This document shows positions 1-64,000 of a stretch of 64,000 nt of DNA, in pieces (positions within the stretch are counted from its first letter, which is position 1; every line of letters begins with the position of its first letter). The notes below the pieces were generated by a model that saw only the letters and a program-made list of their open reading frames with translations, was not told the origin of the DNA and did not search any database. The DNA comes from Eukaryota sp. GEM-RC1 (Eukaryota). The translations under genes were made by a program, and so were the position numbers. Where the stretch lies: NCBI GenBank assembly GCA_040285855.1, contig JAUFOQ010000003.1, forward strand, positions 1,302,001 through 1,366,000, given 5' to 3'.

Positions 1-3000
1 ACTGTACAGTTGGAATGTACGTTGACCAATTGTCATAATCATTGAAGTCCACAAGGAGACGACGTAGGCTTTGCAGAACGTCTCTGTGACGTCGTTCCAC
101 CAGTCCATTACTCTGGGAGAAATGAGGAATCGAACGACTTACTTCAATCGCCAGTAGGTTACATATTGCCTCGAAAATAGCATTGGCAAACTCCGTACCA
201 TTATCACTATGGATACAAAACGGTATTCCAAAGATAGCAATCACATCCCACACAAGACGATATGCTACTTCTCTACTGTTAAGTTCTTCGAGGGGGCTCA
301 AAATGGTGTATCTGGTGAAAGAATCTACAAACACCAATAGGAATTGGTTTCCATTTTGATCTTTTGGAAGTGGACCGATTGTGTCGACATTAAGTCTAGC
401 AAAAGGTCTATCAGCCCATAGAGAACCCGTCGATTCAATTATCTTTTTAGGGATAGGTGCCGTTTTCTGACACGCAGGGCATTGCTGAACATGTTTTATC
501 ATGTCAGCTTTCATACTCTGGCCAAAAGTAACCACTATTGAACAACATTTCCAAACTTCGTTTCTTGTTTGGGTGTCCTGACTGGACTAAGCCATGTAGC
601 ATGTAAAGAACTTTCTTTATTAAGCTAGATGGAATCAAAATCTTGTTCTTTGAGTTCATGTATACATTACTCATTGTACACAAAGTTGAACCATTAAACA
701 GTTGATCTCCTTGTTTTATCGCTTTAGATTGTTCTGACCTAATGGTGGATAACCAAGAGTCAAATAAAGGAAGTTTGTTGTCTGTTGAGAGATTACGAAG
801 ACACTTGATAGCTAATACGTTGGAGTCACGTGGAAGCATCTCAACATAGTCTGCATCATCATAAAGTAAGCCTTCATGAGAAAGGGTTAAATCTTTTTGA
901 TGGAAAGATTTGAGATCGTTAAAGATTTGATTGTTTCAACTGGGCGTCGGTCAATAACACGTGACAACATGTCAGCCCATTGATTGTTTGTACCAGCTAC
1001 ATGTACTATCTCAAAATCGAACTCTGAGAAAATTGGAATCCATCGTTTGACAATACGATTCTTTTCTGGAGCAGATATAAGATAAGCAAGGTTCCTATGA
1101 TCAGTAAAGATCGTCAAGTGCCTACTTAACAGAAAACCTTCTAAACTAGATTCTGTCAGAATCAAAAGAATGAACTTACCAGTTGATGGTACGGCCCATC
1201 CTTGTCGTATAAGTTCATTAAAAATTTCTTCGGCTATACGCTGTTTTTCAGGGTTAAGCCTTCTAGGAGGACGAAATACAGTGACACTTTCATCATAGAA
1301 TGGAATTGTCATGGGTGGACAATCAATACCATCAGGATGTATATCTTCTGAAAAGACTTGTTTGTATTTACTGAGTAGGCTCAGAAGCTCCGTTCTTCTT
1401 GTAGAATCATCATGAAGGACATTGTCAGGACGTTCATCTTCAGAGGATTGACTAAGATCGATGTGATTTTCAATCGATGGAGACAAATCAGGAAACTTGT
1501 TTGATTGTCTATCTCTTTCTGCTTTGGTTTTGTTGGCTTTAGCAATCAACTCGTTTCTATGTCGAATTTTCGGTTCTTGGAGTTCTTTTTCGACATGACT
1601 GTTGATTCTTGGTTCAAATCACGAGTGAAGTTCTCGGTCACACGGTAAACGTTTTCATGTTCTTCACTGGCAACAAACCGATCAACGTCTCCAAATTCTC
1701 CATCAAACTTTCTAGTTGAGAGAATATCACGTGAACCATCAGTGAAGCGGTCAACAGATTCTGGACGGAAAGGTTCACCAGGAACGTGAGCAGAAAGGCG
1801 AGCAGTTTGACGTAGCTCTTCAGGCTTGGGAAGAAGTGTACCAACTTCTCGTAAAGCACCATGAGCAACAGGAAGGACCTTTTGAGATCCGCCAATGCCA
1901 CTAAACTGTTGGACAACCACAGAACCTTCATCAGGAACAGCTAAGGTCGTGTTTGATGCTTCAAAGGTTGACTGTGGAAGGTTTTCATATCTATGACCAA
2001 CGGGAAGGTGTCTAGAACTAACAGCAACGTTGTGATACGCCTTGACTTGATTGCTCAAGCTTTGACAATACCACGCTGAGTAAGCATACGTAACGTATCT
2101 ACCATCGGCATCGAAACTAGTTTCCAATGGTTCAATCAAGATACCATGACGAGGATCCCATGAGTAATCCGAGGGATAACGATACGTATCCCCAGCATCT
2201 CCATCATACAAATCACCCAGAAAGCGTTCAATAACTTGAGGGGAAATACCTGGAGGAACGTTCCTCAACAGATAGTGCCGTCTTTTAGGCATACGGTTGC
2301 GGATGACAGGATGCCAAGGAGCGAACTTCGCCAAGTGCCACATGTCGTAATCAGAGATACCAACGCTGTTGTCTTGTGGACTTACCCAGGGTATGAGTCT
2401 ATTTGGGATAGCATCCTTATGGAAGTGCTGTTCCTCAATAGACCCAACTAGCTCTTCGACTTTGTTGCCTCGATCTTCTGGAGAGAGACTCATCTTACGA
2501 GCTAGAAGTTCCTTTTCAACAAGAAGCTTCTGTTCTGCTTCGAGTCTTCTAGACTGCTCTTTGGCGAGAGATTCCTGTAACTTGCGAATCTCTTCAACCA
2601 CTTCAGTTGACCTCTTTTGAGGAACTGGAACAACATCGGGAATGCTTTCTTTATTAAAACTATTTCTACGAGGAAGAATAGGGAGAGGAGACGCTGTTAC
2701 AACAACATCATGACTCTCGGAATGCGGAGTACTGCTACTGTCAGCATCGCTTACTCTATACTTCTCTAACAAGCTTGGGATACGGTCTGAAATTACAGAG
2801 GGAGTATCCAAACCCACTTCGCCATCCTTGCGGGAAGACGAAGTCCTTCCATCCTCAGATGGGCATCCACCTTCAGGTTGAACATCTACAACTCTACGAG
2901 AAGTAGATTCACCACCCTCAGGTGAGATTTCCGTCACCTCCTTGTGGGAAGTGGGGCTTCTATCCTCAGATAGGCATCCGTCCTCAGACAGGCATCCATC

Positions 3001-3227
3001 CTCAGGTGGGTCACTTTCAAATTCCGACGAGTCAACTGACTCTTCTGTCTCAGGAACCAATGGCTCCATTCGACGGGAAGACACTTTGGAGCTAGACTTA
3101 GATCTAGTCAAAGGTTTGTTTCTACGATTAGTTTTGTTTCCCGCTTTTGGGGGGTTAGTAGTCCTTTTCTTCACCATCTTGGACAATAATTATTGATACC
3201 GTTTGGCTACAAAGGGTAGGGAAAAGA
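1..3227 (-). mobile_element. Ty3/gypsy-like LTR retrotransposon, internally deleted copy (continues beyond window start)
   Basis: Near-identical to 4062-9971 but lacks two segments (equivalent to 5234-6205 and 6445-8154) that carry the Gag knuckle, protease and RT core. Integrase core runs off the left edge. Confidence 0.9.
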
Positions 3228-3284
3228 TGTTTATAAATAAAATAATATGATCTTGTAACACTTCACTAACACCTGTGGCTAACA
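3228..3284 (-). repeat. Shared short LTR between tandem gypsy copies (TGTT...AACA, 57 bp; inner boundary uncertain, could extend to about 3194)
   Basis: Identical to 9972-10028. Starts TGTTAG on the minus strand directly after a polypurine tract (GAAAGAAGAGAAGAGG) and the integrase stop codon. TGTT/AACA terminal inverted repeat. Confidence 0.75.
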
Positions 3285-4580
3285 TTACCTCTTCTCTTCT
3301 TTCGAGCTCCTAGTTCTCTTTGCTACAGGTGTCTTAACTTTGGAAGACGTCTTAGGAGTACTCTTACTACCGGAGGTACGTTTAAGCTTAGTGTTGTTAT
3401 TACTAGACCTGTTTCTATTGTTACGAAATAAATCTAAATTGTCTAATTTTACAAAGTCACTATACGCTTTGGTGTTCTTGATGTCCTTGATGGGAACTGA
3501 CGAAGTATCACCACCAAACCAAAGTACAGTGCAGAATTCACCATCGGGTGTATCAAACCTATCTAGGATCTTAACCACGATGTGTTCTTCAGAATCCCCA
3601 GAAGCAATTGCTCTGTGGAGATCATGATCAGCAGGCAGATCTGATTGAAAGATCTTACATTGATGAATGCTAGTCTTACTAACATATCCAGTGATCAGAT
3701 TCTTTAATGAAACAGAAGATTTTGAATCAACTGAGACAACTAGAAAAGGTCCAGTGTAGTTTCCATGGAGCTTACTAGTTTTGGCGACCTTTAACACAAG
3801 ATCTCCAATCTTAAATGATTGACTAGTGTTAAACTTCTTCTTAGGCTTGAGTACTGATTGACGATCCTCTGCCTCTTCTCTTTTTTTTCGTTAAACGTTC
3901 TAGTTTCATTTTAATGTCGTCAATAAACGAAACATTCTTTGTTGATTTCTCAACAGCATCTAGTAAACCACTAGGATCTGCACCAGGACTTATGTCACTA
4001 CCAAACATCAGTTCGTAAGGAGTATGCCCAGTTATTGAACTCTTTGTTGCGTTGATCTGCAACTGTACAGTTGGAATGTACGTTGACCAATTGTCATAAT
4101 CATTGAAGTCCACAAGGAGACGACGTAGGCTTTGCAGAACGTCTCTGTGACGTCGTTCCACCAGTCCATTACTCTGGGAGAAATGAGGAATCGAACGACT
4201 TACTTCAATCGCCAGTAGGTTACATATTGCCTCGAAAATAGCATTGGCAAACTCCGTACCATTATCACTATGGATACAAAACGGTATTCCAAAGATAGCA
4301 ATCACATCCCACACAAGACGATATGCTACTTCTCTACTGTTAAGTTCTTCGAGGGGGCTCAAAATGGTGTATCTGGTGAAAGAATCTACAAACACCAATA
4401 GGAATTGGTTTCCATTTTGATCTTTTGGAAGTGGACCGATTGTGTCGACATTAAGTCTAGCAAAAGGTCTATCAGCCCATAGAGAACCCGTCGATTCAAT
4501 TATCTTTTAGGGATAGGTGCCGTTTTCTGACACGCAGGGCATTGCTGAACATGTTTTATCATGTCAGCTTTCATACTCTG
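3285..4580 (-). CDS. Integrase (HHCC second half, DDE core, GPY/F module, chromodomain-like tail), split by frameshifts
   Basis: KHVQQCPACQK in an alternate frame near 4530-4575; VDSFTRY, SDNGTEF, SNGLVER; YTGPFLVV; EHIVVKILDRF...TVLWFG. Frameshifts near 4575, 4505 and 3885. Confidence 0.85.
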
Positions 4581-7500
4581 GCCAAAAGTAACCACTATTG
4601 AACAACATTTCCAAACTTCGTTTCTTGTTTGGGTGTCCTGACTGGACTAAGCCATGTAGCATGTAAAGAACTTTCTTTATTAAGCTAGATGGAATCAAAA
4701 TCTTGTTCTTTGAGTTCATGTATACATTACTCATTGTACACAAAGTTGAACCATTAAACAGTTGATCTCCTTGTTCTATCGCTTTAGATTGTTCTGACCT
4801 AATGGTGGATAACCAAGAGTCAAATAAAGGAAGTTTGTTGTCTGTTGAGAGATTACGAAGACACTTGATAGCTAATACGTTGGAATCACGTGGAAGCATC
4901 TCAACATAGTCTGCATCATCATAAAGTAAGCCTTCATGAGAAAGGGTTAAATCTTTTTTGATGGAAAGATTTGAGATCGTTAAAGATTTGATTGTTTCAA
5001 CTGGGCGTCGGTCAATAACACGTGACAACATGTCAGCCCATTGATTGTTTGTACCAGCTACATGTACTATCTCAAAATCGAACTCTGAGAAAATTGGAAT
5101 CCATCGTTTGACAATACGATTCTTTTCTGGAGCAGATATAAGATAAGCAAGGTTCCTATGATCAGTAAAGATCGTCAAGTGCCTACTTAACAGAAAACCT
5201 TCTAAACTAGATTCTGTCAGAATCAAAAGAATGGCATACAGCTCTTTCTGGATAGCTGCGCAATTCTGTTGACTATCATTGAGTAAACGGCTATAAAACG
5301 ATACAGGTCTAACTCTACGTTCTTCTAACGGAGTTCCTGGAGGAGCTGGAGGATTTTCTTCCTGCCAGATCACACCACCAACAGCAATGTCGGATGCATC
5401 TGTGGATATGATAATGTTCTTATCAGTATCAGGTAAGTCTAAAGCCATATGGTTTATAATCTCAGACTTTAGTTGAGTTAATAGAGCATCATGGTCTTTT
5501 GTCCAAACAATTTTCTTGGGTTTACCACGAGTCAGTTTATTGATTGATGCAGTCAAGTTCGAATAATTCGGAATCCATTCACGAACATAATTCAAAGCAC
5601 CAAGTAAACTTCTAACTTCAGGTAAAGTTGAAGGAGCAGGTAACTCAATCAACGCCGAAACTCTTTTATCATCTATGCAACGGGTTTTATTACAAAAGTT
5701 GCTGCCCAGAATCTTATTAGGATGTCTAGAAGTGGTGAACCTACACTTCTTCAATCCAATCCGTACTCTAAAACGTTCTGCTCGTTCCAGTACTAGATTT
5801 ATTCTTGAAATAAACTCTTCAAAGGTATTGCCTACAACAATTATATCATCAATATAAATGAAAACACCTTCGACATTGAAAATTTCCTTCATGATGTTTT
5901 GAAAAATTGCTGGTACGTTTTTCAATCCAAAACATGCTCGTTTAAAGCTAATAGACATTCCAGGTATAGACACACTGGTCTTCTCGACATCTTCTTCAGC
6001 TACATTTAGCTGCCAGAATGCTTTAGGAAGGTCAAGTGTTCCAATGAAATTAGCTTTCGAAAGAAACTCTAGAACATCACAGATCCGTGGTAAATTTGGT
6101 TTCACCGGTCTGGTATTAGCATTAATCCCATCAAGTCCACTGAAATCTCCAGTTAAACGAGGCTTACGGTGATCATTATAAACCACCAAGACTATGGGAC
6201 TGCTGAACTTACCAGTTGATGGTACGGCCCATCCTTGTCGTATAAGTTCATTAAAAATTTCTTCGGCTATACGCTGTTTTTCAGGGTTAAGCCTTCTAGG
6301 AGGACGAAATACAGTGACACTTTCATCATAGAATGGAATTGTCATGGGTGGACAATCAATACCATCAGGATGTATATCTTCTGAAAAGACTTGTTTGTAT
6401 TTACTGAGTAGGCTCAGAAGCTCCGTTCTTCTTGTAGAATCATCCAATTCTATCGTGCAACCAGAGTTGTCAATGGTTTCTTCAAACAGATCTATATCTA
6501 ATTGAGTGTTACCGTACTGATCAATAGTAAAATGTGTTGAATTTGGTTTTATTGAACATTTTGATTGAACTCTATTAATCGAAATTGATGGAGACCTCAT
6601 TCTCTCATCAAATTCACTCTCTGCATTGAGAATAGTGCTATGTTCTTTATCTAATCTAATGACTAGACCATCATCCGAAAGCAACCCCAGTTCTTCTTGC
6701 AAATCTCTACCAATGAGGAGAATTTTTGTTCCTGGAACTACTGGTAGAGTATGCTTAACATGAATCTGGTTGGCCAAGCTGCCAACGTTGAACGTCAAAA
6801 CACCTATTGCACTACCTAAGGAAGTAGCACGAATATTATTCGCTGAGATGTATTCAATACAACTATCAGTAGTTGTCATCTCACAGTAGCGTATCAAATC
6901 TTGAGAAATGACTGAACATGATGCTGCTGAGTCAAATTCTCCTACTACTGGTACATTGTTGATTAACAATCGAATACATAAAGGACCCTTACCTTTAGAA
7001 TCGAACCCTAGGTTCTGGTTGAGACTACGAATTGTTTCAACAGATGATGTACTTCTACCCTTGCTTGAATGTGTGTTCAAAGCAGCCAATGGGTTCATGT
7101 ACTTATGAGGTGTAGTGTGATTATCTCTAGATGTGTTATTTGTTGCAAGTCTGAAAATATAGTTATTCTGTTGTTTATTGGAACTAAAACGACGACTAAA
7201 AGATTGACTACGACTGTCACCTGATCTACGTTTGTTGGACTTCTTATCACTGTCAGATTGAGGTTTTGATCTACAATCAGTGGAGTAATGGCCCATTTTT
7301 CCACAGTTAAAACATTTAACCGTAGACTTAACATCTCCAGGTGTACCATGAGAAGATTGAGAATGTGGCTTGTTTGCGGTATTTGGTCGATTTCTTCTAT
7401 TTCTAGAAGGAAAACGACTGGAAGGAGTGGATAAGGACTTCACAGCTGTGGAACGCTTGTAGGTAGTCCAGATCGATCTAACTTCTTGGAAGAATTGAGG

Positions 7501-9921
7501 TAGCTTATCATCCTCAGTTTTGAGACGATGATCCCATCTAAGAACAAGTTCATTCAAAGCAATAATTCCTTTGTCAGGATTCAGTGTTTCTAACATCAAC
7601 TCGGCTACTGTGGAAGCAGGGACCTTTGTTCGGACAGTTTCATCACTCGACGTAGCTATTATCGCCATGGAACATTTGAGAACGCTAATTACGCCACGGA
7701 GGTATCGGTCAAAGCACTCAGCAGGGTCTTTGGAGCTACCCAATCTTATTTCTTTAATTGCATCAATGGCTGTTGTAGTTGATGAGTATTGACTCTTGTT
7801 AATCAATAAACGCCAGATGTTTTGTTCAAGTACCTGACTACTGTTGTTATTACCAATCAGATCTAACATTTTCCAATCATTCAAAGTCGTTTGATCTATG
7901 AAATGACTAATGCCAGCTGGATCAATTTCACACAATGCTGTCCTAGCAAGGTCGAATTTGTTCAAAGGAGTACCAATCCAGAGGTCATAATCGAAACGTT
8001 CAGTTTGTTTTCTGACATGAATGGCCCAATGAAAGAAGTCATGAATAAACTTCACAACCTCATAACGAGTGTCGTTTTTCAAGAACGGCTCTCTGTCTTT
8101 TTTCTTCTTGATCTTCTTGGGAGGAGTCACACCAGATGAGAGAATAACAGAATCATGAAGGACATTGTCAGGACGTTCATCTTCAGAGGATTGACTAAGA
8201 TCGATGTGATTTTCAATCGATGGAGACAAATCAGGAAACTTGTTTGATTGTCTATCTCTTTCTGCTTTGGTTTTGTTGGCTTTAGCAATCAACTCGTTTC
8301 TATGTCGAATTTTCGGTTCTTCGAGTTCTTTTTTCGACATGACTGTTGATTCTTGGTTCAAATCACGAGTGAAGTTCTCGGTCACACGGTAAACGTTTTC
8401 ATGTTCTTCACTGGCAACAAACCGATCAACGTCTCCAAATTCTCCATCAAACTTTCTAGTTGAGAGAATATCACGTGAACCATCAGTGAAGCGGTCAACA
8501 GATTCTGGACGGAAAGGTTCACCAGGAACGTGAGCAGAAAGGCGAGCAGTTTGACGTAGCTCTTCAGGCTTGGGAAGAAGTGTACCAACTTCTCGTAAAG
8601 CACCATGAGCAACAGGAAGGACCTTTTGAGATCCGCCAATGCCACTAAACTGTTGGACAACCACAGAACCTTCATCAGGAACAGCTAAGGTCGTGTTTGA
8701 TGCTTCAAAGGTTGACTGTGGAAGGTTTTCATATCTATGACCAACGGGAAGGTGTCTAGAACTAACAGCAACGTTGTGATACGCCTTGACTTGATTGCTC
8801 AAGCTTTGACAATACCACGCTAAGTAAGCATACGTAACGTATCTGCCATCGGCATCGAAACTAGGTTCCAATGGTTCAATCAAGATACCATGACGAGGAT
8901 CCCATGAGTAATCCGAGGGATAACGATACGTATCCCCAGCATCTCCATCATACAAATCACCCAGAAAGCGTTCAATAACTTGAGGGGAAATACCTGGAGG
9001 AACGTTCCTCAACAGATAGTGCCGTCTTTTAGGCATACGGTTGCGGATGACAGGATGCCAAGGAGCGAACTTCGCCAAGTGCCACATGTCGTAATCAGAG
9101 ATACCAACGCTGTTGTCTTGTGGACTTACCCAGGGTATGAGTCTATTTGGGATAGCATCCTTATGGAAGTGCTGTTCCTCAATAGACCCAACTAGCTTTT
9201 CGACTTTGTTGCCTCGATCTTCTGGAGAGAGACTCATCTTACGAGCTAGAAGTTCCTTTTCAACAAGAAGCTTCTGTTCTGCTTCGAGTCTTCTAGACTG
9301 CTCTTTGGCGAGAGATTCCTGTAACTTGCGAATCTCTTCAACCACTTCAGTTGACCTCTTTTGAGGAACTGGAACAACATCGGGAATGCTTTCTTTATTA
9401 AAACTATTTCTACGAGGAAGAATAGGGAGAGGAGACGCTGTTACAACAACATCATGACTCTCGGAATGCGGAGTACTGCTACTGTCAGCATCGCTTACTC
9501 TATACTTCTCTAACAAGCTTGGGATACGGTCTGAAATTACAGAGGGAGTATCCAAACCCACTTCGCCATCCTTGCGGGAAGACGAAGTCCTTCCATCCTC
9601 AGATGGGCATCCACCTTCAGGTTGAACATCTACAACTCTACGAGAAGTAGATTCACCACCCTCAGGTGAGATTTCCGTCACCTCCTTGTGGGAAGTGGGG
9701 CTTCTATCCTCAGATAGGCATCCGTCCTCAGACAGGCATCCATCCTCAGGTGGGTCACTTTCAAATTCCGACGAGTCAACTGACTCTTCTGTCTCAGGAA
9801 CCAATGGCTCCATTCGACGGGAAGACACTTTGGAGCTAGACTTAGATCTAGTCAAAGGTTTGTTTCTACGATTAGTTTTGTTTCCCGCTTTTGGGGGGTT
9901 AGTAGTCCTTTTCTTCACCAT
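4564..9921 (-). CDS. Gag-Pol polyprotein (Gag with CCHC knuckle, aspartic protease, reverse transcriptase, RNase H)
   Basis: CFNCGKMGHYSTDC; FDSAAS; LDLPKAFWQ, FGLKNVP, YIDD; TDASD, KELYAI, TDH, ADMLSR. First ATG at 9921 (the ORF track starts at an upstream TTG). Confidence 0.93.
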   Translation of the reverse strand: MVKKRTTNPPKAGNKTNRRNKPLTRSKSSSKVSSRRMEPLVPETEESVDSSEFESDPPEDGCLSEDGCLSEDRSPTSHKEVTEISPEGGESTSRRVVDVQPEGGCPSEDGRTSSSRKDGEVGLDTPSVISDRIPSLLEKYRVSDADSSSTPHSESHDVVVTASPLPILPRRNSFNKESIPDVVPVPQKRSTEVVEEIRKLQESLAKEQSRRLEAEQKLLVEKELLARKMSLSPEDRGNKVEKLVGSIEEQHFHKDAIPNRLIPWVSPQDNSVGISDYDMWHLAKFAPWHPVIRNRMPKRRHYLLRNVPPGISPQVIERFLGDLYDGDAGDTYRYPSDYSWDPRHGILIEPLEPSFDADGRYVTYAYLAWYCQSLSNQVKAYHNVAVSSRHLPVGHRYENLPQSTFEASNTTLAVPDEGSVVVQQFSGIGGSQKVLPVAHGALREVGTLLPKPEELRQTARLSAHVPGEPFRPESVDRFTDGSRDILSTRKFDGEFGDVDRFVASEEHENVYRVTENFTRDLNQESTVMSKKELEEPKIRHRNELIAKANKTKAERDRQSNKFPDLSPSIENHIDLSQSSEDERPDNVLHDSVILSSGVTPPKKIKKKKDREPFLKNDTRYEVVKFIHDFFHWAIHVRKQTERFDYDLWIGTPLNKFDLARTALCEIDPAGISHFIDQTTLNDWKMLDLIGNNNSSQVLEQNIWRLLINKSQYSSTTTAIDAIKEIRLGSSKDPAECFDRYLRGVISVLKCSMAIIATSSDETVRTKVPASTVAELMLETLNPDKGIIALNELVLRWDHRLKTEDDKLPQFFQEVRSIWTTYKRSTAVKSLSTPSSRFPSRNRRNRPNTANKPHSQSSHGTPGDVKSTVKCFNCGKMGHYSTDCRSKPQSDSDKKSNKRRSGDSRSQSFSRRFSSNKQQNNYIFRLATNNTSRDNHTTPHKYMNPLAALNTHSSKGRSTSSVETIRSLNQNLGFDSKGKGPLCIRLLINNVPVVGEFDSAASCSVISQDLIRYCEMTTTDSCIEYISANNIRATSLGSAIGVLTFNVGSLANQIHVKHTLPVVPGTKILLIGRDLQEELGLLSDDGLVIRLDKEHSTILNAESEFDERMRSPSISINRVQSKCSIKPNSTHFTIDQYGNTQLDIDLFEETIDNSGCTIELDDSTRRTELLSLLSKYKQVFSEDIHPDGIDCPPMTIPFYDESVTVFRPPRRLNPEKQRIAEEIFNELIRQGWAVPSTGKFSSPIVLVVYNDHRKPRLTGDFSGLDGINANTRPVKPNLPRICDVLEFLSKANFIGTLDLPKAFWQLNVAEEDVEKTSVSIPGMSISFKRACFGLKNVPAIFQNIMKEIFNVEGVFIYIDDIIVVGNTFEEFISRINLVLERAERFRVRIGLKKCRFTTSRHPNKILGSNFCNKTRCIDDKRVSALIELPAPSTLPEVRSLLGALNYVREWIPNYSNLTASINKLTRGKPKKIVWTKDHDALLTQLKSEIINHMALDLPDTDKNIIISTDASDIAVGGVIWQEENPPAPPGTPLEERRVRPVSFYSRLLNDSQQNCAAIQKELYAILLILTESSLEGFLLSRHLTIFTDHRNLAYLISAPEKNRIVKRWIPIFSEFDFEIVHVAGTNNQWADMLSRVIDRRPVETIKSLTISNLSIKKDLTLSHEGLLYDDADYVEMLPRDSNVLAIKCLRNLSTDNKLPLFDSWLSTIRSEQSKAIEQGDQLFNGSTLCTMSNVYMNSKNKILIPSSLIKKVLYMLHGLVQSGHPNKKRSLEMLFNSGYFWPEYES

Positions 9922-9971
9922 CTTGGACAATAATTATTGATACCGTTTGGCTACAAAGGGTAGGGAAAAGA

Positions 9972-10028
9972 TGTTTATAAATAAAATAATATGATCTTGT
10001 AACACTTCACTAACACCTGTGGCTAACA
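9972..10028 (-). repeat. 5' LTR of the gypsy array (outer end at 10028)
   Basis: Identity with 3228-3284 ends exactly after ...GGCTAACA at 10028. Confidence 0.8.
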
Positions 10029-10029
10029 A

Positions 10030-10074
10030 TACAACATTTGGTGATACAACATTTGTAACTACAACATTTGGTGA
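10030..10074. repeat. Three 15-bp-period repeats with core TACAACATTTG
   Basis: Core at 10030, 10045 and 10060, immediately outside the LTR end. Confidence 0.9.
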
Positions 10075-10193
10075 GAATCAATCTCAATCAACGTGTCGTT
10101 TGTGTATTGAATTGTTGTTGCTCATAATTTTTTCTTCTATATATAATGTCGTTAAACACAACCAATACAATATACAATCTCAATTTATCAAAC

Positions 10194-12648
10194 TTAACTA
10201 ACACTACTATATCCCCCCATCACCCTCGCAAACATCACAGCCAACGAAAACGACTCCTTATATCCAATCCCACAACAATACTCACACATCACTTCACGAA
10301 ATTCCTCCAATATTCCCAAACACTGTTCATCACAAGCCAATTCATCATTTAAATCTAGTATCGACACAACAAAAGTATTGGTCAACGACAACACATTAAA
10401 GTACTTGTCCCTATCATTCAAATGAAAACTCAAAATTTTGGCCATCAATAAATTTAAATCTTTTAACAACTGAAGTTTCAAACTCATATGTGATTGACAT
10501 TCTGATGTTGAATCATTTTGGTTCCAATGCAGTGGTACAATATCGTGGACAATTGTTAGAATCTTTGTTTCTGTCTGCATGGCAATACTATGAGTATTGT
10601 TCAAATTGTTTTCAAAATCTGTCTGAAGACCAAGTGAATTTGGTAATCTGTTGATAGATTCAGTGACCTCATGATCTGTAACTTTTTTTGATAATTTCAA
10701 ACTAGGTAAATTCGAATTTGGTTTGAGAGTATTTCGAGACAATAGATTTGGTCTCAATTTAGGCAAAGTAGTAACTTTGGTTGTTTTTTTCAGTTTTGGA
10801 ACAGGCTTGTTAAAAATTAAATCAGAATTGATGGCACTTACACTTTGACCATTGAGACACTCATCTTCATCATCATTCACAACAAAATCATTCATACTAG
10901 ACGACGCATCGTCATCATCATCAGTTTCATCATCTCCACTATCACTTCCAGAGACAACAACTTCATTATCGAATAATTCTAAAACTGAATCAGAAGTGGT
11001 ATTCAAATTTTGAATTTTTGGAACATCTTCCACCAAATCTTCCTCAATTTCTTCATTGACTGGATCAAGAACATCAACAGTTTCCATACTTTCACCAACA
11101 ATAGAAATAATATTGGACGAAAATTCATCAAAAGTTTTCAACACAGAAGGCCAATTTCTAACAATTCTTTCATCTTCTAATGGCAAAGGATAAAGAGGTT
11201 TAGTAACCGGTCGACAGGGGTGAAAAGTGGAATAATACCACTGATAAAGGTCAATTCTTGGTTTGGGAAATCTAGAAGAAATATCTAAAATTTTAATTGA
11301 GTTCCAGTTCTTCACCCTACTCAATGTAACGTACAATTGGGCATATTCCCAAAAATTTAATGATACTTCAATTCCTTCAATTGTTAGTCCCTGAGATCTA
11401 TGGACTGTTATTGCCCAACAAGAACGAAGAGGATATTGCAATCGGTATGCTATAATTACAGGCTTTTTTCTTCTCATTCAACACCTCAATTTCAAATTTA
11501 GTCGGAATAATTTTGATTGGTTCTTCGTCCCTCCCGAATCTTACATTAATGAAATGTGAAGTTTCTGAAAAATCAATAATTTTGCCTTTTGACCCATTTA
11601 CTAGGCCCAGATCTGGTTTGTTTTGAGTAAACATTACCAAACCCCCGACGACACAGTGAAATTTTTGTTCGGCAAAATCGTTTAGCCTACTTGATAATTT
11701 TTTTACATTTAAATCAACAGCCTTTTCCATTTGTTCCTCATTAGGCTTACCAAATGCCCAACTTTTAACAATTTCTGATTTAATTAAGGGTTCATTGAAC
11801 TTATCGAGGGAATGAAATTCAACATTTTCATTCCCTTGTTCACATAATAATTCAAATTGCTTTAAATTTTCGTCGGCGACATCCTTGTTTCTAGCAAATA
11901 ATTTGGTTGGACTTTCAATATTTTTGGCTAATGACTTATGTTTCAATAAAATATGTTTCATATAGTCATCAAAAAGTCCGAGACGTATTTCATTCAAAAA
12001 ATTATAAAAATTGACATCACCTTGTTGTCGGATACTTCCAGATAATTCAATAAAATTTAAATTCAAGTCCTTCCAAGACTGTGATGAAAACGTAAAGTCT
12101 GAAAGTTGAAGAACAGTCCGTGTGTTTGAATCAGATTTTACAATTGGTGCAAGTTGCAAAAAATCACCAAATATTACAACTTGAAGTCCACCAAATGGTA
12201 ACTGAGACTTCAGTAAATCTTTAAATATATCTGATGCTCTGTTGAATAGTTCAGCAGTCAACATTGAAATTTCATCAATAACAAGCATTGAATTTCGAGC
12301 ACTTATAGTTCTTAAAACAGATTTAACACTCGAAGGCATAGACCGAATGACATCAGATATTGGTTTTTCATTACGGATAAAATTATAACCAAAGAGAGAG
12401 TGTAGTGTTTGACCACCAAAGACAGTTGAAGCAACACCAGTAGTAGCAGTAAAAAAGACATGGCCACCTGGTCTCATTATCTTGGAACCCGCATTAGACC
12501 ACCACTGTTTAAGACAGTACAGTAGGTAAGACTTGCCCGATCCGGCACCACCAGTAATGAAGAAATTCTTACGCTTAGAAGGTCTTGCATGAGTAATAGC
12601 TTGGAAGACCTGAGCCTGTTCGTCTGTAAGTGTGTTGATAATGGACAT
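10194..12648 (-). CDS. PIF1-family (SF1B) DNA helicase with long acidic/unknown C-terminal extension; one frameshift near 11470
   Basis: Motif I GGAGSGKS, TATTGVAS, GQTLHS, motif II IDEISM, PFGGLQVVIFGDFLQLAP, IRQ, NGSKG; second frame continues RLQYPL...AITVHRSQGLT, QLYVTLSRV. Confidence 0.92.
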
Positions 12649-13102
12649 TGAGTGTGTGAAGTGGTGATGTTTAAGATGCAGATTGTGCAGGGAAACTTTC
12701 CTTTCACTATAATTTATATATCTACCTCCACTTTATGGAAAATGCTGGTCGTACATAATTCTTAGAAGCTTGTTCTATCATGATGAGCTTTCTATCGTCT
12801 CATATGTCAAATTATATGTCTATGTAAAACGTGATGTTGGTGCTGAGATTGAGCTTGATGACAAGCAATGTTTCTTGTCCTTGGACTACTTTCGAGCACT
12901 TCAACACATATCCGAGTCTTTTAAAGTCACCCCCTTGGTCTTACAAATCAAACATGAGATCTCTCTCCTAGCCCTCGTTGATGCCATTCTATCTGAAGAC
13001 AAGGTATCTTCTGCTTCTGTTTCACTAAATCCAAGGTAATTCCTCCTCCTCCCTACACAGCTGATGTTCCTCGTAGAAGTAGAACACCCCGATTTGTGTT
13101 CT

Positions 13103-13709
13103 CTATATGTCGAATGTAATCTCCTTATTGCTATTTGTTATAAAATACAACTGTTCTTTATACTTAAACAATGAATCAATGAAACTCACAAACTCCTTGT
13201 CACAATCTGCATCACATTCACAAATCTCATTCACATCAAACAAGTTGAACAACGAAGACACCCTTTTAACAACAACGGACATGTCAACAAACTCCTCATC
13301 TTGACTGTTCTCACACATAAGTATTATATCTGTCAATGTTTCAGAACATCCTGTAAACTCTTGGAATACTTCAGTAAGTAACAATTCCCTACATTCATCA
13401 CCATTCAAGGATAGTAGCAAAACTGTCAATACTTTAACTAGACACTGTCGATCATTAATACTCCAAAGAAATTCGGAAATCCATGGTACCCTTTTTAAGA
13501 TCATCTGGTAAGTCAGATGTTGACACTTCCGTTATGTGGATGGATTTAGTTCTCCATGAATTGTATGTTCCATAAGGAAGAAGAACAAGTGACAAATTAA
13601 CTGCATGCTTATCAGCAAGCTTTACAACAAGTTTCATATATGTTTTGATGGTACGGGAACGACTTTCTTGTTCAGAAGTATTTCTGAGTTTGAAGATTGA
13701 GTAGGACAT
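13103..13709 (-). CDS. Hypothetical protein (two overlapping ORFs, probably one frameshifted gene) inside the PIF1/Fanzor region
   Basis: ORFs 13455-13709 and 13103-13504 overlap at an A run; no recognisable motif. Confidence 0.35.
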
Positions 13710-13856
13710 GGGAAATTCTGGTATAGACTTTATTACAGATTTCGTTTTTTAACACGTGAATTCACACACACATGTCCATTACAGTCTGTGTGGGATTTCA
13801 TTTTCCTTCCTCCTACAGTATAAATGTCGTTTGTTCTGCATCCAAACAGATGTTGT

Positions 13857-14116
13857 CCGCCATCCTGTCCTTATCTGACTCAACTTGTGACTGTTTCCAT
13901 TGCACGGTTTCGGGCTCAGTTGAGTTTAGATAAGGACAGTTCTTCTCCCTCCACTGCCGTTGCTTCTCCCTCTACTGCCGTTGCTGTGATGACTGCCGTT
14001 GCTTTCCCCACTGCCGTTGCTGTGATGATGCCGCCATTCTGTCCTTATCTGACTCAACTTGTGACTGACTCCTTTGCACGGTTTCGGGCTCAGTTGAGTT
14101 TAGATAAGGACAGTTC
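13857..14116 (+). repeat. Direct repeat of an approximately 86-bp unit, each containing a 75-nt hairpin, separated by ACTGCCGTTGCT minirepeats
   Basis: Units at 13857-13942 and 14031-14116. CTGTCCTTATCT...AGATAAGGACAG forms a perfect 12-bp inverted repeat, with further inner stems. Confidence 0.9.
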
Positions 14117-14150
14117 ATTCTGTGTTTTATCAACACATACATTTGTTGCC

Positions 14151-17100
14151 ATGAAGTACTCGTCTCCCCTGTTTATCCCTTCCCATCCTCCGTTCCCAAA
14201 AGACCTCACCGCTGATGGTGATATTGAATCCAATCCAGGACCCGTAACTCAAGAAGCCATAAACTCAGTTTATCCTCATCAATGGGTTGATGACGAAGCG
14301 ATAGTGGAGTACTGTAAAGTGATATTTCAAGAAGCAGAGTTAGACTTTGAAAGCATGTTTATCCATCCGACCACATGGCTTCAATACATTGTTTCACCAG
14401 ATGTCCCGCTAGATCAATGGTTGTTGACGAAAATTCAGCGAAATCAAAGAACAAACTCCAAATACCTCTTTGTTCCCCTTAGTGATACCATGACTAGAAA
14501 TGCTAATTATTCCAGAGAAGGTGTCACTGGTTCTCATTGGGGTTTAGCCATTATAGACTGTTGTGAAAAGGAATGGATCTTCATTGATCCAATGTTAACT
14601 AGCGAAGATATGAGTAAGTCTATGGTAAAATCAGCTGTAGACATATTATCCGAAGTACTTGTGCCATGGGGGTATGTTTTCCGTTATGTGCCTGTGACTA
14701 AAACACAGTCTGCTAACGACTGTGGAGTTTATGTCATTGCGTATATTCAAAAATATGTTGAACTTTTTAAAAGACTCACGTATGTTCCGTCTCTGATGTA
14801 TTTGGAAACTTATTTGGTCCAAGTGAACAATGAACTTCAAGCAGACATATTTCGTGAAAAAATTCTGGATGTATTGTCTCAACAAAGGACACTTTATCTG
14901 CAACAACGTCAAACCACAGTAGCTCCTATTGTACCATCGTTACCCATTCAACCTCCTGCCGGTGAAGAACGTCCAACCACTTCAATTCCTCTCACAGGTT
15001 CACGTCTTGCTAGCACTAAAACATCTACTGGTTTAAGCACTAAAAAAAGTAAGCCCAAAATTTCTGATATTCCATCACCACGAGGTTCACCTTTAATTCA
15101 ACGAAATAAATTTAGAACTACCAGCTCCCTTGTTTCAACTGGTGACACTCCAATACGAAAGACTCACCGCCGTATGTCCACATTGGAATCATCTGAAGTA
15201 ACATCATCTGAATTACCTCCATCACCATCTGAATTACCACCATCTGAACTACCACCAAAATCACAGGCCTCCATTATGTCGTATCCATTGCCAATTCAAA
15301 AGAAATTCATAATATGGAAGTAAATCTACACACTGAGCCTATCGAACAAGAAATACAAATTCAAGACTTTCTTAAATCCCCTCTTCTTTGGAATAATCTT
15401 CCCACTTTTTGTTTAATTGACGTTCAAAGTGATTTTGCCAAAAAGAAAGAATTAATGGCAGAAATGTTCAACTTGTTCAAGAAGATGATGATGACATTGA
15501 AACTGTTGAAGGTGAAGCTGAAGATCAATTCGAAGTTAAACGTGATTCTTCTGTTGATCCGATTGTATCAATTTCCATCCAGATCATTGATCACAATGAG
15601 TTTAATGAAAAACATTTATTTTCTCATGGCAATTTTGATACTACAAACTTGGATTTGTGTACTTTACATATTTCAGATAGTGAATCCAGTATGCTTAAAA
15701 ACTTCATCTCCTTCATTACTCAACATTGTCCACGATTGTTTGTGAGTTATGACTTTCACTTAGATACATTTCCCTTTCTTTTATCACGTTGTAAAGTCCT
15801 CAAAATCAATACAACGTTTACTTTTCCAGAATTTAAACCCTATATTCCCTTTTGGTTCAACAAATGGTGTAAGGAAACAACTTTTGGTCCGTTTTTTAGT
15901 CTCGATTTGAATGCTGTACTGAAGAATTTTTATGTCTTTACTGGTGGCCGTTTTTTGGAAAATGTTGTTCAAATTTTTCTTGAAATGAATAATTTTTCTA
16001 AAAATGAAACTGTCAAACGCTTGGAAGTACTTTATCATGACTCTGATCCTGATGAAGTTCAATTGGTCAATAATGTCCAAAACTTACATGGCATAATTGA
16101 CAGTATTAATGTTTTAGTTCCAGACAATCCCAAAGTGAAGGTCGATAAGATTGAAAAGAAATTTGTAAAAAATTTGGAGAAAGTAAATGAACTTTGGGCC
16201 AAGGAATCGACAAAACCGCTATTGTTGATCAACTCAATTCAACAATTACCTCTGATTGAGTACTTGTTGGCTGACCTATTGGATCCCAAAAAGCAAACAT
16301 TACGTTCAAAGTCACCAATGAAAGTGGTTAAGAAACGACTGGACAATGTTGTATCCAAAGCGAAGGTTAAATTTATTGAATCTCGTGTTAAGAGAGCTCA
16401 CCAAGTAAGAGTCCGTAGTACTCTCTTTTTGAAACATTTTTTTGTTCATAATTTTCACCATTCAGGTATTTTAGGTTACATTTAGAAGTTACTGCCTGCT
16501 GTTTCAAATGTAACTGTTAAGGAAGAAATGAATTCTGATACAGATGAGTCAACTGAAGAAGAAACAGATGTACATTCAGAGTCTATCGATGCTACTGCTC
16601 CTCCCGTTAAATTAGAAAATATTGAAGATGCGAGTGGTGAACCTGAACCTGACCTTTGGACTAGAATTCAAACTACCAAAATTGAATTGCCAGACTGGAA
16701 GAATTTTTTTACGTTGAAATCAATGGAACAAGTGTTGTCTATGATGACGATTAGGGACCACAAACTTGTAAACAATCAGAATCATATTGAGACTGTAAAA
16801 GAGTCTTTAGAAAACATAATTTCTAACACAAATGATGGCCCAACTCAAAATCAGTTTGCTCAACATTTCTTGATGCATTACATTCCTCGTTTAGAAATAG
16901 CTGCTCGATCTGTTGGACTTGATAGGATTGTGTTTCCCAGTAGTCATCGTTTATCTCCTATATTGCATTACATGGCTACAGAAATTATTACAAATTACAA
17001 GACTAACATGAGTGAACACTTTCACGAATATGTTTTTCAAGTATTTAATTTGGTTACCCTGAAAAAAGATAGACTTAACAAGCTTAGTGATAAGAATCAA

Positions 17101-19260
17101 CGACAAGAGTTGTGTACAAAGCTTAATGAAGTCAGACAGTTGATCATTAATGGGGAAATTTCAAAAATTAATTTTCAAGATGTTGAAGTGTTTCCTGATC
17201 CCAATTCTAGAGAGAGAGATGTTTATTCGGCACCCAATAAGGTAACCTTTCTACAAACTATAAACTCCCAATTCTAGACTGAGTTTACTATTTTTTAATT
17301 ATTTGTTTACTTTTTTTGAAGGTAAAATGGAGAAAACAATCTATTATGCTGAAAAAGTAGATCCTTTGAAATTCTTAAGTCATGCAGTGTATTTAAAACG
17401 TCTTGTTGAAGACTCTTGTACTGGTGTTACTGCCAATAATCCTTTTCCTCTGACAAAATCATTGATTCCTAATCATATCAGATTGGATACTACATGGTTT
17501 AAAAAAGTTTATGCATCAGAAATTAAAGGTAGCTTTGATGACGTTCGAAAAGATATTGGCACTCAGTTTTGAAACCAAAGTTTCTTCCAAAGTCATTGTC
17601 TCATGACTTCAAATACAGTTCTATTTCTACAGATGGAGTTAGCTGTAGTTTAATGATGATGCGGAAAGATCTGCTTGATGGGAGAGGAAATCCTCATAAG
17701 AAGGTGAAAGCTGTTGACTACACAGCTACTGAAAGGTACATTGATTCTTTGAGTTCCACAGAAATTCAAAACTTAAATTTGAAATCAAAAAGAATTGTTG
17801 CTATTGATCCTAATCAGCATGATTTGATGTATTGTGCTTCTTTAAAATCTAAGGAGGAAAAGAAAATCGAAGGTTTCGATACATCAGCCAATCTCAGAAG
17901 AAGAACGATTTGTCCAAAATCGTCAAAGAAAAAAAGGAAGCTTGAAAAAATTAAAAAAGGAATTGAAGGATTGGAAAGACGCACCTACTATTGACAAACC
18001 ATCAACTGTCAAGTTGAAAAATCGAGACAATTGGAAAGTATTCAGATACACTGCTGGGGAACGCAATGCCGATATTAAAAAGTCTCCATGGAAAAGAAAA
18101 AAACAAGGAAGGAAAGAAAAAGAGCTAAGAGAAAGAAGAGGAAGCTGGAGAAGAAAATAAGACGATACAATCTCCACCGTTTATCTGAATCCGAACGGTT
18201 ACAACAATATTCTACTCAATTTATTCACATTCCAGATGGCAGACGCATTGACATAAATGGGCAACAAATTTTAGATCAATGGGGCTCTAACTCGCCAGGC
18301 AGTAGATCTTGTGATTTGACTCAGTATTCTGATTTTGTTCTTGGTAAAGAAATTACCTGTTCTTTATTACGATCACCCACTACTGATCAAAGAACTACTG
18401 AAGGAATTTACGAAGAAAAGTGGTTTAGGAGGAATCGTCTCACACAGTATTCAAGAAAGGAACGAAGTGAGAAAAACATGCTTCACAGATTTGCTCTCCA
18501 ATTTGGTAACCCAGATGAAGTCGTTGTTGGGTATGGAGACTGGAACGACACTACTTTTCGTCGAAGAAGAGGTAAAGCATCTACTGTAAAAGGTGCTTCA
18601 ATTCGGAAATTATTGGGAAAATTTGGATTTAAAGTGTTCCTAGTTGATGAATTTAAGACCAGCAAATGTTGCTCTGCATGTGTTTCCAGAAACGACGAAG
18701 GTATCTGTTCCAATCCTGAAAGGATAAAAGTCACTGATCCTCATTGGAAGAAGAAGTTACAGAAGGAAGAGAAAAGAATTAAAAAAGGAAATTATGGAAC
18801 ACAATCAATTAGACAATATTGTGGAGCGTAACTTTGAAAAGAATGGACAGACCAGTTGCCATTTTCGAAAGAAAGATTGAAGAACAACAAAGTCTCACCA
18901 TGGGGCTTAGTTGAATGTGCTAAATGTCATGTCCTCTGGAATAGAGACTTCAACTCTGCTATCAATATTTACAATATTGTAAATGGAACCATTCAAGGTC
19001 AAGGTAGACCTGCCATCCTCGAGAGACCAAAATCTCAAACAACACCTGTTGTGGATGGCGGGAATACAGATCAGATTCCTAAGAAAAAGACTGTGAGTAA
19101 GGGTAAGGGTAAGGCAAAACGTCCTCCAACAACTGTCAGAGGTCCTAACAAGTGTCGTATATGTTCTCAACCTGGACATAACAAAACAACTTGTCCAAAT
19201 AAGCCTAAGAAAGATGTACCCAAGGACTCACACGTAAACCAGAAAGATCAGGAATCTTGA
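14151..19260 (+). CDS. Putative multidomain Fanzor1 polyprotein: 2A peptide, Ulp1/SENP8-like protease, PolB exonuclease-like domain, Fanzor (RuvC), CCHC knuckle; broken by frameshifts, two in-frame TAGs and/or introns
   Basis: Consecutive same-strand ORFs join at homopolymer runs. Domain motifs are listed in the sub-features. The upstream in-frame ATG at 13824 is an alternative start. Confidence 0.7.
14202..14243 (+). other. 2A / StopGo ribosomal skipping peptide
   Basis: DLTADGDIESNPGP matches the D(V/I)ExNPG|P consensus with the typical upstream L..xGD. Confidence 0.9.
14244..14880 (+). other. Ulp1/C48 cysteine protease domain (SENP8/DEN1-like)
   Basis: WVDDEAI, LFVPLSD...GSHWGLAII, FIDP, QSANDCGVYV: His-Asp-Gln-Cys catalytic motifs intact. 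Confidence 0.88.
15390..16010 (+). other. Family-B DNA polymerase 3'-5' exonuclease-like domain, probably catalytically degenerate
   Basis: Across two frames: FCLIDVQ (ExoI DxE changed to DxQ), DPIVSISI, ESSMLKNFISFITQHCPRLFVSYDFHLDTFPFLLSRC (ExoII-like), FSLDL, FLENVVQIFL. Confidence 0.6.
16290..19030 (+). other. Fanzor1 (eukaryotic TnpB homologue) domain region
   Basis: N-terminal VVKKRL...VKRAHQ...TLFLK; PFPLTKSLIPNHIRLDT; ISTDGVSCSL; RuvC-I AIDPN (D at 17806); FRYT; YGDW; RuvC-II VDEFKTSKCCSAC (E at 18649); CAKC and RuvC-III WNRDFNSAINI (D at 18946). Confidence 0.92.
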
Positions 19261-19394
19261 ATCTATGAAGTTAGCTCGTCTTAAAAGACTTTGCGAATGA
19301 GGACATTTATTTGTTCAAACTGTGGGTTTTGCTCTATGAGATCATGAAAATGTGAAGGGTTATGCCCTTATGCATTTGGAATGAAATTCACAGT
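19246..19394 (+). ncRNA. Putative Fanzor omegaRNA scaffold
   Basis: Directly 3' of the Fanzor ORF. Hand-predicted stems: GTCTT/AAGAC (19278-19289), GGACA/TGTTC (19301-19316), ACTGTGGGTTTT/GAAATTCACAGT (19319-19330 with 19383-19394), AAATGTGAAGGG/CCCTTATGCATTT (19348-19377). Confidence 0.6.
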
Positions 19395-19449
19395 AGTAAG
19401 GTAGAAGACAATTTCAATGGGAAATTTGAACTTTGAGGATGTTGATTAG
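19395..19449 (+). mobile_element. 3'-terminal coding fragment of the CRE-like non-LTR retroelement
   Basis: Reads KVEDNF...GNLNFEDVD*, compared with KVGENFQLGNLDFEDIDY* at 39837-39895 (minus strand); nucleotide similarity is also visible. Confidence 0.75.
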
Positions 19450-19793
19450 AGTGTTTAATTCTGACGCGTACGTGTTTCGTTCGAGAAAAACAATGATCAA
19501 AAAAAACTAAGTGTACAAAGTTTACTTAGTGAACTATATTTTACAGATACGGAGTCAAATAATTGAAGAAACATTGTACTACTCGAATTAAATAAATTCT
19601 AAAATAACTAAGCCTATCGAAAATTGAGCCAACAGAAGTAAATAAATACAACCTTGGCATCAGTCTAGGACCAAAACAAAAAAGAATCTAATCAGATACT
19701 AATCAACGACTAAATCTCACGTAATACAAAACCAAAAAGCATCATATTCTCAACTTCAATCAATATTGAACAGAGACATAAAAAACCACAAAA

Positions 19794-22700
19794 TCACGAA
19801 TTCCGTCCAAGTTCTTTCATTGTTTCATCCTTTAACTTGTTACAAATCTCATAAAACAGTGCAGACTCCCGATGTTCATGCTTCTTTGGAGTACTACTAT
19901 TAGACCTGGGAATGGGATGAGGTTTAGGTAAAACCAATGAGGGAGAGTGAAGAACAGAAGGAGAGGGAGCAAATCGTTCTGAGGAAGGAACCCAAGGACT
20001 TGAAGGAGATTTACTTTTCTCCAAATTAAAATTAGCCTTTTGTAATTCTCTAACTCTACTCTGCAGCTCATCAACAGCAGACCTTTTCGAGGAACGTACA
20101 CGTGACCTTGATTGGCTCACATAGGGTGTATACGAGTGGACAGCGGGTGAGCTGTCAGTTATAGACTGTACTGTAGACTCCAATTCAGAGATACGTTTTC
20201 TAGACAACTTCAACTCTTCAAGAATGGGACTAGTAACACTGTGTTCTGAACTTCTGGTACTTCTAAAGGAAGATCTTAAATCACTGATAGAATTACGTAA
20301 ATCAAGAATTACTTCATCACGGTCTTGAAGATCCTCTTTACACGTCATCAAACGACGACGGAGGATGTCAACTGTAGCGTCACTTTCACCTCTGAGAGCT
20401 TCTAAGGCATTAATTTGAGCTTTAAGATCGAAAATTTGAGAATTTAAAATTTTTGTTTGGGAAGATGTTGACTCAAGATTCACAAATACCTGGTGATAAT
20501 CGTGTTCCAGTTCATGATACTTCTCTGTCAATTTAGCTAACTGACGCGAGGAATCCTTGTGGGAAGCTAACCGTGCCTTCAAGTCTTCAATTGCCATTGA
20601 CTTCTTTTCAACAGCGGCTGTACATTCTTGAATATAAGCTAATAATTTGTTTTTGGACTCAGACAAACCTTCTACCCTGTTACATAGAGCATCAGAGTTC
20701 TTTCTTTCTTCTAGTAAAAGCTGACTTAGAGAACGATTGGAGCTTTCTAATTGTAACACTTTGGTGGATAATTCAGAAATCGAAGATGATAGTTTTAGGC
20801 TTTCAAAGCGAAGTTTCTTTTGTTCAGCGTTGTTATCATCGTTGATAGCTGATAATGATTGTTTGGAATCAGAAAGTGATGAGATTCGATCCCTTAGTGA
20901 TTGGTTTCGAGTTCGTTCCCGTTGAAGTTTCTGATCGGCATCTTCTTGAATTTTTGAAATTTCATGAGACTTTTGTTGAAGTTGATGTTTAAAGTCCAAG
21001 ATAGACTTATCATGATCCTTACGTAGTTGATTTAAATTTTCGCTTAAATTTGAGATCTCAGAGTCTTTTTCTTCGATTAAGTCCTCTAATTCAACTTTAA
21101 CTTCAGTAATTGTTTTAATTTGTTCAACAATTTCAGACAGATATTGGTTCGTTCTGTGAGCTTCAGAATCTTTTTCACTAATTGTAGATTCCAAATCTTG
21201 AATAATTGATTCATAATTTGAAAGTTGAGTTTTTAATTCAGTCAATGAGTGATCATTTCCATCAGTAATAGATTTTAATTTCAAAGAAAGAGACGAAATT
21301 TCATCGTCTTTTTCTGACAACAATTGTTCCAAATTCAGTTTTTCTTTGATAATGTGTTGAATTTTACAAGTCAACAAGGAATGAGAATTTGGTGGTAACG
21401 AAGCAGTTTCATTGGGCATTTCAGGTAAATTATCTTGAATTTCGAATAATTCGGCTTCTTTTTCAGATATTTCAGTTTTGAGATTTGAAATTGCAGACTC
21501 GTAACTATTCAATTGGTCTTTTAACTGGGAAACTGTGGCAGATTCTTCACTACGTAGTTCACTCAAATTTTGGCTCAAATTTGAAATTTCTGTATCTTTT
21601 TCTTCAATTAATTCCTCTAATTCAATTTTTACTTCAGTAACTGCTTTAATTTGATCTACAATTTCAGAAAGATGAACGTTAGTCCTGCGAGCTTCAGAAT
21701 CTTTTTCACTAATTGTGGATTCCAAATCTTGAATAATTGATTCGTGATTTGAAAGTTGAGTTTTTAATTCAGTCAATGAGTGGTCATTTACATCAGTAAT
21801 AGATTTTAATTTCAAAGAAAGAGATGAAATTTCATCGTCTTTTTCTGACAACAATTGTTCCAAATTAAGTTTTTCTTTGACCATGTGTTGAATTTTACAA
21901 GTCAATAATGAATGAGAATTTGGTGGTAACGAGGCGGTTTCATTGGGAATTTCAGGTAAATTATCTTGAATTTCTAATAATTCGGCTTCTTTTTGAGCTA
22001 TTTCAGTTTTGAGATTTGAAATTGCTGACTCATAACTATTCAATTGGTCTTTTAACTGGGAAACTGTGGCAGAATCTTCACTACGTAGTTGACTCAAATT
22101 TTGCCTCAAATTTGAAATTTCTGTATCTTTTTCTTCAAGTAACTTCTCCAACTCAGATTTAGCTTCAGTAACTGCTTTAATTTGATCTACAATTCCAGAC
22201 AACTTTTGATCGGATTGTTGAGCTTCAGAATCTTTTCACTAATTGTAGATTCCAAATCTTGAATAAGGGCTTCATAATTTAAAAGTTGAGTTTTTAATTC
22301 AGTCAATGAGTGGTCATTTCCATCAGTAATAGATTTTAATTTCAAAGAAAGAGACGAAATTTCATCGTCTTTTTCTGACAACAATTGTTCCAAATTAAGT
22401 TTTTCTTTGATAATGTGTTGAATTTTACAAGTCAACAATGAATGAGAATTTGGTGGTAACGAGGCGGTTTCATCAGGCATTTCAGGTAAATTATCTTGAA
22501 TTTCTAAAAATTCGGCTTCTTTTTGAGCTATTTCAGCTTTGAGATTGGAAATTGTAGACTCGTAACTATTCAATTGGTCTTTTAACTGGGAAACTGTTGC
22601 AGAATCTTCACTACGTAGTTGACTCAAATTTGAAATTTCTGTATCTTTTTCTTCAAGTAACTTCTCCAACTCAGTTTTAGCTTCAGTAACTGCTTTAATT

Positions 22701-25700
22701 TGATCTACAATTCCAGACAACTTTTGATCGGATTGTTGAACTTCAGAATCTTTTTCACTAATTGTAGATTCCAAATCTTGAATAAGGGCTTCATAATTTA
22801 AAAGTTGAGTTTTTAATTCAGTCAATGAGTGGTCATTTCCATCAGTAATAGATTTTAATTTCAAAGAAAGAGATGAAATTTGATCGTCTTTTTCTGACAA
22901 CAATTGTTCCAAATTCAGTTTTTCTTTGATAATGTGTTGAATTTTACCAGTCAACAATAAATGAGAATTTGGTGGTAACGAAGCGGTTTCATTGGGCATT
23001 TCAGGTAAATTATCTTGAATTTCGAATAATTCGGCTTCTTTTTGAGCTATTTCAGCTTTGAGATTGGAAATTGCAGACTCGTAACTATTCAATTGGTCTT
23101 TTAACTGGGAAACTGCGGCAGAATCTTCACTACGTAGTTGACTCAAATTTGAAATTTCTGTATCTTTTTCTCCAAGTAACTTCTCCAACTCAGTTTTAGC
23201 TTCAGTAACTGCTTTAATTTGATCTACAATTCCAGACAGCTTGTGATCGGATTGTTGAACTTCAGAATCTTTTTCACTAATTGTAGATTCCAAATCTTGA
23301 ATAAGGGCTTCATAATTTAAAAGTTGAGTTTTTAATTCAGTCAATGAGTGGTCATTTCCATCAGTAATAGATTTTAATTTCAAAGAAAGAGACGAAATTT
23401 CATCGTCTTTTTCTGACAACAATTGTTCCAAATTAAGTTTTTCTTTGATAATGTGTTGAATTTTACAAGTCAACAATGAATGAGAATTTGGTGGCAACGA
23501 AGCGGTTTCATCAGGCATTTCAGGTAAATTATCTTGAATTTCTAAAAATTCGGCTTCTTTTGAGCTATTTCAGCTTTGAGATTGGAAATTGCAGACTCGT
23601 AACTATTCAATTGGTCTTTGAACTGGGAAACTGTGGCAGAATCTTCACTACGTAGTTGACTCCAAATTTGAAATTTCTGTATCTTTTTCTTCAAGTAACT
23701 TCTCCAACTCAGTTTTAGCTTCAGTAACTGCTTTAATTTGATCTACAATTCCAGACAACTTTTGATCGGATTGTTGAACTTCAGAATCTTTTTCACTAAT
23801 TGTAGATTCCAAATCTTGAATAAGGGCTTCATAATTTAAAAGTTGAGTTTTTAATTCAGTCAATGAGTGGTCATTTCCATCAGTAATAGATTTTAATTTC
23901 AAAGAAAGAGATGAAATTTGATCGTCTTTTTCTGACAACAATTGTTCCAAATTAAGTTTTTCGTCACTATCAACGGCAATTCTTTGATTCATCGACTGTT
24001 TTTCCTTTTGAATTAATTCAGATAATTTAGAATTTTCCAGTTCCTTTTCAGCCAATTCAGCCTTTAATTCTTCTAAATCCACAGACGAATCAGTAACTAC
24101 TTGGTTTTTAAAATTTGCCAATGTAGAAATCTCTGCAACTAACCTCTGAGGAACAGTTCCTCTTGTTCTAATTTCAGTAATTAAATCAGTAAAATACTGA
24201 GAAACACTAGAAAGTTCATCTGATTGCGCTTCTAGTTTACTAACTTGGTCATCAAAATCAACGATATTTGTCTCTAAATACAGTGAATCTAATTGAGATC
24301 TGACTTGATCTAATTGTTGATCATTTGCTGAGAGAGATTGTTTTAAGAAAGTTATCACGTGTGATGGAGAAAGTGAAGAACAATCTAAAGGAGGGGTATT
24401 TGAATTGTCTTGAATTTCTAATAATTCGGCTTCTTTTTGAGCTATTTCAGCTTTGAGATTGGAAATTGCAGACTCGTAACTATTCAATTGGTCTTTTAAC
24501 TGGGAAACTGTGACAGAATCTTCACTACGTAGTTGACTCAAATTTTGACTCAAATTTGAAATTTCTGTATCTTTTTCTTCAAGTAACTTCTCCAACTCAG
24601 TTTTAGCTTCAGTAACTGCTTTAATTTGATCTACAATTCCAGACAACTTTTGATCGGATTGTTGAACTTCAGAATCTTTTTCACTAATTGTAGATTCCAA
24701 ATCTTGAATAAGGGCTTCATAATTTAAAAGTTGAGTTTTTAATTCAGTCAATGAGTGGTCATTTCCATCAGTAATAGATTTTAATTTCAAAGAAAGAGAT
24801 GAAATTTGATCGTCTTTTTCTGACAACAATTGTTCCAAATTAAGTTTTTCGTCACTATCAACGGCAATTCTTTGATTCATCGACTGTTTTTCCTTTTGAA
24901 TTAATTCAGATAATTTAGAATTTTCCAGTTCCTTTTCAGCCAATTCAGCCTTTAATTCTTCTAAATCCACAGACGAATCAGTAACTACTTGGTTTTTAAA
25001 ATTTGCCAATGTAGAAATCTCTGCAACTAACCTCTGAGGAACAGTTCCTCTTGTTCTAATTTCAGTAATTAAATCAGTAAAATACTGAGAAACACTAGAA
25101 AGTTCATCTGATTGCGCTTCTAGTTTACTAACTTGGTCATCAAAATCAACGATATTTGTCTCTAAATACAGTGAATCTAATTGAGATCTGACTTGATCTA
25201 ATTGTTGATCATTTGCTGAGAGAGATTGTTTTAAGAAAGTTATCACGTGTGATGGAGAAAGTGAAGAACAATCTAAAGGAGGGGTATTTGAATTGTCTTG
25301 AATTTCTAATAATTCGGCTTCTTTTTGAGCTATTTCAGCTTTGAGATTGGAAATTGCAGACTCGTAACTATTCAATTGGTCTTTTAACTGGGAAACTGTG
25401 ACAGAATCTTCACTACGTAGTTGACTCAAATTTTGACTCAAATTTGAAATTTCTGTATCTTTTTCTTCAAGTAACTTTTCCAACTCAGTTTTAGCTTCAG
25501 TAACTGCTTTAATTTGATCTACAATTCCAGACAACTTTTGATCGGATTGTTGAACTTCAGAATCTTTTTCACTAATTGTAGATTCCAAATCTTGAATAAG
25601 TGCTTCATAATTTGAAAGTTGAGTTTTTAATTCAGTCAATGAGTGGTCATTTCCATCAGTAATAGATTTTAATTTCAAAGAAAGAGACGAAATTTCATCG

Positions 25701-28283
25701 TCTTTTTCTGACAACAATTGTTCCAAATTCAGTTTTTCGTCACTAACAATGGCAATTCTTTGATTCATCGACTGTTTTTCCTTTTGAATTAATTCAGATA
25801 ATTTAGAATTTTCCTGCTCCTTTTCAGCCAATTCAGCCTTTAATTCTTCTAAATCCACAGACGAATCAGTATCTACATGGTTTTTAAAATTTCCTAATGC
25901 AGAAATCTCTGCAACTAACCTCTGAGGAACAGTTCCTTTTGTTCTAATTTCAGTAATTAAATCAGTAAAATACTGAGAAACACTAGAAAGTTCATCTGAT
26001 TGCGCTTCTAGTTTACTAACTTGGTCATCAAAATCAACGATATTTGTCTCTAAATACAGTGAATCTAATTGAGATCTGACTTGATCTAATTGTTGATCAT
26101 TTGCTGAGAGAGATTGTTTCAGAAAAGTTATCACGTGTGATGGAGAAAGTGAAGAACAATCTAAAGGAGAGCTGTTTGAATTATCTTGAATTTCTAATAA
26201 TTCAGCTTCTTTTGAGCTATTTCAGCTTTGAGATTGGAAATTGCAGACTCGTAACTATTCAATTGGTCTTTTAACTGGGAAACTGTGGCAGAATCTTCAC
26301 TACGTAGTTGACTCCAAATTTGAAATTTCTGTATCTTTTTCTTCAAGTAACTTTTCCAACTCAGTTTTAGCTTCAGTAACTGCTTTAATTTGATCTACAA
26401 TTCCAGACAACTTTTGATCGGATTGTTGCACTTCAGAATCTTTTTCACTAATTGTAGATTCTAAATCTTGAATAAGTGCTTCATAATTTGAAAGTTGAGT
26501 TTTTAATTCAGTCAATGAGTGGTCATTTCCATCAGTAATAGATTTTAATTTCAAAGAAAGAGACGAAATTTCATCGTCTTTTTCTGACAACAATTGTTCC
26601 AAATTCAGTTTTTCGTCACTAACAACGGCAATTCTTTGATTCATCGACTGTTTTTCCTTTTGAATTAATTCAGATAATTTGGAATTTTCCAGCTCCTTTT
26701 CAGCCAATTCAGCCTTTAATTTTTCTAAATCCACAGACGATTCAGTAACTACTTGGTTTTTAAAATTTCCTAAATCAGAAATCTCTGCAACTAACCTCTG
26801 AGGAACAGTTCCTTTTGTTCTAATTTCAGTAATTAAATCAGTAAAATACTGAGAAACACTAGAAAGTTCATCTGATTGCGCTTCTAGTTTACTAACTTGG
26901 TCATCAAAATCAACGATATTTGTCTCTAAATACAGGGAATCTAATTGAGATCTGACTTGATCTAATTGTTGATCATTTGCTGAGAGAGATTGTTTCAGGA
27001 AAGTTATCACGTGTGATGGAGAAAGTGAAGAACAATCTAAAGGAGGGGTATTTGAATTATCTTGAATATCTAATAATTCAGCTTCTTTTTGAGCTATTTC
27101 AGCTTTGAGATTGGAAATTGCAGACTCGTAACTATTCAATTGGTCTTTTAACTGGGAAACTGTGGCAGAATTTTCACTACGTAGTTGACTCAAATTTGAA
27201 ATTTCTGTATCTTTTTCTTCAAGTAACTTTTCCAACTCAGTTTTAGCTTCAGTAAGAACTTGAATCTGACTTAAATATTCTTCTCCACTGACTGAATCAT
27301 CGCCATCGCCACTTACTTCTGTAGCAATCGACATCTCACCTGCCTGTTTAGAAATCTGATTAAAATGATTACCCCAATCACGTGACTGTCTAGGTGTCTT
27401 AGCCAAAGAAAAGAAAAGACAAATCGTCATCATCGCTAGCTGCTAACTGTTGTTCCAACTCAGCGATCCTATTACTTGCCTTAACAAGTTCTTGACCACG
27501 TTTTTTTAATGTTGATTCAGTTTCGTCAAGTTTAAAAACCAAAGAATTCCGTTCCTGAACTACAGCACGTGATTTAGTATGAATTCTCTTGACTTCTGCC
27601 TCTAGTTCTGACACTCTGTTCTGAAGAGCAGTATTTTCATTAACAACTCCTTGGTAGAGTTCATTCTTTTCACTTAACTGAACACGTAAAGAACGTTGTT
27701 CAACGTCTAAAAAGCGGGTTCTGGCCTCTTCTCGTTCTGATTCAAGGATGCTGGAGGAATCAAGATGGTTCAAAGAGGGTATACAGTAGCAAGTGAAGAG
27801 GCGGTAATGAGGAAGGTCTGAGATGGGAGTTCTGGTAAGACATAGAGTTGAGAGCGAACAAGATTTAGAGAGATGTTGGACTTCACGCAGAGAAGTTATG
27901 GGGTTTCCGGAAAGTCGGAGTTCTGTAAGAGATTTGAGTTTGGAAAGAGATGGTGGGATATGAGAAATGTGGTTGTCGTTTAGAATCAATATTTCAATAG
28001 AGGTAAGAGCCTGGATGTTATCAAAGCATGTGATTCTGTTTAATGAGAGGTCCAGTAGTCTTAGACCTGGGAGAATGCCAGAAAGTGAAGTTATGGCATG
28101 ATCATTGATGATTAATTCACGAAGGTTTGGCAGTAAGTGTAGGTTCTCTATTGTACGGATGTAGTGGTTATCAGAATGTTGACGTTTGAACACGAGACGT
28201 GAAGATTCCTTCAGGGTGTCTGAAGTTTGACTTGTGGCACGGATAAGAAGATCATTTGTGAGGTAACGAGTTTGCTCAGACAT
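19794..28283 (-). CDS. Large N-terminal LRR plus coiled-coil repeat protein (centriolin-like architecture), split by homopolymer frameshifts
   Basis: SDS22-type LRRs and LRRcap (YRLF...IPSLNHLD...ER) in 27399-28283, then heptad-rich tandem repeats and a unique C-terminus. Confidence 0.7.
21040..27255 (-). repeat. Intragenic tandem repeats: four units of 876-888 bp and about five units of 519-531 bp sharing a common core
   Basis: Landmarks at 24081/24969/25857/26733 and 21421/21952/22482/23001/23520. Confidence 0.9.
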
Positions 28284-29005
28284 AAAAGTGCATGCAGGTT
28301 GATCAAATTGGTGCGTGGTGGTTTTTTTGGAAGTTATTATCTTGATGTAATTTTCGAGTTTTGTACTACAATGTAGTATCTTCAGAATCTACCATTTGTG
28401 GTTAATTCCAAGGGTTAAATCTGCAGCGGTTTAACCCCTAATTTGACCAATTCTACTTGGAATTGGTTCAAGTCAGCTCTGAAAGAACTTCAAGGTTTCT
28501 TTTATAAACCTGCCCTTTTAGGAAGGAATACTAATAGAGTAATAAAGTGTGTTTCTTTGATTCACTCGGAACAGACATTTTAAAAAAAGATGTAGATATG
28601 TGATTTAAACGGTTTTATAATTTCGTTTTTGGTTGTCGTCTTAAATGTAAAACTGCTAATGTACGGTAATCTGATCTTTTAGGTTTTTGATGTCTGATTA
28701 TACATCAATGTCAAATAACTAATTTTTGTATTACAAGTAATTGTAACAAGCCGACTTGTTCATTGAATATGAATTAAAACAGATGAAAGAATAATACACA
28801 CTTTAATACTTTCACATAATAACTTCACTATACTTGCAAAAAACCATTTCATCACTGGTAATAACACTAACAGTTCTATCACAATAGGTCACCAAAGAAC
28901 CCTATTCCAACTTGACTCAAACTTATTTCAAAAACACTCAATATACACATCATCATCAATCAAATCGATCACTCAATAGGAACATAGTAAGCCAAGCCAA
29001 TGCAA

Positions 29006-30067
29006 CTACTTTGGAGTTGATTTAGAACTCTTCCCTCTATAAGTAAGAGATCGTATCTTATCAATCTTTTTCCGATGTTCATCGTGCGCTTTCTTCCTCA
29101 ACGGTTCTTCCACCTCAACAAACTTACGTAATTCCTTCACAGTCTTAATTCCATGTTCAACTCCCTTAATTATATCACTAAACTCCGACCGAACTTTCTG
29201 TTCTTCAATTAGCAAGTCAACAAACTTCTGAAACTCTGAATGTTCATGATGTGGATAGAATTGGGCGAAGACTCTGGTATCATTCCTAATCCGCCTTTCC
29301 CATTCAGGAATGTTTTTGTTTTTACACTCTCGATTTGCAGGATTTAATAAATTACGGTGGACTACAAAGTCCTTTCTAAAGGCACGTTCTGCAACTATAT
29401 CATGATAGGCTGAGAATAATTCGAGTTGTAGCTCTCCTACATACGCAGAATCCTCCTTTATAGTGGAGAAAGTGACCAGAGCCTTATCAGCATCATGTCT
29501 GTATTCCTCAACGAAGTCGTGGCGAAAGGGATTGTACAATACATCAGTCTGGAACTTGCGTTCTTGTTCTTCTTCTTTAGACTTTGGTTCAGGAAGTTCA
29601 GAGGGGGCTTTGTCGTGTATTATGGGTTCAGGTTCTGGTTCTACAGGCGGAGAGGCGGTAAGAGCGGGCGGAGGCTTGAAAGATGGATCAGGGAGACGAT
29701 AGGTGCCGTGATTATAGGTTTGAAGATAGTGACGCTTTACTTCAGTGGGAGTAATGGCACCAATGTGTTCAGCAATGCCTTCCCAATTACATAGACCATA
29801 GAGGTCAATGGCTTCCATAAGTAGCAGTTCATCTTCAGCGGACCAATGACCTTCAAACAAAGGTTTAGATTTGAAATCAAGAACTCGATAGCAATGAGTT
29901 TTACGGTGACCATCTAATTCAACACCCACAGAGAAGCAATTAAGACAAAGATCAAAGTCCGGACATTCAGCGCAACGTATATGAACTTCAGCACTGATAT
30001 TTGCGCGACAGTTGTTGCAGTGATAGTCACGAGGTGCTGGTGTAGGTGGAGGAGGATTACTGCTCAT
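29006..30067 (-). CDS. ADA2: Transcriptional adaptor ADA2 (ZZ zinc finger plus SANT)
   Basis: YHCNNC...IRCAECPDFDLCLNCFSVG, WSAEDELLL...YGLCNW, YNPFRHDFVEEY. True start is probably MSSNPPP at 30067; no SWIRM domain visible. Confidence 0.88.
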   Translation of the reverse strand: MSSNPPPPTPAPRDYHCNNCRANISAEVHIRCAECPDFDLCLNCFSVGVELDGHRKTHCYRVLDFKSKPLFEGHWSAEDELLLMEAIDLYGLCNWEGIAEHIGAITPTEVKRHYLQTYNHGTYRLPDPSFKPPPALTASPPVEPEPEPIIHDKAPSELPEPKSKEEEQERKFQTDVLYNPFRHDFVEEYRHDADKALVTFSTIKEDSAYVGELQLELFSAYHDIVAERAFRKDFVVHRNLLNPANRECKNKNIPEWERRIRNDTRVFAQFYPHHEHSEFQKFVDLLIEEQKVRSEFSDIIKGVEHGIKTVKELRKFVEVEEPLRKKAHDEHRKKIDKIRSLTYRGKSSKSTPK

Positions 30068-30118
30068 TGACAAGCGAAGAGTGGTTGTGTGATAGTGAAC
30101 TGGGCCCCGTGTTAACAC

Positions 30119-31128
30119 CTATGTTCGGAGTCACCTCAACACGTGTTGGCCCAACACGTGTTGCAACACGTGTTGAATGGTGTTGGTCAGAACTTCAACA
30201 CGTGTTGGATATGTCATTCTTCTATGTCACTTCAATGAAATTGGCTAAATTTCTACTGTTCTTGATAAAACTATATTGATTAAAGGTAGAAAATTCAAGT
30301 TTACTCCAAAGTTTAGTTAAATGCAGGCTTGGCACTTGATAAAAAACGTTTAAAACGTATTTTGATAAAAACGACGTTTTTTATTCTTGTCAACGTTTTT
30401 TATATTCTGAATTGACACAAAAAGCACGACTTTCTACTCCATTTTTGTCTTAATGTGATAGGTGTTATGTCATGTATGTTGTTTCTGACCAAGAAAGACT
30501 GAAACAACACAAGAGTATTTGTTGGTGACACTATTGCCGGTACAGTATATGATCTTTGGTTCTGTATCTGAGTGGAACGACCTTCAGGTACACCCGGACA
30601 GTGTTCTTGTTGCATATACATTGTTATCTTCCCGTCCTGACCACGTGATCACCGTCAGATGAGCATTGTACTTCATCTCCATGGTGTTATCCTTCCAATG
30701 TCAAAAGAACATAGCTGCAATGATCGAACTATGAAAGATTTGGGTGATGAAAATGAAGTGAGAAAAAAGTGAAAAGTTGAAAAAGTTGATCTGCCCTTTT
30801 TGAACGTTTTTTATTTAATTCGAAAAAAACGTAAAAAACGATAAAAAACGTCGTTTTTTATTTTTGAGCAACGTTTTTTACAAGCCTGGTTAAATGTATG
30901 GATTATTGATGAGCTTTTCATGTTATCAGTTCTGGAATCGTTTAAAATCAGTTCCAATTTATCAACTTGATTCGGGTGTAACATGAGTGAAAAATAGATG
31001 TGTTTTTCTGTTGGTTGATCTTAAAGTGAGTTATTCTGTTCTTCTGCTCAGAAGTTATTCAACACGTGTTGGCGCCAACACGCAACACGTGTTGAATATT
31101 TTCCAACACCGTGTTGAACCGAACATAG
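30119..31128. mobile_element. Non-autonomous hAT-like element with 8-bp TSD GTTAACAC
   Basis: TIR CTATGTTCGG...CCGAACATAG; TSD at 30111-30118 and 31129-31136; subterminal CAACACGTGTTG palindromes. Confidence 0.85.
30324..30888. mobile_element. Nested non-autonomous hAT-like element with 8-bp TSD GTTAAATG
   Basis: TIR CAGGCTTG...CAAGCCTG; TSD at 30316-30323 and 30889-30896; subterminal AAAACG repeats. Confidence 0.88.
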
Positions 31129-31180
31129 GTTAACACGCATCCTTGTTCCTCATACATATTGTCGAACTTTCATTGTCGAG

Positions 31181-34100
31181 ATGGGTGACTCTCTCCTTTT
31201 CCCCACCGAGGATATAAATGACGCTGCCAAAGCTTTATCCTCACATCCAAGTCTTTCTCATATTTCTCACATCATCACTTATCCCCTAATTCAATCAAGC
31301 AATCTAGGAATTATTTTGGAACAAATAGTTGAAGCCATTCATCCTTCAAAAGCACCCCGTTCTCGTATAGAAGTTCTCAGACACCTTCCATCTTTTCTTT
31401 CAGGCTTCACATCCATCTCATCTGCATCATGCTCTCTTCTTTTTGACTGTGTCAATGATCTTCTTTACCAAAATCATCTATTCCTCCCGAAGCACAATCA
31501 TTCGGTTTCAATCTGATGCTTACTCTTCTTCAAAAACAACAAGACATTGGAAAGTGTGCTTCTACTCTCCTAGACATCGCTGTTCTTCCTTCAACTTCAT
31601 TCAAAAATTCTTTTTCTGTCATTGCAGGACTTACTCTTTGTTCCAAGATTTCAGATGACGTTGTATTTGTACCATATAGACATTTGGGGGTTTCAATTGG
31701 TAAAGCTATACTTAAACTGTACACCAAATCTCTTGATAATTATGCCAATATGCTATCACTGTTAACTCTGTTAAGTTCAATGGCTAGTACTGGATCAATA
31801 TTCTCTTTCGTTTCATTTCCCACTATGGTGTTTGTAATTGATCATTGCCAGAAGCTTTATTGGAAGAAGTTGCAGTCTTTTGGCCGGTTAGAGCCTTCAA
31901 CTGGGCAAATTCAAAGCTATATTATTCGAAATCAACTGTTTTTCAAACATGAGTTATTTGATAGTTTGTCGAACATATTGAAACATTCAGAAGCCATTAA
32001 TGATGAATACCTAAATCACAGAACCACTTTTGATTTTTTTTATTGCTCAAAACATTTTGAAATTTTTTAATTATCTGAGTTTACTTCCAGCAATTCCACT
32101 ATTCAACACCGTGTATTCTTTTCAACTCCTGCAGCCAGTTATCGAAGTCCTTTGTTTTACAGTCTCTTTTCCCTTTAGATTTAAAGATATTCTCTTCAGA
32201 TCATTTGCTATTCAAATTTTCGAACAAATTGTTACTTCTGGAGGTTCGAAACATTCTCACAATATTTTCCATCTTTTAATTAAATTTTTCAATCAATCTT
32301 TAAATTTTGAGTCCCAAGATAAGTTTGATAGAAGTTTATTAACTGCAACGGGATCTATTTGGTTTTGCTCTGAGTTCTGCTTCTGTGCAAACTCTCTTTC
32401 TTTTGTTCTAAGTCCAAAAGAAGTTCTCCCAGCTTTAGTTAATGCTCTGGACCATCAGGACATTAGAATTTACACTGAGATTCTCTCTGCAATCAATCAA
32501 GCAATCACTTGCCTTGGTCACGTCATGACAGACGAGTGGTGGCATATCCTAACAATTCTAGTTACTATTGAACATTTAATTCTTCAGACTTCCTATAATC
32601 CTGCTGTAAACTATATTGTTCAATTAACCCCTTTAAAACACAGTTCTTTCCTTCAACAGAATTACTCTGATCTAACTTGTCGAATTACTTATGTAGTCAA
32701 AAATACTAAACTTATTTTTTCCGAAACTTCCCTTTCTTGTCCTTATCATTACCACCATCTTCTTCTTTTGATTGGTCTTCCAATTGTTGAGGATTATGAA
32801 GCACTAGATCAAGCTGCTAGAGCGTTTGATTTTGTGTTTCCGAATCTATCTCACTGGGAAATTAGATTATCTGGAATTTTTAATTCTATTTTGAGAAGAA
32901 GCAATCGGTGTGTTGTGGCTGTCTCGGGTATTGCCAAAATGATCGAATTTGTTTCGAAATTGGATAATTCTGATAGACTTAAAATTTGTGAATTAATTAA
33001 ACTAGACTTTATCACCAAACAACACCCTGCTATTATTTGTTCTTTATTACTTTTCAATACTGTAATGTCAGTTATGATAGTAGAAATGGACAACTCAAAG
33101 TTTCAGGCTGTTTTTAGCGCTTTGTTTTACCAGTTTTATCATTTTTATTATCGATATTCCTTGAAAAGTTCTGACTTCTTTGATCAAGCTTCACACGGAG
33201 TTAGATTTTTCAATTTTTTATCTATTATTCAACTGTTAGTTTTACGTTATTGTTGGAAAATATGCCCTTCTTCTAGTTTCTTTGTTAAGTTATTACTGCA
33301 GGTGCTATCCAGTTTCAAACTAAGGAAAGATTTCATCAAGGAGACGATTATCCATTTCCTTTCTAGAATTGCGGCCAATCACAATTACGACATGATCTTA
33401 CACCCTTTTGATTGCAAACTCTGTGGAACTAACATCTTAGACTCTTCATACACGTGCCATTGTTGCGTTTTCAAACATATTTTAAAAGCTTCAGCTTCAT
33501 CTGGGGATTCTTTGATTTTTGATACAACCTCTAAGCTATTTGCTGCTTTTGACACAGTTGTAGATCATAATTCCAGTTCAACAATTACTTCTTTTTTCCT
33601 AAAGTCCCGTACCCCACCCTCTAGCGTTGTTGCTTTGCTGCAGAAGTTAAATTTCAAAGTTCAATTGATAGACTTTCCTTGTACCGCCGTAATATCACTA
33701 GTTTTATCATTCTTATCTACTGAAACCAATGTCAAGTACCAGAAAACTTTAATTTCTGTGCTTGTAGCTTGGTTTGAAAATCAGTGGTTCCTTAGCCAAG
33801 TGGATGTTGTCGGACTTATTGCCAAAATTCTGGAAATTTTAAAATCACCGGAAAAAATTTCAATTGAAAACATGGATATACTACAGAGTCTTTGTCCTTT
33901 GTTCGCTCTCCTTCCACATCATCTCTACTCAAATCACAGCGTCTTTATCAGATTTCTAGTTTTAATCAGATCTATTGTGCGTGGTGTTTTCAGATCCTTA
34001 CCCACTGTTCAAAATACCTCCATTTCAGACATTAGCCAAGAAGTATTTGTACCAATTTCAATTTTTATGAATTTATGTAAAGTTCTCTCCATATGTGCTG

Positions 34101-36491
34101 CTGAGAACCCCAAGTTAGTAGTTAAAACTCTTGGAGACGTGTTCACTAGTATTTTGTCTTTACATTTTGAACCAGTAATGTTTGGGCCACTATTCCTGAT
34201 ACATACGATAGTAGCCACTGCTTGTCGACCCCCACCTGCCATATCTTATGAACATCAGCCATCAATGTGTGGCCACTTTCCTATTTCAGATATATTTGAC
34301 CTCAAAGAAGGCAATCAAGTCATATCTTTTCTGTTGACCTTGACTGACTCAAACGTGTTTCCTCCACGTGTTTGTTTTTATGCTGCACACGTGTCATTGT
34401 ATTTTTTCTTGCGTTTTCCTGTTGAAATCAGGTGTCAAATGTCGGACCTCTATTTTTCTTTTCTTACTAATAATTATCCCTTGGATATAATGCTGAAGGA
34501 CTTTATACTAAAGTATTCCACTTCAGATCCTGTTTTTCCTCATCGTTTGTTCAATTACCCTCCTCCACCCGCTCAAAATTTTCAAAAATCTCACTTTTTG
34601 ACCGATTCATCCATCATCTCTCTTGTCGCCTGGCGTGGAGGCTTCGACTTCCTCTCCCGTCGTCCCAGTGGTACAACTCACTTTAGAATGGGGGCACTGG
34701 GGTTCGTACCCACCCTCTCTGTTCAAGAGTATGATAACCAAGAGAAGTTAAGTCAAGATAAGTCAAGTCAACCTAAAGAAATTGAGCCTCCTGGTATTGA
34801 AGCTATTGAACATCGTTCTGCTGAAAGTAATTTGCACCAATTTGACTTCGAATCGGAGCCTTATGATGATACTGTTTGGACAGTTGATTCTGATGATGAC
34901 GATCTTTCTATTTCTGATGATTGTTTTGAATATTCTGATGATTTAAATATTTCCGGTCTGTTCACATCTGGTCTCAACGTCACGTCACTTCCAGTCGTTC
35001 TCCCTTCCAGTAAAGTTGACGTCATGAAGAGCACCTCCTTGTTTCCAACATCTTTCTCCTCTGCTGACACAGTCTACGCTGAGGTTAAGTTCAATCATTT
35101 AGATAGTCCATCACCTTCTATTAGTGGCACTCATTATGATAGTGAAGAAACAACTGCCCCAAATATCACCATGTCTGAGTCGTCACAGTCAGATCAATCA
35201 ATCAAAGCCGGCGCTTCAAGCGATCCCTTTGAGGACCCAACTCCAAGTCATCAGATTGTCACTGAAAGTCATCAGATTTCCAACGACGATCAACAATCTT
35301 CTAACATCATTGCATATTCCTCTGCAAAGGGTCCAATGAGTGACTTTTCCCCCTTCTCTCCCCTCCAGTCCACTGACTTTCCACAATCTCTCGTTACTTC
35401 CCTCTGATCATTGGTCATCTCAAATGGGGGTACTGGGGAAACCTGCCAGTCAATCAATGCTTCAGCAAAATAATCCAGCTGACGTTAAATTTCCAATCAG
35501 AACTGGTATCTTACTTCCCCCCTTTGGCATTATGCCTTCAGATCAACCCACCTTCTACAATCCCGTACTGCTCGCCACTGCAAAGGCCTTAAGATCATCC
35601 CAAGTCAATGACGACAGGGGTTCCACAGTTGAACTACCTCGCGATAGCCATTGGTTAACCCCAGTCTCTCCACTGTCTTTGTTTTCTGAATTCTTCGGAA
35701 GTCTGTTGACTTCAAAGGAAAGTGTTCATTGCCTGCAATCTCCTTCTGCTGAGTTGGATGCTACTCTAACTGAAATAGACATGACTCCAGCCTTTGAAGT
35801 TCATAAAGCGGGATTAGTATATCTAAAACACGGTCAAACAAAGTCAATAGACATTCTTTCTAATTCTGATCCCTTTCTCCCTTCGTATACCCAGTTTCTT
35901 GCTGGTTTAGGTCGATTAGTTGCTTTAGAGGACTGCTCTGGTATGTTCACTGGTGGCCTTCGAACGCCAGAAGATGGTAAGTTTGCTTTAGTACGATTAA
36001 CACCATTGTCAACGATTGTTTTCCATGTAGCAAATCTTATGCCAAATAATCCACATGATGTTGCTAGAGCTGGTAAATTACGACATATTGGTAATGATTA
36101 TGTTATTGTTTGTTTCTGTGAACCTGGTGCCAAAGCTTCAATGAATATTCTAAATTTTGGACAGTTCAATTCCGTTTTTATTATTGTTACTCCGGTGGGA
36201 AATAATTTTTACCGTGTTGAAATCACTTCCAAACCTCAATTAGAACCAAATTTATCATTTTTTTCCGAGTTTTTGAGTGGATCATTTATTCTCAATTCCA
36301 GTAGTTTAGTTCCTTTTGTAGCTCAGGTAGTATCAACGTGTAATCGACTGTGCACTCTAGTGTTTGATAGTGATCGTGCTGCATGTAGGCCATTGCTCCG
36401 AACTCAAAAAATATTGAAGGTTTCAGATGAATTTAAAAAGACTGAGATTACTCCCGCAAATCTGTTCCAATTCTTTTCAAATACACTGTAA
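31181..36491 (+). CDS. TSC2: Tuberin/TSC2-like protein with C-terminal Rap-GAP domain (frameshifts near 31500, 32035, 35400)
   Basis: SRRPSGTT; HKAGLVY...GQT...ILSN; FLAGLG; FTGGL; IVFHVANLMP; KLRHIGNDYV. Confidence 0.78.
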
Positions 36492-36555
36492 TCATTTTTT
36501 GTACTTAATTCATTTTCTTTTGGATTTGGACATCATAATTATGATATTAAAAAAT

Positions 36556-36628
36556 TGGAGGAGCAGGGTTTCGATCCCCGTACCTGTTGATTGCGGATCA
36601 ACCGCTCTACCAATTGAGCTACACCCCC
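36556..36628 (-). tRNA. tRNA-Ala(CGC)
   Basis: Cloverleaf GGGGGTGTAGCTCAATTGGTAGAGCG-GTTGA-TCCGCAA-TCAAC...GGGGATCGAAACCCTG-CTCCTCCA, G3:U70 pair, followed by a T-run terminator. Confidence 0.9.
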
Positions 36629-36858
36629 TCACTCTGGATTTATGTTCTGAATACCGTTTTGTTGGAATTGGCAGAATCTATTTTGAAATGAAAATGTAAA
36701 CATCTTAGGCCAAAAAGGTGACGTGTCACTATACAGATGTTTGTTAATGTACCTTCCACCAGTGTGGTGTGTACAGAGGAGTTCTTCTCGAGTTAGTGTA
36801 CGATGTCTGCGAAGGTAGTACAAATTGACAGTAACTGTAAACCAGACAATAAATCTCA

Positions 36859-37563
36859 ATGGAAGAAGTACTGTGTTGGCCACAATTCCCACTCTATGAT
36901 CGATCTGATGAACGGAAAATTAGCGTCGATAAGAACGCTGTCCGAAAACTCTTAGCTAATGCAAGAAAGAAGGCATATGAGTCCAAAGTAAGAGCAAAAG
37001 CTGGGTCTTTAGGATCTGTAGCTCTTGAGAAGGCAAGACGAAGAAGAACTCTTAAACAATTGGTTCAACGGGTTTCCATCGACAGCAGAAGTGCCTGGAG
37101 AACTGAGTTTGCACGAAGGAGACGTCTTTCATTACTAGAAGAAAGAAAAATGAAGGCTAGACAGTCCAGGACCGCCTCCCGTGCTATGCTTAATGCGTCA
37201 ACCAAGATTAAGCATCAATTTGGCATCAAAGTGGAGGAAAGAAGACAACCTGTTCGGATGACTCTTGATTACTCCCCTCCTCGAGGAATCGTACCAATAC
37301 ATTTGGTTTCCAGGCTGTCTTCGAAGAAAACACCGCTCAGTCTTGGTCATATTTTGAGAAAACAACAAGCAGCATTCATTCGTAGACGTATCCACCTTCT
37401 GGGTGTAAAGAGACGGGCATTGTCTGATTTGAACAGGTGTCGGAGAGTTGCTTACCTAAAGAAGACTCGCGGTTCTGCTCTTGCAAAACACTCATGTCAG
37501 CCTAGAATTCGTGCTAAAAAGCGTGTACGATTCAACAAGAATTTGGCCTTCTTTTTGCCTTAG
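36859..37563 (+). CDS. Highly basic hypothetical protein
   Basis: 234-codon ORF, Arg/Lys-rich; no family recognised. Confidence 0.5.
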   Translation: MEEVLCWPQFPLYDRSDERKISVDKNAVRKLLANARKKAYESKVRAKAGSLGSVALEKARRRRTLKQLVQRVSIDSRSAWRTEFARRRRLSLLEERKMKARQSRTASRAMLNASTKIKHQFGIKVEERRQPVRMTLDYSPPRGIVPIHLVSRLSSKKTPLSLGHILRKQQAAFIRRRIHLLGVKRRALSDLNRCRRVAYLKKTRGSALAKHSCQPRIRAKKRVRFNKNLAFFLP

Positions 37564-37769
37564 GTTTATTTGAATATTCCGTGTTATCTAAATATTTGTA
37601 CAGAATGATTCTTCATCACGTTGACCCAGTTCACAGTTATACAGACGTAGGATGTTCATTGTTGCATGATACTACATCAATGTTTACATTCTACATCATC
37701 ACTTTAGTTGATTTGGTATATTGTATTTGCTTTAAAAAAACTGTTGTTAGACAAAGGGGACATAAATAC

Positions 37770-38745
37770 ATTTCGAAATAAAAGCCATGAAACACTAGTT
37801 ACAGAACATTCCTGGTCAACACTACCACAGTACTACTTCGTGATAATTGATTTAATAAACTTAAGCATCGAACGGAACAGAGAAAAAATGAAACGGTTAT
37901 GCCAAATTGATAAGTTAAATCTCTTATTCTGAAACTTACACATAGATCCAAAGTCAGTCAAATTTTGAGAAGCCACTTCACCAAAACTACCGAAAATAGA
38001 AATAGCAGAAAAACAAATAAAAATTTCGAGTATAAATTTTGATTGAGTTTAGCAACATCCTTAGAATACAGATCAATTTTCCGTTTTTCGTCTGATTCTA
38101 GGTGGTTGAAACCTTTTGAAGTTAAAGTTATGCTGTTAAACTAAGTTTGAGCGCATGGATCTAATGTTGTAACATCAAGGATAATTTGACTGGAATCAAT
38201 AAAAGGACCATGTAAGTCACCTCGACGAAAATATTAATTAAATGAAGACCGAACTTACTAAATATGGGTTCAACTTCGGCATGAAATCCTGGAGCTTTAA
38301 ACATTTCAAATGTTACTTCTCTGACAGCATTATGGAGAGCAGAACGAAATTGAATAAATTTGGGGCAATAAATTACATGTCTAAAAGTGGCAATGCGACG
38401 ATGACTACAAACACATTCAGAATTGTCCAGCAATTCCAAACCTAAACATAAGCGCATATTTAATTTCCGAGCTTCATCAGACAAATGCAAACCAAAAGAA
38501 CGTGGTTGTTGAGTGATCAACCAAGTTGAATTCTTTATATCAATTAACAAAGCAGCAATGACGGGATTTTGTATTTTAGTAACACTAAAATAATCAAAAA
38601 ATTATCAATTTGGCATAACCGTTTGATTTTTTCTTTGTTCCGTTCGGTGCATAAGTTTTTTAAATCAATTTTTTCAAAGTTGTATAAAAACTGTGGTACT
38701 ATTGACCAGGAATTTTCGGTGTCTAGTGTTTCATAGCTTTTATTA
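37770..38745. repeat. Long imperfect inverted repeat (about 140-bp arms) enclosing a retroelement fragment
   Basis: 37780-37915 is the reverse complement of 38600-38742 (e.g. AAACGGTTATGCCAAATTGATAA / TTATCAATTTGGCATAACCGTTT). Confidence 0.8.
37925..38600 (-). mobile_element. Degenerate CRE-like non-LTR retrotransposon fragment (zinc knuckle plus restriction-like endonuclease region)
   Basis: WLITQQP...MRLCLG...CVC...H...C...RSALHNAVR...EVEP; AISIFGSFG remnant. Confidence 0.7.
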
Positions 38746-38854
38746 TTATATGAAATTTTGTACCATCCATCAATAAACTATTCATTTTAAAATAATGTTC
38801 GAAATCCAGGTTTTCGAATGCCTTCAAAGGCTTATTTTAAAGTTTAACCACACA

Positions 38855-38975
38855 AAACAAGGCATTTCAAATTGTGTGGAAGGTTATCAGGCCAAATAAA
38901 TGACCGTAAACGCATGTTTAATGACCAAGAGTTATCATCAAGAAAAAGACCGTAAACTTGAGGGATTTGAGTGGT
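38855..38975 (-). mobile_element. Short CRE-like retroelement fragment
   Basis: Near-identical to 40495-40607. Confidence 0.75.
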
Positions 38976-39428
38976 CGGACATGAAGCAGAGCTGTTAGAA
39001 ACATCCGTTATGAAATTTGCAAAATCGGGATTTTTTCCTTGGACATGCCAAGTCGAACATTATAATCCAAGCTTTCAAAAAATATTTGTGAGTTTCTGTT
39101 CCTGGTAAATGAGAAGGAAAACAACTGTTCCAAATATCCAAATCCAAATTGTCAATAACTGAGACTGACAAACTCAGCCAAGGAATAGCGTTTCATTGAA
39201 CAAAAAACCGTATCGTATTTATTGTTGATTATATTATTTTTGATTCTGGAATTCCAGTAGCTATGAACAGTAACTTCCATTCAGTTTTGTATATTCACAA
39301 TTCCAGTGTTTACAAAATGAACTTAAAGATATCTATTTGAAGATGATCACGTCATATGACGTGACAAAGATATCTACTAACGATGAGAATTTCCAAGTGG
39401 TTCAACAACTCGGAAAGATTTTTCAAAC

Positions 39429-39686
39429 ATGGATCTTTGGTCAAACAAGAAGGACTTGAAAGATGATCACAGAGCTGAATTGCGAAAGCTCTCTTTAGAA
39501 CAAGAAGAAGAAATGAAACTTCTCCGAGTAAGACATTTTGAAGAAGACCGTGATTTGTTCAATGCTCAAGCAGAGGAAATGCGAAGGGTTGCTGAGTGTA
39601 TTCAAAATGATGAAGAAAGAGAGGTTTACTGCAAGGAAATAGACCGTGAGTACAAACCAAGACGTAACCCTTGCGATGACGTGTAG
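39429..39686 (+). CDS. Small charged hypothetical protein
   Basis: 85-codon ORF with helical, charged composition; no family recognised. Confidence 0.35.
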   Translation: MDLWSNKKDLKDDHRAELRKLSLEQEEEMKLLRVRHFEEDRDLFNAQAEEMRRVAECIQNDEEREVYCKEIDREYKPRRNPCDDV

Positions 39687-39836
39687 GGGAGAATTATTGT
39701 TTTTTGAATAAATAGGTATCGAAAACTATAGGTTTCAATTTTGAATATAATATATTGAACAAATTCTAGAACTGTCAACATCCTTTTTTTTTAATCATAG
39801 TGGTTTCTTGACAACAACATTAGAGTGTACATACAT

Positions 39837-40625
39837 CTAATAATCAATATCCTCAAAGTCCAGATTGCCTAACTGGAAATTTTCACCTACCTTATGTTCA
39901 TAATGTCTGCCAAGAGATAATAAAGCGCTAGATACAGAAGTCACCATACCTTTAAAGATAGCAAACACGATTCGATTTTTCCAAAATCTAAGATCAAAAG
40001 TCCTAGATGTTTTTTCTTTTACAATCTTCACAAAGATTTCAAGTAATGATGTTGCAGATTCACCTAAAGAACCGTACAGTGAAAATACAAAAGGGTACAG
40101 CAAGTAATTCGAGTGTGAAGCGGAATTCAATAATTTCAATTTAGCACAATATTTTTGCATTTTAAATTTTTCACCAATCAACAAGGGGTTTTGAGCATTA
40201 GATATAGCAAGTTTCTTGTTGGAATCATTACAAACATCGATAGACATAACATCAGCAATAATGAAAGATCCATCGAGACCAGGAAATATGACATCACCAC
40301 GGCTATTTCCAAACGATTTGTCAACATCTGAATCATCAAACAAACCAGCCAGAACTGGTTCTAAAAAGGAAACTGTTCCAAAAGATTTACACATACAATA
40401 TAATTGTCCCTTACTGAATCATGAACCTTACTTCTAAAAAGAAATAAAACGGTTACAATTCAATAAATGTGTAGGTGTTACAGATTGCCCACATTGGCAT
40501 TTCAAATTACGTGGAAGGTTATCAGGCCAAATATATGACCGTAAACGTATGTTTAATGACCAAGAGTTATCATCAAGAAGAAGACCGTAAACTTGAGGGA
40601 TTTGAGTAAGTCAAACCAAACTTGT
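39837..40625 (-). mobile_element. 5'-truncated CRE-like non-LTR retrotransposon (C-terminal knuckle and RLE domain)
   Basis: LTQIPQVYG...CQCG...THLLNC; FLEP, SRGDV, ADV, GEKFKMQKY, PFVFSLYGSLG. Confidence 0.78.
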
Positions 40626-40887
40626 ATGACTTGAACCAAGACCTCTAACAAATACCTGCTACATCACTGTAGTAGTGAGCTAAATTTATAGAAGCATGAG
40701 TATTATACATCAATCAGACGGGTGAGCTTTATTGGATTCTCATCAGTTCGAATTTTTTAAATGTACTGGATTTGATGATTTTACAGTGATCATATCCCGT
40801 TCATGAACTAGTAAAAAACCAGGCTGAATTACCAGCATGTTAAAAAATAGACACAATACTGTATAATTCAAAAGAAAACAAGAGACA

Positions 40888-42114
40888 TTAGATCCAATCC
40901 GCATCTCTAATTTTCCTAGGTAGATATTCTTGAGTTAGATACTGGAAACCAAAGGTAGAAAGAGCCTGAATTTCGGCCTTTTCCTTCTTCTTAATCATTA
41001 TATTTAATTCTCTTACCCAATCAGGATTCCTTTTAATAAAATCTTCCTCTAACAACTCCTTCCCTGTCTTTATATCTTTATCAGTCATTGGAAGACGACA
41101 CTGTGCAGGAATCCTATACTTGTCCAAATCTGAAGGTAAAACCCCCAACCATTTGATATCTGGGGTGGTGAGATGAGCGGAATCATACGACATGTTCTTA
41201 GATCCACTCATGTAGACAGACAAGATCTTCAGCCCATAGGGATCACTATCAAATAGTCCTAGGATGGGAATTCCCAAGACTTCTTTTAGTTTGGAGAGGA
41301 AAAGTCTGGTAGCCACATCGGGCTGACCTTTTGCAGTAATGATAATGCATGGATAACGATTATAGAAACGATCTTCCGACAACCGCATAAAAGCAGCATC
41401 TTTTTCCACCAAAAGAATGAATTTGGCATCAGACTGGAGGTTGACAACTTGGTCAATAAAAGGAGGAATAGCTTTACCACCAACACCCATACGAGAACAA
41501 TCAATGGGGTCACCATTCTCTGTGTATTGAAGACGACCGACAACGACACCCTTTTCAGAAGCAACAACATGGAGAGAGGTACGAGTTACACCTAATAAAC
41601 AAGCGCAATCATCCAGCATATCATCTGAAGCCAGCTGATCTCCAAAAAGTTTAACATCAGTATAGAACAAATCTCTCTTAGTTGTATGTATACCCTTATC
41701 GCACAGTTCTCTTACTAATCGAAGAACTCTGCACATGATAGCGGTCTTCTTAACCATAGAAACGTTGGCAAAAGAACGAATGGTTTCCTTGTCTCCGAGA
41801 ACAATTCTTTCAAGTTCTTCAACAAAGTGTTGGTTGGAGGAAGCTCGAGAAGCTAAAGTGAAGGATATTCCGTCCCCAGATAAGATGCTGTGAGTTACAC
41901 GTAACATGTGTTCCTCTATAAGTGATGAGACTTCCGAAGCATTGAGAATCTTGACTTCTTTGAGTTTGATATCAGATTCTATATCGTGAACTGTTAAGCG
42001 TTTTTTCTTGGCTGCGCGATCACGTTTAGTCAACTCTTCGACATGAGCTAGAACAATGTCAGGATCTGCATCACCAGAGACTGCAGTGGCTCCTTTACGA
42101 CGTTTGGGAGGCAT
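40888..42114 (-). CDS. TOP6A: DNA topoisomerase VI subunit A (SPO11-3 type)
   Basis: [13 protein letters not shown] (catalytic Tyr), [44 protein letters not shown], resembling plant SPO11-3. Confidence 0.92.
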
Positions 42115-42173
42115 GTTAAGAAATGACAAGAAATGGTCAACTGTTGGTTCTCCTCATTTCCTTCAGTTTCATC

Positions 42174-43720
42174 ATGGATTTTCACTTGTTATTACTATTT
42201 CTCTTTCTGTCTTTCACTTACGCAGAGGTGTTTTCCACTCATTTCGATTTCCTTCCAGTTCTGGTTGCTAGCTTCAATTCGTCTGATTCCGGTAAGTCGT
42301 ACAACTGGGATGGCAAGTGCTTTCACGATAACACAATGTCCTTCGAATTCGATCACAAGGCTTCCAAGCTTGTTGTTTCTGTTGTCTCCACCCATTCTCG
42401 ATCCGCCACCTGCCTTGATTCCTACGTCGTCCTCACTCAGTTCGGCCTCCACGTCAGACAGAACTTCTTTAGAGGTCACCACACTTGGCACTTCCATCTT
42501 TCTCCTTCAGAATTTCATGACGCTCTGATCTACGGTGTGCACATCTTCAATGTTAACCAATCCATGATTCACTTTGCCAAGGATATATACCACACAGCAA
42601 GACTGTTCATGGGAAGAGGTACTGAGAAGGAGAATATTGAGTTTTTAGAAGAAAGACTTAAGATCAACCTCAAACCGAGAACTATTGAGCCATTGGCTTT
42701 TGACAAGAACCTTCTGAAACCCGGTGACGTCATCTTAGAATCAGACGGGGGATCAGCAATCACGACCATGATCTCTTATGGTACTGGTGCATTTGCTGGT
42801 CACTGGTATGCCATTCATAACTCACATTTACTTTAGTGGTATCGTACTAGACATTGGTGGAGTCCTTCACATTGCAGAATCTACCTTCCAAGCTGACGAC
42901 AAGGAGTTTAAGCCTAGAAGAGGGTTTACAGCCACCCCATTTGACCAGTGGATTAGAGAGGAAACTACAATTGAGTATGAAATGGCGGTGTTACTACCTT
43001 TGAGAGAAGATTTATCCAAAAATTTAATAATTCAGCTGCTGTTGACTGGTTTAAAAGAAATGAAGGCACTCCGTATGGACTTCACAACTTTATATTTTCT
43101 TTTATTGACAGTTTGTAATTTTTTTCTTTAATCTAACTCAAGCCGAACATGATAACTGGCCAAATACTGCTACAGTATGTTAGTTATTACTTTTATTTAC
43201 TTTAGTGGCAAATGATTCTCGTCGCTTCCCAAATAGCTCAAGCAGTTGTTCCTGATGCGATTGATACTGTTATGATTGCTGGTCTTAGAAAAGGCTCAAT
43301 GACGACTCAATCAGATCGATTGATGACGTAGTCGTTGCACTTCTCAAACATGGTCATATGAACTTTGGACAACTACTGGCCATGCCTGAAGAAAGTGAAT
43401 GGACGTATGATGGACAGAGAGAGCTGGTATGTAGCTCCTTTGTTATTGAAGTATTAAAACAAGGAGGAATATTTGAATCAGAGATGTTGAAGAACCATAT
43501 AGTACCGCAAGAACAGACTCCAAAGGATTTGGTTCAGTTAGCTATTTATCGCGATGGATGGCTTGACAAACCTTCATATTGTGGATTTGGAAAAACTTCA
43601 ATGTGTCAGATATTTGGACGTTTTCATTATCCAACAATTGAGTATTTCAATAAGATTAATCCTTATGTTGATATGAATTTATTCTGTCCGATGAAGCGAA
43701 CTCCAAGTATGAAGTGTTAA
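42174..43720 (+). CDS. Secreted permuted papain-like (NlpC/P60-type) protein; introns 42806-42836, 43111-43142, 43175-43205
   Basis: Signal peptide MDFHLLLLFLFLSFTYA; LKPGDV...GH(C)GIV...IAES; PYG; LVCSSFV; TPKDL. Splicing restores the frame, with residual homopolymer frameshifts. Confidence 0.6.
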
Positions 43721-44711
43721 ATTATTAAATATTTGTATAAATTGAAATGAAATAGTGTGTTAAATGAAAAGGACAAAATTTTGAGGCATGGATCATTAAA
43801 CAAATACAATTCTAACAAACTTTATTTGGTACCCAATAAGTTTTGTAGGAAGGATACCTTATTGAGCACCGAATAACATTTTATACGGTAAACTATAAAA
43901 TTGTACAAAATAATTAATCAAAAGCATCATAAAAATTATAATAATTAACATACTAGTAAGTAAATTTGGGCATTGAGAGATTCATTGAACAAAAAATAGT
44001 ACAGTACAGATTCTCTGATAATTTATGGGTATTGAAATGTTGAATAGTGATCGGTGTTGATATATTGATGTCTGATTTAGTTGTTTTTTAATTCAGTACA
44101 ATTACAGTATACATAAATTCGAGTTACTGGATTTATATTCAAACAATGAAAAATTTTCATTCTACCAATAACCCAGTTATAGTTCAGTATGAAGCTCTTG
44201 ATAATCATACACCACCAAAGTTAACTTCTGAAAAAGCGAGATAAGTCAATTTCGATTCACTATCCTGTATTTAAGATCTGACTTCACATACAACTCAATT
44301 TTCTAGCTAATTCTATGGTAAGTTCTATGGTAAGTTCAGGATGAATTGAGTGGAAAAAGTGATTGTTTGTTGAAGTAAAACAGAGAGTCAAAAGAGAAAT
44401 AGAGTCAAGTTAAATTGTTTCAATGACTCACCCAATTTCAAACAAACTGGAATTTCATTAATCCCATACATGAAAAGGTACCCAAACATCATATATCAAC
44501 TGTGTAAATTCGAAAATGATTTCGGATGGTTAGGAAAAGAATAGATTTTTGAAAATTCAAGACCAATCCAAACTGAAAGCACAGGTAGGAAATACAAAAT
44601 ATTTCAAAGAAGGGAACTTTGTTTAAAGCTTGGAAAATTTCAGTACGAGATATCAATGTCCAGGAAATTGTAAAATAGATTTTCAGAGAGAATAAATTGG
44701 TTTATTAATTT

Positions 44712-47692
44712 CTAATTTTCGTCATTTGATTCGCTGCTAGTGGCAGCTTTCCCCAATGGTTCGTCAATTTCACTACCATTTGAACCTTCTTCATGGTTTT
44801 CTTCATTGTCTTCTACTTCAGACCCGTCTTCATCAACTTCCTTGACTTCAGTTCCATCTTCAACATCAATGAATTTTGATTGATTTTCAAATGCTACAAC
44901 AGCGTCATCCTCTTCAGAATCACATGTTTTAACATCAATAGCGTCGACCTCAATCATTTCCACGTCATCAGAAGACACAAACTTAGTACCTAAAGTAGTC
45001 ATTCCAATAACTTTGTCAGTGGTATACAACATGGGAGGAAGTAAAAACAACACAAAACATAGAGAAACAAAAGTACCTCGAAGTAGAAGGAATCCAACAT
45101 CAATTACTGTTTGTTGAGAAGATGATATAGTAACTGAAAAACCAGCTGCGAGTAGAATCAATCCAGAAGTTAACACAGTAGGCAGTGCAGCCGTTAGTGC
45201 TTTTTCTAAAGCAAGTTTCTTGGTAAATTCTCTTCTTTTTCAACATAAGATGACGTCATTAGGATGGCGTAGTCAATAGTAGCACCCATTTGAATTGCTT
45301 GGATGATTAGACTGGCAAGGAAGTAGAACTGTTGATCCATAAAGACTGAAACGGACATATTGAGCCAAATAGCTCCTTGAATAATTAAAACTAGAATAAC
45401 TGGAATCGAAAATGATCTGAATGCAAGTAAAATTAAAGTAAAGATTGATCCAAGTGTAAGTATCGTAATGTTCAACTCATCTTCACCAAAAGATTCTTTA
45501 ATATCATAAAAAGTCACGATATTTCCAGTAATTAAACTTCCTTCCCCAAAGACTTCGAAAGCCGTTGATCTGAGTAACTTAGTAAGTTCCCACACTTCCT
45601 CACCTTCAACGTCAATGTCAAAGTAACCAATGAATCTTTGTGTCTTGTCACCAATGAAATTCGACTTACCAGCCACCATCTTTTCAGTTTCGACAGACAG
45701 CATTTGTTTCTGTTCTTCGGGCATGTTGTCAGCAAACATTGGCATAGTATTGAGCGTATGATTAATAAACAACATCATGTTGAGTAGTGGAACAGGCAGG
45801 ACATCACGAGAATCAACAACAACAAAGTATTGAGCATAAATGAAAGAAGAAACTGAAGATTCCATTCCTAGAATATCAGCAAAAGCAGTGTAATCCAGCT
45901 GAGATTCTCTTATAGAAACTAAGGTAAACAACTGACTAAAAGCTTCTAATTCAGACTCAGAAAGGACAACCAAATCATGCTCTAACCAAAGATTAACTTC
46001 AGAGAAAATGTCCAATAATGGAATAGTTGTAGATTCATCAAAAGATTGTGATTCTACTTTAATATCTTCGACATCTTTGGAGTAATCAAAATCCACTTCG
46101 TTTGATGTATAAAAGATGGGAATAAAGAATTCGTCTAGAGAGGGGATTGGAATAAACATAGCAGCTGTTGTAGAGTTGACTGGAACTGGTAGAGTAGAAA
46201 GTAAATGGTCAACTTCAAGAATCTCTGGGGTTTGGAAATCTTCCATGTTGGCCAGAAAAGAGATCATTGACTGAAAACTTTCCGTGTCATCAGCTAATGA
46301 CTCGGCATTTAAATGAAACATGTAAAAGAACATTTGGGACATGGCAGGATCAAACCCAAAAGATTCTAACACCAGAGGAACAATTGGTTGCCCTAGAGTG
46401 TTGTAATAGGACTGGTGGTAAAGGAAATGGTCTAAGGACTGAACCTCGCTAATGAACTGAGCCTCAAGTTCAGCAGAGACATTGGAGCGATCGTGAAGGA
46501 AGAGGACTTGTTCCGCATTACCAAAAACCTCTTGAATCTCTAACTCTCCATCGACAGTTGACACTTCAGAGAACAAGTGCTCAGTATCCAAGGAGAAATA
46601 GAAGGCGGCAGCAACAAGAATGACAGTTAGAATCGTAATAATTCCTCTAGTTTTTGTTGCTAATTTAACAAATGGAGATGCCGGAACTCTAAATGCTCTC
46701 TTCTTAGTCTTTTGACAGAGCTTATCGAATGAAATCATTAGACCAGGAAGTAGCAAAAACACACAAATAAGTGCCCATAATACTCCCTTGGCTAAGACTA
46801 GACCAATGTCTCGTCCAATGAGAAAAGACATCTATGATTAGTGAAAGAAGAGGTATCAAACCTGTGTTAAAGCCAACATTCCAGCAATTGTTGTTAGCGA
46901 AGATGAGGAGATGGGAACAATAGACTTAGACAGAGCACGGATCATGGCGTCTTCTTTGGTGGCAAAGTTCTCTTCTTCTTGATGATATCGGTTCAATAAC
47001 ATGATGAAATAATCCATACTTAACCCGAGGATTAGTACGGAGGCAATGCTTTGTGTGATGAAAGAAACATGTTCAAAAATGGCGTTTGTTCCCGCATTGA
47101 TGACGATAGCACAAGAGATAACGATAGCAAACACAAGTGGTTCCATGTAGGAAGCAGAGGCCAAGGCGAGGATACCGAAAACGATTATTCCTGCTGTAGC
47201 CATCATAATTGGGAGCTCCCCGACCGTACTTCTCATTGCAGCATCAAGAACTGCCTGCCCCCCTAGAAAAACGTCTTTATCAGAGTACTTTTGTTCTAAG
47301 TAGTCAATAGTTTCATCTGTTATAGGACTGCTATTGTTCTCCACAAGAGTGACATGGAAAAGAGCGATGTTGTCTTTGTAGTGAGCAGGATCGTCAATCT
47401 CAAAAGCGACTGAAGCAACGTTTGTTGTGTTTTCAAGTTCTTGGCGAATCTCTAAGGCCGTATCAGTGTCTACATCTTTTACCATGAGTCGAAGGGAACC
47501 TCCTAGTTCAGGATAGTCTTCTCGGATGATTCGGAGGGCTTTCGTCGTATCCGAGTCTGGTGGTAAGTATTCAGACATGTCATAATTGATATTAACCTGA
47601 GTCGATAGCCAAGCTGATAAAACAAACGCGAGAGCAACAAACACAAAGACGATACGCCTTCGTTTAACAATAAAAGTTGCAATAGCCTGCAT
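44712..47692 (-). CDS. MMPL/RND-family membrane transporter of bacterial type; intron 46832-46861, frameshift near 45235
   Basis: INYDMSEYLP, LILGLSMDY, SSSLTTIAG, IGRDIGLVLAKG, IQMGATIDYAIL, LTSGLIL. Confidence 0.85.
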
Positions 47693-47986
47693 TCAGAGAA
47701 AAGATCAAATAAATTGATTTTCATTCAAATTGATCACAATATCTTCTTCTGATGAACTTCTCTGCTGCTGCTATTTACTGAAAGGCTGAATCTTATCAAT
47801 CTTCTGTGTAGTTTGCAAAAAGACAGTTTTTGTTTCATAAAAGATGTCTTAGTATAGTAACAGTAAAAAGACATGGAGTTAAGTCTAGGTGTATTTTTCA
47901 AACTAAAGCAATATATATACATAAATCTTCTGAGAAATTTGATTCATCTACCGTACTTACACACCTAGACGACTTGTACAAAAATC

Positions 47987-49514
47987 CTATACATTCACTC
48001 CAACAATTCTTTTTTGTACAATACCATTTCCTTGTAACAAAGGTGCTTCATCATCATCAGTGTCAGAAAGTCCCGGTACTTGGATTTCAAGATCCTCAAG
48101 ACTCTTACCTTCAGCGGCAACTCCAAGGAAAATCTCAGTAATTGAAGAGAAAAGAGCAGTTATAGCAGCTAAAAAGTAACCATAAACTACATAAATACGA
48201 TCATTATGACTTCTAGAGAGGTCAAGCAGCACCCCAAAGATCGATGGTCCAAGAGCTCCCACTAGAGTTCCAAAGGAGTATAGAACAGCTATACTACTAC
48301 CACGGATCTTACTAGGAAATAACTCAGCAATTGACAAGTAAGCTGAGGAAGCAGCGGCAGAAGCGAAGAAGAACACGCAGATCCATGCAATTGTTTGAGT
48401 AAGGGCTGTGAAGTAGTGGATATAGTACAAATAGCCAGTTCCCATAAGTAAAATACCAGCAATGCCAAAACAGAAAGAAATGACAAACTTTCGTCCGAGT
48501 TTGTCAATCACCAATCCAATCAAAGCTGATCCCATGAAATTCGTGATACAAAAGGGATCAGATAGTATCCAAATTGATCTGATTGGACACCAAAGTCGTG
48601 ATGAAGAATTTTAGTATAAGAACTAAATATCGCATTGAAAATAAAAGCCTGTGATAGCATCAGCAAAGCAGCTAAGAACGTTCTACTTCTGTAATGTTTA
48701 ACCAACACTGAAATTGTCTGTAGATACGTAGTCTTGGTAGTATGAATTACCACCGGTTGCTCTAAATCATCAAGAATATCATCTGATCTCAAACACTTCT
48801 TCTCAATCATTACCACAATGGCCTCAGCTTCAGAAACCCTTCCCTTAGTAACCAGCCATCTAGGAGACTCAGGGATGAAGGAACGTAGGATGATGATGAA
48901 GATACTAAAGACACCAGAGAAAAGGAAAGGGATTCTCCAACCGTACTCTTGAGGGACTAGCTTGCTATCAAACAGGTAGATTGAGCCAACAGAGACAGCA
49001 GCGGACCCAAGCCAATAACAACTAGAGAAAGTCATTGACAGGACACCACGTTGTCTCCTTGGAATGAACTCGGAAAGAGAGGAGAGACAAAGGATATACT
49101 CTCCACCTAGCGCTAAACCAATGAAGAAGGTGATGATGTTGAAAACGATAATGTTGGTACTGAGAGATTGAGAGAACATTGAGATACAGAAGAGAGTTGG
49201 GAGGGTCTTGTAGAGCTTTCTTTTCCAATGACATCTATTATAGAGCCTGAAATCAATGATCCCAGTACACATCCAACTAGATATATACTAACAGTGTTAC
49301 CAGTATCAGAATCAGAGATATCCCACTCTTCTTCTAAAATGGGAGCAATAGCGTTGAGATGTGATACAGCCAAACCATCTAACAACCAAGAGATTCCAAG
49401 AGCGCAAGCAACGAGCAAATGGAATTTTCTGAAGGGAAGTCTATCCATTCGTTTTGGTAGGAAAGAAGTCATAGTACCATGTGTGGGGGAATCAAGGAGG
49501 AGATCCACAGACAT
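47987..49514 (-). CDS. MFS (sugar porter-like) transporter, frameshifts near 49260 and 48540
   Basis: RMDRLP, WLLDG, DVIG(RRK), GGEY, SEFIP..RG, IPESPRWL, DKLGRK, AELFP..RG, EGKSLED. Confidence 0.85.
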
Positions 49515-49848
49515 AAGAACTTCTGGTTCTAAGTAATTTGTGATTGAAGAAATCCTTTCAAAGATTTGTTCTGGCTTGCTGCAAGGAGTGTCATATTGTG
49601 TCGACTGAAATATGCATTTCTAAAACTATAATGTATTGCAGTACATGTAGGTTATAACGAGACTTAATTCGGTACCTAAAAAGGAACGTTAACAAATATG
49701 AATTGTTAAAAACAAATAAATATTCCTTCGCACCAAACTGGTAAAGTTTCTCAACTAAACCAGAAAATAAGGCATAATTCGATAAAACTTAACAAATAAA
49801 ACTTGTCAAATTTTAAAAAAAATTCGATAAATGGAACACAATTTTTTC

Positions 49849-50781
49849 TAGACCTTGGAATCGGATCAACTTCGGATCGGAGCGATTTTCTTGGTTTTGC
49901 TCGGATTCGGATTCGGATCGGATTTATCCTACCAGATCCGAAATATCCGATCGGGTTTCTAATGATTTTGATATTGTTGTGGACGCAAAATACATCTGAT
50001 TACTTAACTAATACTAATATAGATTCATTAGTTGGTGTCTTTGAGTCATTCTTTTTTACAAAAGTAATTCCTGTAATTAACTGTATATAAGAGTTTATTT
50101 GCAACAATAAATTAATACATACTAATTAACTGTATTGATCATAAACCCCGTTTCTTTACTAATATTACACGTTATTGAAAACGATTGATTTGAAAATATG
50201 ACTGTTGAACATGACTCCTCTCTAAGTAAATTCGGAAACTGCATCTGTTTCCAAATGTCTTACTATTCGGATGTAGCCGTTCTCTTGGATTCTGATAATC
50301 TTCTTTGATTATTGTTCAATACAGGTATCGTCTGTACCATTGTGAAAGACTGTTCCCCGTGCTGGGTTAGCTGTGTCCGAAAATAGAGCATCTTTCAAAT
50401 GTGACACAGTTCAAGTACAGTATTGGTTTTACTCAATTCATGAACAAAACTTGGATTTATGGCCGATGATGGACTTTTTTCTTTGATGATGACAATGAAT
50501 GTTACTTTTTGACTAATGAATCTTAGTAGAATTTTGTTATCATTCTTTTTTACAAACAACCAGTTCAAAGGACGTCATTTCTTTATGGAACTAAAATAGT
50601 AAGATAAGTGCAACACTTAAAACAGAATCTAAGAAATGTACTAGATAAAAAGCTGAATCCGATCGGATCTTTCGGATCGGATTCGGATATTGAACACCAG
50701 GATCCGGATCGGATTCAGATCTCGATCAGACAGATTCGGATCGGATCGGATTTGAGATAAAAAATCCGATTTCAAGGTCTA
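49849..50781. mobile_element. Non-autonomous hAT-like element with 8-bp TSD ATTTTTTC
   Basis: TIR TAGACCTTGGAATCGGAT...ATCCGATTTCAAGGTCTA; TSD at 49841-49848 and 50782-50789; subterminal TCGGA repeats. Confidence 0.88.
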
Positions 50782-50794
50782 ATTTTTTCCATCA

Positions 50795-51322
50795 ATTTTA
50801 TCAGTTGAGCCACTGTTGAGATCTCTTGAAATCAATAAACTAAAACATAGTGATTCTGATAAGACTTTTGCTAGAAGAAGAGCTAATGTCATAGTTCCAA
50901 CAATTAATGATAAACTAACGTTGTTGATGTGGATGTTTGCAAACAAAGTGCATACAAGGATGCTAAAAATGAAGTTTCTCCACTGAATTCTTCAGAACCA
51001 TACAAGAGAAACAAATATGATGACTGCTCTCAAACATACTAGACATGTTGAGTACAAATTATGTCATTTTGCAATTTCAATTTGTGGTCGACTTGGTAAA
51101 GATGCTCTTTGTTTTCTCTCTGATTTTGAGAAAGTGGTCAAAAAAAGAATGAAGAAGAAATTTGATTTCCAGTTTTGGTTGAATTGTATTGTTTTTAAGA
51201 TATATACAACAATTCCTATCTTGATTTCAAAAGCTCTATTAGCTCTCAGTGTTTTTTATGAAGAAAAAGTTTATGTCAGTTTTAATGGCAATGATTGTTG
51301 CTTTAATGATATTCAGTTCTAG
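50795..51322 (+). mobile_element. Degenerate CRE-like non-LTR 3' fragment
   Basis: VEPL, RRAN, KRNKY, FAISICGRLG, KFDFQFW, similar to 39837-40394. Confidence 0.7.
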
Positions 51323-51783
51323 TATTTGTGTTTATCTTAGTGTTTTTGTTCCATATAATAAAAAGTTAAAAGTTAGAAAAAAATCAGTTGATTTAAATTT
51401 TCACAGAAGCGTTCCAATGTTTGAATCTAAAGACTCCAATTAATAACTTTGGAGACAGGTCATTGAGTAACTTTCTTTAAAGTTACTAAACAACCCACTG
51501 GTTTAGCTGGGATTGAGAGAACAAAAGCAAAAGTTGAAACAGGCATCACTCTTGTATCTTTTTTTCTGTTAAAATCAATATAAAAAAAGTGAGATACAGA
51601 AGAGAGTTGGGAGCTGAACTGAATACTGAATTGAAGATGTTTCTAGGACTCAGAACGAAACACCAAAGACCTTAAAAGATCTGAAAGGGAGCAACTTAAA
51701 AACTGATTTCTTTTCAAGGAAATACCAACTGGAACAAATAAAACACAGTTAAAGCACATTCAGTGCCACTAATAATCGATCAC

Positions 51784-52366
51784 TCACTCACTCAAAGAAG
51801 TTGCAAGGAAATCAAATCCCTCATACAATCCAACTCCAGTAACTGCTGAACAAGGTTGAATAATCCACTTGTTTGTGATCCGAGAAAGCTGTAATCTGTC
51901 TTCAACCTCGTCAACAGCCATTGGATCACCTAGGTCCTGCTTCTGAACTTAGAAATGATGAATAACAAACGTTTGCATAGACCAACAGTACCGCATCAGA
52001 CATCGCAGGTTTACCCATCAGTCTGTGGAGTTCACATCTAGCACATTGAAAACAAGAACCCGAAGGTAACAGTTGTTCACCACAGCTGATACTTAATTCA
52101 TCGGTGGTATCTACAACAAACATGACTGCATCAGAGTTCTGGATAAGGTATTCTTGAAAATTTGGGTTAGACGGTACATCAAACATGTAGATATTTAGTT
52201 TTTTGTATCTAATAATATCAACGTTTACATGTGGAACTAGAGATGGTAGAGAGAAGTTCAGTTTATGAAGGATAGAACTTTTTCCAGCTGAATTTAAGCC
52301 AACCAGAAGTAGTTTATGTTCCTTGAGACGATAGAAGAGGAAAAGCTTTAATGATCGAGACAGCAT
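51784..52366 (-). CDS. Divergent ARF/ARL small GTPase; intron 51943-51970
   Basis: GLNSAGKS, DAVMFVVD, spliced YANKQD, WIIQPCSAVTGVGLYEG. G3 motif is degenerate (DVPSN). Confidence 0.8.
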
Positions 52367-52488
52367 TAGCTGGGGTAGAACAACTAATAGTACTACTATA
52401 GGAGTAGAATTTCGACAGATGAATTCGATCACCACCCGAAACTACATCAACCAGTTTTACCAGTTTTGTCCTCTATTGTCCTTCACAG

Positions 52489-54915
52489 ATGTCAGCATCT
52501 TTAAATGCACTTTTGGACAGCATTGCAAACTCCTTAGTAAATCCATCTAGTGCTCTTTCTCAACAAGAAGATGGAGATTTCCCTCAGGCCTATTCTGACC
52601 TCATCACAATATGTTCAAATGAAGACGATGTTTCTCCACAATACTCCTTACTTGACACTGATGTAACAAACCCTGATCAACCCACTTCATCTGAACCCCC
52701 ACTCAACCAATGTACAACTCCTCGTCAGATGAAGAATTTGATCCCATGACTGCTACCAGACGACTCAAACAATACAAGAAGAAATCCTCTCTAAAAGGAG
52801 ACGTGGCTGTCCTTTTTGGAAAAGCCAACACTGCATACACCTTTGGAGACTTCTCTCTCGCTATCTCTCTCCTCTCTCAAGTCTCATCCTTAGCTCCCTC
52901 ACGACCAGAACCCTTTAAGACTCTCTCCTTGGTTTACGATGCTCTTAAGCAGCCTCGTAAAGCTATTGCTGCTTTGTTAATGGCTGCTGTTAAAGGAAAG
53001 GAGACGAGTAGGTGGTTGGAGTTAGCAGATTCTGCAATCAAATATGATTTTCCAGTTATAGAAAGTTATGCTGTTGGGAGAGCTCTAATCTCGGCTCCCA
53101 ATGACGTTTCATTGCACATTAGAAGAGCTCGGATTTTGATCAAATTAGGAAAGAGGTCAGAATTATCACGTGCTGTCAATCACTTGGCTGCAGCTCACAA
53201 TTTTGATCCCAAAAATGTTGAAATTTTGGTTGAATTAGTTCATCTTTTAATTGAATTGGAACGGCTTGATATATGTAAGAATATTTTAGAAAAAAGCATT
53301 CTGTATTTCCACTCACTGAATCCACCGGAATCTCCAGATTTTAGAATTTTAAATTATTTTTGTGAATTGTCGATGTCCGAGGGTCACTTTCAATCTGTAC
53401 ACACCCTCCTTCTTGATTCGGCAAGGATAGGGCTCACAGACAATCAATCAGATCCGTCTCCTTCTGAGCTTCTTCAAGTTTTCCCACCTGATCTCACTTC
53501 AAAACTTCTAGTTTCTTTCTTTTACCTTTCTCTTCCCATAGATGAGTCTGCTCTATCAATTGTCCTAAGTTGGGATATTCATGACTATGTGGATCTATAC
53601 GAATTCATTGCAACAGCAGCTCTAACTAGTGACCAATATTCATTGTTTTCTTTTTTCTCTCTTCAATTCCCTAGTTGAGGTCTATCCCGATCAATCTAGT
53701 TATTGGGCAGGATTTGGTGTAGCTCAACGGCATTGTAACCTGTTAGGTGACTCAGCATCGTCGTTGATTAAGTCATTAGAACTCATGAAGTCAACAGAAG
53801 TCAGAGTTGAGCTCTCGACTACTCTAAGATTGATGGGTGATGTGGACGCTGCCTTGACTGCTCTTGACGTTGATGAGAATCAATCACAGTTTTTAACCCT
53901 CAATCAAATCAATCAGTCACTTGATGATGAGCAAATTAACCTTCAACTTCACAAGTCGTTGCTTCTGTATTCTGAAGAACGTCATGATGAATTTCTTAAA
54001 CTTATTTTGCCATTGTTAATTTCAAGTTTTCTACAAACAAGAGGTTTGAAACCTGGCCGAGCCTTTAAATTGTTGACGATTCCAGGTCTATCAAATTTGA
54101 TGGGCGCTATTGAATTCATTGATTTAGTTCTAAAAGTCGTTAAACTCCTAGCTGAAACTCTTTCCCGATACAGCGATGCCCTCTCAATCGTTCAATCATT
54201 TTTGAAAGTTGGATCTAACTTTCTCTCAAAACAAGTTCAAGACAATCTTCGTTTTCTTGTGATTAGCTATGTCTTCAAAGCTTCTAATCATGCCATTGCC
54301 TACAATGCACTTCGCGATATCCTGACAACTTCCCCTTTTTCTATTACTCTCCACATGCTCCTTAGTATTGTTGTTACTAAGCTCAATACACGGGAACTGC
54401 AGATGCACCAGAAGTTTTTAACTCGCCATTCAAGATCACCTCGGCAAGTTGCGTTCCAAATCTCTCTTGGACTTCACTATCTTGCCTCTGGACGTAACTT
54501 GATTGCTTTAGAACGATTAGTACCTGCATTTGTGCAAACCGCCATCCCCTTCTTACTAGTTCCTATCGCAAGTGCTTGTATAGGAGTGGCTAGACACAAG
54601 AACACCCCTGACAAGAGTAGAATGTCTCTAATCTTCGCTGGTCATGCTTTTCTTACTAATTACGAGGACTTAATGGCTGGGGTTTCTGAATCAAAGTATC
54701 GTGAAGCTTTGTTTAATCACGGACGACTTTTCCACTCAGTTTCATTAACTTCTTTGGCTATTAGGTATTATAAGCAAGTTTTAGAAGGATTTGAGCTGAG
54801 TCAGTCCCCTCAAGGTCTAGTTAGGGAAGCTGCTTTTAATTTAGCCAGAATATATGTTGAAAGAGGTTGTGATGCTGCAGCAATGGAAGTTTACAATACT
54901 TATTTAATAATTTGA
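52489..54915 (+). CDS. GTF3C3: TPR protein, TFIIIC subunit 3 (Tfc4/GTF3C3)-like; two frameshifts
   Basis: N-terminal TPRs; C-terminal EALFNHGRLFH...LAIRYYKQVL...REAAFNLARIY...YLII. Confidence 0.72.
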
Positions 54916-55353
54916 TCGTTTTTATTTGAGATGCTGAGTTTTTAATGAAATTCTTGTGTAGAATTATTCTGAAAACCACTTCTACTTGTACTAGTTCTAC
55001 TGTTCCGCCTGAGTTTACTTCTTCAAATCGAATCAAAATTCACTAAGTTTGTATAACAAACTAATGTTCAAGAAGACTGAATTTGAGTATTGATTTTAAG
55101 ATTTATCTGAAGGTTAAAAGTCAAGCATTATTGATGTTGTTATATTATATGCATCTATTTAAATTTGTTGTCGATTTTGAAATTTCGATTAAGAACGATG
55201 TAAGACCGTTGCTTTGCTAAGGAGAAGGTTTTTGAGTCTCTTGAAAGAATTCTCTTGAGTTGTGACAATACTTTCTCTAAGAAGTATTGGATATTTGTTT
55301 AATTTATTTTTGAATTGAACTTTATATACGAATAAATTCAAATGTGTATAAAT

Positions 55354-55455
55354 TAGGGTTGTTAAAAGGTCAGGTCAAGACCTGAACATCAGGTCAAAGG
55401 TCAGGTCAAGGTCATCAAATGAATTGATCTGTCCTGTGACCTTTTAATAACCCTA
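55354..55455. mobile_element. 102-bp hAT-like MITE with 8-bp TSD GTATAAAT
   Basis: TIR TAGGGTTGTTAAAAGGTCA...TGACCTTTTAATAACCCTA; TSD at 55346-55353 and 55456-55463; internal AGGTCA repeats. Confidence 0.88.
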
Positions 55456-55781
55456 GTATAAATGCATATAACGAACACAAAATGAGATTCTTATTGTGGA
55501 TGTATTGCATTTTAGATTGTTTCTCTGTTATTTTTCCGTAGGCCCTGCTGTCACTGTAGACTGCAAAAACAATACATGTATGACTTTGAATATGGGTTTT
55601 TTGTAATATTGTTCTTGTATTTTATTGTTTTAGTTCAGACATTTCTGGTTGATCTTGTTAAATGTTCCTAAGCTACGCACTTATTTATAAACTTGGGCAT
55701 TTTTTGAAGACAGATTCTTTCATTTGAAATTGATTTTTAAGACTTCTTCTGACCGTCACTTCTCCTTTATAGTCGACTCCT

Positions 55782-57125
55782 ATGAGCGACACTGAGTATC
55801 AACTCTTATACCTTGAAGATACAGGCGATCTTCAGTTGGAAAGCACTGACACAGGTGCTTCTGTATCTTCTACTGTTAGTAATTTAGCCAACAGTGTAAC
55901 TGGAGCAGCGGTTCTTACCTTAGCTTCTGCTATGGTTGACACTGGATTAGGTTTGGGTATAATATTACTCTTGTTCATTGCGCTAATGTCTGGTATTGCA
56001 TTCATGTTTATCGCCGAATGCTGTACGCTCACATCTCAATACTCCTTTAAAGGACTCGCTGCCAATCTGTTAGGTAAACAATATGCAGTACTCGTGGACC
56101 TTTTGATTGCCGTCTATACATTTGGAACTTCAACAGCCTACTGTGTCGCATTGGGTGACTTCTTCCCCTCCCTATTTCAACTCTTTCTTCCCAGTAGTTT
56201 ACCCTCATTTGTCTTCAAAAAGTCTTCCGTTGTCATCATCATTGCTGTCTTTATTCTACTACCGTTATCGTTACTTCCTAACATTGATGCATTGAGAGTC
56301 ACAAGTTCATTGTCTCTTTTATGTCCAATCTATTTAATCTTTGTCATTGTTTTTCATCTCGTGACTGGTAACATTCCTGAGACTCCTGATCTTCCCCGAG
56401 GCCCAATTGTTTGGTTCAATTTGTCTTCACATATATTTCTTGCCATTCCTCTCCTTTCAGTTTCATTTACTGCCCATTAGTATGACGTTTACTTTTACTT
56501 TTGACTCTAGTAATGTTCCCAAAATGATTAATGAACTTGACAAACGTTCACTTAAGAAATTTAAAACAGTTGTAATATCTGCCATCATTATTTGTGTTGT
56601 TCTCTATTCCTTGTCAGCTGTTACTGGTTACGTTACCTTCCGTGCAGCGACCAATGGTGACATCCTGAATAACTTCGATAATGACGACCTTTTAGCTCTA
56701 ATTGCCAAGGGTATCATGGGTTTTAGCATTGGTTTGTTTTTGAAAGAAAAGTTCGTTATCTCACCTCAGCTTTCTCATTTCCTTTAGTACTGTTTGGTCT
56801 ACGTACCAGCTTTGAGAATCTTATTCTGAAGAATCCAACACCTAATTGGTTTAGGCAAGTAGTGCTCTCAATCATGTTTATTGCAGGTGCCGTTACCATT
56901 GCACTGGTTGAAGATCGAATCAATGTTGTCATTAGATTCAATGGAGCTCTTGGTCTGTTCGTCACGTGTGTTTTTCCAGGATTCTTTATGTTGAAAGTGA
57001 GTAAAGACTCCAAGGAGAAGTTCAAAGGAAAGAGGATCATGGCAGTCGGACTGATTGTAATAGGATTGTTTCTGATTGTTAATTGTTTTTATAATGCATT
57101 CAAAAACCTTCAGGCATCGAAGTAG
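55782..57125 (+). CDS. Amino acid transporter (SLC38/AAAP family); introns 56480-56510 and 56732-56769
   Basis: NLANSVTGAAVLTL, LPLSL, SFTAH(Y)NVP, GYVTF...GDILNNF; splicing gives one continuous ORF. Confidence 0.88.
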
Positions 57126-57756
57126 ATTTTGTTTTATTGGTACTTCCGTAATATACACTTGTATCAGAGCATTCTAGATCAAATTCAAATTTCAAACATC
57201 TGTTAACAGAGTTAAATTCTGACCCCCAATCGACGATTTCCCGGGTACTGAAGATAAAGAAATTGATGAATACATGCATGAAGAAAAAACGGATTTATGT
57301 GAGGAGAAAAACACACAGCAAGAAAACAACAAACAAATAAACACTATTGAAACAAATTATCAAACGAACTTCCTAATTCCGAAAAGTAGTTGCCTCCAAA
57401 CAACTTGGACAGAATGGAATCAACATAAACAGGTATGAAATGGAAGACAATGAAGAAGATTCAAGGATTACTGTAGCGAAATTGACAATTAAAGCATCGG
57501 AGGACCACTGATAGTCAATCAAATGTGGAGAATTACAAGGTAATAAAGTAAGTTACCGAGTGTGAAGTATGTTACCAGTGGTAACTTACCACCCTCATTT
57601 GGTGTTCAATATTTTCTTGTCATTTCTTGAAGGCAATAACTCAGAATTGTGAATGAATACCGTATTCTACCAACCAATTCCACGGAACGTTATCAGTTCT
57701 GTTAGCATGTGTGTCATTTCAAAAGGCTAAAAAAGAAAACAGTAGCTAGATCAAAA

Positions 57757-57830
57757 TGTTTTCGGGGAGGTTCGAACTCCCGACCATCTGTGTGTTAGAC
57801 AGATATCCTAACCAACTAGACCACGAAAAC
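57757..57830 (-). tRNA. tRNA-Val(AAC)
   Basis: GTTTTCGTGGTCTAGTTGGTTAGGATA-TCTGT-CTAACAC-ACAGA-TGGTCGGGAGTTCGAACCTCCCCGAAAACA followed by TTTT. Confidence 0.93.
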
Positions 57831-58759
57831 CGTTGCAGAGCCTACCCACAGCGTTTTAGAAAGCATTTGGAGATAGCTTGGAAATTCCTTCATTGATTTA
57901 CTTAAAAGGACATTACATCTGTATATCCCGTTAAAATTGATTCTACATACTAGATGTTAAAGTCTAATCAACCACCGAATCATTTATTCCAAATTGGTCT
58001 ATTTTGAGTCGATCACTTTGAACCAATGAATCCGTTTTTGGTGTTATGTTTTAGTAGAATATGTCCTATCAATGAGTTTTCCAGTGACTGCTTTCGGAGT
58101 ATTGGTTCATTTGTGAGAAAATTTGAGAAAATTCATTCAGAATTGTAGGTCCACTGACAATTGTTGAATGACAATTAAATCAAACATTGTCATTAAATGT
58201 GAGTAAACGTGTTTTCAAATGTGTTTTGCCGGTATACTTAATATTGTTTTAGGATCATTAGATTCTATCCTTACTGAAACATTTGCCCAACATTTAGTTC
58301 TATGAGTAATTATATTTCCAGCTTGGCCGACATTGTAATGATAAATATTCCAGTTCCTGTTTATTATTCGAATGAATGAATTTGCAGGGGTTGGTTTCTT
58401 TCATGAAAAAATTGTCAGAAAATCTACTCCTACAAGAGGTGACAGGAGTCATTTGTTTGAACTTTTGAAACGTTTTCCAGTAAATGTAACTACTGTACTA
58501 ATTTCCAGAAATTGTGTTGGGTTCGGTCTGCTACAGATCTGGTATCATCTGTGTCTGGTGAAATGTGGGTGTTTACTGTTTACTTAAAGGAGACTGGTTC
58601 AAAGAATATTTCCTCTCTTACATCTGCAATATGGAAATTGCGCTATTAATTGAGCAGTTTGAACTCTTGGACTTTAATAATCGTTGTATCTTGGACAAAA
58701 CTAATAGTTCCGAATTCGCTGTTTGTTGAATTGTCCTTTGTAGTAGTGCACGTTTTAGG

Positions 58760-58990
58760 TTTGAACCAAAGGTGTTTGGATTACAGTTATGTGATAAAAC
58801 CTGGATCAAGAACACCTGTCTTCGATTAGCTATCGGTTCTGCTTATATATTAAAATATGAAACTTGCTCTTGTGACGCTGTAGGTATTTTTCGTCTTTGC
58901 ATTCATTGCCGTTATTTTAATCATTTACTTTTCGATTAATCATGATGTTGTACGTGAATGCTTGTTATTATATGTTTTAAGCACATGGTT
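58760..58990 (+). mobile_element. Highly decayed CRE-like retroelement fragment
   Basis: CSC...CIHC...NHDVVRECL remnant, similar to 38161-38550. Confidence 0.45.
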
Positions 58991-59105
58991 TTCACTCTAG
59001 AAATGTGATCTTCTTTATGTGTTCAAATCTTGTGTTGGTAGGATAATTAGATTCTTCTATTCAGCCGTTAACAACTGCTCGCATTTCCAGTATAACTCTC
59101 AAACA

Positions 59106-59705
59106 CACCGATTGTTTCCAATTAGTCACAGTGAGACTAATTCCGATATGACAGTTGCAATTTCGACCTCCCAAATACCACTTTTATTGTTTTTATCGAG
59201 TAATATGCAACAAAAGTACAAATGATTGAAGTAGCTATTACAGTAAGAAAAACGGGGTTTATGATCAGTCAGTGAAATAAATGCATTTGCAGAAATGAAT
59301 AACAGTAAGAAGAACTTTAGTACTGATAAGATCCACTTAAAACCTTACTTAACCATATCATTCACCTCTCACCACTTTAAATCAATTTTGATATAACTTC
59401 AGTCGTAGTTGTAAAGCTCCGAACTTCTTGCAAGATTCTTTTGGAGAAGATACTGGAGTTTGGCATGAATATAAGTTGACCATTGATCTTCAAGAAATCG
59501 TGAAGAAACACAGATGTATCAAGGACAGAGTTTATTTGTTAAAGAGATTGGTAACTTGAATTAGAGAGATTTTTCAAAGATGTCATGGATACACGAAATC
59601 TAGTGAGACTACTACAAGTGCGAAATAATTAGTCTCAGTGCGACTGGGACAAGTGAAAATGACGTATGGTATTAGTCTCAATGAGACTAATGGAAACAAT
59701 CAGTG
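59106..59705. mobile_element. Non-autonomous TIR element (CAC(C/T)G termini), superfamily unclear
   Basis: About 35-bp imperfect TIR CAC(C/T)GATTGTTTCCA(A)TTAGTC(A/T)CA(G/T)TGAGACTAAT containing an internal palindrome; no clear TSD. Confidence 0.65.
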
Positions 59706-59796
59706 TAGAAGAATTAGATGGAAAATGATATTTCCATCTTGTTGTTGTTTCCCTTTTTAGCTGTTGGTGAACAGTGTTCAATTATCCTTGTGGTTC

Positions 59797-59838
59797 ATGT
59801 TTGTCTTTATGTTTGTCTTTATGTTTGTCTTTATGTTT
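59797..59838. repeat. 12-bp tandem repeat ATGTTTGTCTTT, about 3.5 copies
   Basis: Seen directly in the sequence. Confidence 0.85.
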
Positions 59839-59975
59839 TGGACGAATGAAGTAGCCACATTAATATTTTAAACTTCACACAGAAACCAACAGTTCCTCAC
59901 TGTAAACTTACAAGAAGTCCTCATTAACCATTCATTAGGAACCAGTTTTCAACTGGCTTAATTCTTGACAATCAA

Positions 59976-60295
59976 ATGAAGCTGTTCTTGATCGCTACTC
60001 TTTTGGTTGTATCCGCCTTATGTGCTGGTCACATTGAATTACCGTTCAACGGAGATGAATTCTGCCGTTCCTTTGACGATGCTTCCTACTGTAAAACTTG
60101 GCTTCATGTTCCAGTGTAAGTTTTACTCTTCATTCTAACTCTAGTTGTCAAGGTTCTGATCTTCCCTGTGGAGGAGATGCTTTCTGTCAATCCGTAGAGC
60201 CTGGTTCCTACTGCAAGTTCTGGCTTCATGTTCCCGTTTGCCAAGGAATCGATGTCCCTTGTGGTCCTCATATCCCTGAGATGACAGGCATGTAG
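59976..60295 (+). CDS. Small secreted Cys-rich protein with two internal repeats; intron 60116-60144
   Basis: Signal peptide MKLFLIATLLVVSALCA; two copies of GD.FC.S....SYCK.WLHVPVCQG.D.PCG after splicing. Confidence 0.8.
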
Positions 60296-60482
60296 AGAGA
60301 TTTGCACTTTCTTTTGATAATAAACAATTGGTAGCACATTCCCAGTTGTAATTACTTTATCAGTAGCGATACTCCTTAGATTGTCAGTCCAGTTGAATTA
60401 TACTGTAAGAAAAATCCTCAATTCCTTTAAAGAACGGCTTTAAAGAATAAGAATGGTTCACAATCACTTTTAATTTAATGAA

Positions 60483-61013
60483 CTACACAGAGAACGTTTT
60501 CCTATACCGATCGTATAAATCCAGAGGAACATTGGTATTGTAGTCTAAAAGCTTCAAAAATCTACGTTCAAGAACATTAATTCTGCTAACATTAAGGGAA
60601 GCAATGAGAGCCCAAGATCTATTTGTCAAACAGTGATCATTGTAGGTCTTATCACTGAGCATGCAAGCTAGCAATACTAGTTCATTTACATTCCTTTTGG
60701 TTACAATTGTTCTATGATTTCTGCTGGGATTCAGAATGATCTTATCAATGAATGCCAGCGCACACAGAAATTGGGGCATCCTGAGCTCCGAAAGTGTAAC
60801 TACAGCGACCAAATGCTCAATCAATGGTCTTATACTGCTCAGACCACAGTTGAACACGCGTTCGTTTTCGCTTTCCAGACCAGAATCTGCTGATTTGATT
60901 ACTCTATTGATCGTTGAAGAAGCCATTGTCAGAACTCTCATCGGAATCCTTCTTCTACAAGATCCTAAGGGCCGGTTGATGTATTTCGGTTTCGCCTTGA
61001 CTCGGTTGTTCAT
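60483..61013 (-). CDS. PHO80/cyclin-U-like cyclin
   Basis: FLCALAFIDK, VTKRNVNELVLLACMLSDKTYND, NRSWA, INVLERRFLKLLDY. Confidence 0.85.
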   Translation of the reverse strand: MNNRVKAKPKYINRPLGSCRRRIPMRVLTMASSTINRVIKSADSGLESENERVFNCGLSSIRPLIEHLVAVVTLSELRMPQFLCALAFIDKIILNPSRNHRTIVTKRNVNELVLLACMLSDKTYNDHCLTNRSWALIASLNVSRINVLERRFLKLLDYNTNVPLDLYDRYRKTFSV

Positions 61014-61148
61014 TCGAATTGTGATCGATCTTTCCTGAGATACATTTGTTTGACTCCGCAGGTCTCTTTTCAAGAAGTCTCAATCCAAAAGAAGGATTTC
61101 TTCATACTGGTTAATGTCTCAAAAGGATTCCTTAAAAAAGGTATTAAC

Positions 61149-61792
61149 CATAGTTGTGGATACCTAAATTCGAGGTATTTCGGTAGGTATTAGGTATTGA
61201 GGTAGGTATTAGGTATTTTCATGTCTCATATTGGAGATACCTGTCACTACCAAAAGTACCCTTCTAACGCTACATTTAAATAGTATTAATTTTGTTAAGT
61301 ACATTCATTTGGATTAATCAAGTTTTCTATTTTTGGACAAATGGATACAGTGTAAGTGCTCTAAGTCAACACCAGATTAAAACTGTTTGTTGAATTGTTG
61401 CCAACCTTCTTTTTGAATCATTTTTTCCCAAAAAGGACACTTCTTTTGCCACCATTGGGCAAACTTCTAAGAACCCATTGTGGAAGCTTGTCACAGCCAA
61501 GGTTATCAAGAAAGAACTTGTGGATATCATGTGTAATGGTTGTCAACCATAGGGATGGACTATGCCAAAGTGGAAGGAAAACAAGACGAAGCGACGAGTA
61601 ACATACTAGTAGTTTGTATCACTGTATATTGTTGAGTTAGATGTTTGTAAAACAGGTTATATAAATTAGCTTCGATAATGTGTTCAATCATTTTTCTGGG
61701 TATTCAGGTATCAGGCTGAGGTATTCGGTATTTTGGTATTTTGGTAGGTATTAGGTATTCTTTTTATTGGGATATAGGTATCCACAACTATG
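61149..61792. mobile_element. Non-autonomous hAT-like element with 8-bp TSD GTATTAAC
   Basis: TIR CATAGTTGTGGATACCTA...TAGGTATCCACAACTATG; TSD at 61141-61148 and 61793-61800; subterminal GGTATT repeats. Confidence 0.9.
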
Positions 61793-62274
61793 GTATTAAC
61801 TAATCGGACTACTGTCAGATTTTATCTTAGACTCTCCCTTTAGTTTATTACAAAACAATGGTTTATTGATAAAATGGGGTTGAATAGTATGAACTGGAAT
61901 TCTACGATCAGTGTGAATCTGCTTCTTCAACTACAGAAGAGAACATTGCCGATCCAGCGGTAGTTATAGATTTCCATGCTTTCAAGTAATGTTGTGTGGG
62001 CAGGAAAAAGTTTTGTCGTGTTTTGATTTTCAAATTGATCGCAGACACTGTCATCAAAGATATTAGAAGAAAAGCCACAACGAAAAGAATGTCCAGTGTC
62101 AAAAGAACCTTGATCAACATAGAAGAAGACTGAACAAGTAGAAGGTACTTTCTGGAGACTATAGATATCCGATTGTGATTGATAAATACAAACTCCAATG
62201 CATCAAAGAGTTGGTTCTACGTCTGTAAGGTCAATATTAAGGTAACGATACTGTTTGGACAAACAATCTGAATT

Positions 62275-63845
62275 TAATGTGTTTAAATACTGATACTTTC
62301 CCCCATCACTCTAGCAAACATCCTTACCAGAGACAACTGTTCATTAAATCCAATACTACAACAGTACTCACACATCGCTTCACGAAATTCATCCAATATT
62401 TCCAAACAGTTGATCACAAATCAAGTTATCATTTAAATCTAGTCAATTTCAGGGATACAACAACAGTATTGGTGAACGACAACACATCAAAGTACTTGTC
62501 CCTATCATTCAAATGAATACTCAAAATTTTGACCAAGCCTAAATTAAATCTGTTTATAGTTTCATTTTTTTAAATCATACTTTTTTATGAAAAAGTTTGT
62601 CTGGATATAATGAAATAAACAGTCTAAAACTCAGTATCATCAAAGCAAGATTCCCGAACCTTGTTGAAGCTTTGTCTTCATAATACACACTGACGGATAA
62701 TAAAGCTCTCGAAATCATTGTGGGAACTGCTTTTTGAATTGTAAAGACAATTCTGTTCTTTCGGTTTCATTTTCTGTAAAACACGTTGAATCTGAATTAT
62801 GTCCTTTTGATGTATCCATCTACGGCCGTTTAGGACAAAGTTTTTTCTATCAGAACAAATCATAACAAATTGAATGAACATACGCTTTGATCATATGGTA
62901 TAGTTGAATCTTATACTTTTTACAACATTTCCCCTAATGATCTGCAAAGCTTTACCAGCTGTCAGTTCCTTCTATGAAGTTAAACTGTTGCCAGATGTGA
63001 TAGTGACGGAGGTTGTTTTCATGATACCAAAATTTAGCTCTATGCAATTATGCTGATACTTTGAAGAATCTTATCAAATTTGTATTCGCAATTTTCCTTT
63101 GTTCCATTTGCAATCTCAATTTTTGGTAATATTGATCCAACAGGTTTAAAAGTATTTAGTGTGATTTTATTATTATATGTCGTTCTAACGGAAAGGCCTC
63201 TATTGGTACGGAAGAATAGAAATTGTGTTTGCGTTGTACAGAAGCACCCCAAGTATCTAAGTTCCACTTGTTCCAAGTTGCATAGAGACGGTTATCGTGT
63301 TGATGTGGAAAATTTATAATCTATTGTTGCAAATAAAGTATTGTTTATTTAGTATATTACATTTATAAATGACATTTAGAACTGAATACATGTATTTTGA
63401 AGACATCCAATGAGTAATTTCCCAGTTGTATTCCAATGAGTCTGTCTAAACAACAAGGTAATGTGTTACACAGTCTCCTCAGGCTGCGTAGTACTCTTTG
63501 GTAATTTCAAACCAAACAAATTTGAATATACTCTTAAAGACTTTCGAGACAATAGATTTGTTCCCAATGCGAATTAAGTAACTGTTTTTGTTGCTTCTTT
63601 CAATGCCAACACAACATTCTATATTCTGATGATGTTGAAACTGAACAAGAGGACAATGTCCGATCTAGTTTGGATAAGTCTAAAAATGGTCAAAATGTGA
63701 ATTGCCATTATTCCTGGTCGATTTTTTTTTTAACAAAAATCATCTTCAGACAATTCTGAAACTGAATTAGAAGAGGTATTCCAATTTTGATTACATGAAA
63801 CTTCCTTCTCTAAATCTTCCTCAATTTCCATCATTGACTTGATCA
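62275..63845 (-). pseudogene. Decayed second copy of the PIF1 gene 3' extension, interrupted by about 0.95 kb of unrelated sequence
   Basis: 62290-62545 matches 10205-10460 (e.g. AAAGTACTTGTCCCTATCATTCAAATGAA); 63500-63845 matches parts of 10690-11070 (TTTCGAGACAATAGATTTG; AAATCTTCCTCAATTTC). Confidence 0.8.
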
Positions 63846-64000
63846 TTTTATGTACATTCTGGATTTGTACTGAGAAATGGAATAAGAAAACATAATCAAA
63901 AATTTACTACAATCTAACTAAACAATCGTCACAGCGTACCAAGTTAAAAGTACAATAACTAACACTAACAACTACAAATGCAACAGTAATTCCTTGCTAA

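Follow-up and report, generated by a model that had tools for sequence, protein, structure and literature searches.

In the standard model, as given in the available part of one account, a Fanzor nuclease restores an element after its excision by a transposase, and this enzyme may be supplied in trans (PMC13565253). Fanzor elements of the Mucor MCi-2 type, in the portion of their description at hand, have swapped 5' regions and lack terminal inverted repeats (TIRs) and a full transposase (PMC3627910). Excerpts of two further papers are relevant here: in T4, intron homing makes use of a 3'-5' exonuclease that is part of a family-B polymerase (PMC2988022), and Carpediemonas carries multicopy stand-alone Pif1-like genes (PMC8516963). 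A search of the open-access literature found no report of a natural Fanzor joined to a proofreading-type exonuclease, Ulp1 and 2A, nor of a Fanzor in Skoliomonas. The locus described here, in a window of 64,000 nucleotides from Eukaryota sp. GEM-RC1, a free-living anaerobic protist, carries such a fusion opposite a PIF1 helicase gene.

Organisation of the locus

The plus-strand unit (13824-19396) is a broken copy of one frame of about 1,810 codons, in which a tandem-repeat leader is followed by a 2A motif, an Ulp1 protease, a PolB-type 3'-5' exonuclease domain, Fanzor1 and a zinc knuckle (Table 1). The PIF1 gene, twin hairpins and protease-Fanzor chain of the initial annotation were all recovered at their places by Pfam, folding and frame analysis; the 2A motif proper (14220-14243), the exonuclease domain and a LINE 3' stub (19397-19507) are additional to it. 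The left limit, 10029, coincides with the edge of a Ty3/gypsy LTR (start TG read from the sequence) belonging to a tandem array (repeat 1409-3288 equals 8152-10032 at 99.6%) that carries RT, RNase H and integrase (Pfam) and conceals where the PIF1 repeat truly ends on the left.

Table 1. Features of the locus and its flanks (positions in the window)
Feature	Position	Strand	Remarks
5' LTR of tandem Ty3/gypsy array	9948..10028	-	flank, outside element; inner LTR edge probable
Three tandem 15-bp repeats	10029..10073	.	at gypsy junction
PIF1-family helicase	10194..12648	-	has an acidic linker; C-terminal tail belongs to no known family; multicopy
22-nt motif over PIF1 start codon	12639..12660	-	inverted repeat of it at 13761-13781
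108-codon open frame	12713..13039	+	without in-frame ATG; no family
Two open frames, possibly one frameshifted gene of ~200 aa	13103..13709	-	no family
Second start-motif copy	13761..13781	+	ATG 13772 opens 53-codon frame overlapping main start
Variable leader	13824..14189	+	two 174-bp units, each with 75-nt hairpin
2A/StopGo-like peptide ending DIESNPGP	14190..14243	+	motif at 14220-14243
Ulp1/C48 cysteine protease	14439..14762	+	His, Asp, Gln, Cys motifs present
PolB-type 3'-5' exonuclease domain	15400..16310	+	limits approximate; catalytic motifs degenerate here
Fanzor1 core	16312..19060	+	limits approximate; six frame switches, one stop (16483)
CCHC zinc knuckle and stop codon	19153..19260	+	knuckle missing from sister-species proteins
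Candidate omegaRNA scaffold	19261..19396	+	terminal stem closes about 19394; position probable, by analogy
3' end of RLE-type LINE	19397..19507	+	last codons, short UTR, A8 tail
Decayed copy of PIF1 C-terminal tail	62286..63845	-	LINE fragment inserted

The initial annotation saw no transposase, Rep or recombinase, and indeed none of the 93 stop-to-stop frames (at least 40 aa) in 10029-19520 belongs to a transposase (DDE included), Rep, recombinase or RT family, nor does this interval contain an HUH motif. Nor do these 93 frames encode the RT and endonuclease of a non-LTR retroelement. Of the genes expected in a Polinton/PLV or NCLDV relic (polymerase, capsid, packaging ATPase, integrase), they hold nothing beyond the exonuclease domain, and no virion family is among them. 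The right end has no inverted partner in 9900-19300 (best score 10.5, shuffles 9-15.5), and no target-site duplication (TSD) was found around this copy, whose left end may lie outside 9900-19300.

The PIF1 gene and its copies

The helicase (Pfam PIF1, E 4e-33) starts at an ATG at 12648, and its frame is broken once, by a frameshift near 11470 through which other copies read. It is 96-99% identical to all nine members compared. There are 24 close sequences, in two 90% clusters on at least nine contigs, and a second PIF1 family adds 17; these numbers rule out a single-copy host PIF1. The PIF1 here is not fused to a Rep, and other copies, too, begin at their own ATG. That the block is repetitive has been borne out, both the PIF1 and the Fanzor halves being multicopy, yet two details needed revision. 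The supposed separate ORF at 10194-10600 is present as sequence but, according to P0132 and P0138, forms the C-terminal tail of the PIF1 frame; and the copy at 62-64 kb, a real repeat aligning with 10214-10464 (81.8%), 10687-10792 and 10975-11067, represents the tail only, the helicase core being absent, and is split by a LINE piece.

The suggested Helitron-like or virus-derived origin is not supported. Besides the lack of Rep, a comparison with 19 solved PIF1-family sequences puts Helraiser last at 80.6 bits, the top score being 137.9, and the PIF1 phylogeny that had been proposed, run with no Helitron rows, yielded no supported sister (0.495). Viral PIF1s are 25-32% identical to the one here, and no viral relative was found among 73 candidates for the Fanzor or 46 for the exonuclease.

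Between the divergent genes, the 9-mer and 10-mer of the start motif occur in the window only at its two sites (pair score 32, 0/300 shuffles). The exact sequences of the 13103-13709 frames are absent from the protein collection searched.

The Fanzor polyprotein

Both leader hairpins, at 13865-13939 and 14039-14113, fold significantly (z -5.9 and -6.6; 0/200 shuffles each), which confirms the twin hairpins noted earlier and places them inside the leader of the plus-strand frame; the leader has no Rfam match at E<=1. It is one of five types in GEM-RC1, three being found in the sister species TZLM3-RCL, and the switch between leaders falls 9-20 residues before the core of the 2A motif. Since leader L2 is combined with three types of protease and leader L5 with two types, it appears that copies recombine with one another. 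The 2A/StopGo core D(V/I)ExNPGP, as worded in the part of the literature available, is matched once in the window (0/100 shuffles), and the motif recurs in 19 GEM-RC1-type proteins (the window's included) and four TZLM3-RCL proteins; it is predicted to cause ribosome skipping.

The Ulp1 and exonuclease domains both exceed the Pfam cut-off (PF02902, E 1.9e-5; PF03104, E 2.8e-8). For P0206, a relative, the Foldseek top matches of the predicted fold are all family-B polymerases (E 4e-6), at a TM of about 0.3 and on a model with pTM 0.54. DEDDy exonucleases are recognised by the motifs ExoI (D-x-E), ExoII (D) and ExoIII (Y-x3-D). In the alignment, these are intact in P0212 and P0242 and lost in four GEM-RC1 subfamilies; judged by its residues, the exonuclease of the window's lineage is dead.

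In the Fanzor1 core, the RuvC residues D 17806, E 18649 and D 18946 and the C4 zinc finger are all present. The split D-E-D arrangement, with E close before the zinc finger, is common to the window and 6/6 relatives checked, and as the triad is kept in all of them, cutting appears to be under selection. P0201 matches SpuFz1 at E 1.7e-15 and has just two PDB matches, both Fanzor1. TAM-dependent, RNA-guided DNA cleavage would be the predicted activity of the family. The candidate omegaRNA, a single copy, folds modestly (z -1.95; 5/200 shuffles fold equally well). Its terminal stem ends no more than 3 nt from the junction with the LINE, on the same strand, and is followed by the UTR and A8; the LINE stub would supply the guide of this copy. 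This stub is 79.6% identical over 54 nt to 39894-39841 (score 55, 0/60 shuffles) and shares its ATGAT(C/T)A-tail ending with two other LINE ends.

Copies elsewhere were compared as proteins, while ends, TSD and omegaRNA were judged on the window's DNA copy. The family is multicopy among proteins that NCBI names Skoliomonas. Continuity of the frame is evident from P0173 (997 aa; leader, 2A, Ulp1, exonuclease and start of Fanzor in one frame), from P0219 (exonuclease end to REC region) and from P0194, P0201 and P0202 (644 aa), which extend to the knuckle; 17085-17327, unbridged by these, is colinear in P0211. TZLM3-RCL has intact 2A-exonuclease-Fanzor proteins of 1,473-1,491 aa, in clusters of four and six, whose Fanzor part is 34% identical. 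A single metagenome relative, L001, was found (32% identity).

Mode of spread

Tentatively, we read the plus strand as a transposase-free multicopy Fanzor1 element spread by cut-and-repair homing, a reading that we consider possible rather than probable. It is based on the continuity of the frame in other copies, the lack of a transposase, TIR and TSD, the conserved RuvC triad and the swapped leaders, with T4 intron homing and the MCi-2 elements as precedents. We infer all enzymatic steps and the mode of spread as follows. Whatever the type of leader upstream, the 2A peptide would release the enzyme from it. Fanzor and its 3' omegaRNA would then cleave sites that match, and repair of the break by the host would bring in a copy of the element. 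The exonuclease, where intact (as in the sister species), is predicted to trim broken ends, while in the window's lineage it would be a dead relic, possibly DNA-binding. Ulp1 would likely strip SUMO from repair or silencing proteins, and PIF1, a second multicopy repeat gene, could aid long-tract copying if it is part of the element at all. Homing accounts for spread among related sites, not for the seeding of new ones. The standard model, with a transposase that may be supplied in trans, weighs against homing. Several findings also count against it: the lineage in which copies of the family look most abundant has a dead exonuclease, the candidate omegaRNA has a modest fold, and Ulp1 and the Fanzor C-terminus are adjacent in 0/35 locus tags, which may reflect many partial copies. 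Moreover, homing into a LINE leads one to expect a LINE body at the left end, and 10029-13830 holds none (scores 20-28, within shuffles).

This missing LINE body would be explained if the left end lay beyond the gypsy array, as in the initial proposal that PIF1, the two small frames and the Fanzor polyprotein form one DNA element of at least 9.4 kb. Such an element would have inserted into an old LINE and later been hit by the array; PIF1 would drive copying, and a nicking or integrating enzyme would lie beyond the array or be unrecognised. The inverted 22-nt motif at both divergent starts, the lack of a visible repeat boundary between the two halves and the similar cluster sizes (24 PIF1, 26 Fanzor C-termini) speak for this arrangement, as do two near tag pairs, 006533/006535 and 004844/004850. 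However, 1/19 PIF1 genes lies within four tags of any of 64 Fanzor-unit tags (0.76 expected) and 2/19 within eight (1.42 expected; second PIF1 family, 0/17), which is not above chance, although this test is powerless, as its positive control, Ulp1 beside the Fanzor C-terminus, gave 0/35 too. The absence of Rep or HUH, the weak Helraiser match and the precedent of stand-alone Pif1-like genes in Carpediemonas also weigh against a single element, as does the fact that the best 120 of 816 matches include no PIF1 from TZLM3-RCL (to proteins of 228-728 aa, among which an intact protein of ~820 aa would escape). We regard it as doubtful. The junction on the right invites another interpretation, namely that 13824-19507 is a non-autonomous retroelement in which an exonuclease-Fanzor cassette has replaced RT and endonuclease, flanked on its 5' side by a LINE-like start (tandem repeats, 2A, Ulp1) and on its 3' side by the tail of a LINE; copying in trans would fall to a LINE RT, and Fanzor, with a fixed guide, would target LINE copies. 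L1 promoters have swappable tandem-repeat 5' ends, which the leader resembles, and the position of the scaffold stem and the lack of TIRs agree with such an origin. According to the parts of the papers available, 2A motifs occur near the N-terminus of LINE ORFs (PMC3708506) and N-terminal Ulp1 in NeSL and Utopia RLE-LINEs (PMC4640811), but Ulp1 is also found in Ginger and Mutator DNA transposons (PMC2836005). Nonetheless, there is one junction only, without a TSD, in a window rich in LINE pieces (three A-tailed ends, five further coding regions), and LINE tags adjoin Fanzor-unit tags in 1/14 cases (0.56 expected, by a test without power). We hold this origin to be unlikely. The same applies to its extended form, a first retroelement-borne or LINE-homing Fanzor, that is, a LINE shell with a built-in guide hijacking a host LINE family by RNA-guided cutting, with stand-alone PIF1 helping long copying, which we consider improbable.

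Least probable, in our estimate, is a non-autonomous DNA transposon derivative which no longer has a transposase of its own and depends for its movement on a DDE or HUH enzyme encoded elsewhere and acting in trans; Fanzor would restore copies that had been excised, and PIF1 and the LINE stub would be chance neighbours in a repeat-rich genome. This is the usual context of Fanzor1, and L001 is flanked by perfect inverted repeats of 32 bp and accompanied by a transposase-like ORF, by its motifs possibly of the IS630/mariner type; the assembly of a named relative, in the available portion of its report, is 48% repetitive (PMC11316075). Yet the right end has no inverted partner in 9900-19300, and five interchangeable 5' ends are hard to square with fixed transposase-binding termini.

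Comparison with known systems

The family bears on the question of how transposase-free Fanzor elements spread and why the nuclease is kept. Intact sister-species copies with all catalytic motifs make cutting, trimming and skipping directly assayable, and a LINE tail that proved to be a constant part of the element would run counter to the statement now current, in the available text, that no retrotransposon encodes Fanzor (PMC13565253). Fanzor1 proteins (SpuFz1, PDB 8gkh; Parasitella Fanzor1, 9cf0) share with this family the rearranged RuvC, E just before the C4 finger, the intact triad and, as a candidate feature here, a structured 3' region after the ORF. However, they have about 600-700 aa, versus about 1,480-1,810, and the element adds N-terminal 2A, Ulp1 and PolB exonuclease in frame and, in the window's lineage, a C-terminal CCHC. 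MCi-2, CMe-1A and CRe-1/2/3 (Bao and Jurka 2013, PMC3627910) likewise lack a complete transposase or TIR and combine a common Fanzor 3' part with 5' regions that can be exchanged; unlike here, the available main text mentions neither protease nor exonuclease and reports no 2A, MCi-2 has 11-12-bp TSDs, and the CRe elements are Helitron2 derivatives. Helitrons and Helitron2 with Fanzor resemble the locus in a nearby PIF1-family helicase and in hairpins close to the Fanzor unit's 5' end, but the locus has no Rep/HUH, and its PIF1 is a stand-alone gene with less similarity to Helraiser than to any other solved PIF1. Of the Helitron-type termini (5' TC/T, 3' hairpin with CTRR), a left one would be covered by the gypsy array. 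The Carpediemonas Pif1-like genes, in the passages at hand, are likewise divergent, recently duplicated and stand-alone, in a metamonad, and lie outside the PIF1 tree presented here (PMC8516963). NeSL/Utopia RLE-LINEs and L1Tc/Ingi 2A-LINEs, as far as their accessible descriptions go, have an N-terminal Ulp1 or 2A and a LINE-type 3' tail as in this copy, whereas the unit lacks an RT or RLE domain and the described 2A LINEs are APE-type. Finally, phage T4 homing endonucleases, in the available accounts, share the proposed cut-and-repair spread using a family-B polymerase 3'-5' exonuclease, but the element, for which homing is a prediction, is RNA-guided and eukaryotic, and its exonuclease is fused to the nuclease.

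One gene in many copies

The plus strand carries one gene, in which a leader with two hairpin repeats is followed by a 2A motif, an Ulp1 protease, a low-complexity linker, a PolB exonuclease domain, Fanzor1 and a CCHC knuckle. The window copy is probably dead, since a substitution has created an in-frame stop at 16483; it also contains eight frame switches. Indels, real or due to assembly errors, are a likelier source of these switches than introns, because other copies either read through the breaks (predicted proteins P0173, P0219 and the 644-aa P0194, P0201 and P0202) or share several of them at A- or G-runs, and this recurrence at homopolymers means that some breaks may be assembly errors. 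A splice-pattern scan of the region yielded two candidate introns, and no break coincides with either. The frameshifts within the repeats of the neighbouring LRR gene likewise hint at assembly errors. With no Rfam match at E<=1 across 9900-19800, a ribozyme role for the hairpins is unsupported, and comparison of the unknown frames with Pfam, NCBIfam, PHROGs and Atlas brought no meaningful match (best value 0.86, a lead only).

The window comes from a repeat-rich protist genome with short introns, and the proteins closest to its own are named Eukaryota sp. GEM-RC1 by NCBI. This organism is the free-living metamonad called Skoliomonas sp. GEMRC in PMC11316075, where a long-read assembly of 33.5 Mb, 48% repetitive and with 14,268 predicted proteins, is described; the supplements searched mention no Fanzor, TnpB or PIF1. 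The evidence on other copies consists solely of predicted proteins. Among proteins of 274-874 aa, the Ulp1 query retrieved 37 sequences in 12 clusters, all with GEM-RC1 representatives, and 26 sequences, 15 of them listed, make up the cluster of Fanzor C-termini. A profile-free search of the exonuclease frame against 1.84 billion representatives gave nine matches, all from GEM-RC1 or its sister species TZLM3-RCL. The latter has intact proteins of 1,473-1,491 aa, among them P0211, P0212 and P0242, that combine leader, 2A, linker, exonuclease and Fanzor and are devoid of Ulp1 and knuckle; their two clusters, of four and six members, were the only ones found by a whole-length search among proteins of 813-2,589 aa. 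Proteins of both species have an intact RuvC triad. The exonuclease domain, which among solved structures is matched best by polymerase delta and other enzymes of family B, retains its motifs in P0212 and P0242 and has lost them in four GEM-RC1 subfamilies.

Among the 23 proteins bearing 2A, GEM-RC1 has five leader types and TZLM3-RCL three, mostly built of tandem repeats. Leaders are exchanged directly upstream of 2A, and recombination has paired them with three types of protease. An L/P-Y/C-L-T-Q/K peptide occurs in leader repeats of both species (P0242, P0173 and the window), which suggests that a conserved DNA or RNA motif may lie at the hairpin base. Some subfamilies (P0158, P0159, P0174, P0186 and P0188) carry a tandem pair of Ulp1-like domains, of which the second is degenerate; a common linker connects the pair to one or the other type of exonuclease. 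In a metagenome scan (596 stretches), at least one Fanzor-relative locus was present among the matches listed. The Fanzor1 transposon at 87-7429 of this locus, L001, is complete and AT-rich and is bounded by perfect inverted repeats of 32 bp; it carries a transposase-like ORF and, on the opposite strand, a 1,208-aa cargo ORF with a P-loop-like motif.

Features of the window
Feature	Positions	Strand	Remarks
Tandem Ty3/gypsy array	1-10028		LTRs of ~80 bp, common to copies; copies 99.6% identical; left copy with internal deletions; right copy with 1,789-codon gag-pol frame, frameshifts further on
PIF1 helicase gene	10194..12648	minus	
Perfect 13-nt inverted repeat	12675-12687, 13201-13213		One arm upstream of PIF1; borderline against chance
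Leader to knuckle	13824-19260	plus	
Leader peptide	13857-13880		
Frame switches, near	15300, 15445, 17270, 17555, 17960, 18080-18150, 18780, 18838		
Gap	17085-17327		Colinear in P0211
Candidate omegaRNA	19261-19396		
LINE stub	19397-19507	plus	
LRR and long coiled-coil gene	19794-28388		519-888-bp tandem repeats; frameshifts within repeats
MITE-like segments	30367-30858, 37731-38790, 61147-61794		0.5-1 kb, bounded by inverted repeats
RLE-type LINE fragments	38042-40652, 50786-51319, 62647-62760		Tails with common ATGAT(C/T)A-run
LINE frame	39840-40394		In 25-member cluster
Spo11/TopoVIA gene	40888-42114		Intact
MMPL-family transporter gene	44712-47692		Bacterial type, in a protist genome; split over several frames

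The PIF1 helicase

The initial annotation viewed the PIF1 gene and the Fanzor unit as one Helitron-like or virus-derived element. All features that it listed are present in the window sequence, and its statement that no transposase is recognisable holds: none of 93 frames of at least 40 aa has a transposase, Rep, recombinase or RT family. The left limit of the proposed element coincides with the edge of the gypsy LTR, so its true left end is hidden.

The helicase is not a single-copy host orthologue, as it is represented by 24 sequences that form two clusters and lie on at least nine contigs, together with a second family of 17 at 48-58% identity; the window protein is 96-99% identical to all nine GEM-RC1 proteins compared, so the host is probably that species or a near relative of it. 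The attribution to Helitrons or viruses is not supported: PIF1 stands alone, Helraiser is the least similar of 19 solved sequences, and viral PIF1s are 25-32% identical. The proposed phylogeny was built from 131 sequences and 403 columns (four family members, matches P0006-P0120 and 12 of the 13 viral loci, L008 being left out; Helitron and labelled host rows were not included) and revealed a long branch but gave no placement (sister support 0.495). The decayed PIF1 copy reported at 62-64 kb is a real repeat relic, but it covers the PIF1 tail only and carries a LINE insertion. A weak tblastx match between 13145-13207 and 63852-63914 was lost on DNA alignment.

Mode of spread

We tentatively propose a transposase-free Fanzor element that spreads by cut-and-repair copying. 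Skipping at 2A would free the enzyme from whichever leader precedes it, and Fanzor would then cut sites matching a guide derived from the flank. The exonuclease, where alive, could trim the ends, as the gp43 exonuclease and DexA do in T4 intron homing (PMC2988022), and host repair would copy the element; Ulp1 may act on SUMO, a role that has been suggested for it in Ginger and Mutator elements (PMC2836005).

That PIF1 and Fanzor form one element seems unlikely, and any link between them is less likely than not. A 22-nt motif lies across the PIF1 start and again, in inverted orientation, 43 nt ahead of the start of the plus-strand unit; it occurs nowhere else in the window (0/300 shuffles), which favours a common unit. 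PIF1 locus tags adjoin Fanzor-unit tags in one of 19 cases (0.76 expected) and, for the second family, in none of 17, a result without power, as the tags of Ulp1 and Fanzor, two parts that are necessarily linked, also adjoined in 0/35 (cluster members listed were 15/19 and 15/26).

Mobilisation of Fanzor by a LINE is quite unlikely, although the right end offers an argument for it. The 136 nt after the stop have a modest fold (z -1.95; 5/200 shuffles fold as well), the terminal stem of which closes at about 19394, and at 19397, on the same strand, the 3' end of an RLE-type LINE begins, with its final codons, UTR and A8 tail. This close fit is notable, though spotted after the fact, and LINE pieces are so frequent in the window (three tails and five other regions) that the stub may be there by chance. 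Because no LINE body is found in 10029-13830, the 2A unit is unlikely to have simply inserted into a LINE on its own. Either the element extends further left, beyond both PIF1 and the gypsy array, or it includes the tail, or the stub came in as a separate event. Searches of the element region found neither TIR nor TSD. A DNA transposon mobilised in trans appears improbable.

Comparison with known systems

By the sequence features compared, the plus-strand element agrees with Fanzor1 and does not agree with a Helitron, an autonomous DDE transposon, a Polinton or viral relic, or an autonomous LINE. Individual parts of its toolkit are known elsewhere: 2A in LINE N-termini (PMC3708506), Ulp1 in NeSL and Utopia (PMC4640811), and an expansion of Pif1 in Carpediemonas (PMC8516963), and PMC6338049 names Fanzor and DnaQ-like accessory domains separately. 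Fanzor is absent from the main text of three 2A surveys (PMC12846837, PMC12338488 and PMC13405545), whose supplements may list these peptides, and no report of a Fanzor-exonuclease-Ulp1-2A fusion was found in the literature as far as its accessible text extends. Of the elements described so far, the MCi-2 and CMe-1A families, which are transposase-free and 5'-swapped, come closest (PMC3627910). The element is a genuine Fanzor1 variant, new and present across the lineage, that fuses an unusual set of tools; its intact relatives make it testable.

What the first reader, a model, noticed from the sequence alone, without database searches (positions are those of the whole stretch)
13857..14116. 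Twin 75-nt hairpins upstream of the 2A-protease-Fanzor ORF
Seen: two copies (13865-13939 and 14039-14113, period 174) of an extended hairpin: a perfect 12-bp outer stem, then GACTCAACT/AGTTGAGTT, then a short inner stem. The three differences within the hairpins fall in or next to the apical loop. Four ACTGCCGTTGCT minirepeats separate them. They lie between the divergent genes, just before a good-context ATG (gccATG, 14151). Inference: a functional RNA or ssDNA structure, such as a translational control element, precursor of small or accessory RNAs, or a replication origin or nick site used with PIF1.
Basis: partly seen in the sequence, partly recalled or inferred. Interest (0 to 1): 0.7.

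Follow-up and report, generated by a model that had tools for sequence, protein, structure and literature searches.

The report
Swappable hairpin leader on Fanzor element
The two hairpins are repeat units at the very start of a mobile gene for an RNA-guided nuclease; related copies carry one to seven such units or unrelated repeats in the same slot, always in frame with a ribosome-skipping signal that likely sheds them from the protein, so they likely act as a swappable control on how much nuclease is made.

Summary
The hairpins are real: 13865-13939 and 14039-14113, period 174, three differences, all in the loop, z about -6.5 to -7. They are not upstream of the ORF. They lie inside a stop-free frame from ATG 13824 that runs through a 2A motif into Ulp1 protease; relatives join this to a PolB-type exonuclease and Fanzor1. 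Of 36 proteins held with a 2A near the N-terminus, 29 fall into nine leader types, each type showing an in-frame tandem array (units 23-76 codons, 1-7 copies). Three leader types sit on more than one protease body, switching at the 2A. A second leader type keeps the hairpin arms (1 inferred change) while its 36-nt loop differs at 12-13 or more bases. This rests on back-translation; no DNA of other copies was obtainable. Best reading: an exchangeable leader, likely translated and shed by 2A, whose sense-strand RNA stems likely tune output. A role with PIF1 is unsupported: PIF1 has no Rep domain and a truncated unrelated gene lies between. Function is inferred, not shown. New variant of a known kind.

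The parts
13865..13939 (+). Hairpin unit 1 (arms 19 and 20 nt, 36-nt loop region)
14039..14113 (+). Hairpin unit 2, three loop differences from unit 1
13940..14038 (+). 99-nt spacer with four ACTGCCGTTGCT minirepeats and three in-frame ATGs (13989, 14025, 14028); shorter by 16 codons in relatives P0016 and P0126
13824..14243 (+). 140-codon stop-free leader from ATG 13824 through both hairpins to the end of the 2A motif; likely translated
   Evidence: same start peptide in P0014, P0016, related start in type B
13798..13823 (+). Pyrimidine-rich stretch beginning TCATTTT; resembles a parabasalid initiator (recalled, not tested); possible transcript start
   Evidence: sequence; inference
14190..14243 (+). 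2A/StopGo motif ending DIESNPG|P, predicted skip between 14240 and 14241
14439..14762 (+). Ulp1 (C48) protease domain
   Evidence: Pfam PF02902 E 1.9e-5
15493..15822 (+). PolB-type 3'-5' exonuclease domain
   Evidence: Pfam PF03104 E 2.8e-8
16350..19260 (+). Fanzor1 coding region, in several frames in this copy (start approximate)
   Evidence: relative P0110 matches SpuFz1 chain 8gkh_P at E 1e-13
19255..19394 (+). Two stem-loops after the Fanzor stop; candidate omega-RNA scaffold and right end
   Evidence: -36.1 kcal/mol, z only -1.9; inference from position
19396..19506 (+). 3' tail and A-run of an REL-type retroelement; right flank
   Evidence: score 55 vs shuffle max 25 against the copy near 39.8 kb
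13106..13480 (-). 3' half of a repeated 237-aa gene (P0122 cluster), cut at about 13481; marks the probable left limit of the element
   Evidence: 93% identity over residues 113-237
10194..12648 (-). PIF1 helicase without Rep domain; neighbour, membership in the element not shown

Best explanation
The twin hairpins are two units of a copy-number-variable tandem array in the in-frame leader of a multi-copy Ulp1-exonuclease-Fanzor1 element; the leader is likely translated and likely released by the 2A motif, and the hairpins likely fold in the mRNA and damp or tune production of the nuclease polyprotein. Shown: the hairpins, the open frame, the 2A motif, arrays of nine types in the same slot, and leader types shared between protease bodies. 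Inferred: transcription from about 13800; initiation at ATG 13824 (or a later in-frame ATG); 2A skipping, which gives the protease the same N-terminus whatever lies upstream and so frees the leader to change length and sequence; exchange of leaders by recombination in the conserved 2A sequence; and ribosome slowing by 21-bp stems starting 41 nt after the start codon, with copy number as the dial. The anatomy I rate about 0.85; the RNA-level dosage function about one in two given the anatomy.
For: Open frame through both hairpins, 13 and 6 stops in the other frames. 29 of 36 2A-bearing proteins fall into nine leader types, each type with an in-frame array; unit lengths 23-76 codons, 1-7 copies. 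If arrays were non-coding a type would be visible in frame about 12% of the time; 8 independent types seen against 6 untyped relatives gives p about 7e-5 (rough). Type F (P0132) has no Met in its unit and its last Met is 138 residues before the 2A end. Type B occurs on two protease bodies (3 and 8 proteins), D on three, C on two. Type A DNA against type B protein: 1 minimal change in about 35 arm bases against 12-13 in the 36-nt loop, Fisher p 6e-4; the loops are homologous (shuffle mean 20, p 0.003-0.007); the 3' arm is kept across a shift of reading frame, which points to nucleotide rather than peptide constraint; bulge positions differ between A and B, fitting a paired stem better than a fixed protein site. 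The sense strand folds 5-6 kcal/mol better than the antisense. 2A-led single ORFs are known in non-LTR elements, with 2A proposed to lower output (PMC3894237, part 1 of 3 read).
Against: No DNA of any other copy was obtained, so arm conservation and the one possible compensatory change rest on back-translation. A and B may simply have exchanged or homogenised the arms. One type-B unit has Arg-to-Pro at the arm codon I read as AGA, which would need two base changes (P0003). Two of 12 type-A units carry an Asp-to-Glu change that must break a stem pair, and one a Leu-to-Pro change that may. Hairpins are shown only for type A and inferred for B; for C-I nothing is known. Only in-frame arrays can appear in protein records, so the open-frame statistic is biased upward. 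The lowest-energy fold pairs the two units with each other (-87.4) rather than as two local hairpins (-70.7). Host intergenic DNA holds equally stable palindrome clusters. This copy's polyprotein is in several frames.
Confidence: 0.45

Rival explanations
1. The units are DNA-level promoter monomers, like the tandem monomers of mouse L1; the inverted arms are paired factor sites, and the 2A only removes whatever peptide results from starts inside the array.
For: Unrelated arrays of variable copy number at the 5' end; 8 of 9 unit types hold a Met (biased by annotation); host genes in the window have palindrome clusters 70-140 bp before their ATG; L1 monomers act additively or synergistically (PMC11602158 passages); a TCATT lies just after unit 2, 36 nt before ATG 14151.
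Against: Spacing between conserved arm blocks differs between arms and between types A and B; frames stay open across whole arrays, which an upstream promoter would not need.
Confidence: 0.2
2. The array is neutral: a small inverted-repeat remnant duplicated by slippage or unequal exchange and tolerated because the 2A sheds it; only the open frame is selected.
For: Stem-breaking changes exist; leader peptides share no sequence and are rich in Ser, Leu, Phe, Cys as pyrimidine-rich DNA would give; copy number varies freely.
Against: Arms conserved while loop and downstream linker diverge; an array recurs in nine types at the same slot.
Confidence: 0.15
3. The hairpins are single-stranded DNA signals for mobilisation in trans by an HUH transposase or helicase.
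For: The element has at least 26 near-identical RuvC-part records but no transposase in this copy; Fanzor1 rides in Helitron2 elements with terminal hairpins (PMC3627910 passages); HINEs carry central repeats (PMC4067079 passages); PIF1 lies nearby.
Against: Hairpins are about 380 bp inside the probable left limit; PIF1 has no Rep domain and its cluster has 5 members against 26; no terminal repeats or target duplication found; the array slot holds unrelated sequences in sister elements.
Confidence: 0.1
4. Each unit is a pre-miRNA-like precursor cut into about 21-nt RNAs that silence or regulate the element or host targets.
For: 75-nt hairpin, 21-bp stem with one bulge, conserved arms and variable loop.
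Against: No Rfam match; no target of the arm in the window beyond chance; 36-nt loop is long; location in a coding frame.
Confidence: 0.1

Closest known systems
Fanzor1 elements (Bao and Jurka 2013, PMC3627910; Jiang 2023, PMC10530073; SpuFz1, PDB 8gkh)
   Same: Fanzor1 nuclease with C4 zinc finger and RD motif, variable N-terminus, multi-copy, structured sequence after the stop.
   Different: Fused behind a leader array, 2A, Ulp1 and PolB-type exonuclease; no transposase seen. The words protease and exonuclease do not occur in the main text of PMC3627910 or PMC10711439, and in PMC10530073 protease occurs only in methods.
2A-led single-ORF non-LTR elements (L1Tc/Ingi; Rex1, L2, CR1, Crack; PMC3894237, PMC5814959)
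   Same: N-terminal 2A in frame with the enzymes; in L1Tc a structured 77-nt 5' element precedes it.
   Different: No reverse transcriptase; leader is a tandem array of up to about 340 codons; hairpin is a simple long stem with no Rfam ribozyme match.
Mouse L1 5' monomer arrays (PMC11602158)
   Same: Tandem units of variable number and of different types at the element's 5' end.
   Different: L1 monomers are untranslated promoter DNA; these are in frame with the ORF and followed by 2A; element class differs.
Helitron2/Helentron and HINE elements (PMC3627910, PMC4067079)
   Same: Hairpins, internal tandem repeats, captured cysteine protease, Fanzor cargo, PIF1-family helicase nearby.
   Different: No Rep-helicase fusion, no subterminal inverted repeats found, hairpins internal and coding.

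Membership tests
Fanzor1 | D ... TS-x-x-C4 zinc finger ... RD motif and likeness to known Fanzor1 | tested here: met
   IDPN 160, VDEFKTSKCCSAC 440, ECAKC 530, WNRD 538 in P0110 (D-to-TS spacing about 285, just over the published 125-275); SpuFz1 E 1e-13, PpFz1 7e-8; window matches P0110 at 84-95%
Fanzor1 | omega-RNA at the element's right end | tested here: inconclusive
   Two stem-loops 19255-19394, z -1.9
Fanzor1 | RNA-guided DNA cleavage | not testable with these tools
   needs assay
2A/StopGo | D(V/I)ExNPG|P motif in frame | tested here: met
   DIESNPGP ending 14243; invariant ESNPGP in 12 aligned relatives
2A/StopGo | Peptide-bond skipping | not testable with these tools
   needs reporter
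Helitron/Helentron | Rep (HUH) domain fused to PIF1 helicase | tested here: not met
   Pfam finds only helicase families; PIF1 and its 4 cluster mates begin at the helicase
Helitron/Helentron | Terminal hairpins and asymmetric terminal inverted repeats | tested here: not met
   No end-to-end repeat above shuffles; element ends are only inferred
MITE | Terminal inverted repeats | tested here: met
   12-bp perfect arms
MITE | Independent insertions with target-site duplications, dispersed | tested here: not met
   Both copies share flanks, no other copy in 64 kb; 12 of 12 units seen in proteins precede the 2A; genome DNA not available, so dispersal elsewhere is not excluded
Known structured RNAs, including HDV-like and hammerhead ribozymes | Match to an Rfam model | tested here: not met
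   No match over 13857-14116 at E up to 5; only two tRNAs in the window
pre-miRNA / small-RNA precursor | 60-80-nt hairpin with about 21-bp stem | tested here: met
pre-miRNA / small-RNA precursor | Discrete processed reads from the arms; Dicer/Argonaute in host | not testable with these tools
   no reads or genome available
Non-LTR retrotransposon | Reverse transcriptase in the element | tested here: not met
   None in the element's frames or in single-ORF relative P0151 by inspection; an REL tail abuts the right end

The most novel reading that the evidence does not exclude
This Fanzor family runs a cassette system: unrelated repeat arrays are swapped by recombination at the 2A coding sequence and set the dose of an RNA-guided nuclease by unit number, and in types A and B each unit is a selected RNA hairpin that is also processed into about 21-nt regulatory RNAs, so one mRNA yields leader RNAs, a disposable peptide and a protease-exonuclease-Fanzor polyprotein.
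Probability: 0.12. Interest if true: 0.85.

Novelty: new variant of a known kind. Interest (0 to 1): 0.58.

Why it matters
How eukaryotic Fanzor nucleases are expressed and kept in check in their hosts is largely open. Here a Fanzor is built like a viral polyprotein, behind a protease and an exonuclease, with a 2A that would uncouple it from an exchangeable structured leader. The family offers a natural series (nine leader types, one to seven units, shared bodies) in which leader function and copy-number effects can be tested directly, and it extends 2A use to a non-retro element of an anaerobic protist lineage.

Tried and rejected
No whole genome held. Sequencing runs: none was listed, no RNA holder listed. 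DNA of other copies: exact arm pattern 0 hits in metagenomes; 38 viral hits to a looser pattern, 0 of 38 similar to the window; Fanzor queries found no relative in viral contigs; the 2A-Ulp1 alignment gave 16 metagenome loci matching essentially the 2A motif only, none with Fanzor or PIF1, and a tandem repeat shortly before the 2A in 2 of 16, both short-period. Blind hairpin search on back-translated units: positive control (the window's own unit) failed, so the test has no power and its negatives for types B-E mean nothing. Linkage by locus-tag adjacency: 0 of 4 PIF1 tags adjacent to element tags, but the positive control also gave 0 of 14, so uninformative. Signal-peptide reading of leaders: the most hydrophobic 19-mer (0.84-2.40) lies near the 2A, not at the start, and is weak in types A and C; not adopted. 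Sigma-70 scan irrelevant to this eukaryote. Atlas search of the 237-aa neighbour gave no hit at 0.9. Longer PIF1 relatives gave no close Rep fusion. A GCCGCCAT at each unit's 5' side resembles the YY1 core; taken as coincidence, untested. Print searches: Fanzor+PIF1+Ulp1, Fanzor+non-LTR (47), Fanzor+2A peptide (70, 4 papers), Fanzor+fusion+peptidase (76): no listing describes this layout; PMC12846837 main text lacks Fanzor and Ulp1. Supplements of Fanzor and 2A catalogues were not read and may list these proteins.

Full report
Observation. The two 75-nt hairpins are at the stated coordinates, 174 bp apart, with three differences (13894, 13895, 13899) in the loop and four ACTGCCGTTGCT between them. 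Each folds far better than shuffles as DNA (z -5.5 to -6.9) and as sense RNA (-33.9 and -36.1 kcal/mol, z -6.5 and -7.0); the antisense RNA folds at -28.9 and -29.6. The duplicated block is about 98 bp with shared flanks, so the pair is a tandem duplication. There is no further copy in the window and no Rfam match. Host intergenic palindrome clusters fold as strongly.

Position. The hairpins are not upstream of the ORF. A frame from ATG 13824 runs without a stop through both hairpins, a 2A motif (ending 14243) and a Ulp1 protease domain; the period is 58 codons. Downstream lie a PolB-type exonuclease domain and a Fanzor1 (relative P0110 matches SpuFz1 at E 1e-13). This copy is in several frames, from decay or assembly error (not tested). 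Overlapping relatives show one polyprotein: P0020 joins 2A, Ulp1, exonuclease and the Fanzor start; P0146 joins the Fanzor start to RuvC-I; P0151 is one 1473-aa frame with leader, 2A, exonuclease and Fanzor but no Ulp1 (by inspection). All 12 hits of the first search are labelled Eukaryota sp. GEM-RC1, a free-living anaerobic metamonad (PMC11316075, passages); I infer a host of that kind.

The family. Of the proteins held (P0001-P0160), 36 have a 2A motif within the first 400 residues; 21 show a tandem array at my threshold, 29 fall into nine leader types and 7 are untyped, one of them (P0149) unrelated. Type A, the window's, occurs with 1, 1, 2, 2, 3 and 3 units and spacers giving periods of 58 or 42 codons. 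Type B has a 38-codon unit in 1 to 7 copies; C 33, D 27, E 76, F 27, G 23, H about 31-35, I about 28-31 codons. Every type is in frame with the 2A. Allowing for the fact that only open arrays show in protein records, 8 independent visible types against 6 untyped relatives at about 12% chance each gives p about 7e-5, a rough figure. Types B, C and D each occur on two or three different protease bodies with the switch at the 2A, which I read as leader exchange by recombination in the conserved 2A sequence.

Is the stem selected? No DNA of other copies could be had. Comparing window DNA with the type B peptide, the arms need 1 change in about 35 bases, plus a 2-base loss and a 2-base gain in the 3' arm that keep its length and the frame; the loop is 36 nt in both and needs at least 12-13 changes (Fisher p 6e-4). 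The 3' arm is kept although read in another frame, so the constraint is likely on nucleotides. The one 5'-arm change faces the changed part of the 3' arm and can pair, but third positions are unseen. Against: 2 of 12 type-A units carry a change that must break a pair and 1 one that may; one of 27 type-B units has Arg-to-Pro at an arm codon. A blind search for stems in the other types failed its positive control, so they are unknown.

PIF1 and the ends. Between PIF1 and the array lies the 3' half of an unrelated 237-aa gene with four intact relatives, cut at about 13481; I take that as the probable left limit. On the right, two stem-loops (19255-19394, z -1.9) follow the stop, then the tail of an REL-type retroelement. 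No terminal repeat or target duplication was found. PIF1 has no Rep domain and 5 cluster members against 26 for the RuvC part. A locus-tag test of linkage failed its control. An origin shared with PIF1 is thus unsupported but not excluded; how the element moves is not resolved.

Mechanism. Most likely the mRNA starts near 13800, ribosomes initiate at 13824, read through the array and skip at the 2A, giving the protease a fixed N-terminus. That frees the leader to vary, provided it stays open. The conserved stems would fold in the mRNA and slow ribosomes, lowering output of a DNA-cutting protein in proportion to unit number. Skipping follows from the motif (PMC3894237, part 1 of 3 read); start site, translation and dosage effect are inferred. 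Confidence 0.45; rivals are promoter monomers 0.2, neutral array 0.15, mobilisation signal 0.1, small-RNA precursor 0.1.

Comparison and novelty. The nuclease is a Fanzor1 by sequence; the leader works like the 2A-led start of L1Tc (PMC5814959, passages) combined with the variable 5' arrays of mouse L1 (PMC11602158, passages), but the element has no reverse transcriptase and fails the Helitron tests (PMC3627910 and PMC4067079, passages; PMC10288648, passages). Four print searches (listings only) and term searches in PMC10711439, PMC10530073 and PMC12846837 found no description of this layout; supplements were not read. Earlier AI notes on 2A leaders in Helitrons and LINEs are leads only. Verdict: new variant of a known kind, interest 0.58.

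Noticed in passing
window 30136-30208 and 31046-31110; also 49851-49945, 50653-50755, 55342-55467: Clusters of short palindromes (CAACACGTGTTG repeated before each of two divergent host genes; other motifs elsewhere) that fold as strongly as the finding's hairpins; promoter elements or ends of small elements.
   Followed up: no
window 1-10032: Tandem Gypsy-type LTR retroelement copies (gag, protease, RT, RNase H, integrase), with a 132-bp repeat at 3157-3288 and 9901-10032.
   Followed up: no
window 19396-19506, 37842-38224, 39837-40418, 50786-51319, 62647-62841: Five remnants of the 3' end of REL-type retroelements; one abuts the Fanzor right end.
   Followed up: partly
window 62286-63845: Decayed second copy of the PIF1 gene's 3' part, 74-82% identical, interrupted by an REL remnant.
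   Followed up: partly
protein P0151 (no locus): Single 1473-aa frame: 111-aa leader, 2A, PolB-type exonuclease, Fanzor; no Ulp1, no array.
   Followed up: partly
proteins P0006, P0007, P0022, P0034, P0036: Element subfamily with two tandem Ulp1-like domains after the 2A.
   Followed up: no
window 13509-13818: GTAAGT at about 13509 and a pyrimidine tract ending CAG at 13818 could bound an intron just before ATG 13824; untested.
   Followed up: no
window 19794-27433: Host coiled-coil gene built of 519-888-bp near-identical repeats.
   Followed up: no

Follow-up and report, generated by a model that had tools for sequence, protein, structure and literature searches.

Does the DNA directly downstream of the Fanzor gene at this locus encode an omegaRNA scaffold, and does the mobile element end where the last stem of that scaffold closes? 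The question arose from a first-pass annotation of the window (the whole 64,000-nucleotide stretch of contig that was analysed), which described about 150 nt at 19246-19394 as an omegaRNA-like region packed with stems. We propose that 19261-19394 forms the right end of a Fanzor1 mobile element and codes for the element's omegaRNA scaffold, whose final helix would be 19319-19394; we put the probability of this reading at about 0.7. The element end and the scaffold/guide boundary would probably lie at 19394-19396. We infer the RNA role and the exact boundary, as the 5' half of the interval has no fold support and the gene of this copy is broken. The features of the locus are collected in Table 1.

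Table 1. Features of the Fanzor1 locus in window coordinates, with the basis of each assignment
Feature	Position	Strand	Basis
N-terminal extension, same frame in sister copies	13824-16317	+	Pfam; sister proteins
DxExNPGP motif, taken to be 2A-like	14217-14243	+	Motif
Ulp1/C48 protease	about 14439-14762	+	Pfam PF02902
PolB-type 3'-5' exonuclease domain	about 15433-15972	+	Pfam PF03104; catalytic motifs degenerate in window family
Fanzor1 coding region, broken in this copy	16318-19260	+	TDG motif, D-E-D RuvC triad, zinc finger, zinc-knuckle tail
67-nt frame-shifting insertion within a 12-13 nt direct duplication	17200-17278	+	Sequence
Stop codon of the Fanzor frame, 134 nt ahead of the stem's closure	19258-19260	+	C-terminus common with sister proteins
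Presumed 5' scaffold half (SL1 region), fold ambiguous	19261-19318	+	z 0.05; competing folds
Long terminal stem-loop, likely the last omegaRNA scaffold stem	19319-19394	+	13 contiguous pairs; z -3.1; sense RNA favoured
Inner 30-nt hairpin within the terminal stem	19348-19377	+	Pair probabilities in four contexts; -10.6 kcal/mol when folded alone
Candidate guide, first 15-17 nt past the stem	19395-19411	+	Inferred from published 14-15 nt extensions (excerpts of PMC10432273)
Repeat-family 3' tail (last codons, 3' UTR, A-run), right flank	19397-19508	+	blastn; profile

Published systems are described here from excerpts of the cited papers. Fanzor1 RNAs start near the stop codon, cross the right end of the element and carry a variable guide of 14-15 nt (PMC10432273). 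They are 75-150 nt long, and the three solved RNAs share a conserved 7-bp first stem-loop, SL1, followed by a freely varying region (PMC11423790); the last bases form a double-stranded stem without a pseudoknot (PMC10711439). The candidate omegaRNA lies 3' of the gene on the sense strand, its predicted stem closing 134 nt past the stop codon, and, as in the SpuFz1 omegaRNA of the Spu-1 element of Spizellomyces punctatus (PMC10432273; PDB 8GKH), the scaffold would occupy the space between stop codon and element end.

The gene upstream of the stem is a true Fanzor1. A 644-aa sister protein, P0165, which is about 85% or more identical to the window by tblastn across the frame breaks, has both the TDG motif and the D-E-D triad; its sequence matches SpuFz1 at E 1.7e-15 and PpFz1 at E 2.3e-10, and SpuFz1, PpFz1 and GtFz1 were the sole matches to its structure model (pLDDT 76) at E <= 0.001. 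The glutamate of the triad stands just ahead of the zinc finger, and the third catalytic residue is the canonical D, where GtFz1 has N (PMC11423790, in excerpt). A search of protein representatives returned near-identical sister proteins (91-96% where they align) that fall into two clusters, one of 26 members and one of 5, under the NCBI label Eukaryota sp. GEM-RC1, together with more distant proteins labelled TZLM1-RC and TZLM3-RCL. We take all three labels to denote anaerobic metamonad flagellates. C-termini were compared in the 20 sister proteins listed (15 of the 26 and all 5 of the 5): 13 end as the window frame does and seven stop earlier, and none among the 20 reads through into the RNA region.

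The first-pass annotation had placed the scaffold behind a "Fanzor ORF"; through P0165 and its SpuFz1 match the Fanzor identity stands, but the frame is not open. The coding sequence is spread over several frames, with about nine breaks between 15299 and 18840. Six of them fall in or beside A-runs; the others are the 67-nt insertion, whose inner part resembles 43821-43864, a stop codon at 16483 and a one-base shift close to 17555. An intron across 17200-17321 was considered and rejected, as none of the GT-AG pairs checked by hand restores the frame, which is restored by taking out the 67 nt within the duplication. In annotated sister proteins, too, breaks fall at A-runs of these kinds. Breaks of this kind reflect either slippage or long-read assembly error, so that more copies may be intact than the annotations suggest. 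The Fanzor gene of this copy appears dead.

We then consider the stem itself. All four stems named by the first-pass annotation pair as described, and the closing helix, given there as 12 bp with G-U pairs, runs to 13 contiguous pairs, 19319-19331 against 19382-19394, including four G-U pairs. Its pair probability is mostly above 0.8 in three of four folding contexts and falls to about 0.27 in the fourth (19200-19416), while the outer six pairs of the inner hairpin hold at 0.7-1.0 in all four. The predicted fold of the whole stem-loop reaches -24.1 kcal/mol, as low as which only 1 of 200 dinucleotide shuffles folded; a separate run of 60 shuffles gave z -3.5 for 19320-19399. Folded as RNA, the reverse strand reaches -14.7 kcal/mol and loses the closing helix, so that the G-U pairs favour sense over antisense RNA by 9 kcal/mol. 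As DNA the two strands are nearly symmetric (-10.3 versus -9.7 kcal/mol; z -2.7 and -2.4). An RNA fold that is biased to one strand, alongside a DNA fold about equal on both, favours a sense-strand RNA.

The 5' half of the presumed scaffold behaves differently from the 3' stem, and the description of the interval as packed with stems was overstated in this respect. For 19261-19318, 104 of 200 shuffles fold as low, and for the whole 149-nt interval 12 of 200 do (z -1.76). Folds at 19278-19289, 19301-19316, 19293-19314 and 19257-19318 compete; the first two, the small hairpins of the first-pass annotation, do pair but exchange with the alternatives according to context, at probabilities of 0.01-0.8, and neither is supported beyond shuffles. 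The SL1 region as a whole offers several rival folds of 5-9 bp, none of which beats shuffled sequence, and no clear 7-bp SL1; the conserved 7-bp SL1 of GtFz1 and PpFz1 (PMC11423790, in excerpt) has no clear counterpart here. A separate three-way-junction fold (z -4.1) was seen at about 19008-19063 (+), in the C-terminal coding tail of the Fanzor gene. It begins at an RP motif after the last RuvC helix, near the start of the first stem in related elements; the RNA could begin at about 19008, and would then be about 390 nt long.

Taken alone, the folding strength of the terminal stem is locally unexceptional. Within 10-20.8 kb, 19 of 540 80-nt windows reached z <= -3 in a scan with 25 shuffles, in which the windows over the terminal stem reached -2.83 at best and none passed -3. 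As low a fold was found in 24 of 3365 76-nt windows, 18 helices of at least 13 bp were found on the + strand in a helix scan, and stronger folds lie nearby at 13865-13939, 14039-14113 and about 19008-19063. An Rfam search of the interval gave chance matches only and no family match. These local counts, together with the unstructured 5' half, would suit a hairpin that is a chance fold in the 3' UTR, or a DNA-level end signal resembling a Helitron terminator, with no guide-RNA role. For a DNA signal one can also cite the fold of the stem as DNA on both strands, a junction (GTAG/T) one base off the CTRR end of Helitrons with a GC-rich hairpin upstream (PMC3627910, in excerpt), and a PIF1 helicase gene 6.6 kb upstream. 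That gene (10194-12648, -) is split by a frameshift and is divergent from the Fanzor unit, pointing away from it, and no Rep/HUH domain was found near it; PIF1, on the opposite strand, is the sole Helitron-like component, and GTAG/T differs from CTRR. The strand preference of the RNA fold, set against the near-symmetry of the DNA fold, also argues against a pure DNA signal, and a role in DNA would in any case be compatible with one in RNA. We consider a hairpin devoid of guide function unlikely.

Positional evidence comes from the right flank, 19397-19508, which matches 39841-39894 (-) by blastn (E 4.5e-5). It belongs to a repeat family that recurs three times elsewhere in the window, at 39.8, 51.3 and 62.6 kb, and when these three copies alone were combined in a profile and searched against 601 nt, the alignment began at 19398 (E 6e-7). 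The 60 nt upstream of the junction match none of the three copies (53, 100 and 34 of 100 shuffles were as good), yet across this point the 39.8 kb copy does match the 51.3 and 62.6 kb copies (1 and 0 of 100 shuffles scored equally well). The junction is therefore real and lies 2-3 nt past the helix, and the idea that the 3' arm of the stem belongs to the flank repeat was ruled out by the same upstream comparison. The first-pass annotation had the structure stopping at 19394 with retroelement sequence beginning there; the junction with a repeat is borne out, with homology starting at 19397-19398 and not at 19395. The four copies share an ORF end, a stop, a short UTR and an A-run. Their ORF carries CCHC and restriction-like endonuclease motifs, which we take to be features of non-LTR retrotransposons. 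It had no Pfam or PDB match and no RT was seen; the repeat is probably a non-LTR retrotransposon. The candidate guide could start at 19395, 19396 or 19397. It has no perfect second match within the window, and its best match in a sister repeat copy is 12 of 15 positions with an 8-nt seed.

Two features were noted beside the other copies of this repeat. At about 49850-50780, cutting off the 51 kb copy, lies what looks like a small TIR DNA transposon, with inverted ends bearing many GATCCG-type palindromes and an apparent 9-nt flanking duplication (judged by eye). A second, decayed PIF1 copy at 62215-63900 is interrupted by the repeat family at 62.6 kb.

The same flank allows for a different history, in which the stem is part of the scaffold region but the element does not end at 19394: a 5'-truncated retrotransposon would have inserted within the element's tail, or a deletion would have joined the two, and the true end would lie past 19508 or be lost. 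The family is common (four copies in 64 kb), its copy at 62.6 kb does interrupt a helicase remnant, and the 5' part of the repeat was not found to the left of the Fanzor gene. Against this, no target duplication was found flanking 19397-19508, and an insertion within 3 nt of the base of a 13-bp helix would have to be coincidental (a 12-bp helix closes at 3 of 600 random sites, as counted below). We regard such an insertion or deletion as rather unlikely and retain 19394-19396 as the probable end.

As a control, we examined how copy-defined right ends relate to stems in distant Fanzor1 families; a metagenome scan gave 80 distant loci and a viral scan 22, at 24-45% identity. Among the 80 metagenome loci, copies of the same family diverge sharply shortly past the stop codon. 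Right ends were set by eye for 26 loci belonging to five families, after exclusion of those that lacked a second copy, had too short a flank or duplicated another locus. A closing stem, defined as a helix of at least 6 bp within -6 to +4 nt of the end, was present at 21 of the 26 ends, in four of the five families, compared with 12-13% of random sites (28 of 208 drawn from these loci and 35 of 300 from the window). By this definition the window's stem counts with 12 pairs, a level reached by 3 of 26 true ends and by 3 of 600 random window sites, the latter figure being inflated by our having chosen the stem after looking. As the loci are also related and non-independent, the control figures show fit and not probability. 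The distance from stop to end, 134-136 nt in the window, lies inside the range of -1 to 145 nt seen in the five control families. One multi-copy metagenomic family with two subfamilies (L036, L042, L047, L048, L050 and L057) keeps its scaffold almost wholly inside the coding region, with the end -1 to +6 nt from the stop and sharply different flanks beyond it. Covariance models of families g5 (17 sequences, only 5 consensus pairs) and g3 (6 sequences), run over 10-30 kb, gave no match to 19246-19394 at E <= 10; both models are weak and distant, and the missing match is little evidence.

We next describe the remaining boundaries and the mobility machinery. A search of 9900-19900 revealed neither a terminal inverted repeat nor a target duplication nor a left end, and no transposase domain was found. 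A candidate inverted repeat at 13786-13803, resembling the inverted right end, was set aside as it is gapped and absent from an ungapped scan. Sister-copy DNA was found neither in viral contigs by protein search nor in the prokaryotic genomes searched, and a stem-pattern search of viral contigs gave 23 loci, none with a Fanzor match or a match longer than 15 nt. The PIF1 gene may be cargo of the same element. Directly to its left, 1-10032 (-) holds a tandem Ty3/Gypsy-type element, duplicated in part, with RT, RNase H, integrase and zinc knuckle, and small ORFs at 13103-13709 (-) had no Pfam match. On the other side, a very long coiled-coil gene (19794-27433, -) with internal repeats of about 0.5 and 0.9 kb is split into several ORFs and converges on the Fanzor unit. 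Further on, repeated perfect palindromes (CAACACGTGTTG core) forming helices of 13-16 bp lie at 30136-30208 and 31056-31098, upstream of an ADA2-like gene.

The protein proved more unusual than the RNA in its multi-domain architecture. In protein P0187, which is colinear with 14025-17112, the Ulp1/C48 protease is joined to the PolB-type exonuclease domain and to the N-terminus of Fanzor. P0010 and P0172 combine the DxExNPGP motif, the exonuclease and the whole Fanzor in single proteins of 1473-1479 aa, colinear with 15478-19026, with the exonuclease catalytic motifs intact; P0010 gave no protease match. Among the annotated proteins of the window's own family, none covers the complete multi-domain unit. 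Just upstream of the motif, an 86-nt unit is duplicated (13857-13942 and 14031-14116, +) at 95% identity, each copy forming a long hairpin (z -5.3 and -5.6) much stronger than the terminal stem; it had no Rfam match, and it is possibly a 5' RNA element or an end signal of the Fanzor unit. Literature searches combining Fanzor with these protists, the exonuclease, the protease or 2A turned up no paper on such a family or fusion, and the excerpts of PMC3627910, PMC10530073, PMC10711439, PMC13565253 and PMC10432273 contain no fusion of an exonuclease or protease to Fanzor.

This architecture bears on a third account of the flank, in which the element always carries the retrotransposon tail, borrowed for copying by a retrotransposon enzyme and supplying a constant guide against the repeat family. 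The tail has the same orientation as the gene, abuts the stem and ends in an A-run, neither a transposase nor a terminal repeat was found, and the candidate guide has its 8-nt seed match in a sister repeat copy. The frame also carries the 2A-like motif, and such motifs occur in non-LTR retrotransposons. Excerpts of one further paper mention Fanzor only in DNA transposons (PMC6338049). We hold this third account highly improbable. If it were true, a Fanzor1 polyprotein unit comprising 2A-like motif, SUMO-type protease, proofreading-type exonuclease, nuclease and zinc knuckle, with a guide RNA that runs into a borrowed tail, reverse-transcribed and aimed permanently at that family, would be the first Fanzor known to be retro-mobilised and would serve as an RNA-guided weapon against transposons, though we think this a long shot.

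Returning to the preferred reading, that of an omegaRNA scaffold at the right end of a Fanzor1 element, several parallels and differences emerge from the excerpts of the published accounts. Like the SpuFz1 omegaRNA, the candidate is predicted to have a long last stem with its base abutting the guide, and the ghost loci of Spu-1 indicate that the RNA can persist without an intact gene, as it would here (PMC10432273). Unlike Spu-1, which has a 75-nt scaffold within 30-nt inverted repeats, the window has a candidate scaffold of about 134 nt and no inverted repeat was found; unlike SpuFz1, its protein has long N- and C-terminal extensions and its SL1 fold is ambiguous (PMC10432273). Between the 150-nt RNA of GtFz1 and the 75-nt RNA of PpFz1, the window's length fits the GtFz1 end (PMC11423790). 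The Fanzor1 reRNA of SfAV has a proposed three-stem shape with double-stranded terminal bases and no pseudoknot, as predicted here, but its stem arm consists of a TIR plus TSD, neither of which was found in the window, where the RNA is predicted from sequence (PMC10711439). MCi-2, MCi-5 and CRe-1/2/3 are likewise multi-copy Fanzor1 elements with no clear TIR and, in their case, a conserved 3' end; unlike them, the window revealed no Helitron Rep, Crypton or Harbinger transposase, and the protease and exonuclease fused to the window family's Fanzor go unmentioned for those elements in the excerpts (PMC3627910).

The course of events that we propose is drawn by analogy with SpuFz1, GtFz1, PpFz1 and the SfAV Fanzor1, and this applies to the element end as well as to transcription, binding and cutting. 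A transcript through the element end would be trimmed to scaffold plus guide, and the trimmed RNA would load into Fanzor1 made from an intact copy; as the gene beside it is apparently dead, any action of the RNA would be in trans. The complex may then cut the empty site beside a TAM, favouring restoration of the element. The simplest origin of the repeat flank would be insertion of the element into, or next to, the tail of a dead retrotransposon.

The RNA design suggested here is already known, and the interval is probably the omegaRNA end of a decayed copy. The fusion carries further implications, in that a Fanzor in frame with an exonuclease and a protease could couple cutting to end trimming or to de-SUMOylation of host proteins, a point of interest for the still-open question of how Fanzors serve the elements that carry them. 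The host branch consists of anaerobic protists, for which literature searches found no Fanzor report, and if our reading is right the locus would give scaffold and guide positions that can be tested in a high-copy Fanzor1 family.

Follow-up and report, generated by a model that had tools for sequence, protein, structure and literature searches.

The Fanzor1 element described here probably inserted at a TA dinucleotide within the already decayed tail of a CRE-like retrotransposon, and its guide would be aimed at one empty site, not at the retrotransposon family. The analysed DNA, a stretch of 64,000 nucleotides, is referred to below as the window. Sequence comparisons support the conclusion that the bases following the predicted omega-RNA scaffold come from the retroelement and hence would form the guide. 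Since the predicted guide matches no family member that could be checked, it probably does not hunt the family. Which event came first, TA as the target and the function are inferred.

The eukaryotic DNA of the window is dense in genes and rich in repeats: a gypsy array comes first and is followed by host genes and dispersed retroelement pieces. All closest named relatives of its Fanzor and retroelement proteins come from Eukaryota sp. GEM-RC1, a metamonad. Its published assembly combines long reads with correction by short reads, and repeats make up 48% of it (PMC11316075). Traits of other Fanzor and retroelement copies were taken from protein records, which served as a proxy for family size; copy numbers are therefore counts of gene models, not of elements. 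The features on which the analysis is based are collected in Table 1.

Table 1. Positions of the Fanzor1 gene, the predicted scaffold and guide, and the associated retroelement and helicase sequences in the window
Feature	Positions	Strand	Evidence
PIF1-like helicase gene, frameshifted, multi-copy	10194..12648	-	PF05970 E 4e-33; cluster of 5
Broken Fanzor1 gene with 2A-like motif, Ulp1/C48 protease, PolB-exonuclease-like domain, Fanzor1 and C-terminal zinc knuckle	13824..19260	+	Pfam, P0218, P0010, frame map
2A-like motif DIESNPGP	14220..14243	+	frame map
PolB 3'-5' exonuclease-like domain	15493..15822	+	PF03104 E 2.8e-8
In-frame TAG stop; P0218 reads through here	16483..16485	+	frame map, P0218
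Break of 67 nt that shifts the frame, with 55 inserted nt flanked by 12-bp direct repeats	17200..17278	+	frame map, alignment
RuvC-I motif IVAIDPN	17794..17814	+	alignment A1
RuvC-II glutamate, VDEFKTS, six residues ahead of first zinc-finger cysteine pair	18637..18681	+	alignment A1
Second cysteine pair and RuvC-III motif, CAKC...WNRD	18916..18957	+	alignment A1
76-nt core of the predicted omega-RNA scaffold, closed by a 13-bp stem that includes G-U pairs and encloses a hairpin; starts 58 nt past stop	19319..19394	+	folding
Junction AG/TA: 2 bases matching neither side, then TA starting the retroelement similarity	19395..19398	+	sequence alignment
Putative guide, start between 19395 and 19399	19397..19413	+	fold and 14-15 nt SpuFz1 guide length
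Decayed 3' tail of CRE-like non-LTR retrotransposon, from its final codons through the stop and 3' UTR to A8 (19499-19506)	19397..19506	+	self-BLAST, shuffles, motif
Closest relative in the window, a CRE-like copy truncated at its 5' end that retains the endonuclease region, 3' UTR and A-tail	39790..40658	-	90% cluster of 25 proteins

The Fanzor1 gene and its polyprotein

The published Fanzor1 motif reads D-X(125-275)-[TS]-[TS]-X-X-C4 finger-X(5-50)-RD, with the catalytic glutamate about six residues before the finger (PMC3627910; PMC13565253). Its elements are present in the window as IVAIDPN, VDEFKTSKCCSAC, CAKC and WNRD and are conserved in alignment A1; in the related protein P0037, the spacing from D to TS slightly exceeds 275 residues. 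The only significant matches of P0037 among solved structures were SpuFz1 (8gkh, E 1.7e-15) and Fanzor1 of Parasitella parasitica (9cf0, E 2.3e-10). By these matches, the family appears nearer to Fanzor1 than to Fanzor2/TnpB. Pfam detected C48, DNA_pol_B_exo1, Cas12f1-like_TNB and zf-CCHC_2 in the gene, the last two below the cut-off. The motif DIESNPGP is 2A-like. By eye, the exonuclease-like domain misses some acidic motif residues, and the Ulp1/C48 protease domain gave a weak match to SENP8.

A single protein, P0218, covers 13857-16710 with an Ulp1-type protease, the exonuclease-like domain and the Fanzor start, and the sister-family protein P0010 fuses the exonuclease-like domain to a whole Fanzor. 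The full polyprotein was pieced together from such overlapping records, because no single record spans its full length; the family appears to encode one polyprotein of ~1,800 residues in a gene of ~5.4 kb. A protease-exonuclease-Fanzor fusion was not found in the available portions of the literature, and this polyprotein is probably the most interesting feature here, more unusual than the guide.

Besides the in-frame stop and the insertion, both of which look real, further frame changes were found near 15300, 15442, 17557, 17932, 18094, 18773 and 18838. Several of the frame changes are repeated in other gene models (P0031, P0030, P0039, P0211, P0217), so that long-read errors, and not decay, may account for them. 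Less probably, the break at 17200-17278 is a short intron beside a misread GA run. A tiny palindromic repeat with arms of ~19 bp lies at 43820-43876; one arm and the spacer recur at 17212-17266 in the Fanzor gene, where the insert matches the repeat at 86% over 35 nt. Judged from its reading frames, the window copy probably no longer makes a nuclease. Three in-frame blocks of its Fanzor are 90-100% identical to other copies, and in three further copies a C-terminal part of 644 aa is unbroken and includes every RuvC motif. The C-terminal Fanzor clusters comprise 26 and 14 gene models, and the sister family 13. With dozens of young copies in one metamonad genome, the element ends, the duplication and the TAM could be read from it.

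Scans with alignment A1 yielded only distant loci, at 23-36% identity: 80 from metagenomes, 58 from viruses and 3 from prokaryote genomes. None of these 141 loci matched the predicted scaffold (best E 0.17), nor the PIF1 protein, the polyprotein N-terminus or the retroelement proteins at E 1e-4, and an exact 23-mer of the scaffold had no match among metagenome contigs. Three of the loci (L139, L140 and L141) are Fanzor1-like genes assigned to a single bacterial metagenome-assembled genome; their contigs are short, have low coverage and are likely viral or eukaryotic ones that were binned with it.

Predicted omega-RNA scaffold and guide

The segment 19310-19396 folds with a z-score of -3.24, equalled by 1 of 200 shuffles; the closing stem comprises 19319-19394, and folding places a hairpin at 19355-19369 inside it. 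Three overlapping stretches gave z-scores of -1.95 to -2.53, and the flank gave +0.39. The entire 19180-19420 region scored -0.35, so that the signal is limited to the shorter stretches, which were picked after that fold had been viewed. An Rfam scan of 19100-19800 returned no match, and the scaffold end at 19394 is predicted from folding alone.

Similarity to the retroelement begins 2 nt past the predicted stem, and the flank bases are therefore probably the guide. The coincidence of the stem end (19394) and the start of similarity (19397) within 2 nt favours a true element end over a random deletion or a misjoin. Across the junction point, the copy at 39837 reads CATA/AGGTAG, which places a TA at the junction. 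Because TA occurs at 6.4% of window positions, the TA junction is at most suggestive. In the related SPu-1/SpuFz1 system, SPu-1 produces TA duplications (PMC3627910) and the TAM is CATA (PMC3627910; PMC10432273). The SpuFz1 scaffold is 75 nt long, and its RNAs extend 14-15 nt into the variable flank (PMC10432273). According to a review, the 3' duplication counts as scaffold in solved structures (PMC13565253), in which case the guide here would begin at 19399.

Retroelement origin of the flank

Self-BLAST aligned 19397-19448 with 39894-39841 on the minus strand at 79.6% identity (43 of 54 columns, one 2-nt gap, E 4.5e-5). The best score of 19395-19449 elsewhere in the window was 46.4 bits, and the maximum in 200 dinucleotide shuffles was 31.0. 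Self-BLAST and shuffles thus agree with the original prediction that the sequence after the scaffold is homologous to the 3' end of the non-LTR element at 39837-39895. The limits given there for the match, 19395-19449, need adjustment: the ungapped similarity starts at 19397 (the preceding bases are AG, against CA in the copy) and extends past 19449. The stretch from the stop codon to the tail of the flank aligns to the 3' UTR of the 39837 copy (23 of 2000 shuffles equally good), and ATGATC+A8 (19493-19506) occurs three times in the window, always at 3' ends of the CRE-like family. The UTR alignment and this tail together identify the flank as a 110-base retroelement terminus.

The reading frame of the flank is broken, and 11 of 15 residues are retained, counted over the codons outside the 2-nt gap. 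Within the window only the 39837 copy aligns to it by blastn; the flank is diverged, is without a close twin there and continues into the 3' region of the host gene at 19794. Its differences include silent and conservative ones, of the kind that separates sister subfamilies. In comparison, where the last 67 residues of P0224 are aligned, 16 members of the subfamily match it at 86-100% identity. Given this identity and the 90-100% identity among Fanzor copies, the retention of 11 of 15 residues indicates that the flank probably diverged before the insertion, or belongs to an unannotated sister subfamily.

The family is abundant in the window, as had been predicted from at least five recurring fragments: a C-terminal profile of the family matched at 37851-38625, 38847-39089, 39840-40634, 50804-51319, 58640-58924 and 62653-62763, with weaker matches at 62773-63163, and tblastn added 57350-57427. 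Most of these pieces represent other subfamilies, with 28-52% amino-acid identity to the 39837 copy. A search with the protein of the 39837 frame retrieved 150 representatives at E <=0.001 and 88 at 1e-10. Longer family members bear a non-LTR reverse transcriptase (in P0067, RVT_1 E 1.4e-23, with R2 and LINE-1 as the best solved matches); within the window, no reverse transcriptase domain of the family was found. On the basis of motifs and of features of the reverse transcriptase, 'CRE-like' is a fair label. A loosened CCHC-RHD-E-RPD-D pattern fits 30 of 173 family proteins, mostly fragments, with V/L/I-HD in place of RHD and, in most matches, RGD or RAD in place of RPD. The endonuclease pattern published for CRE/SLACS/MoTeR is CCHC + RHD/N + E + R/KPD + D/E (PMC12857005). 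Site-specific insertion into spliced-leader genes or telomeres was not seen in the window, where the pieces are scattered among unrelated genes.

In gene models, 3' parts of the family are fused to many unrelated sequences, among them a gypsy integrase (P0169), a beta-lactamase (P0203) and RCC1 repeats (P0129). A further model, P0172, belongs to another named isolate; it fuses a piece of Fanzor RuvC with a retroelement 3' part from a different subfamily. In P0137, P0220, P0067, P0082, P0084, P0088 and P0117, as in many retroelement models, the C-terminus precedes an upstream part, which suggests head-to-tail or self-inserted copies. Two such C-terminus-first sequences appear under five accessions on one contig.

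Element ends and neighbouring genes

No inverted partner of the right end with <=3 mismatches was found in the window, and none of the 25 longest inverted repeats of 10000-19800 provided a left-end partner. A left-end candidate near 13789 was discarded, because its score of 18 fell below the 20-28 reached by chance sites. The true left end may be outside the window, on the far side of the gypsy array. A profile search of the + strand of 1-19394 detected no upstream half of the retroelement. With the left end and the upstream half both missing, insertion of the Fanzor into a retroelement copy, as originally proposed, is plausible and unproven; the part of that proposal that stands is the derivation of the flank from the retroelement.

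Membership of the PIF1-like gene in the Fanzor element is doubtful; a distance of 63-887 locus tags separates its four other listed copies from the Fanzor-family tags listed. Head to head with the polyprotein gene, within 10194-13710, stand the PIF1 gene, a short frame that looks spliced (~12740-13117, +) and an orphan frame. The orphan frame, 13103-13531 (-), matched no Pfam family, and all its atlas matches were <0.9. A Helitron2 Rep was found neither by Pfam nor among the frames read in the window. A remnant of the PIF1 C-terminal region (74-82%) at 62300-63845 is split by retroelement pieces in both orientations.

The gypsy array at 1-10030 (-) consists of tandem near-identical elements (99.6%) with a unit of ~6.74 kb and a very short shared terminal repeat; it contains one 1789-aa frame, one internally deleted copy and an identical pre-integrase frame break in both copies. 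Downstream of the junction, 19794-28388 (-) is a large, frame-split host gene with a leucine-rich-repeat start and repeated coiled-coil units (periods of ~530 and 888 bases). Other genes are an intact member of the topoisomerase VI A / Spo11 family by Pfam (40888-42153, -), an MMPL/RND-type transporter with few breaks that is bacterial-like by Pfam (44712-47692, -) and a tRNA-like sequence recognised by eye (57760-57833, -). Horizontal acquisition of the transporter is possible from its sequence.

Order of events at the junction

In the preferred reading, a multi-copy Fanzor1 element would have landed at a TA within an old retroelement tail that had diverged from the abundant subfamily ahead of its arrival. 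The bases past the predicted scaffold would then have become the guide, as in other OMEGA systems. Such a guide would cut the element-free allele or chromatid, and repair (gene conversion) would copy the element back; restoration by homing is shown for TnpB and proposed for Fanzor1 (PMC13565253; PMC10432273). The window copy would have been disrupted afterwards, and its RNA could serve at best in trans, loaded by a different copy.

The reverse order, in which the retroelement came second, would involve a 5'-truncated copy inserted at or near the right end, or a later deletion, replacing the original guide. We consider this order unlikely. The flank does look just like a truncated insertion, being 110 bases that end in a 3' UTR and an A-tail; family matches in the window cover the C-terminal region, several 3' ends included, one family piece lies within the PIF1 remnant at 62300-63845, and the window holds no upstream half. 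In related fungal elements, truncated copies also outnumber full ones (PMC12857005). However, an insertion <=2 nt from the stem end would be demanded, and the flank piece looks older than the Fanzor copies. A target-site duplication around it was likewise not detected (longest shared word 4 nt), although three other retroelement copies, whose ends are rough, show no duplication longer than 6-7 nt either.

Targets of the guide

The original prediction had suggested that the guide could direct homing through the family or act against the retrotransposon, and had noted that the in-window copy is an imperfect target. The latter point stands: for 15-mers starting at 19395-19399, the mismatches to this copy number 5, 4, 3, 3 and 3, and unrelated window sites match the guide equally or better at 15 nt. 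Other family members were evaluated by back-translation with the most favourable codons over five codons from 19398. Scored were the 16 of 173 family proteins with the C-terminus of this subfamily, the window's own copy included; P0235, with an internal deletion there, and members without the C-terminus were unscored, and 15 members of the closest 90% cluster (25 members) were listed. Even in this best case there was no perfect target among the 16 annotated C-termini; one would have one mismatch, nine two, five three and one four. The one with a single mismatch, P0240, is a possible target. An archaeal TnpB accepts single mismatches at its cognate TAM (PMC11043419); mismatch-tolerance data for Fanzor1 were not found in the available parts of the literature. 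A sister subfamily reading KVEDNF was absent from 150 representatives, 16 cluster members and 9 clusters in a search with the last 67 residues. An unannotated sister subfamily could match the guide.

Gene-model neighbourhoods showed no enrichment: 2 of 24 retroelement models lie <=5 locus tags from any of 53 Fanzor-family models (0.92 expected, p 0.24), and 0 of 24 lie <=3 locus tags away, the locus-tag distance being a weak proxy that is blind to flanks this short. Chance suffices for one flank of this kind. Family-derived coding sequence amounts to 3737 of 64000 bases, a share of 5.8% that was measured in one window; applied to 26-40 Fanzor copies, it gives 1.5-2.3 flanks expected by chance, and the probability of at least one is 0.79-0.91. 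Chance insertion, which the original prediction had rated equally possible, is here ranked better than targeting, not equal to it.

Family-wide targeting, in which intact copies would use the guide in trans to home into family members or to reduce their number, is accordingly judged highly improbable. What speaks for it is that the guide is family-derived, from the 3' end that most copies retain, that its first 7-8 nt (TAAGGTAG) are identical in the in-window copy, that gene-less loci provide working omega-RNAs for SpuFz1 (PMC10432273), that the three other copies with the unbroken C-terminal part exist, and that P0172 is a second Fanzor-retroelement junction. Against these points, perfect targets were absent among the 16 annotated C-termini, 15 of which need >=2 mismatches, neighbouring gene models were not enriched and chance accounts for one such flank. 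Moreover, dozens of cut sites would be costly, and a 20%-diverged remnant would be poor homology for homing. About equally improbable is a bolder version, in which a Fanzor1 of new build colonised the tails of the commonest retrotransposon, with several copies at the same TA; intact copies would load their shared guide, and by cutting near-matching tails the element would spread through the family or prune it.

An assembly join of two repeats is barely credible: repeats abound in the region, repeated genes there change frame many times, and the named relatives stem from long-read assemblies, but a misjoin has no reason to coincide with the stem end, and the diverged flank has no close window twin and runs on to the 3' region of the host gene at 19794.

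Comparison with known systems

If the family has been colonised, a DNA transposon and a retrotransposon of a eukaryote would be engaged in a conflict guided by RNA; Fanzor would gain a natural multi-site target, and a host role of Fanzors would become directly testable. In the literature as far as available, no report of Fanzor homing through a retrotransposon family was found, so that the idea would be new if true; supplements of published surveys may list the family. As read here, the guide matters little, since a flank-derived guide is a known design.

The closest likeness is to SPu-1/SpuFz1 of Spizellomyces punctatus (PMC3627910; PMC10432273; 8gkh): in both, the RuvC motifs and zinc finger follow the Fanzor arrangement, the stop is followed by ~75 nt of structured sequence (here predicted) and then by foreign flank, copies are multiple and a TA lies at the junction. 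Gypsy elements also lie close to SPu-1 (PMC10432273). Unlike the present element, SPu-1 is ~2.1 kb long, with inverted repeats of 30-33 bp and a 633-aa protein (PMC3627910; PMC10432273), whereas the window yielded no left inverted repeat for the present element, and the gene here is ~5.4 kb long, carries protease, exonuclease-like and zinc-knuckle additions and is broken.

The Helitron2-borne CRe-1, 2 and 3 of Chlamydomonas (PMC3627910; PMC10312701) resemble this element in having Fanzor1 at the 3' end, a structured 3' end (here predicted) and PIF1 nearby. Also as in the CRe Helitron2 elements, 3' pieces outnumber 5' ones (clusters of 26 and 14, against 3, 5 and 6 upstream), although these sizes also reflect the clustering of broken models. 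In contrast to them, neither a Rep/HUH domain nor asymmetric terminal repeats were seen in the window, and the PIF1 linkage is doubtful.

The retroelement resembles the CRE/SLACS/CZAR/Cnl1/MoTeR group (PMC12857005) in its non-LTR reverse transcriptase, the spacing of CCHC finger and endonuclease, the A-tail and the many truncated copies; unlike that group, its copies are dispersed and not confined to telomeres or one gene array. For the family-colonising reading, the nearest DNA transposon living in a repeat family is Dada (cited in PMC13565253). Dada differs in that it inserts in multicopy RNA genes, that is, conserved genes and not a decayed retroelement, by means of a transposase, and it is not known to carry a homing nuclease.

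In TnpB/OMEGA homing (PMC13565253), as in the preferred reading, the right-end flank is the guide, is new with each insertion and targets the empty site; this is shown for bacterial IS200/IS605 and IS607 elements and only proposed for Fanzor1. A Fanzor1 with a repeat-derived flank fits this known design, in which the guide is taken from the flank and repeats are to be expected there in a repeat-rich genome.
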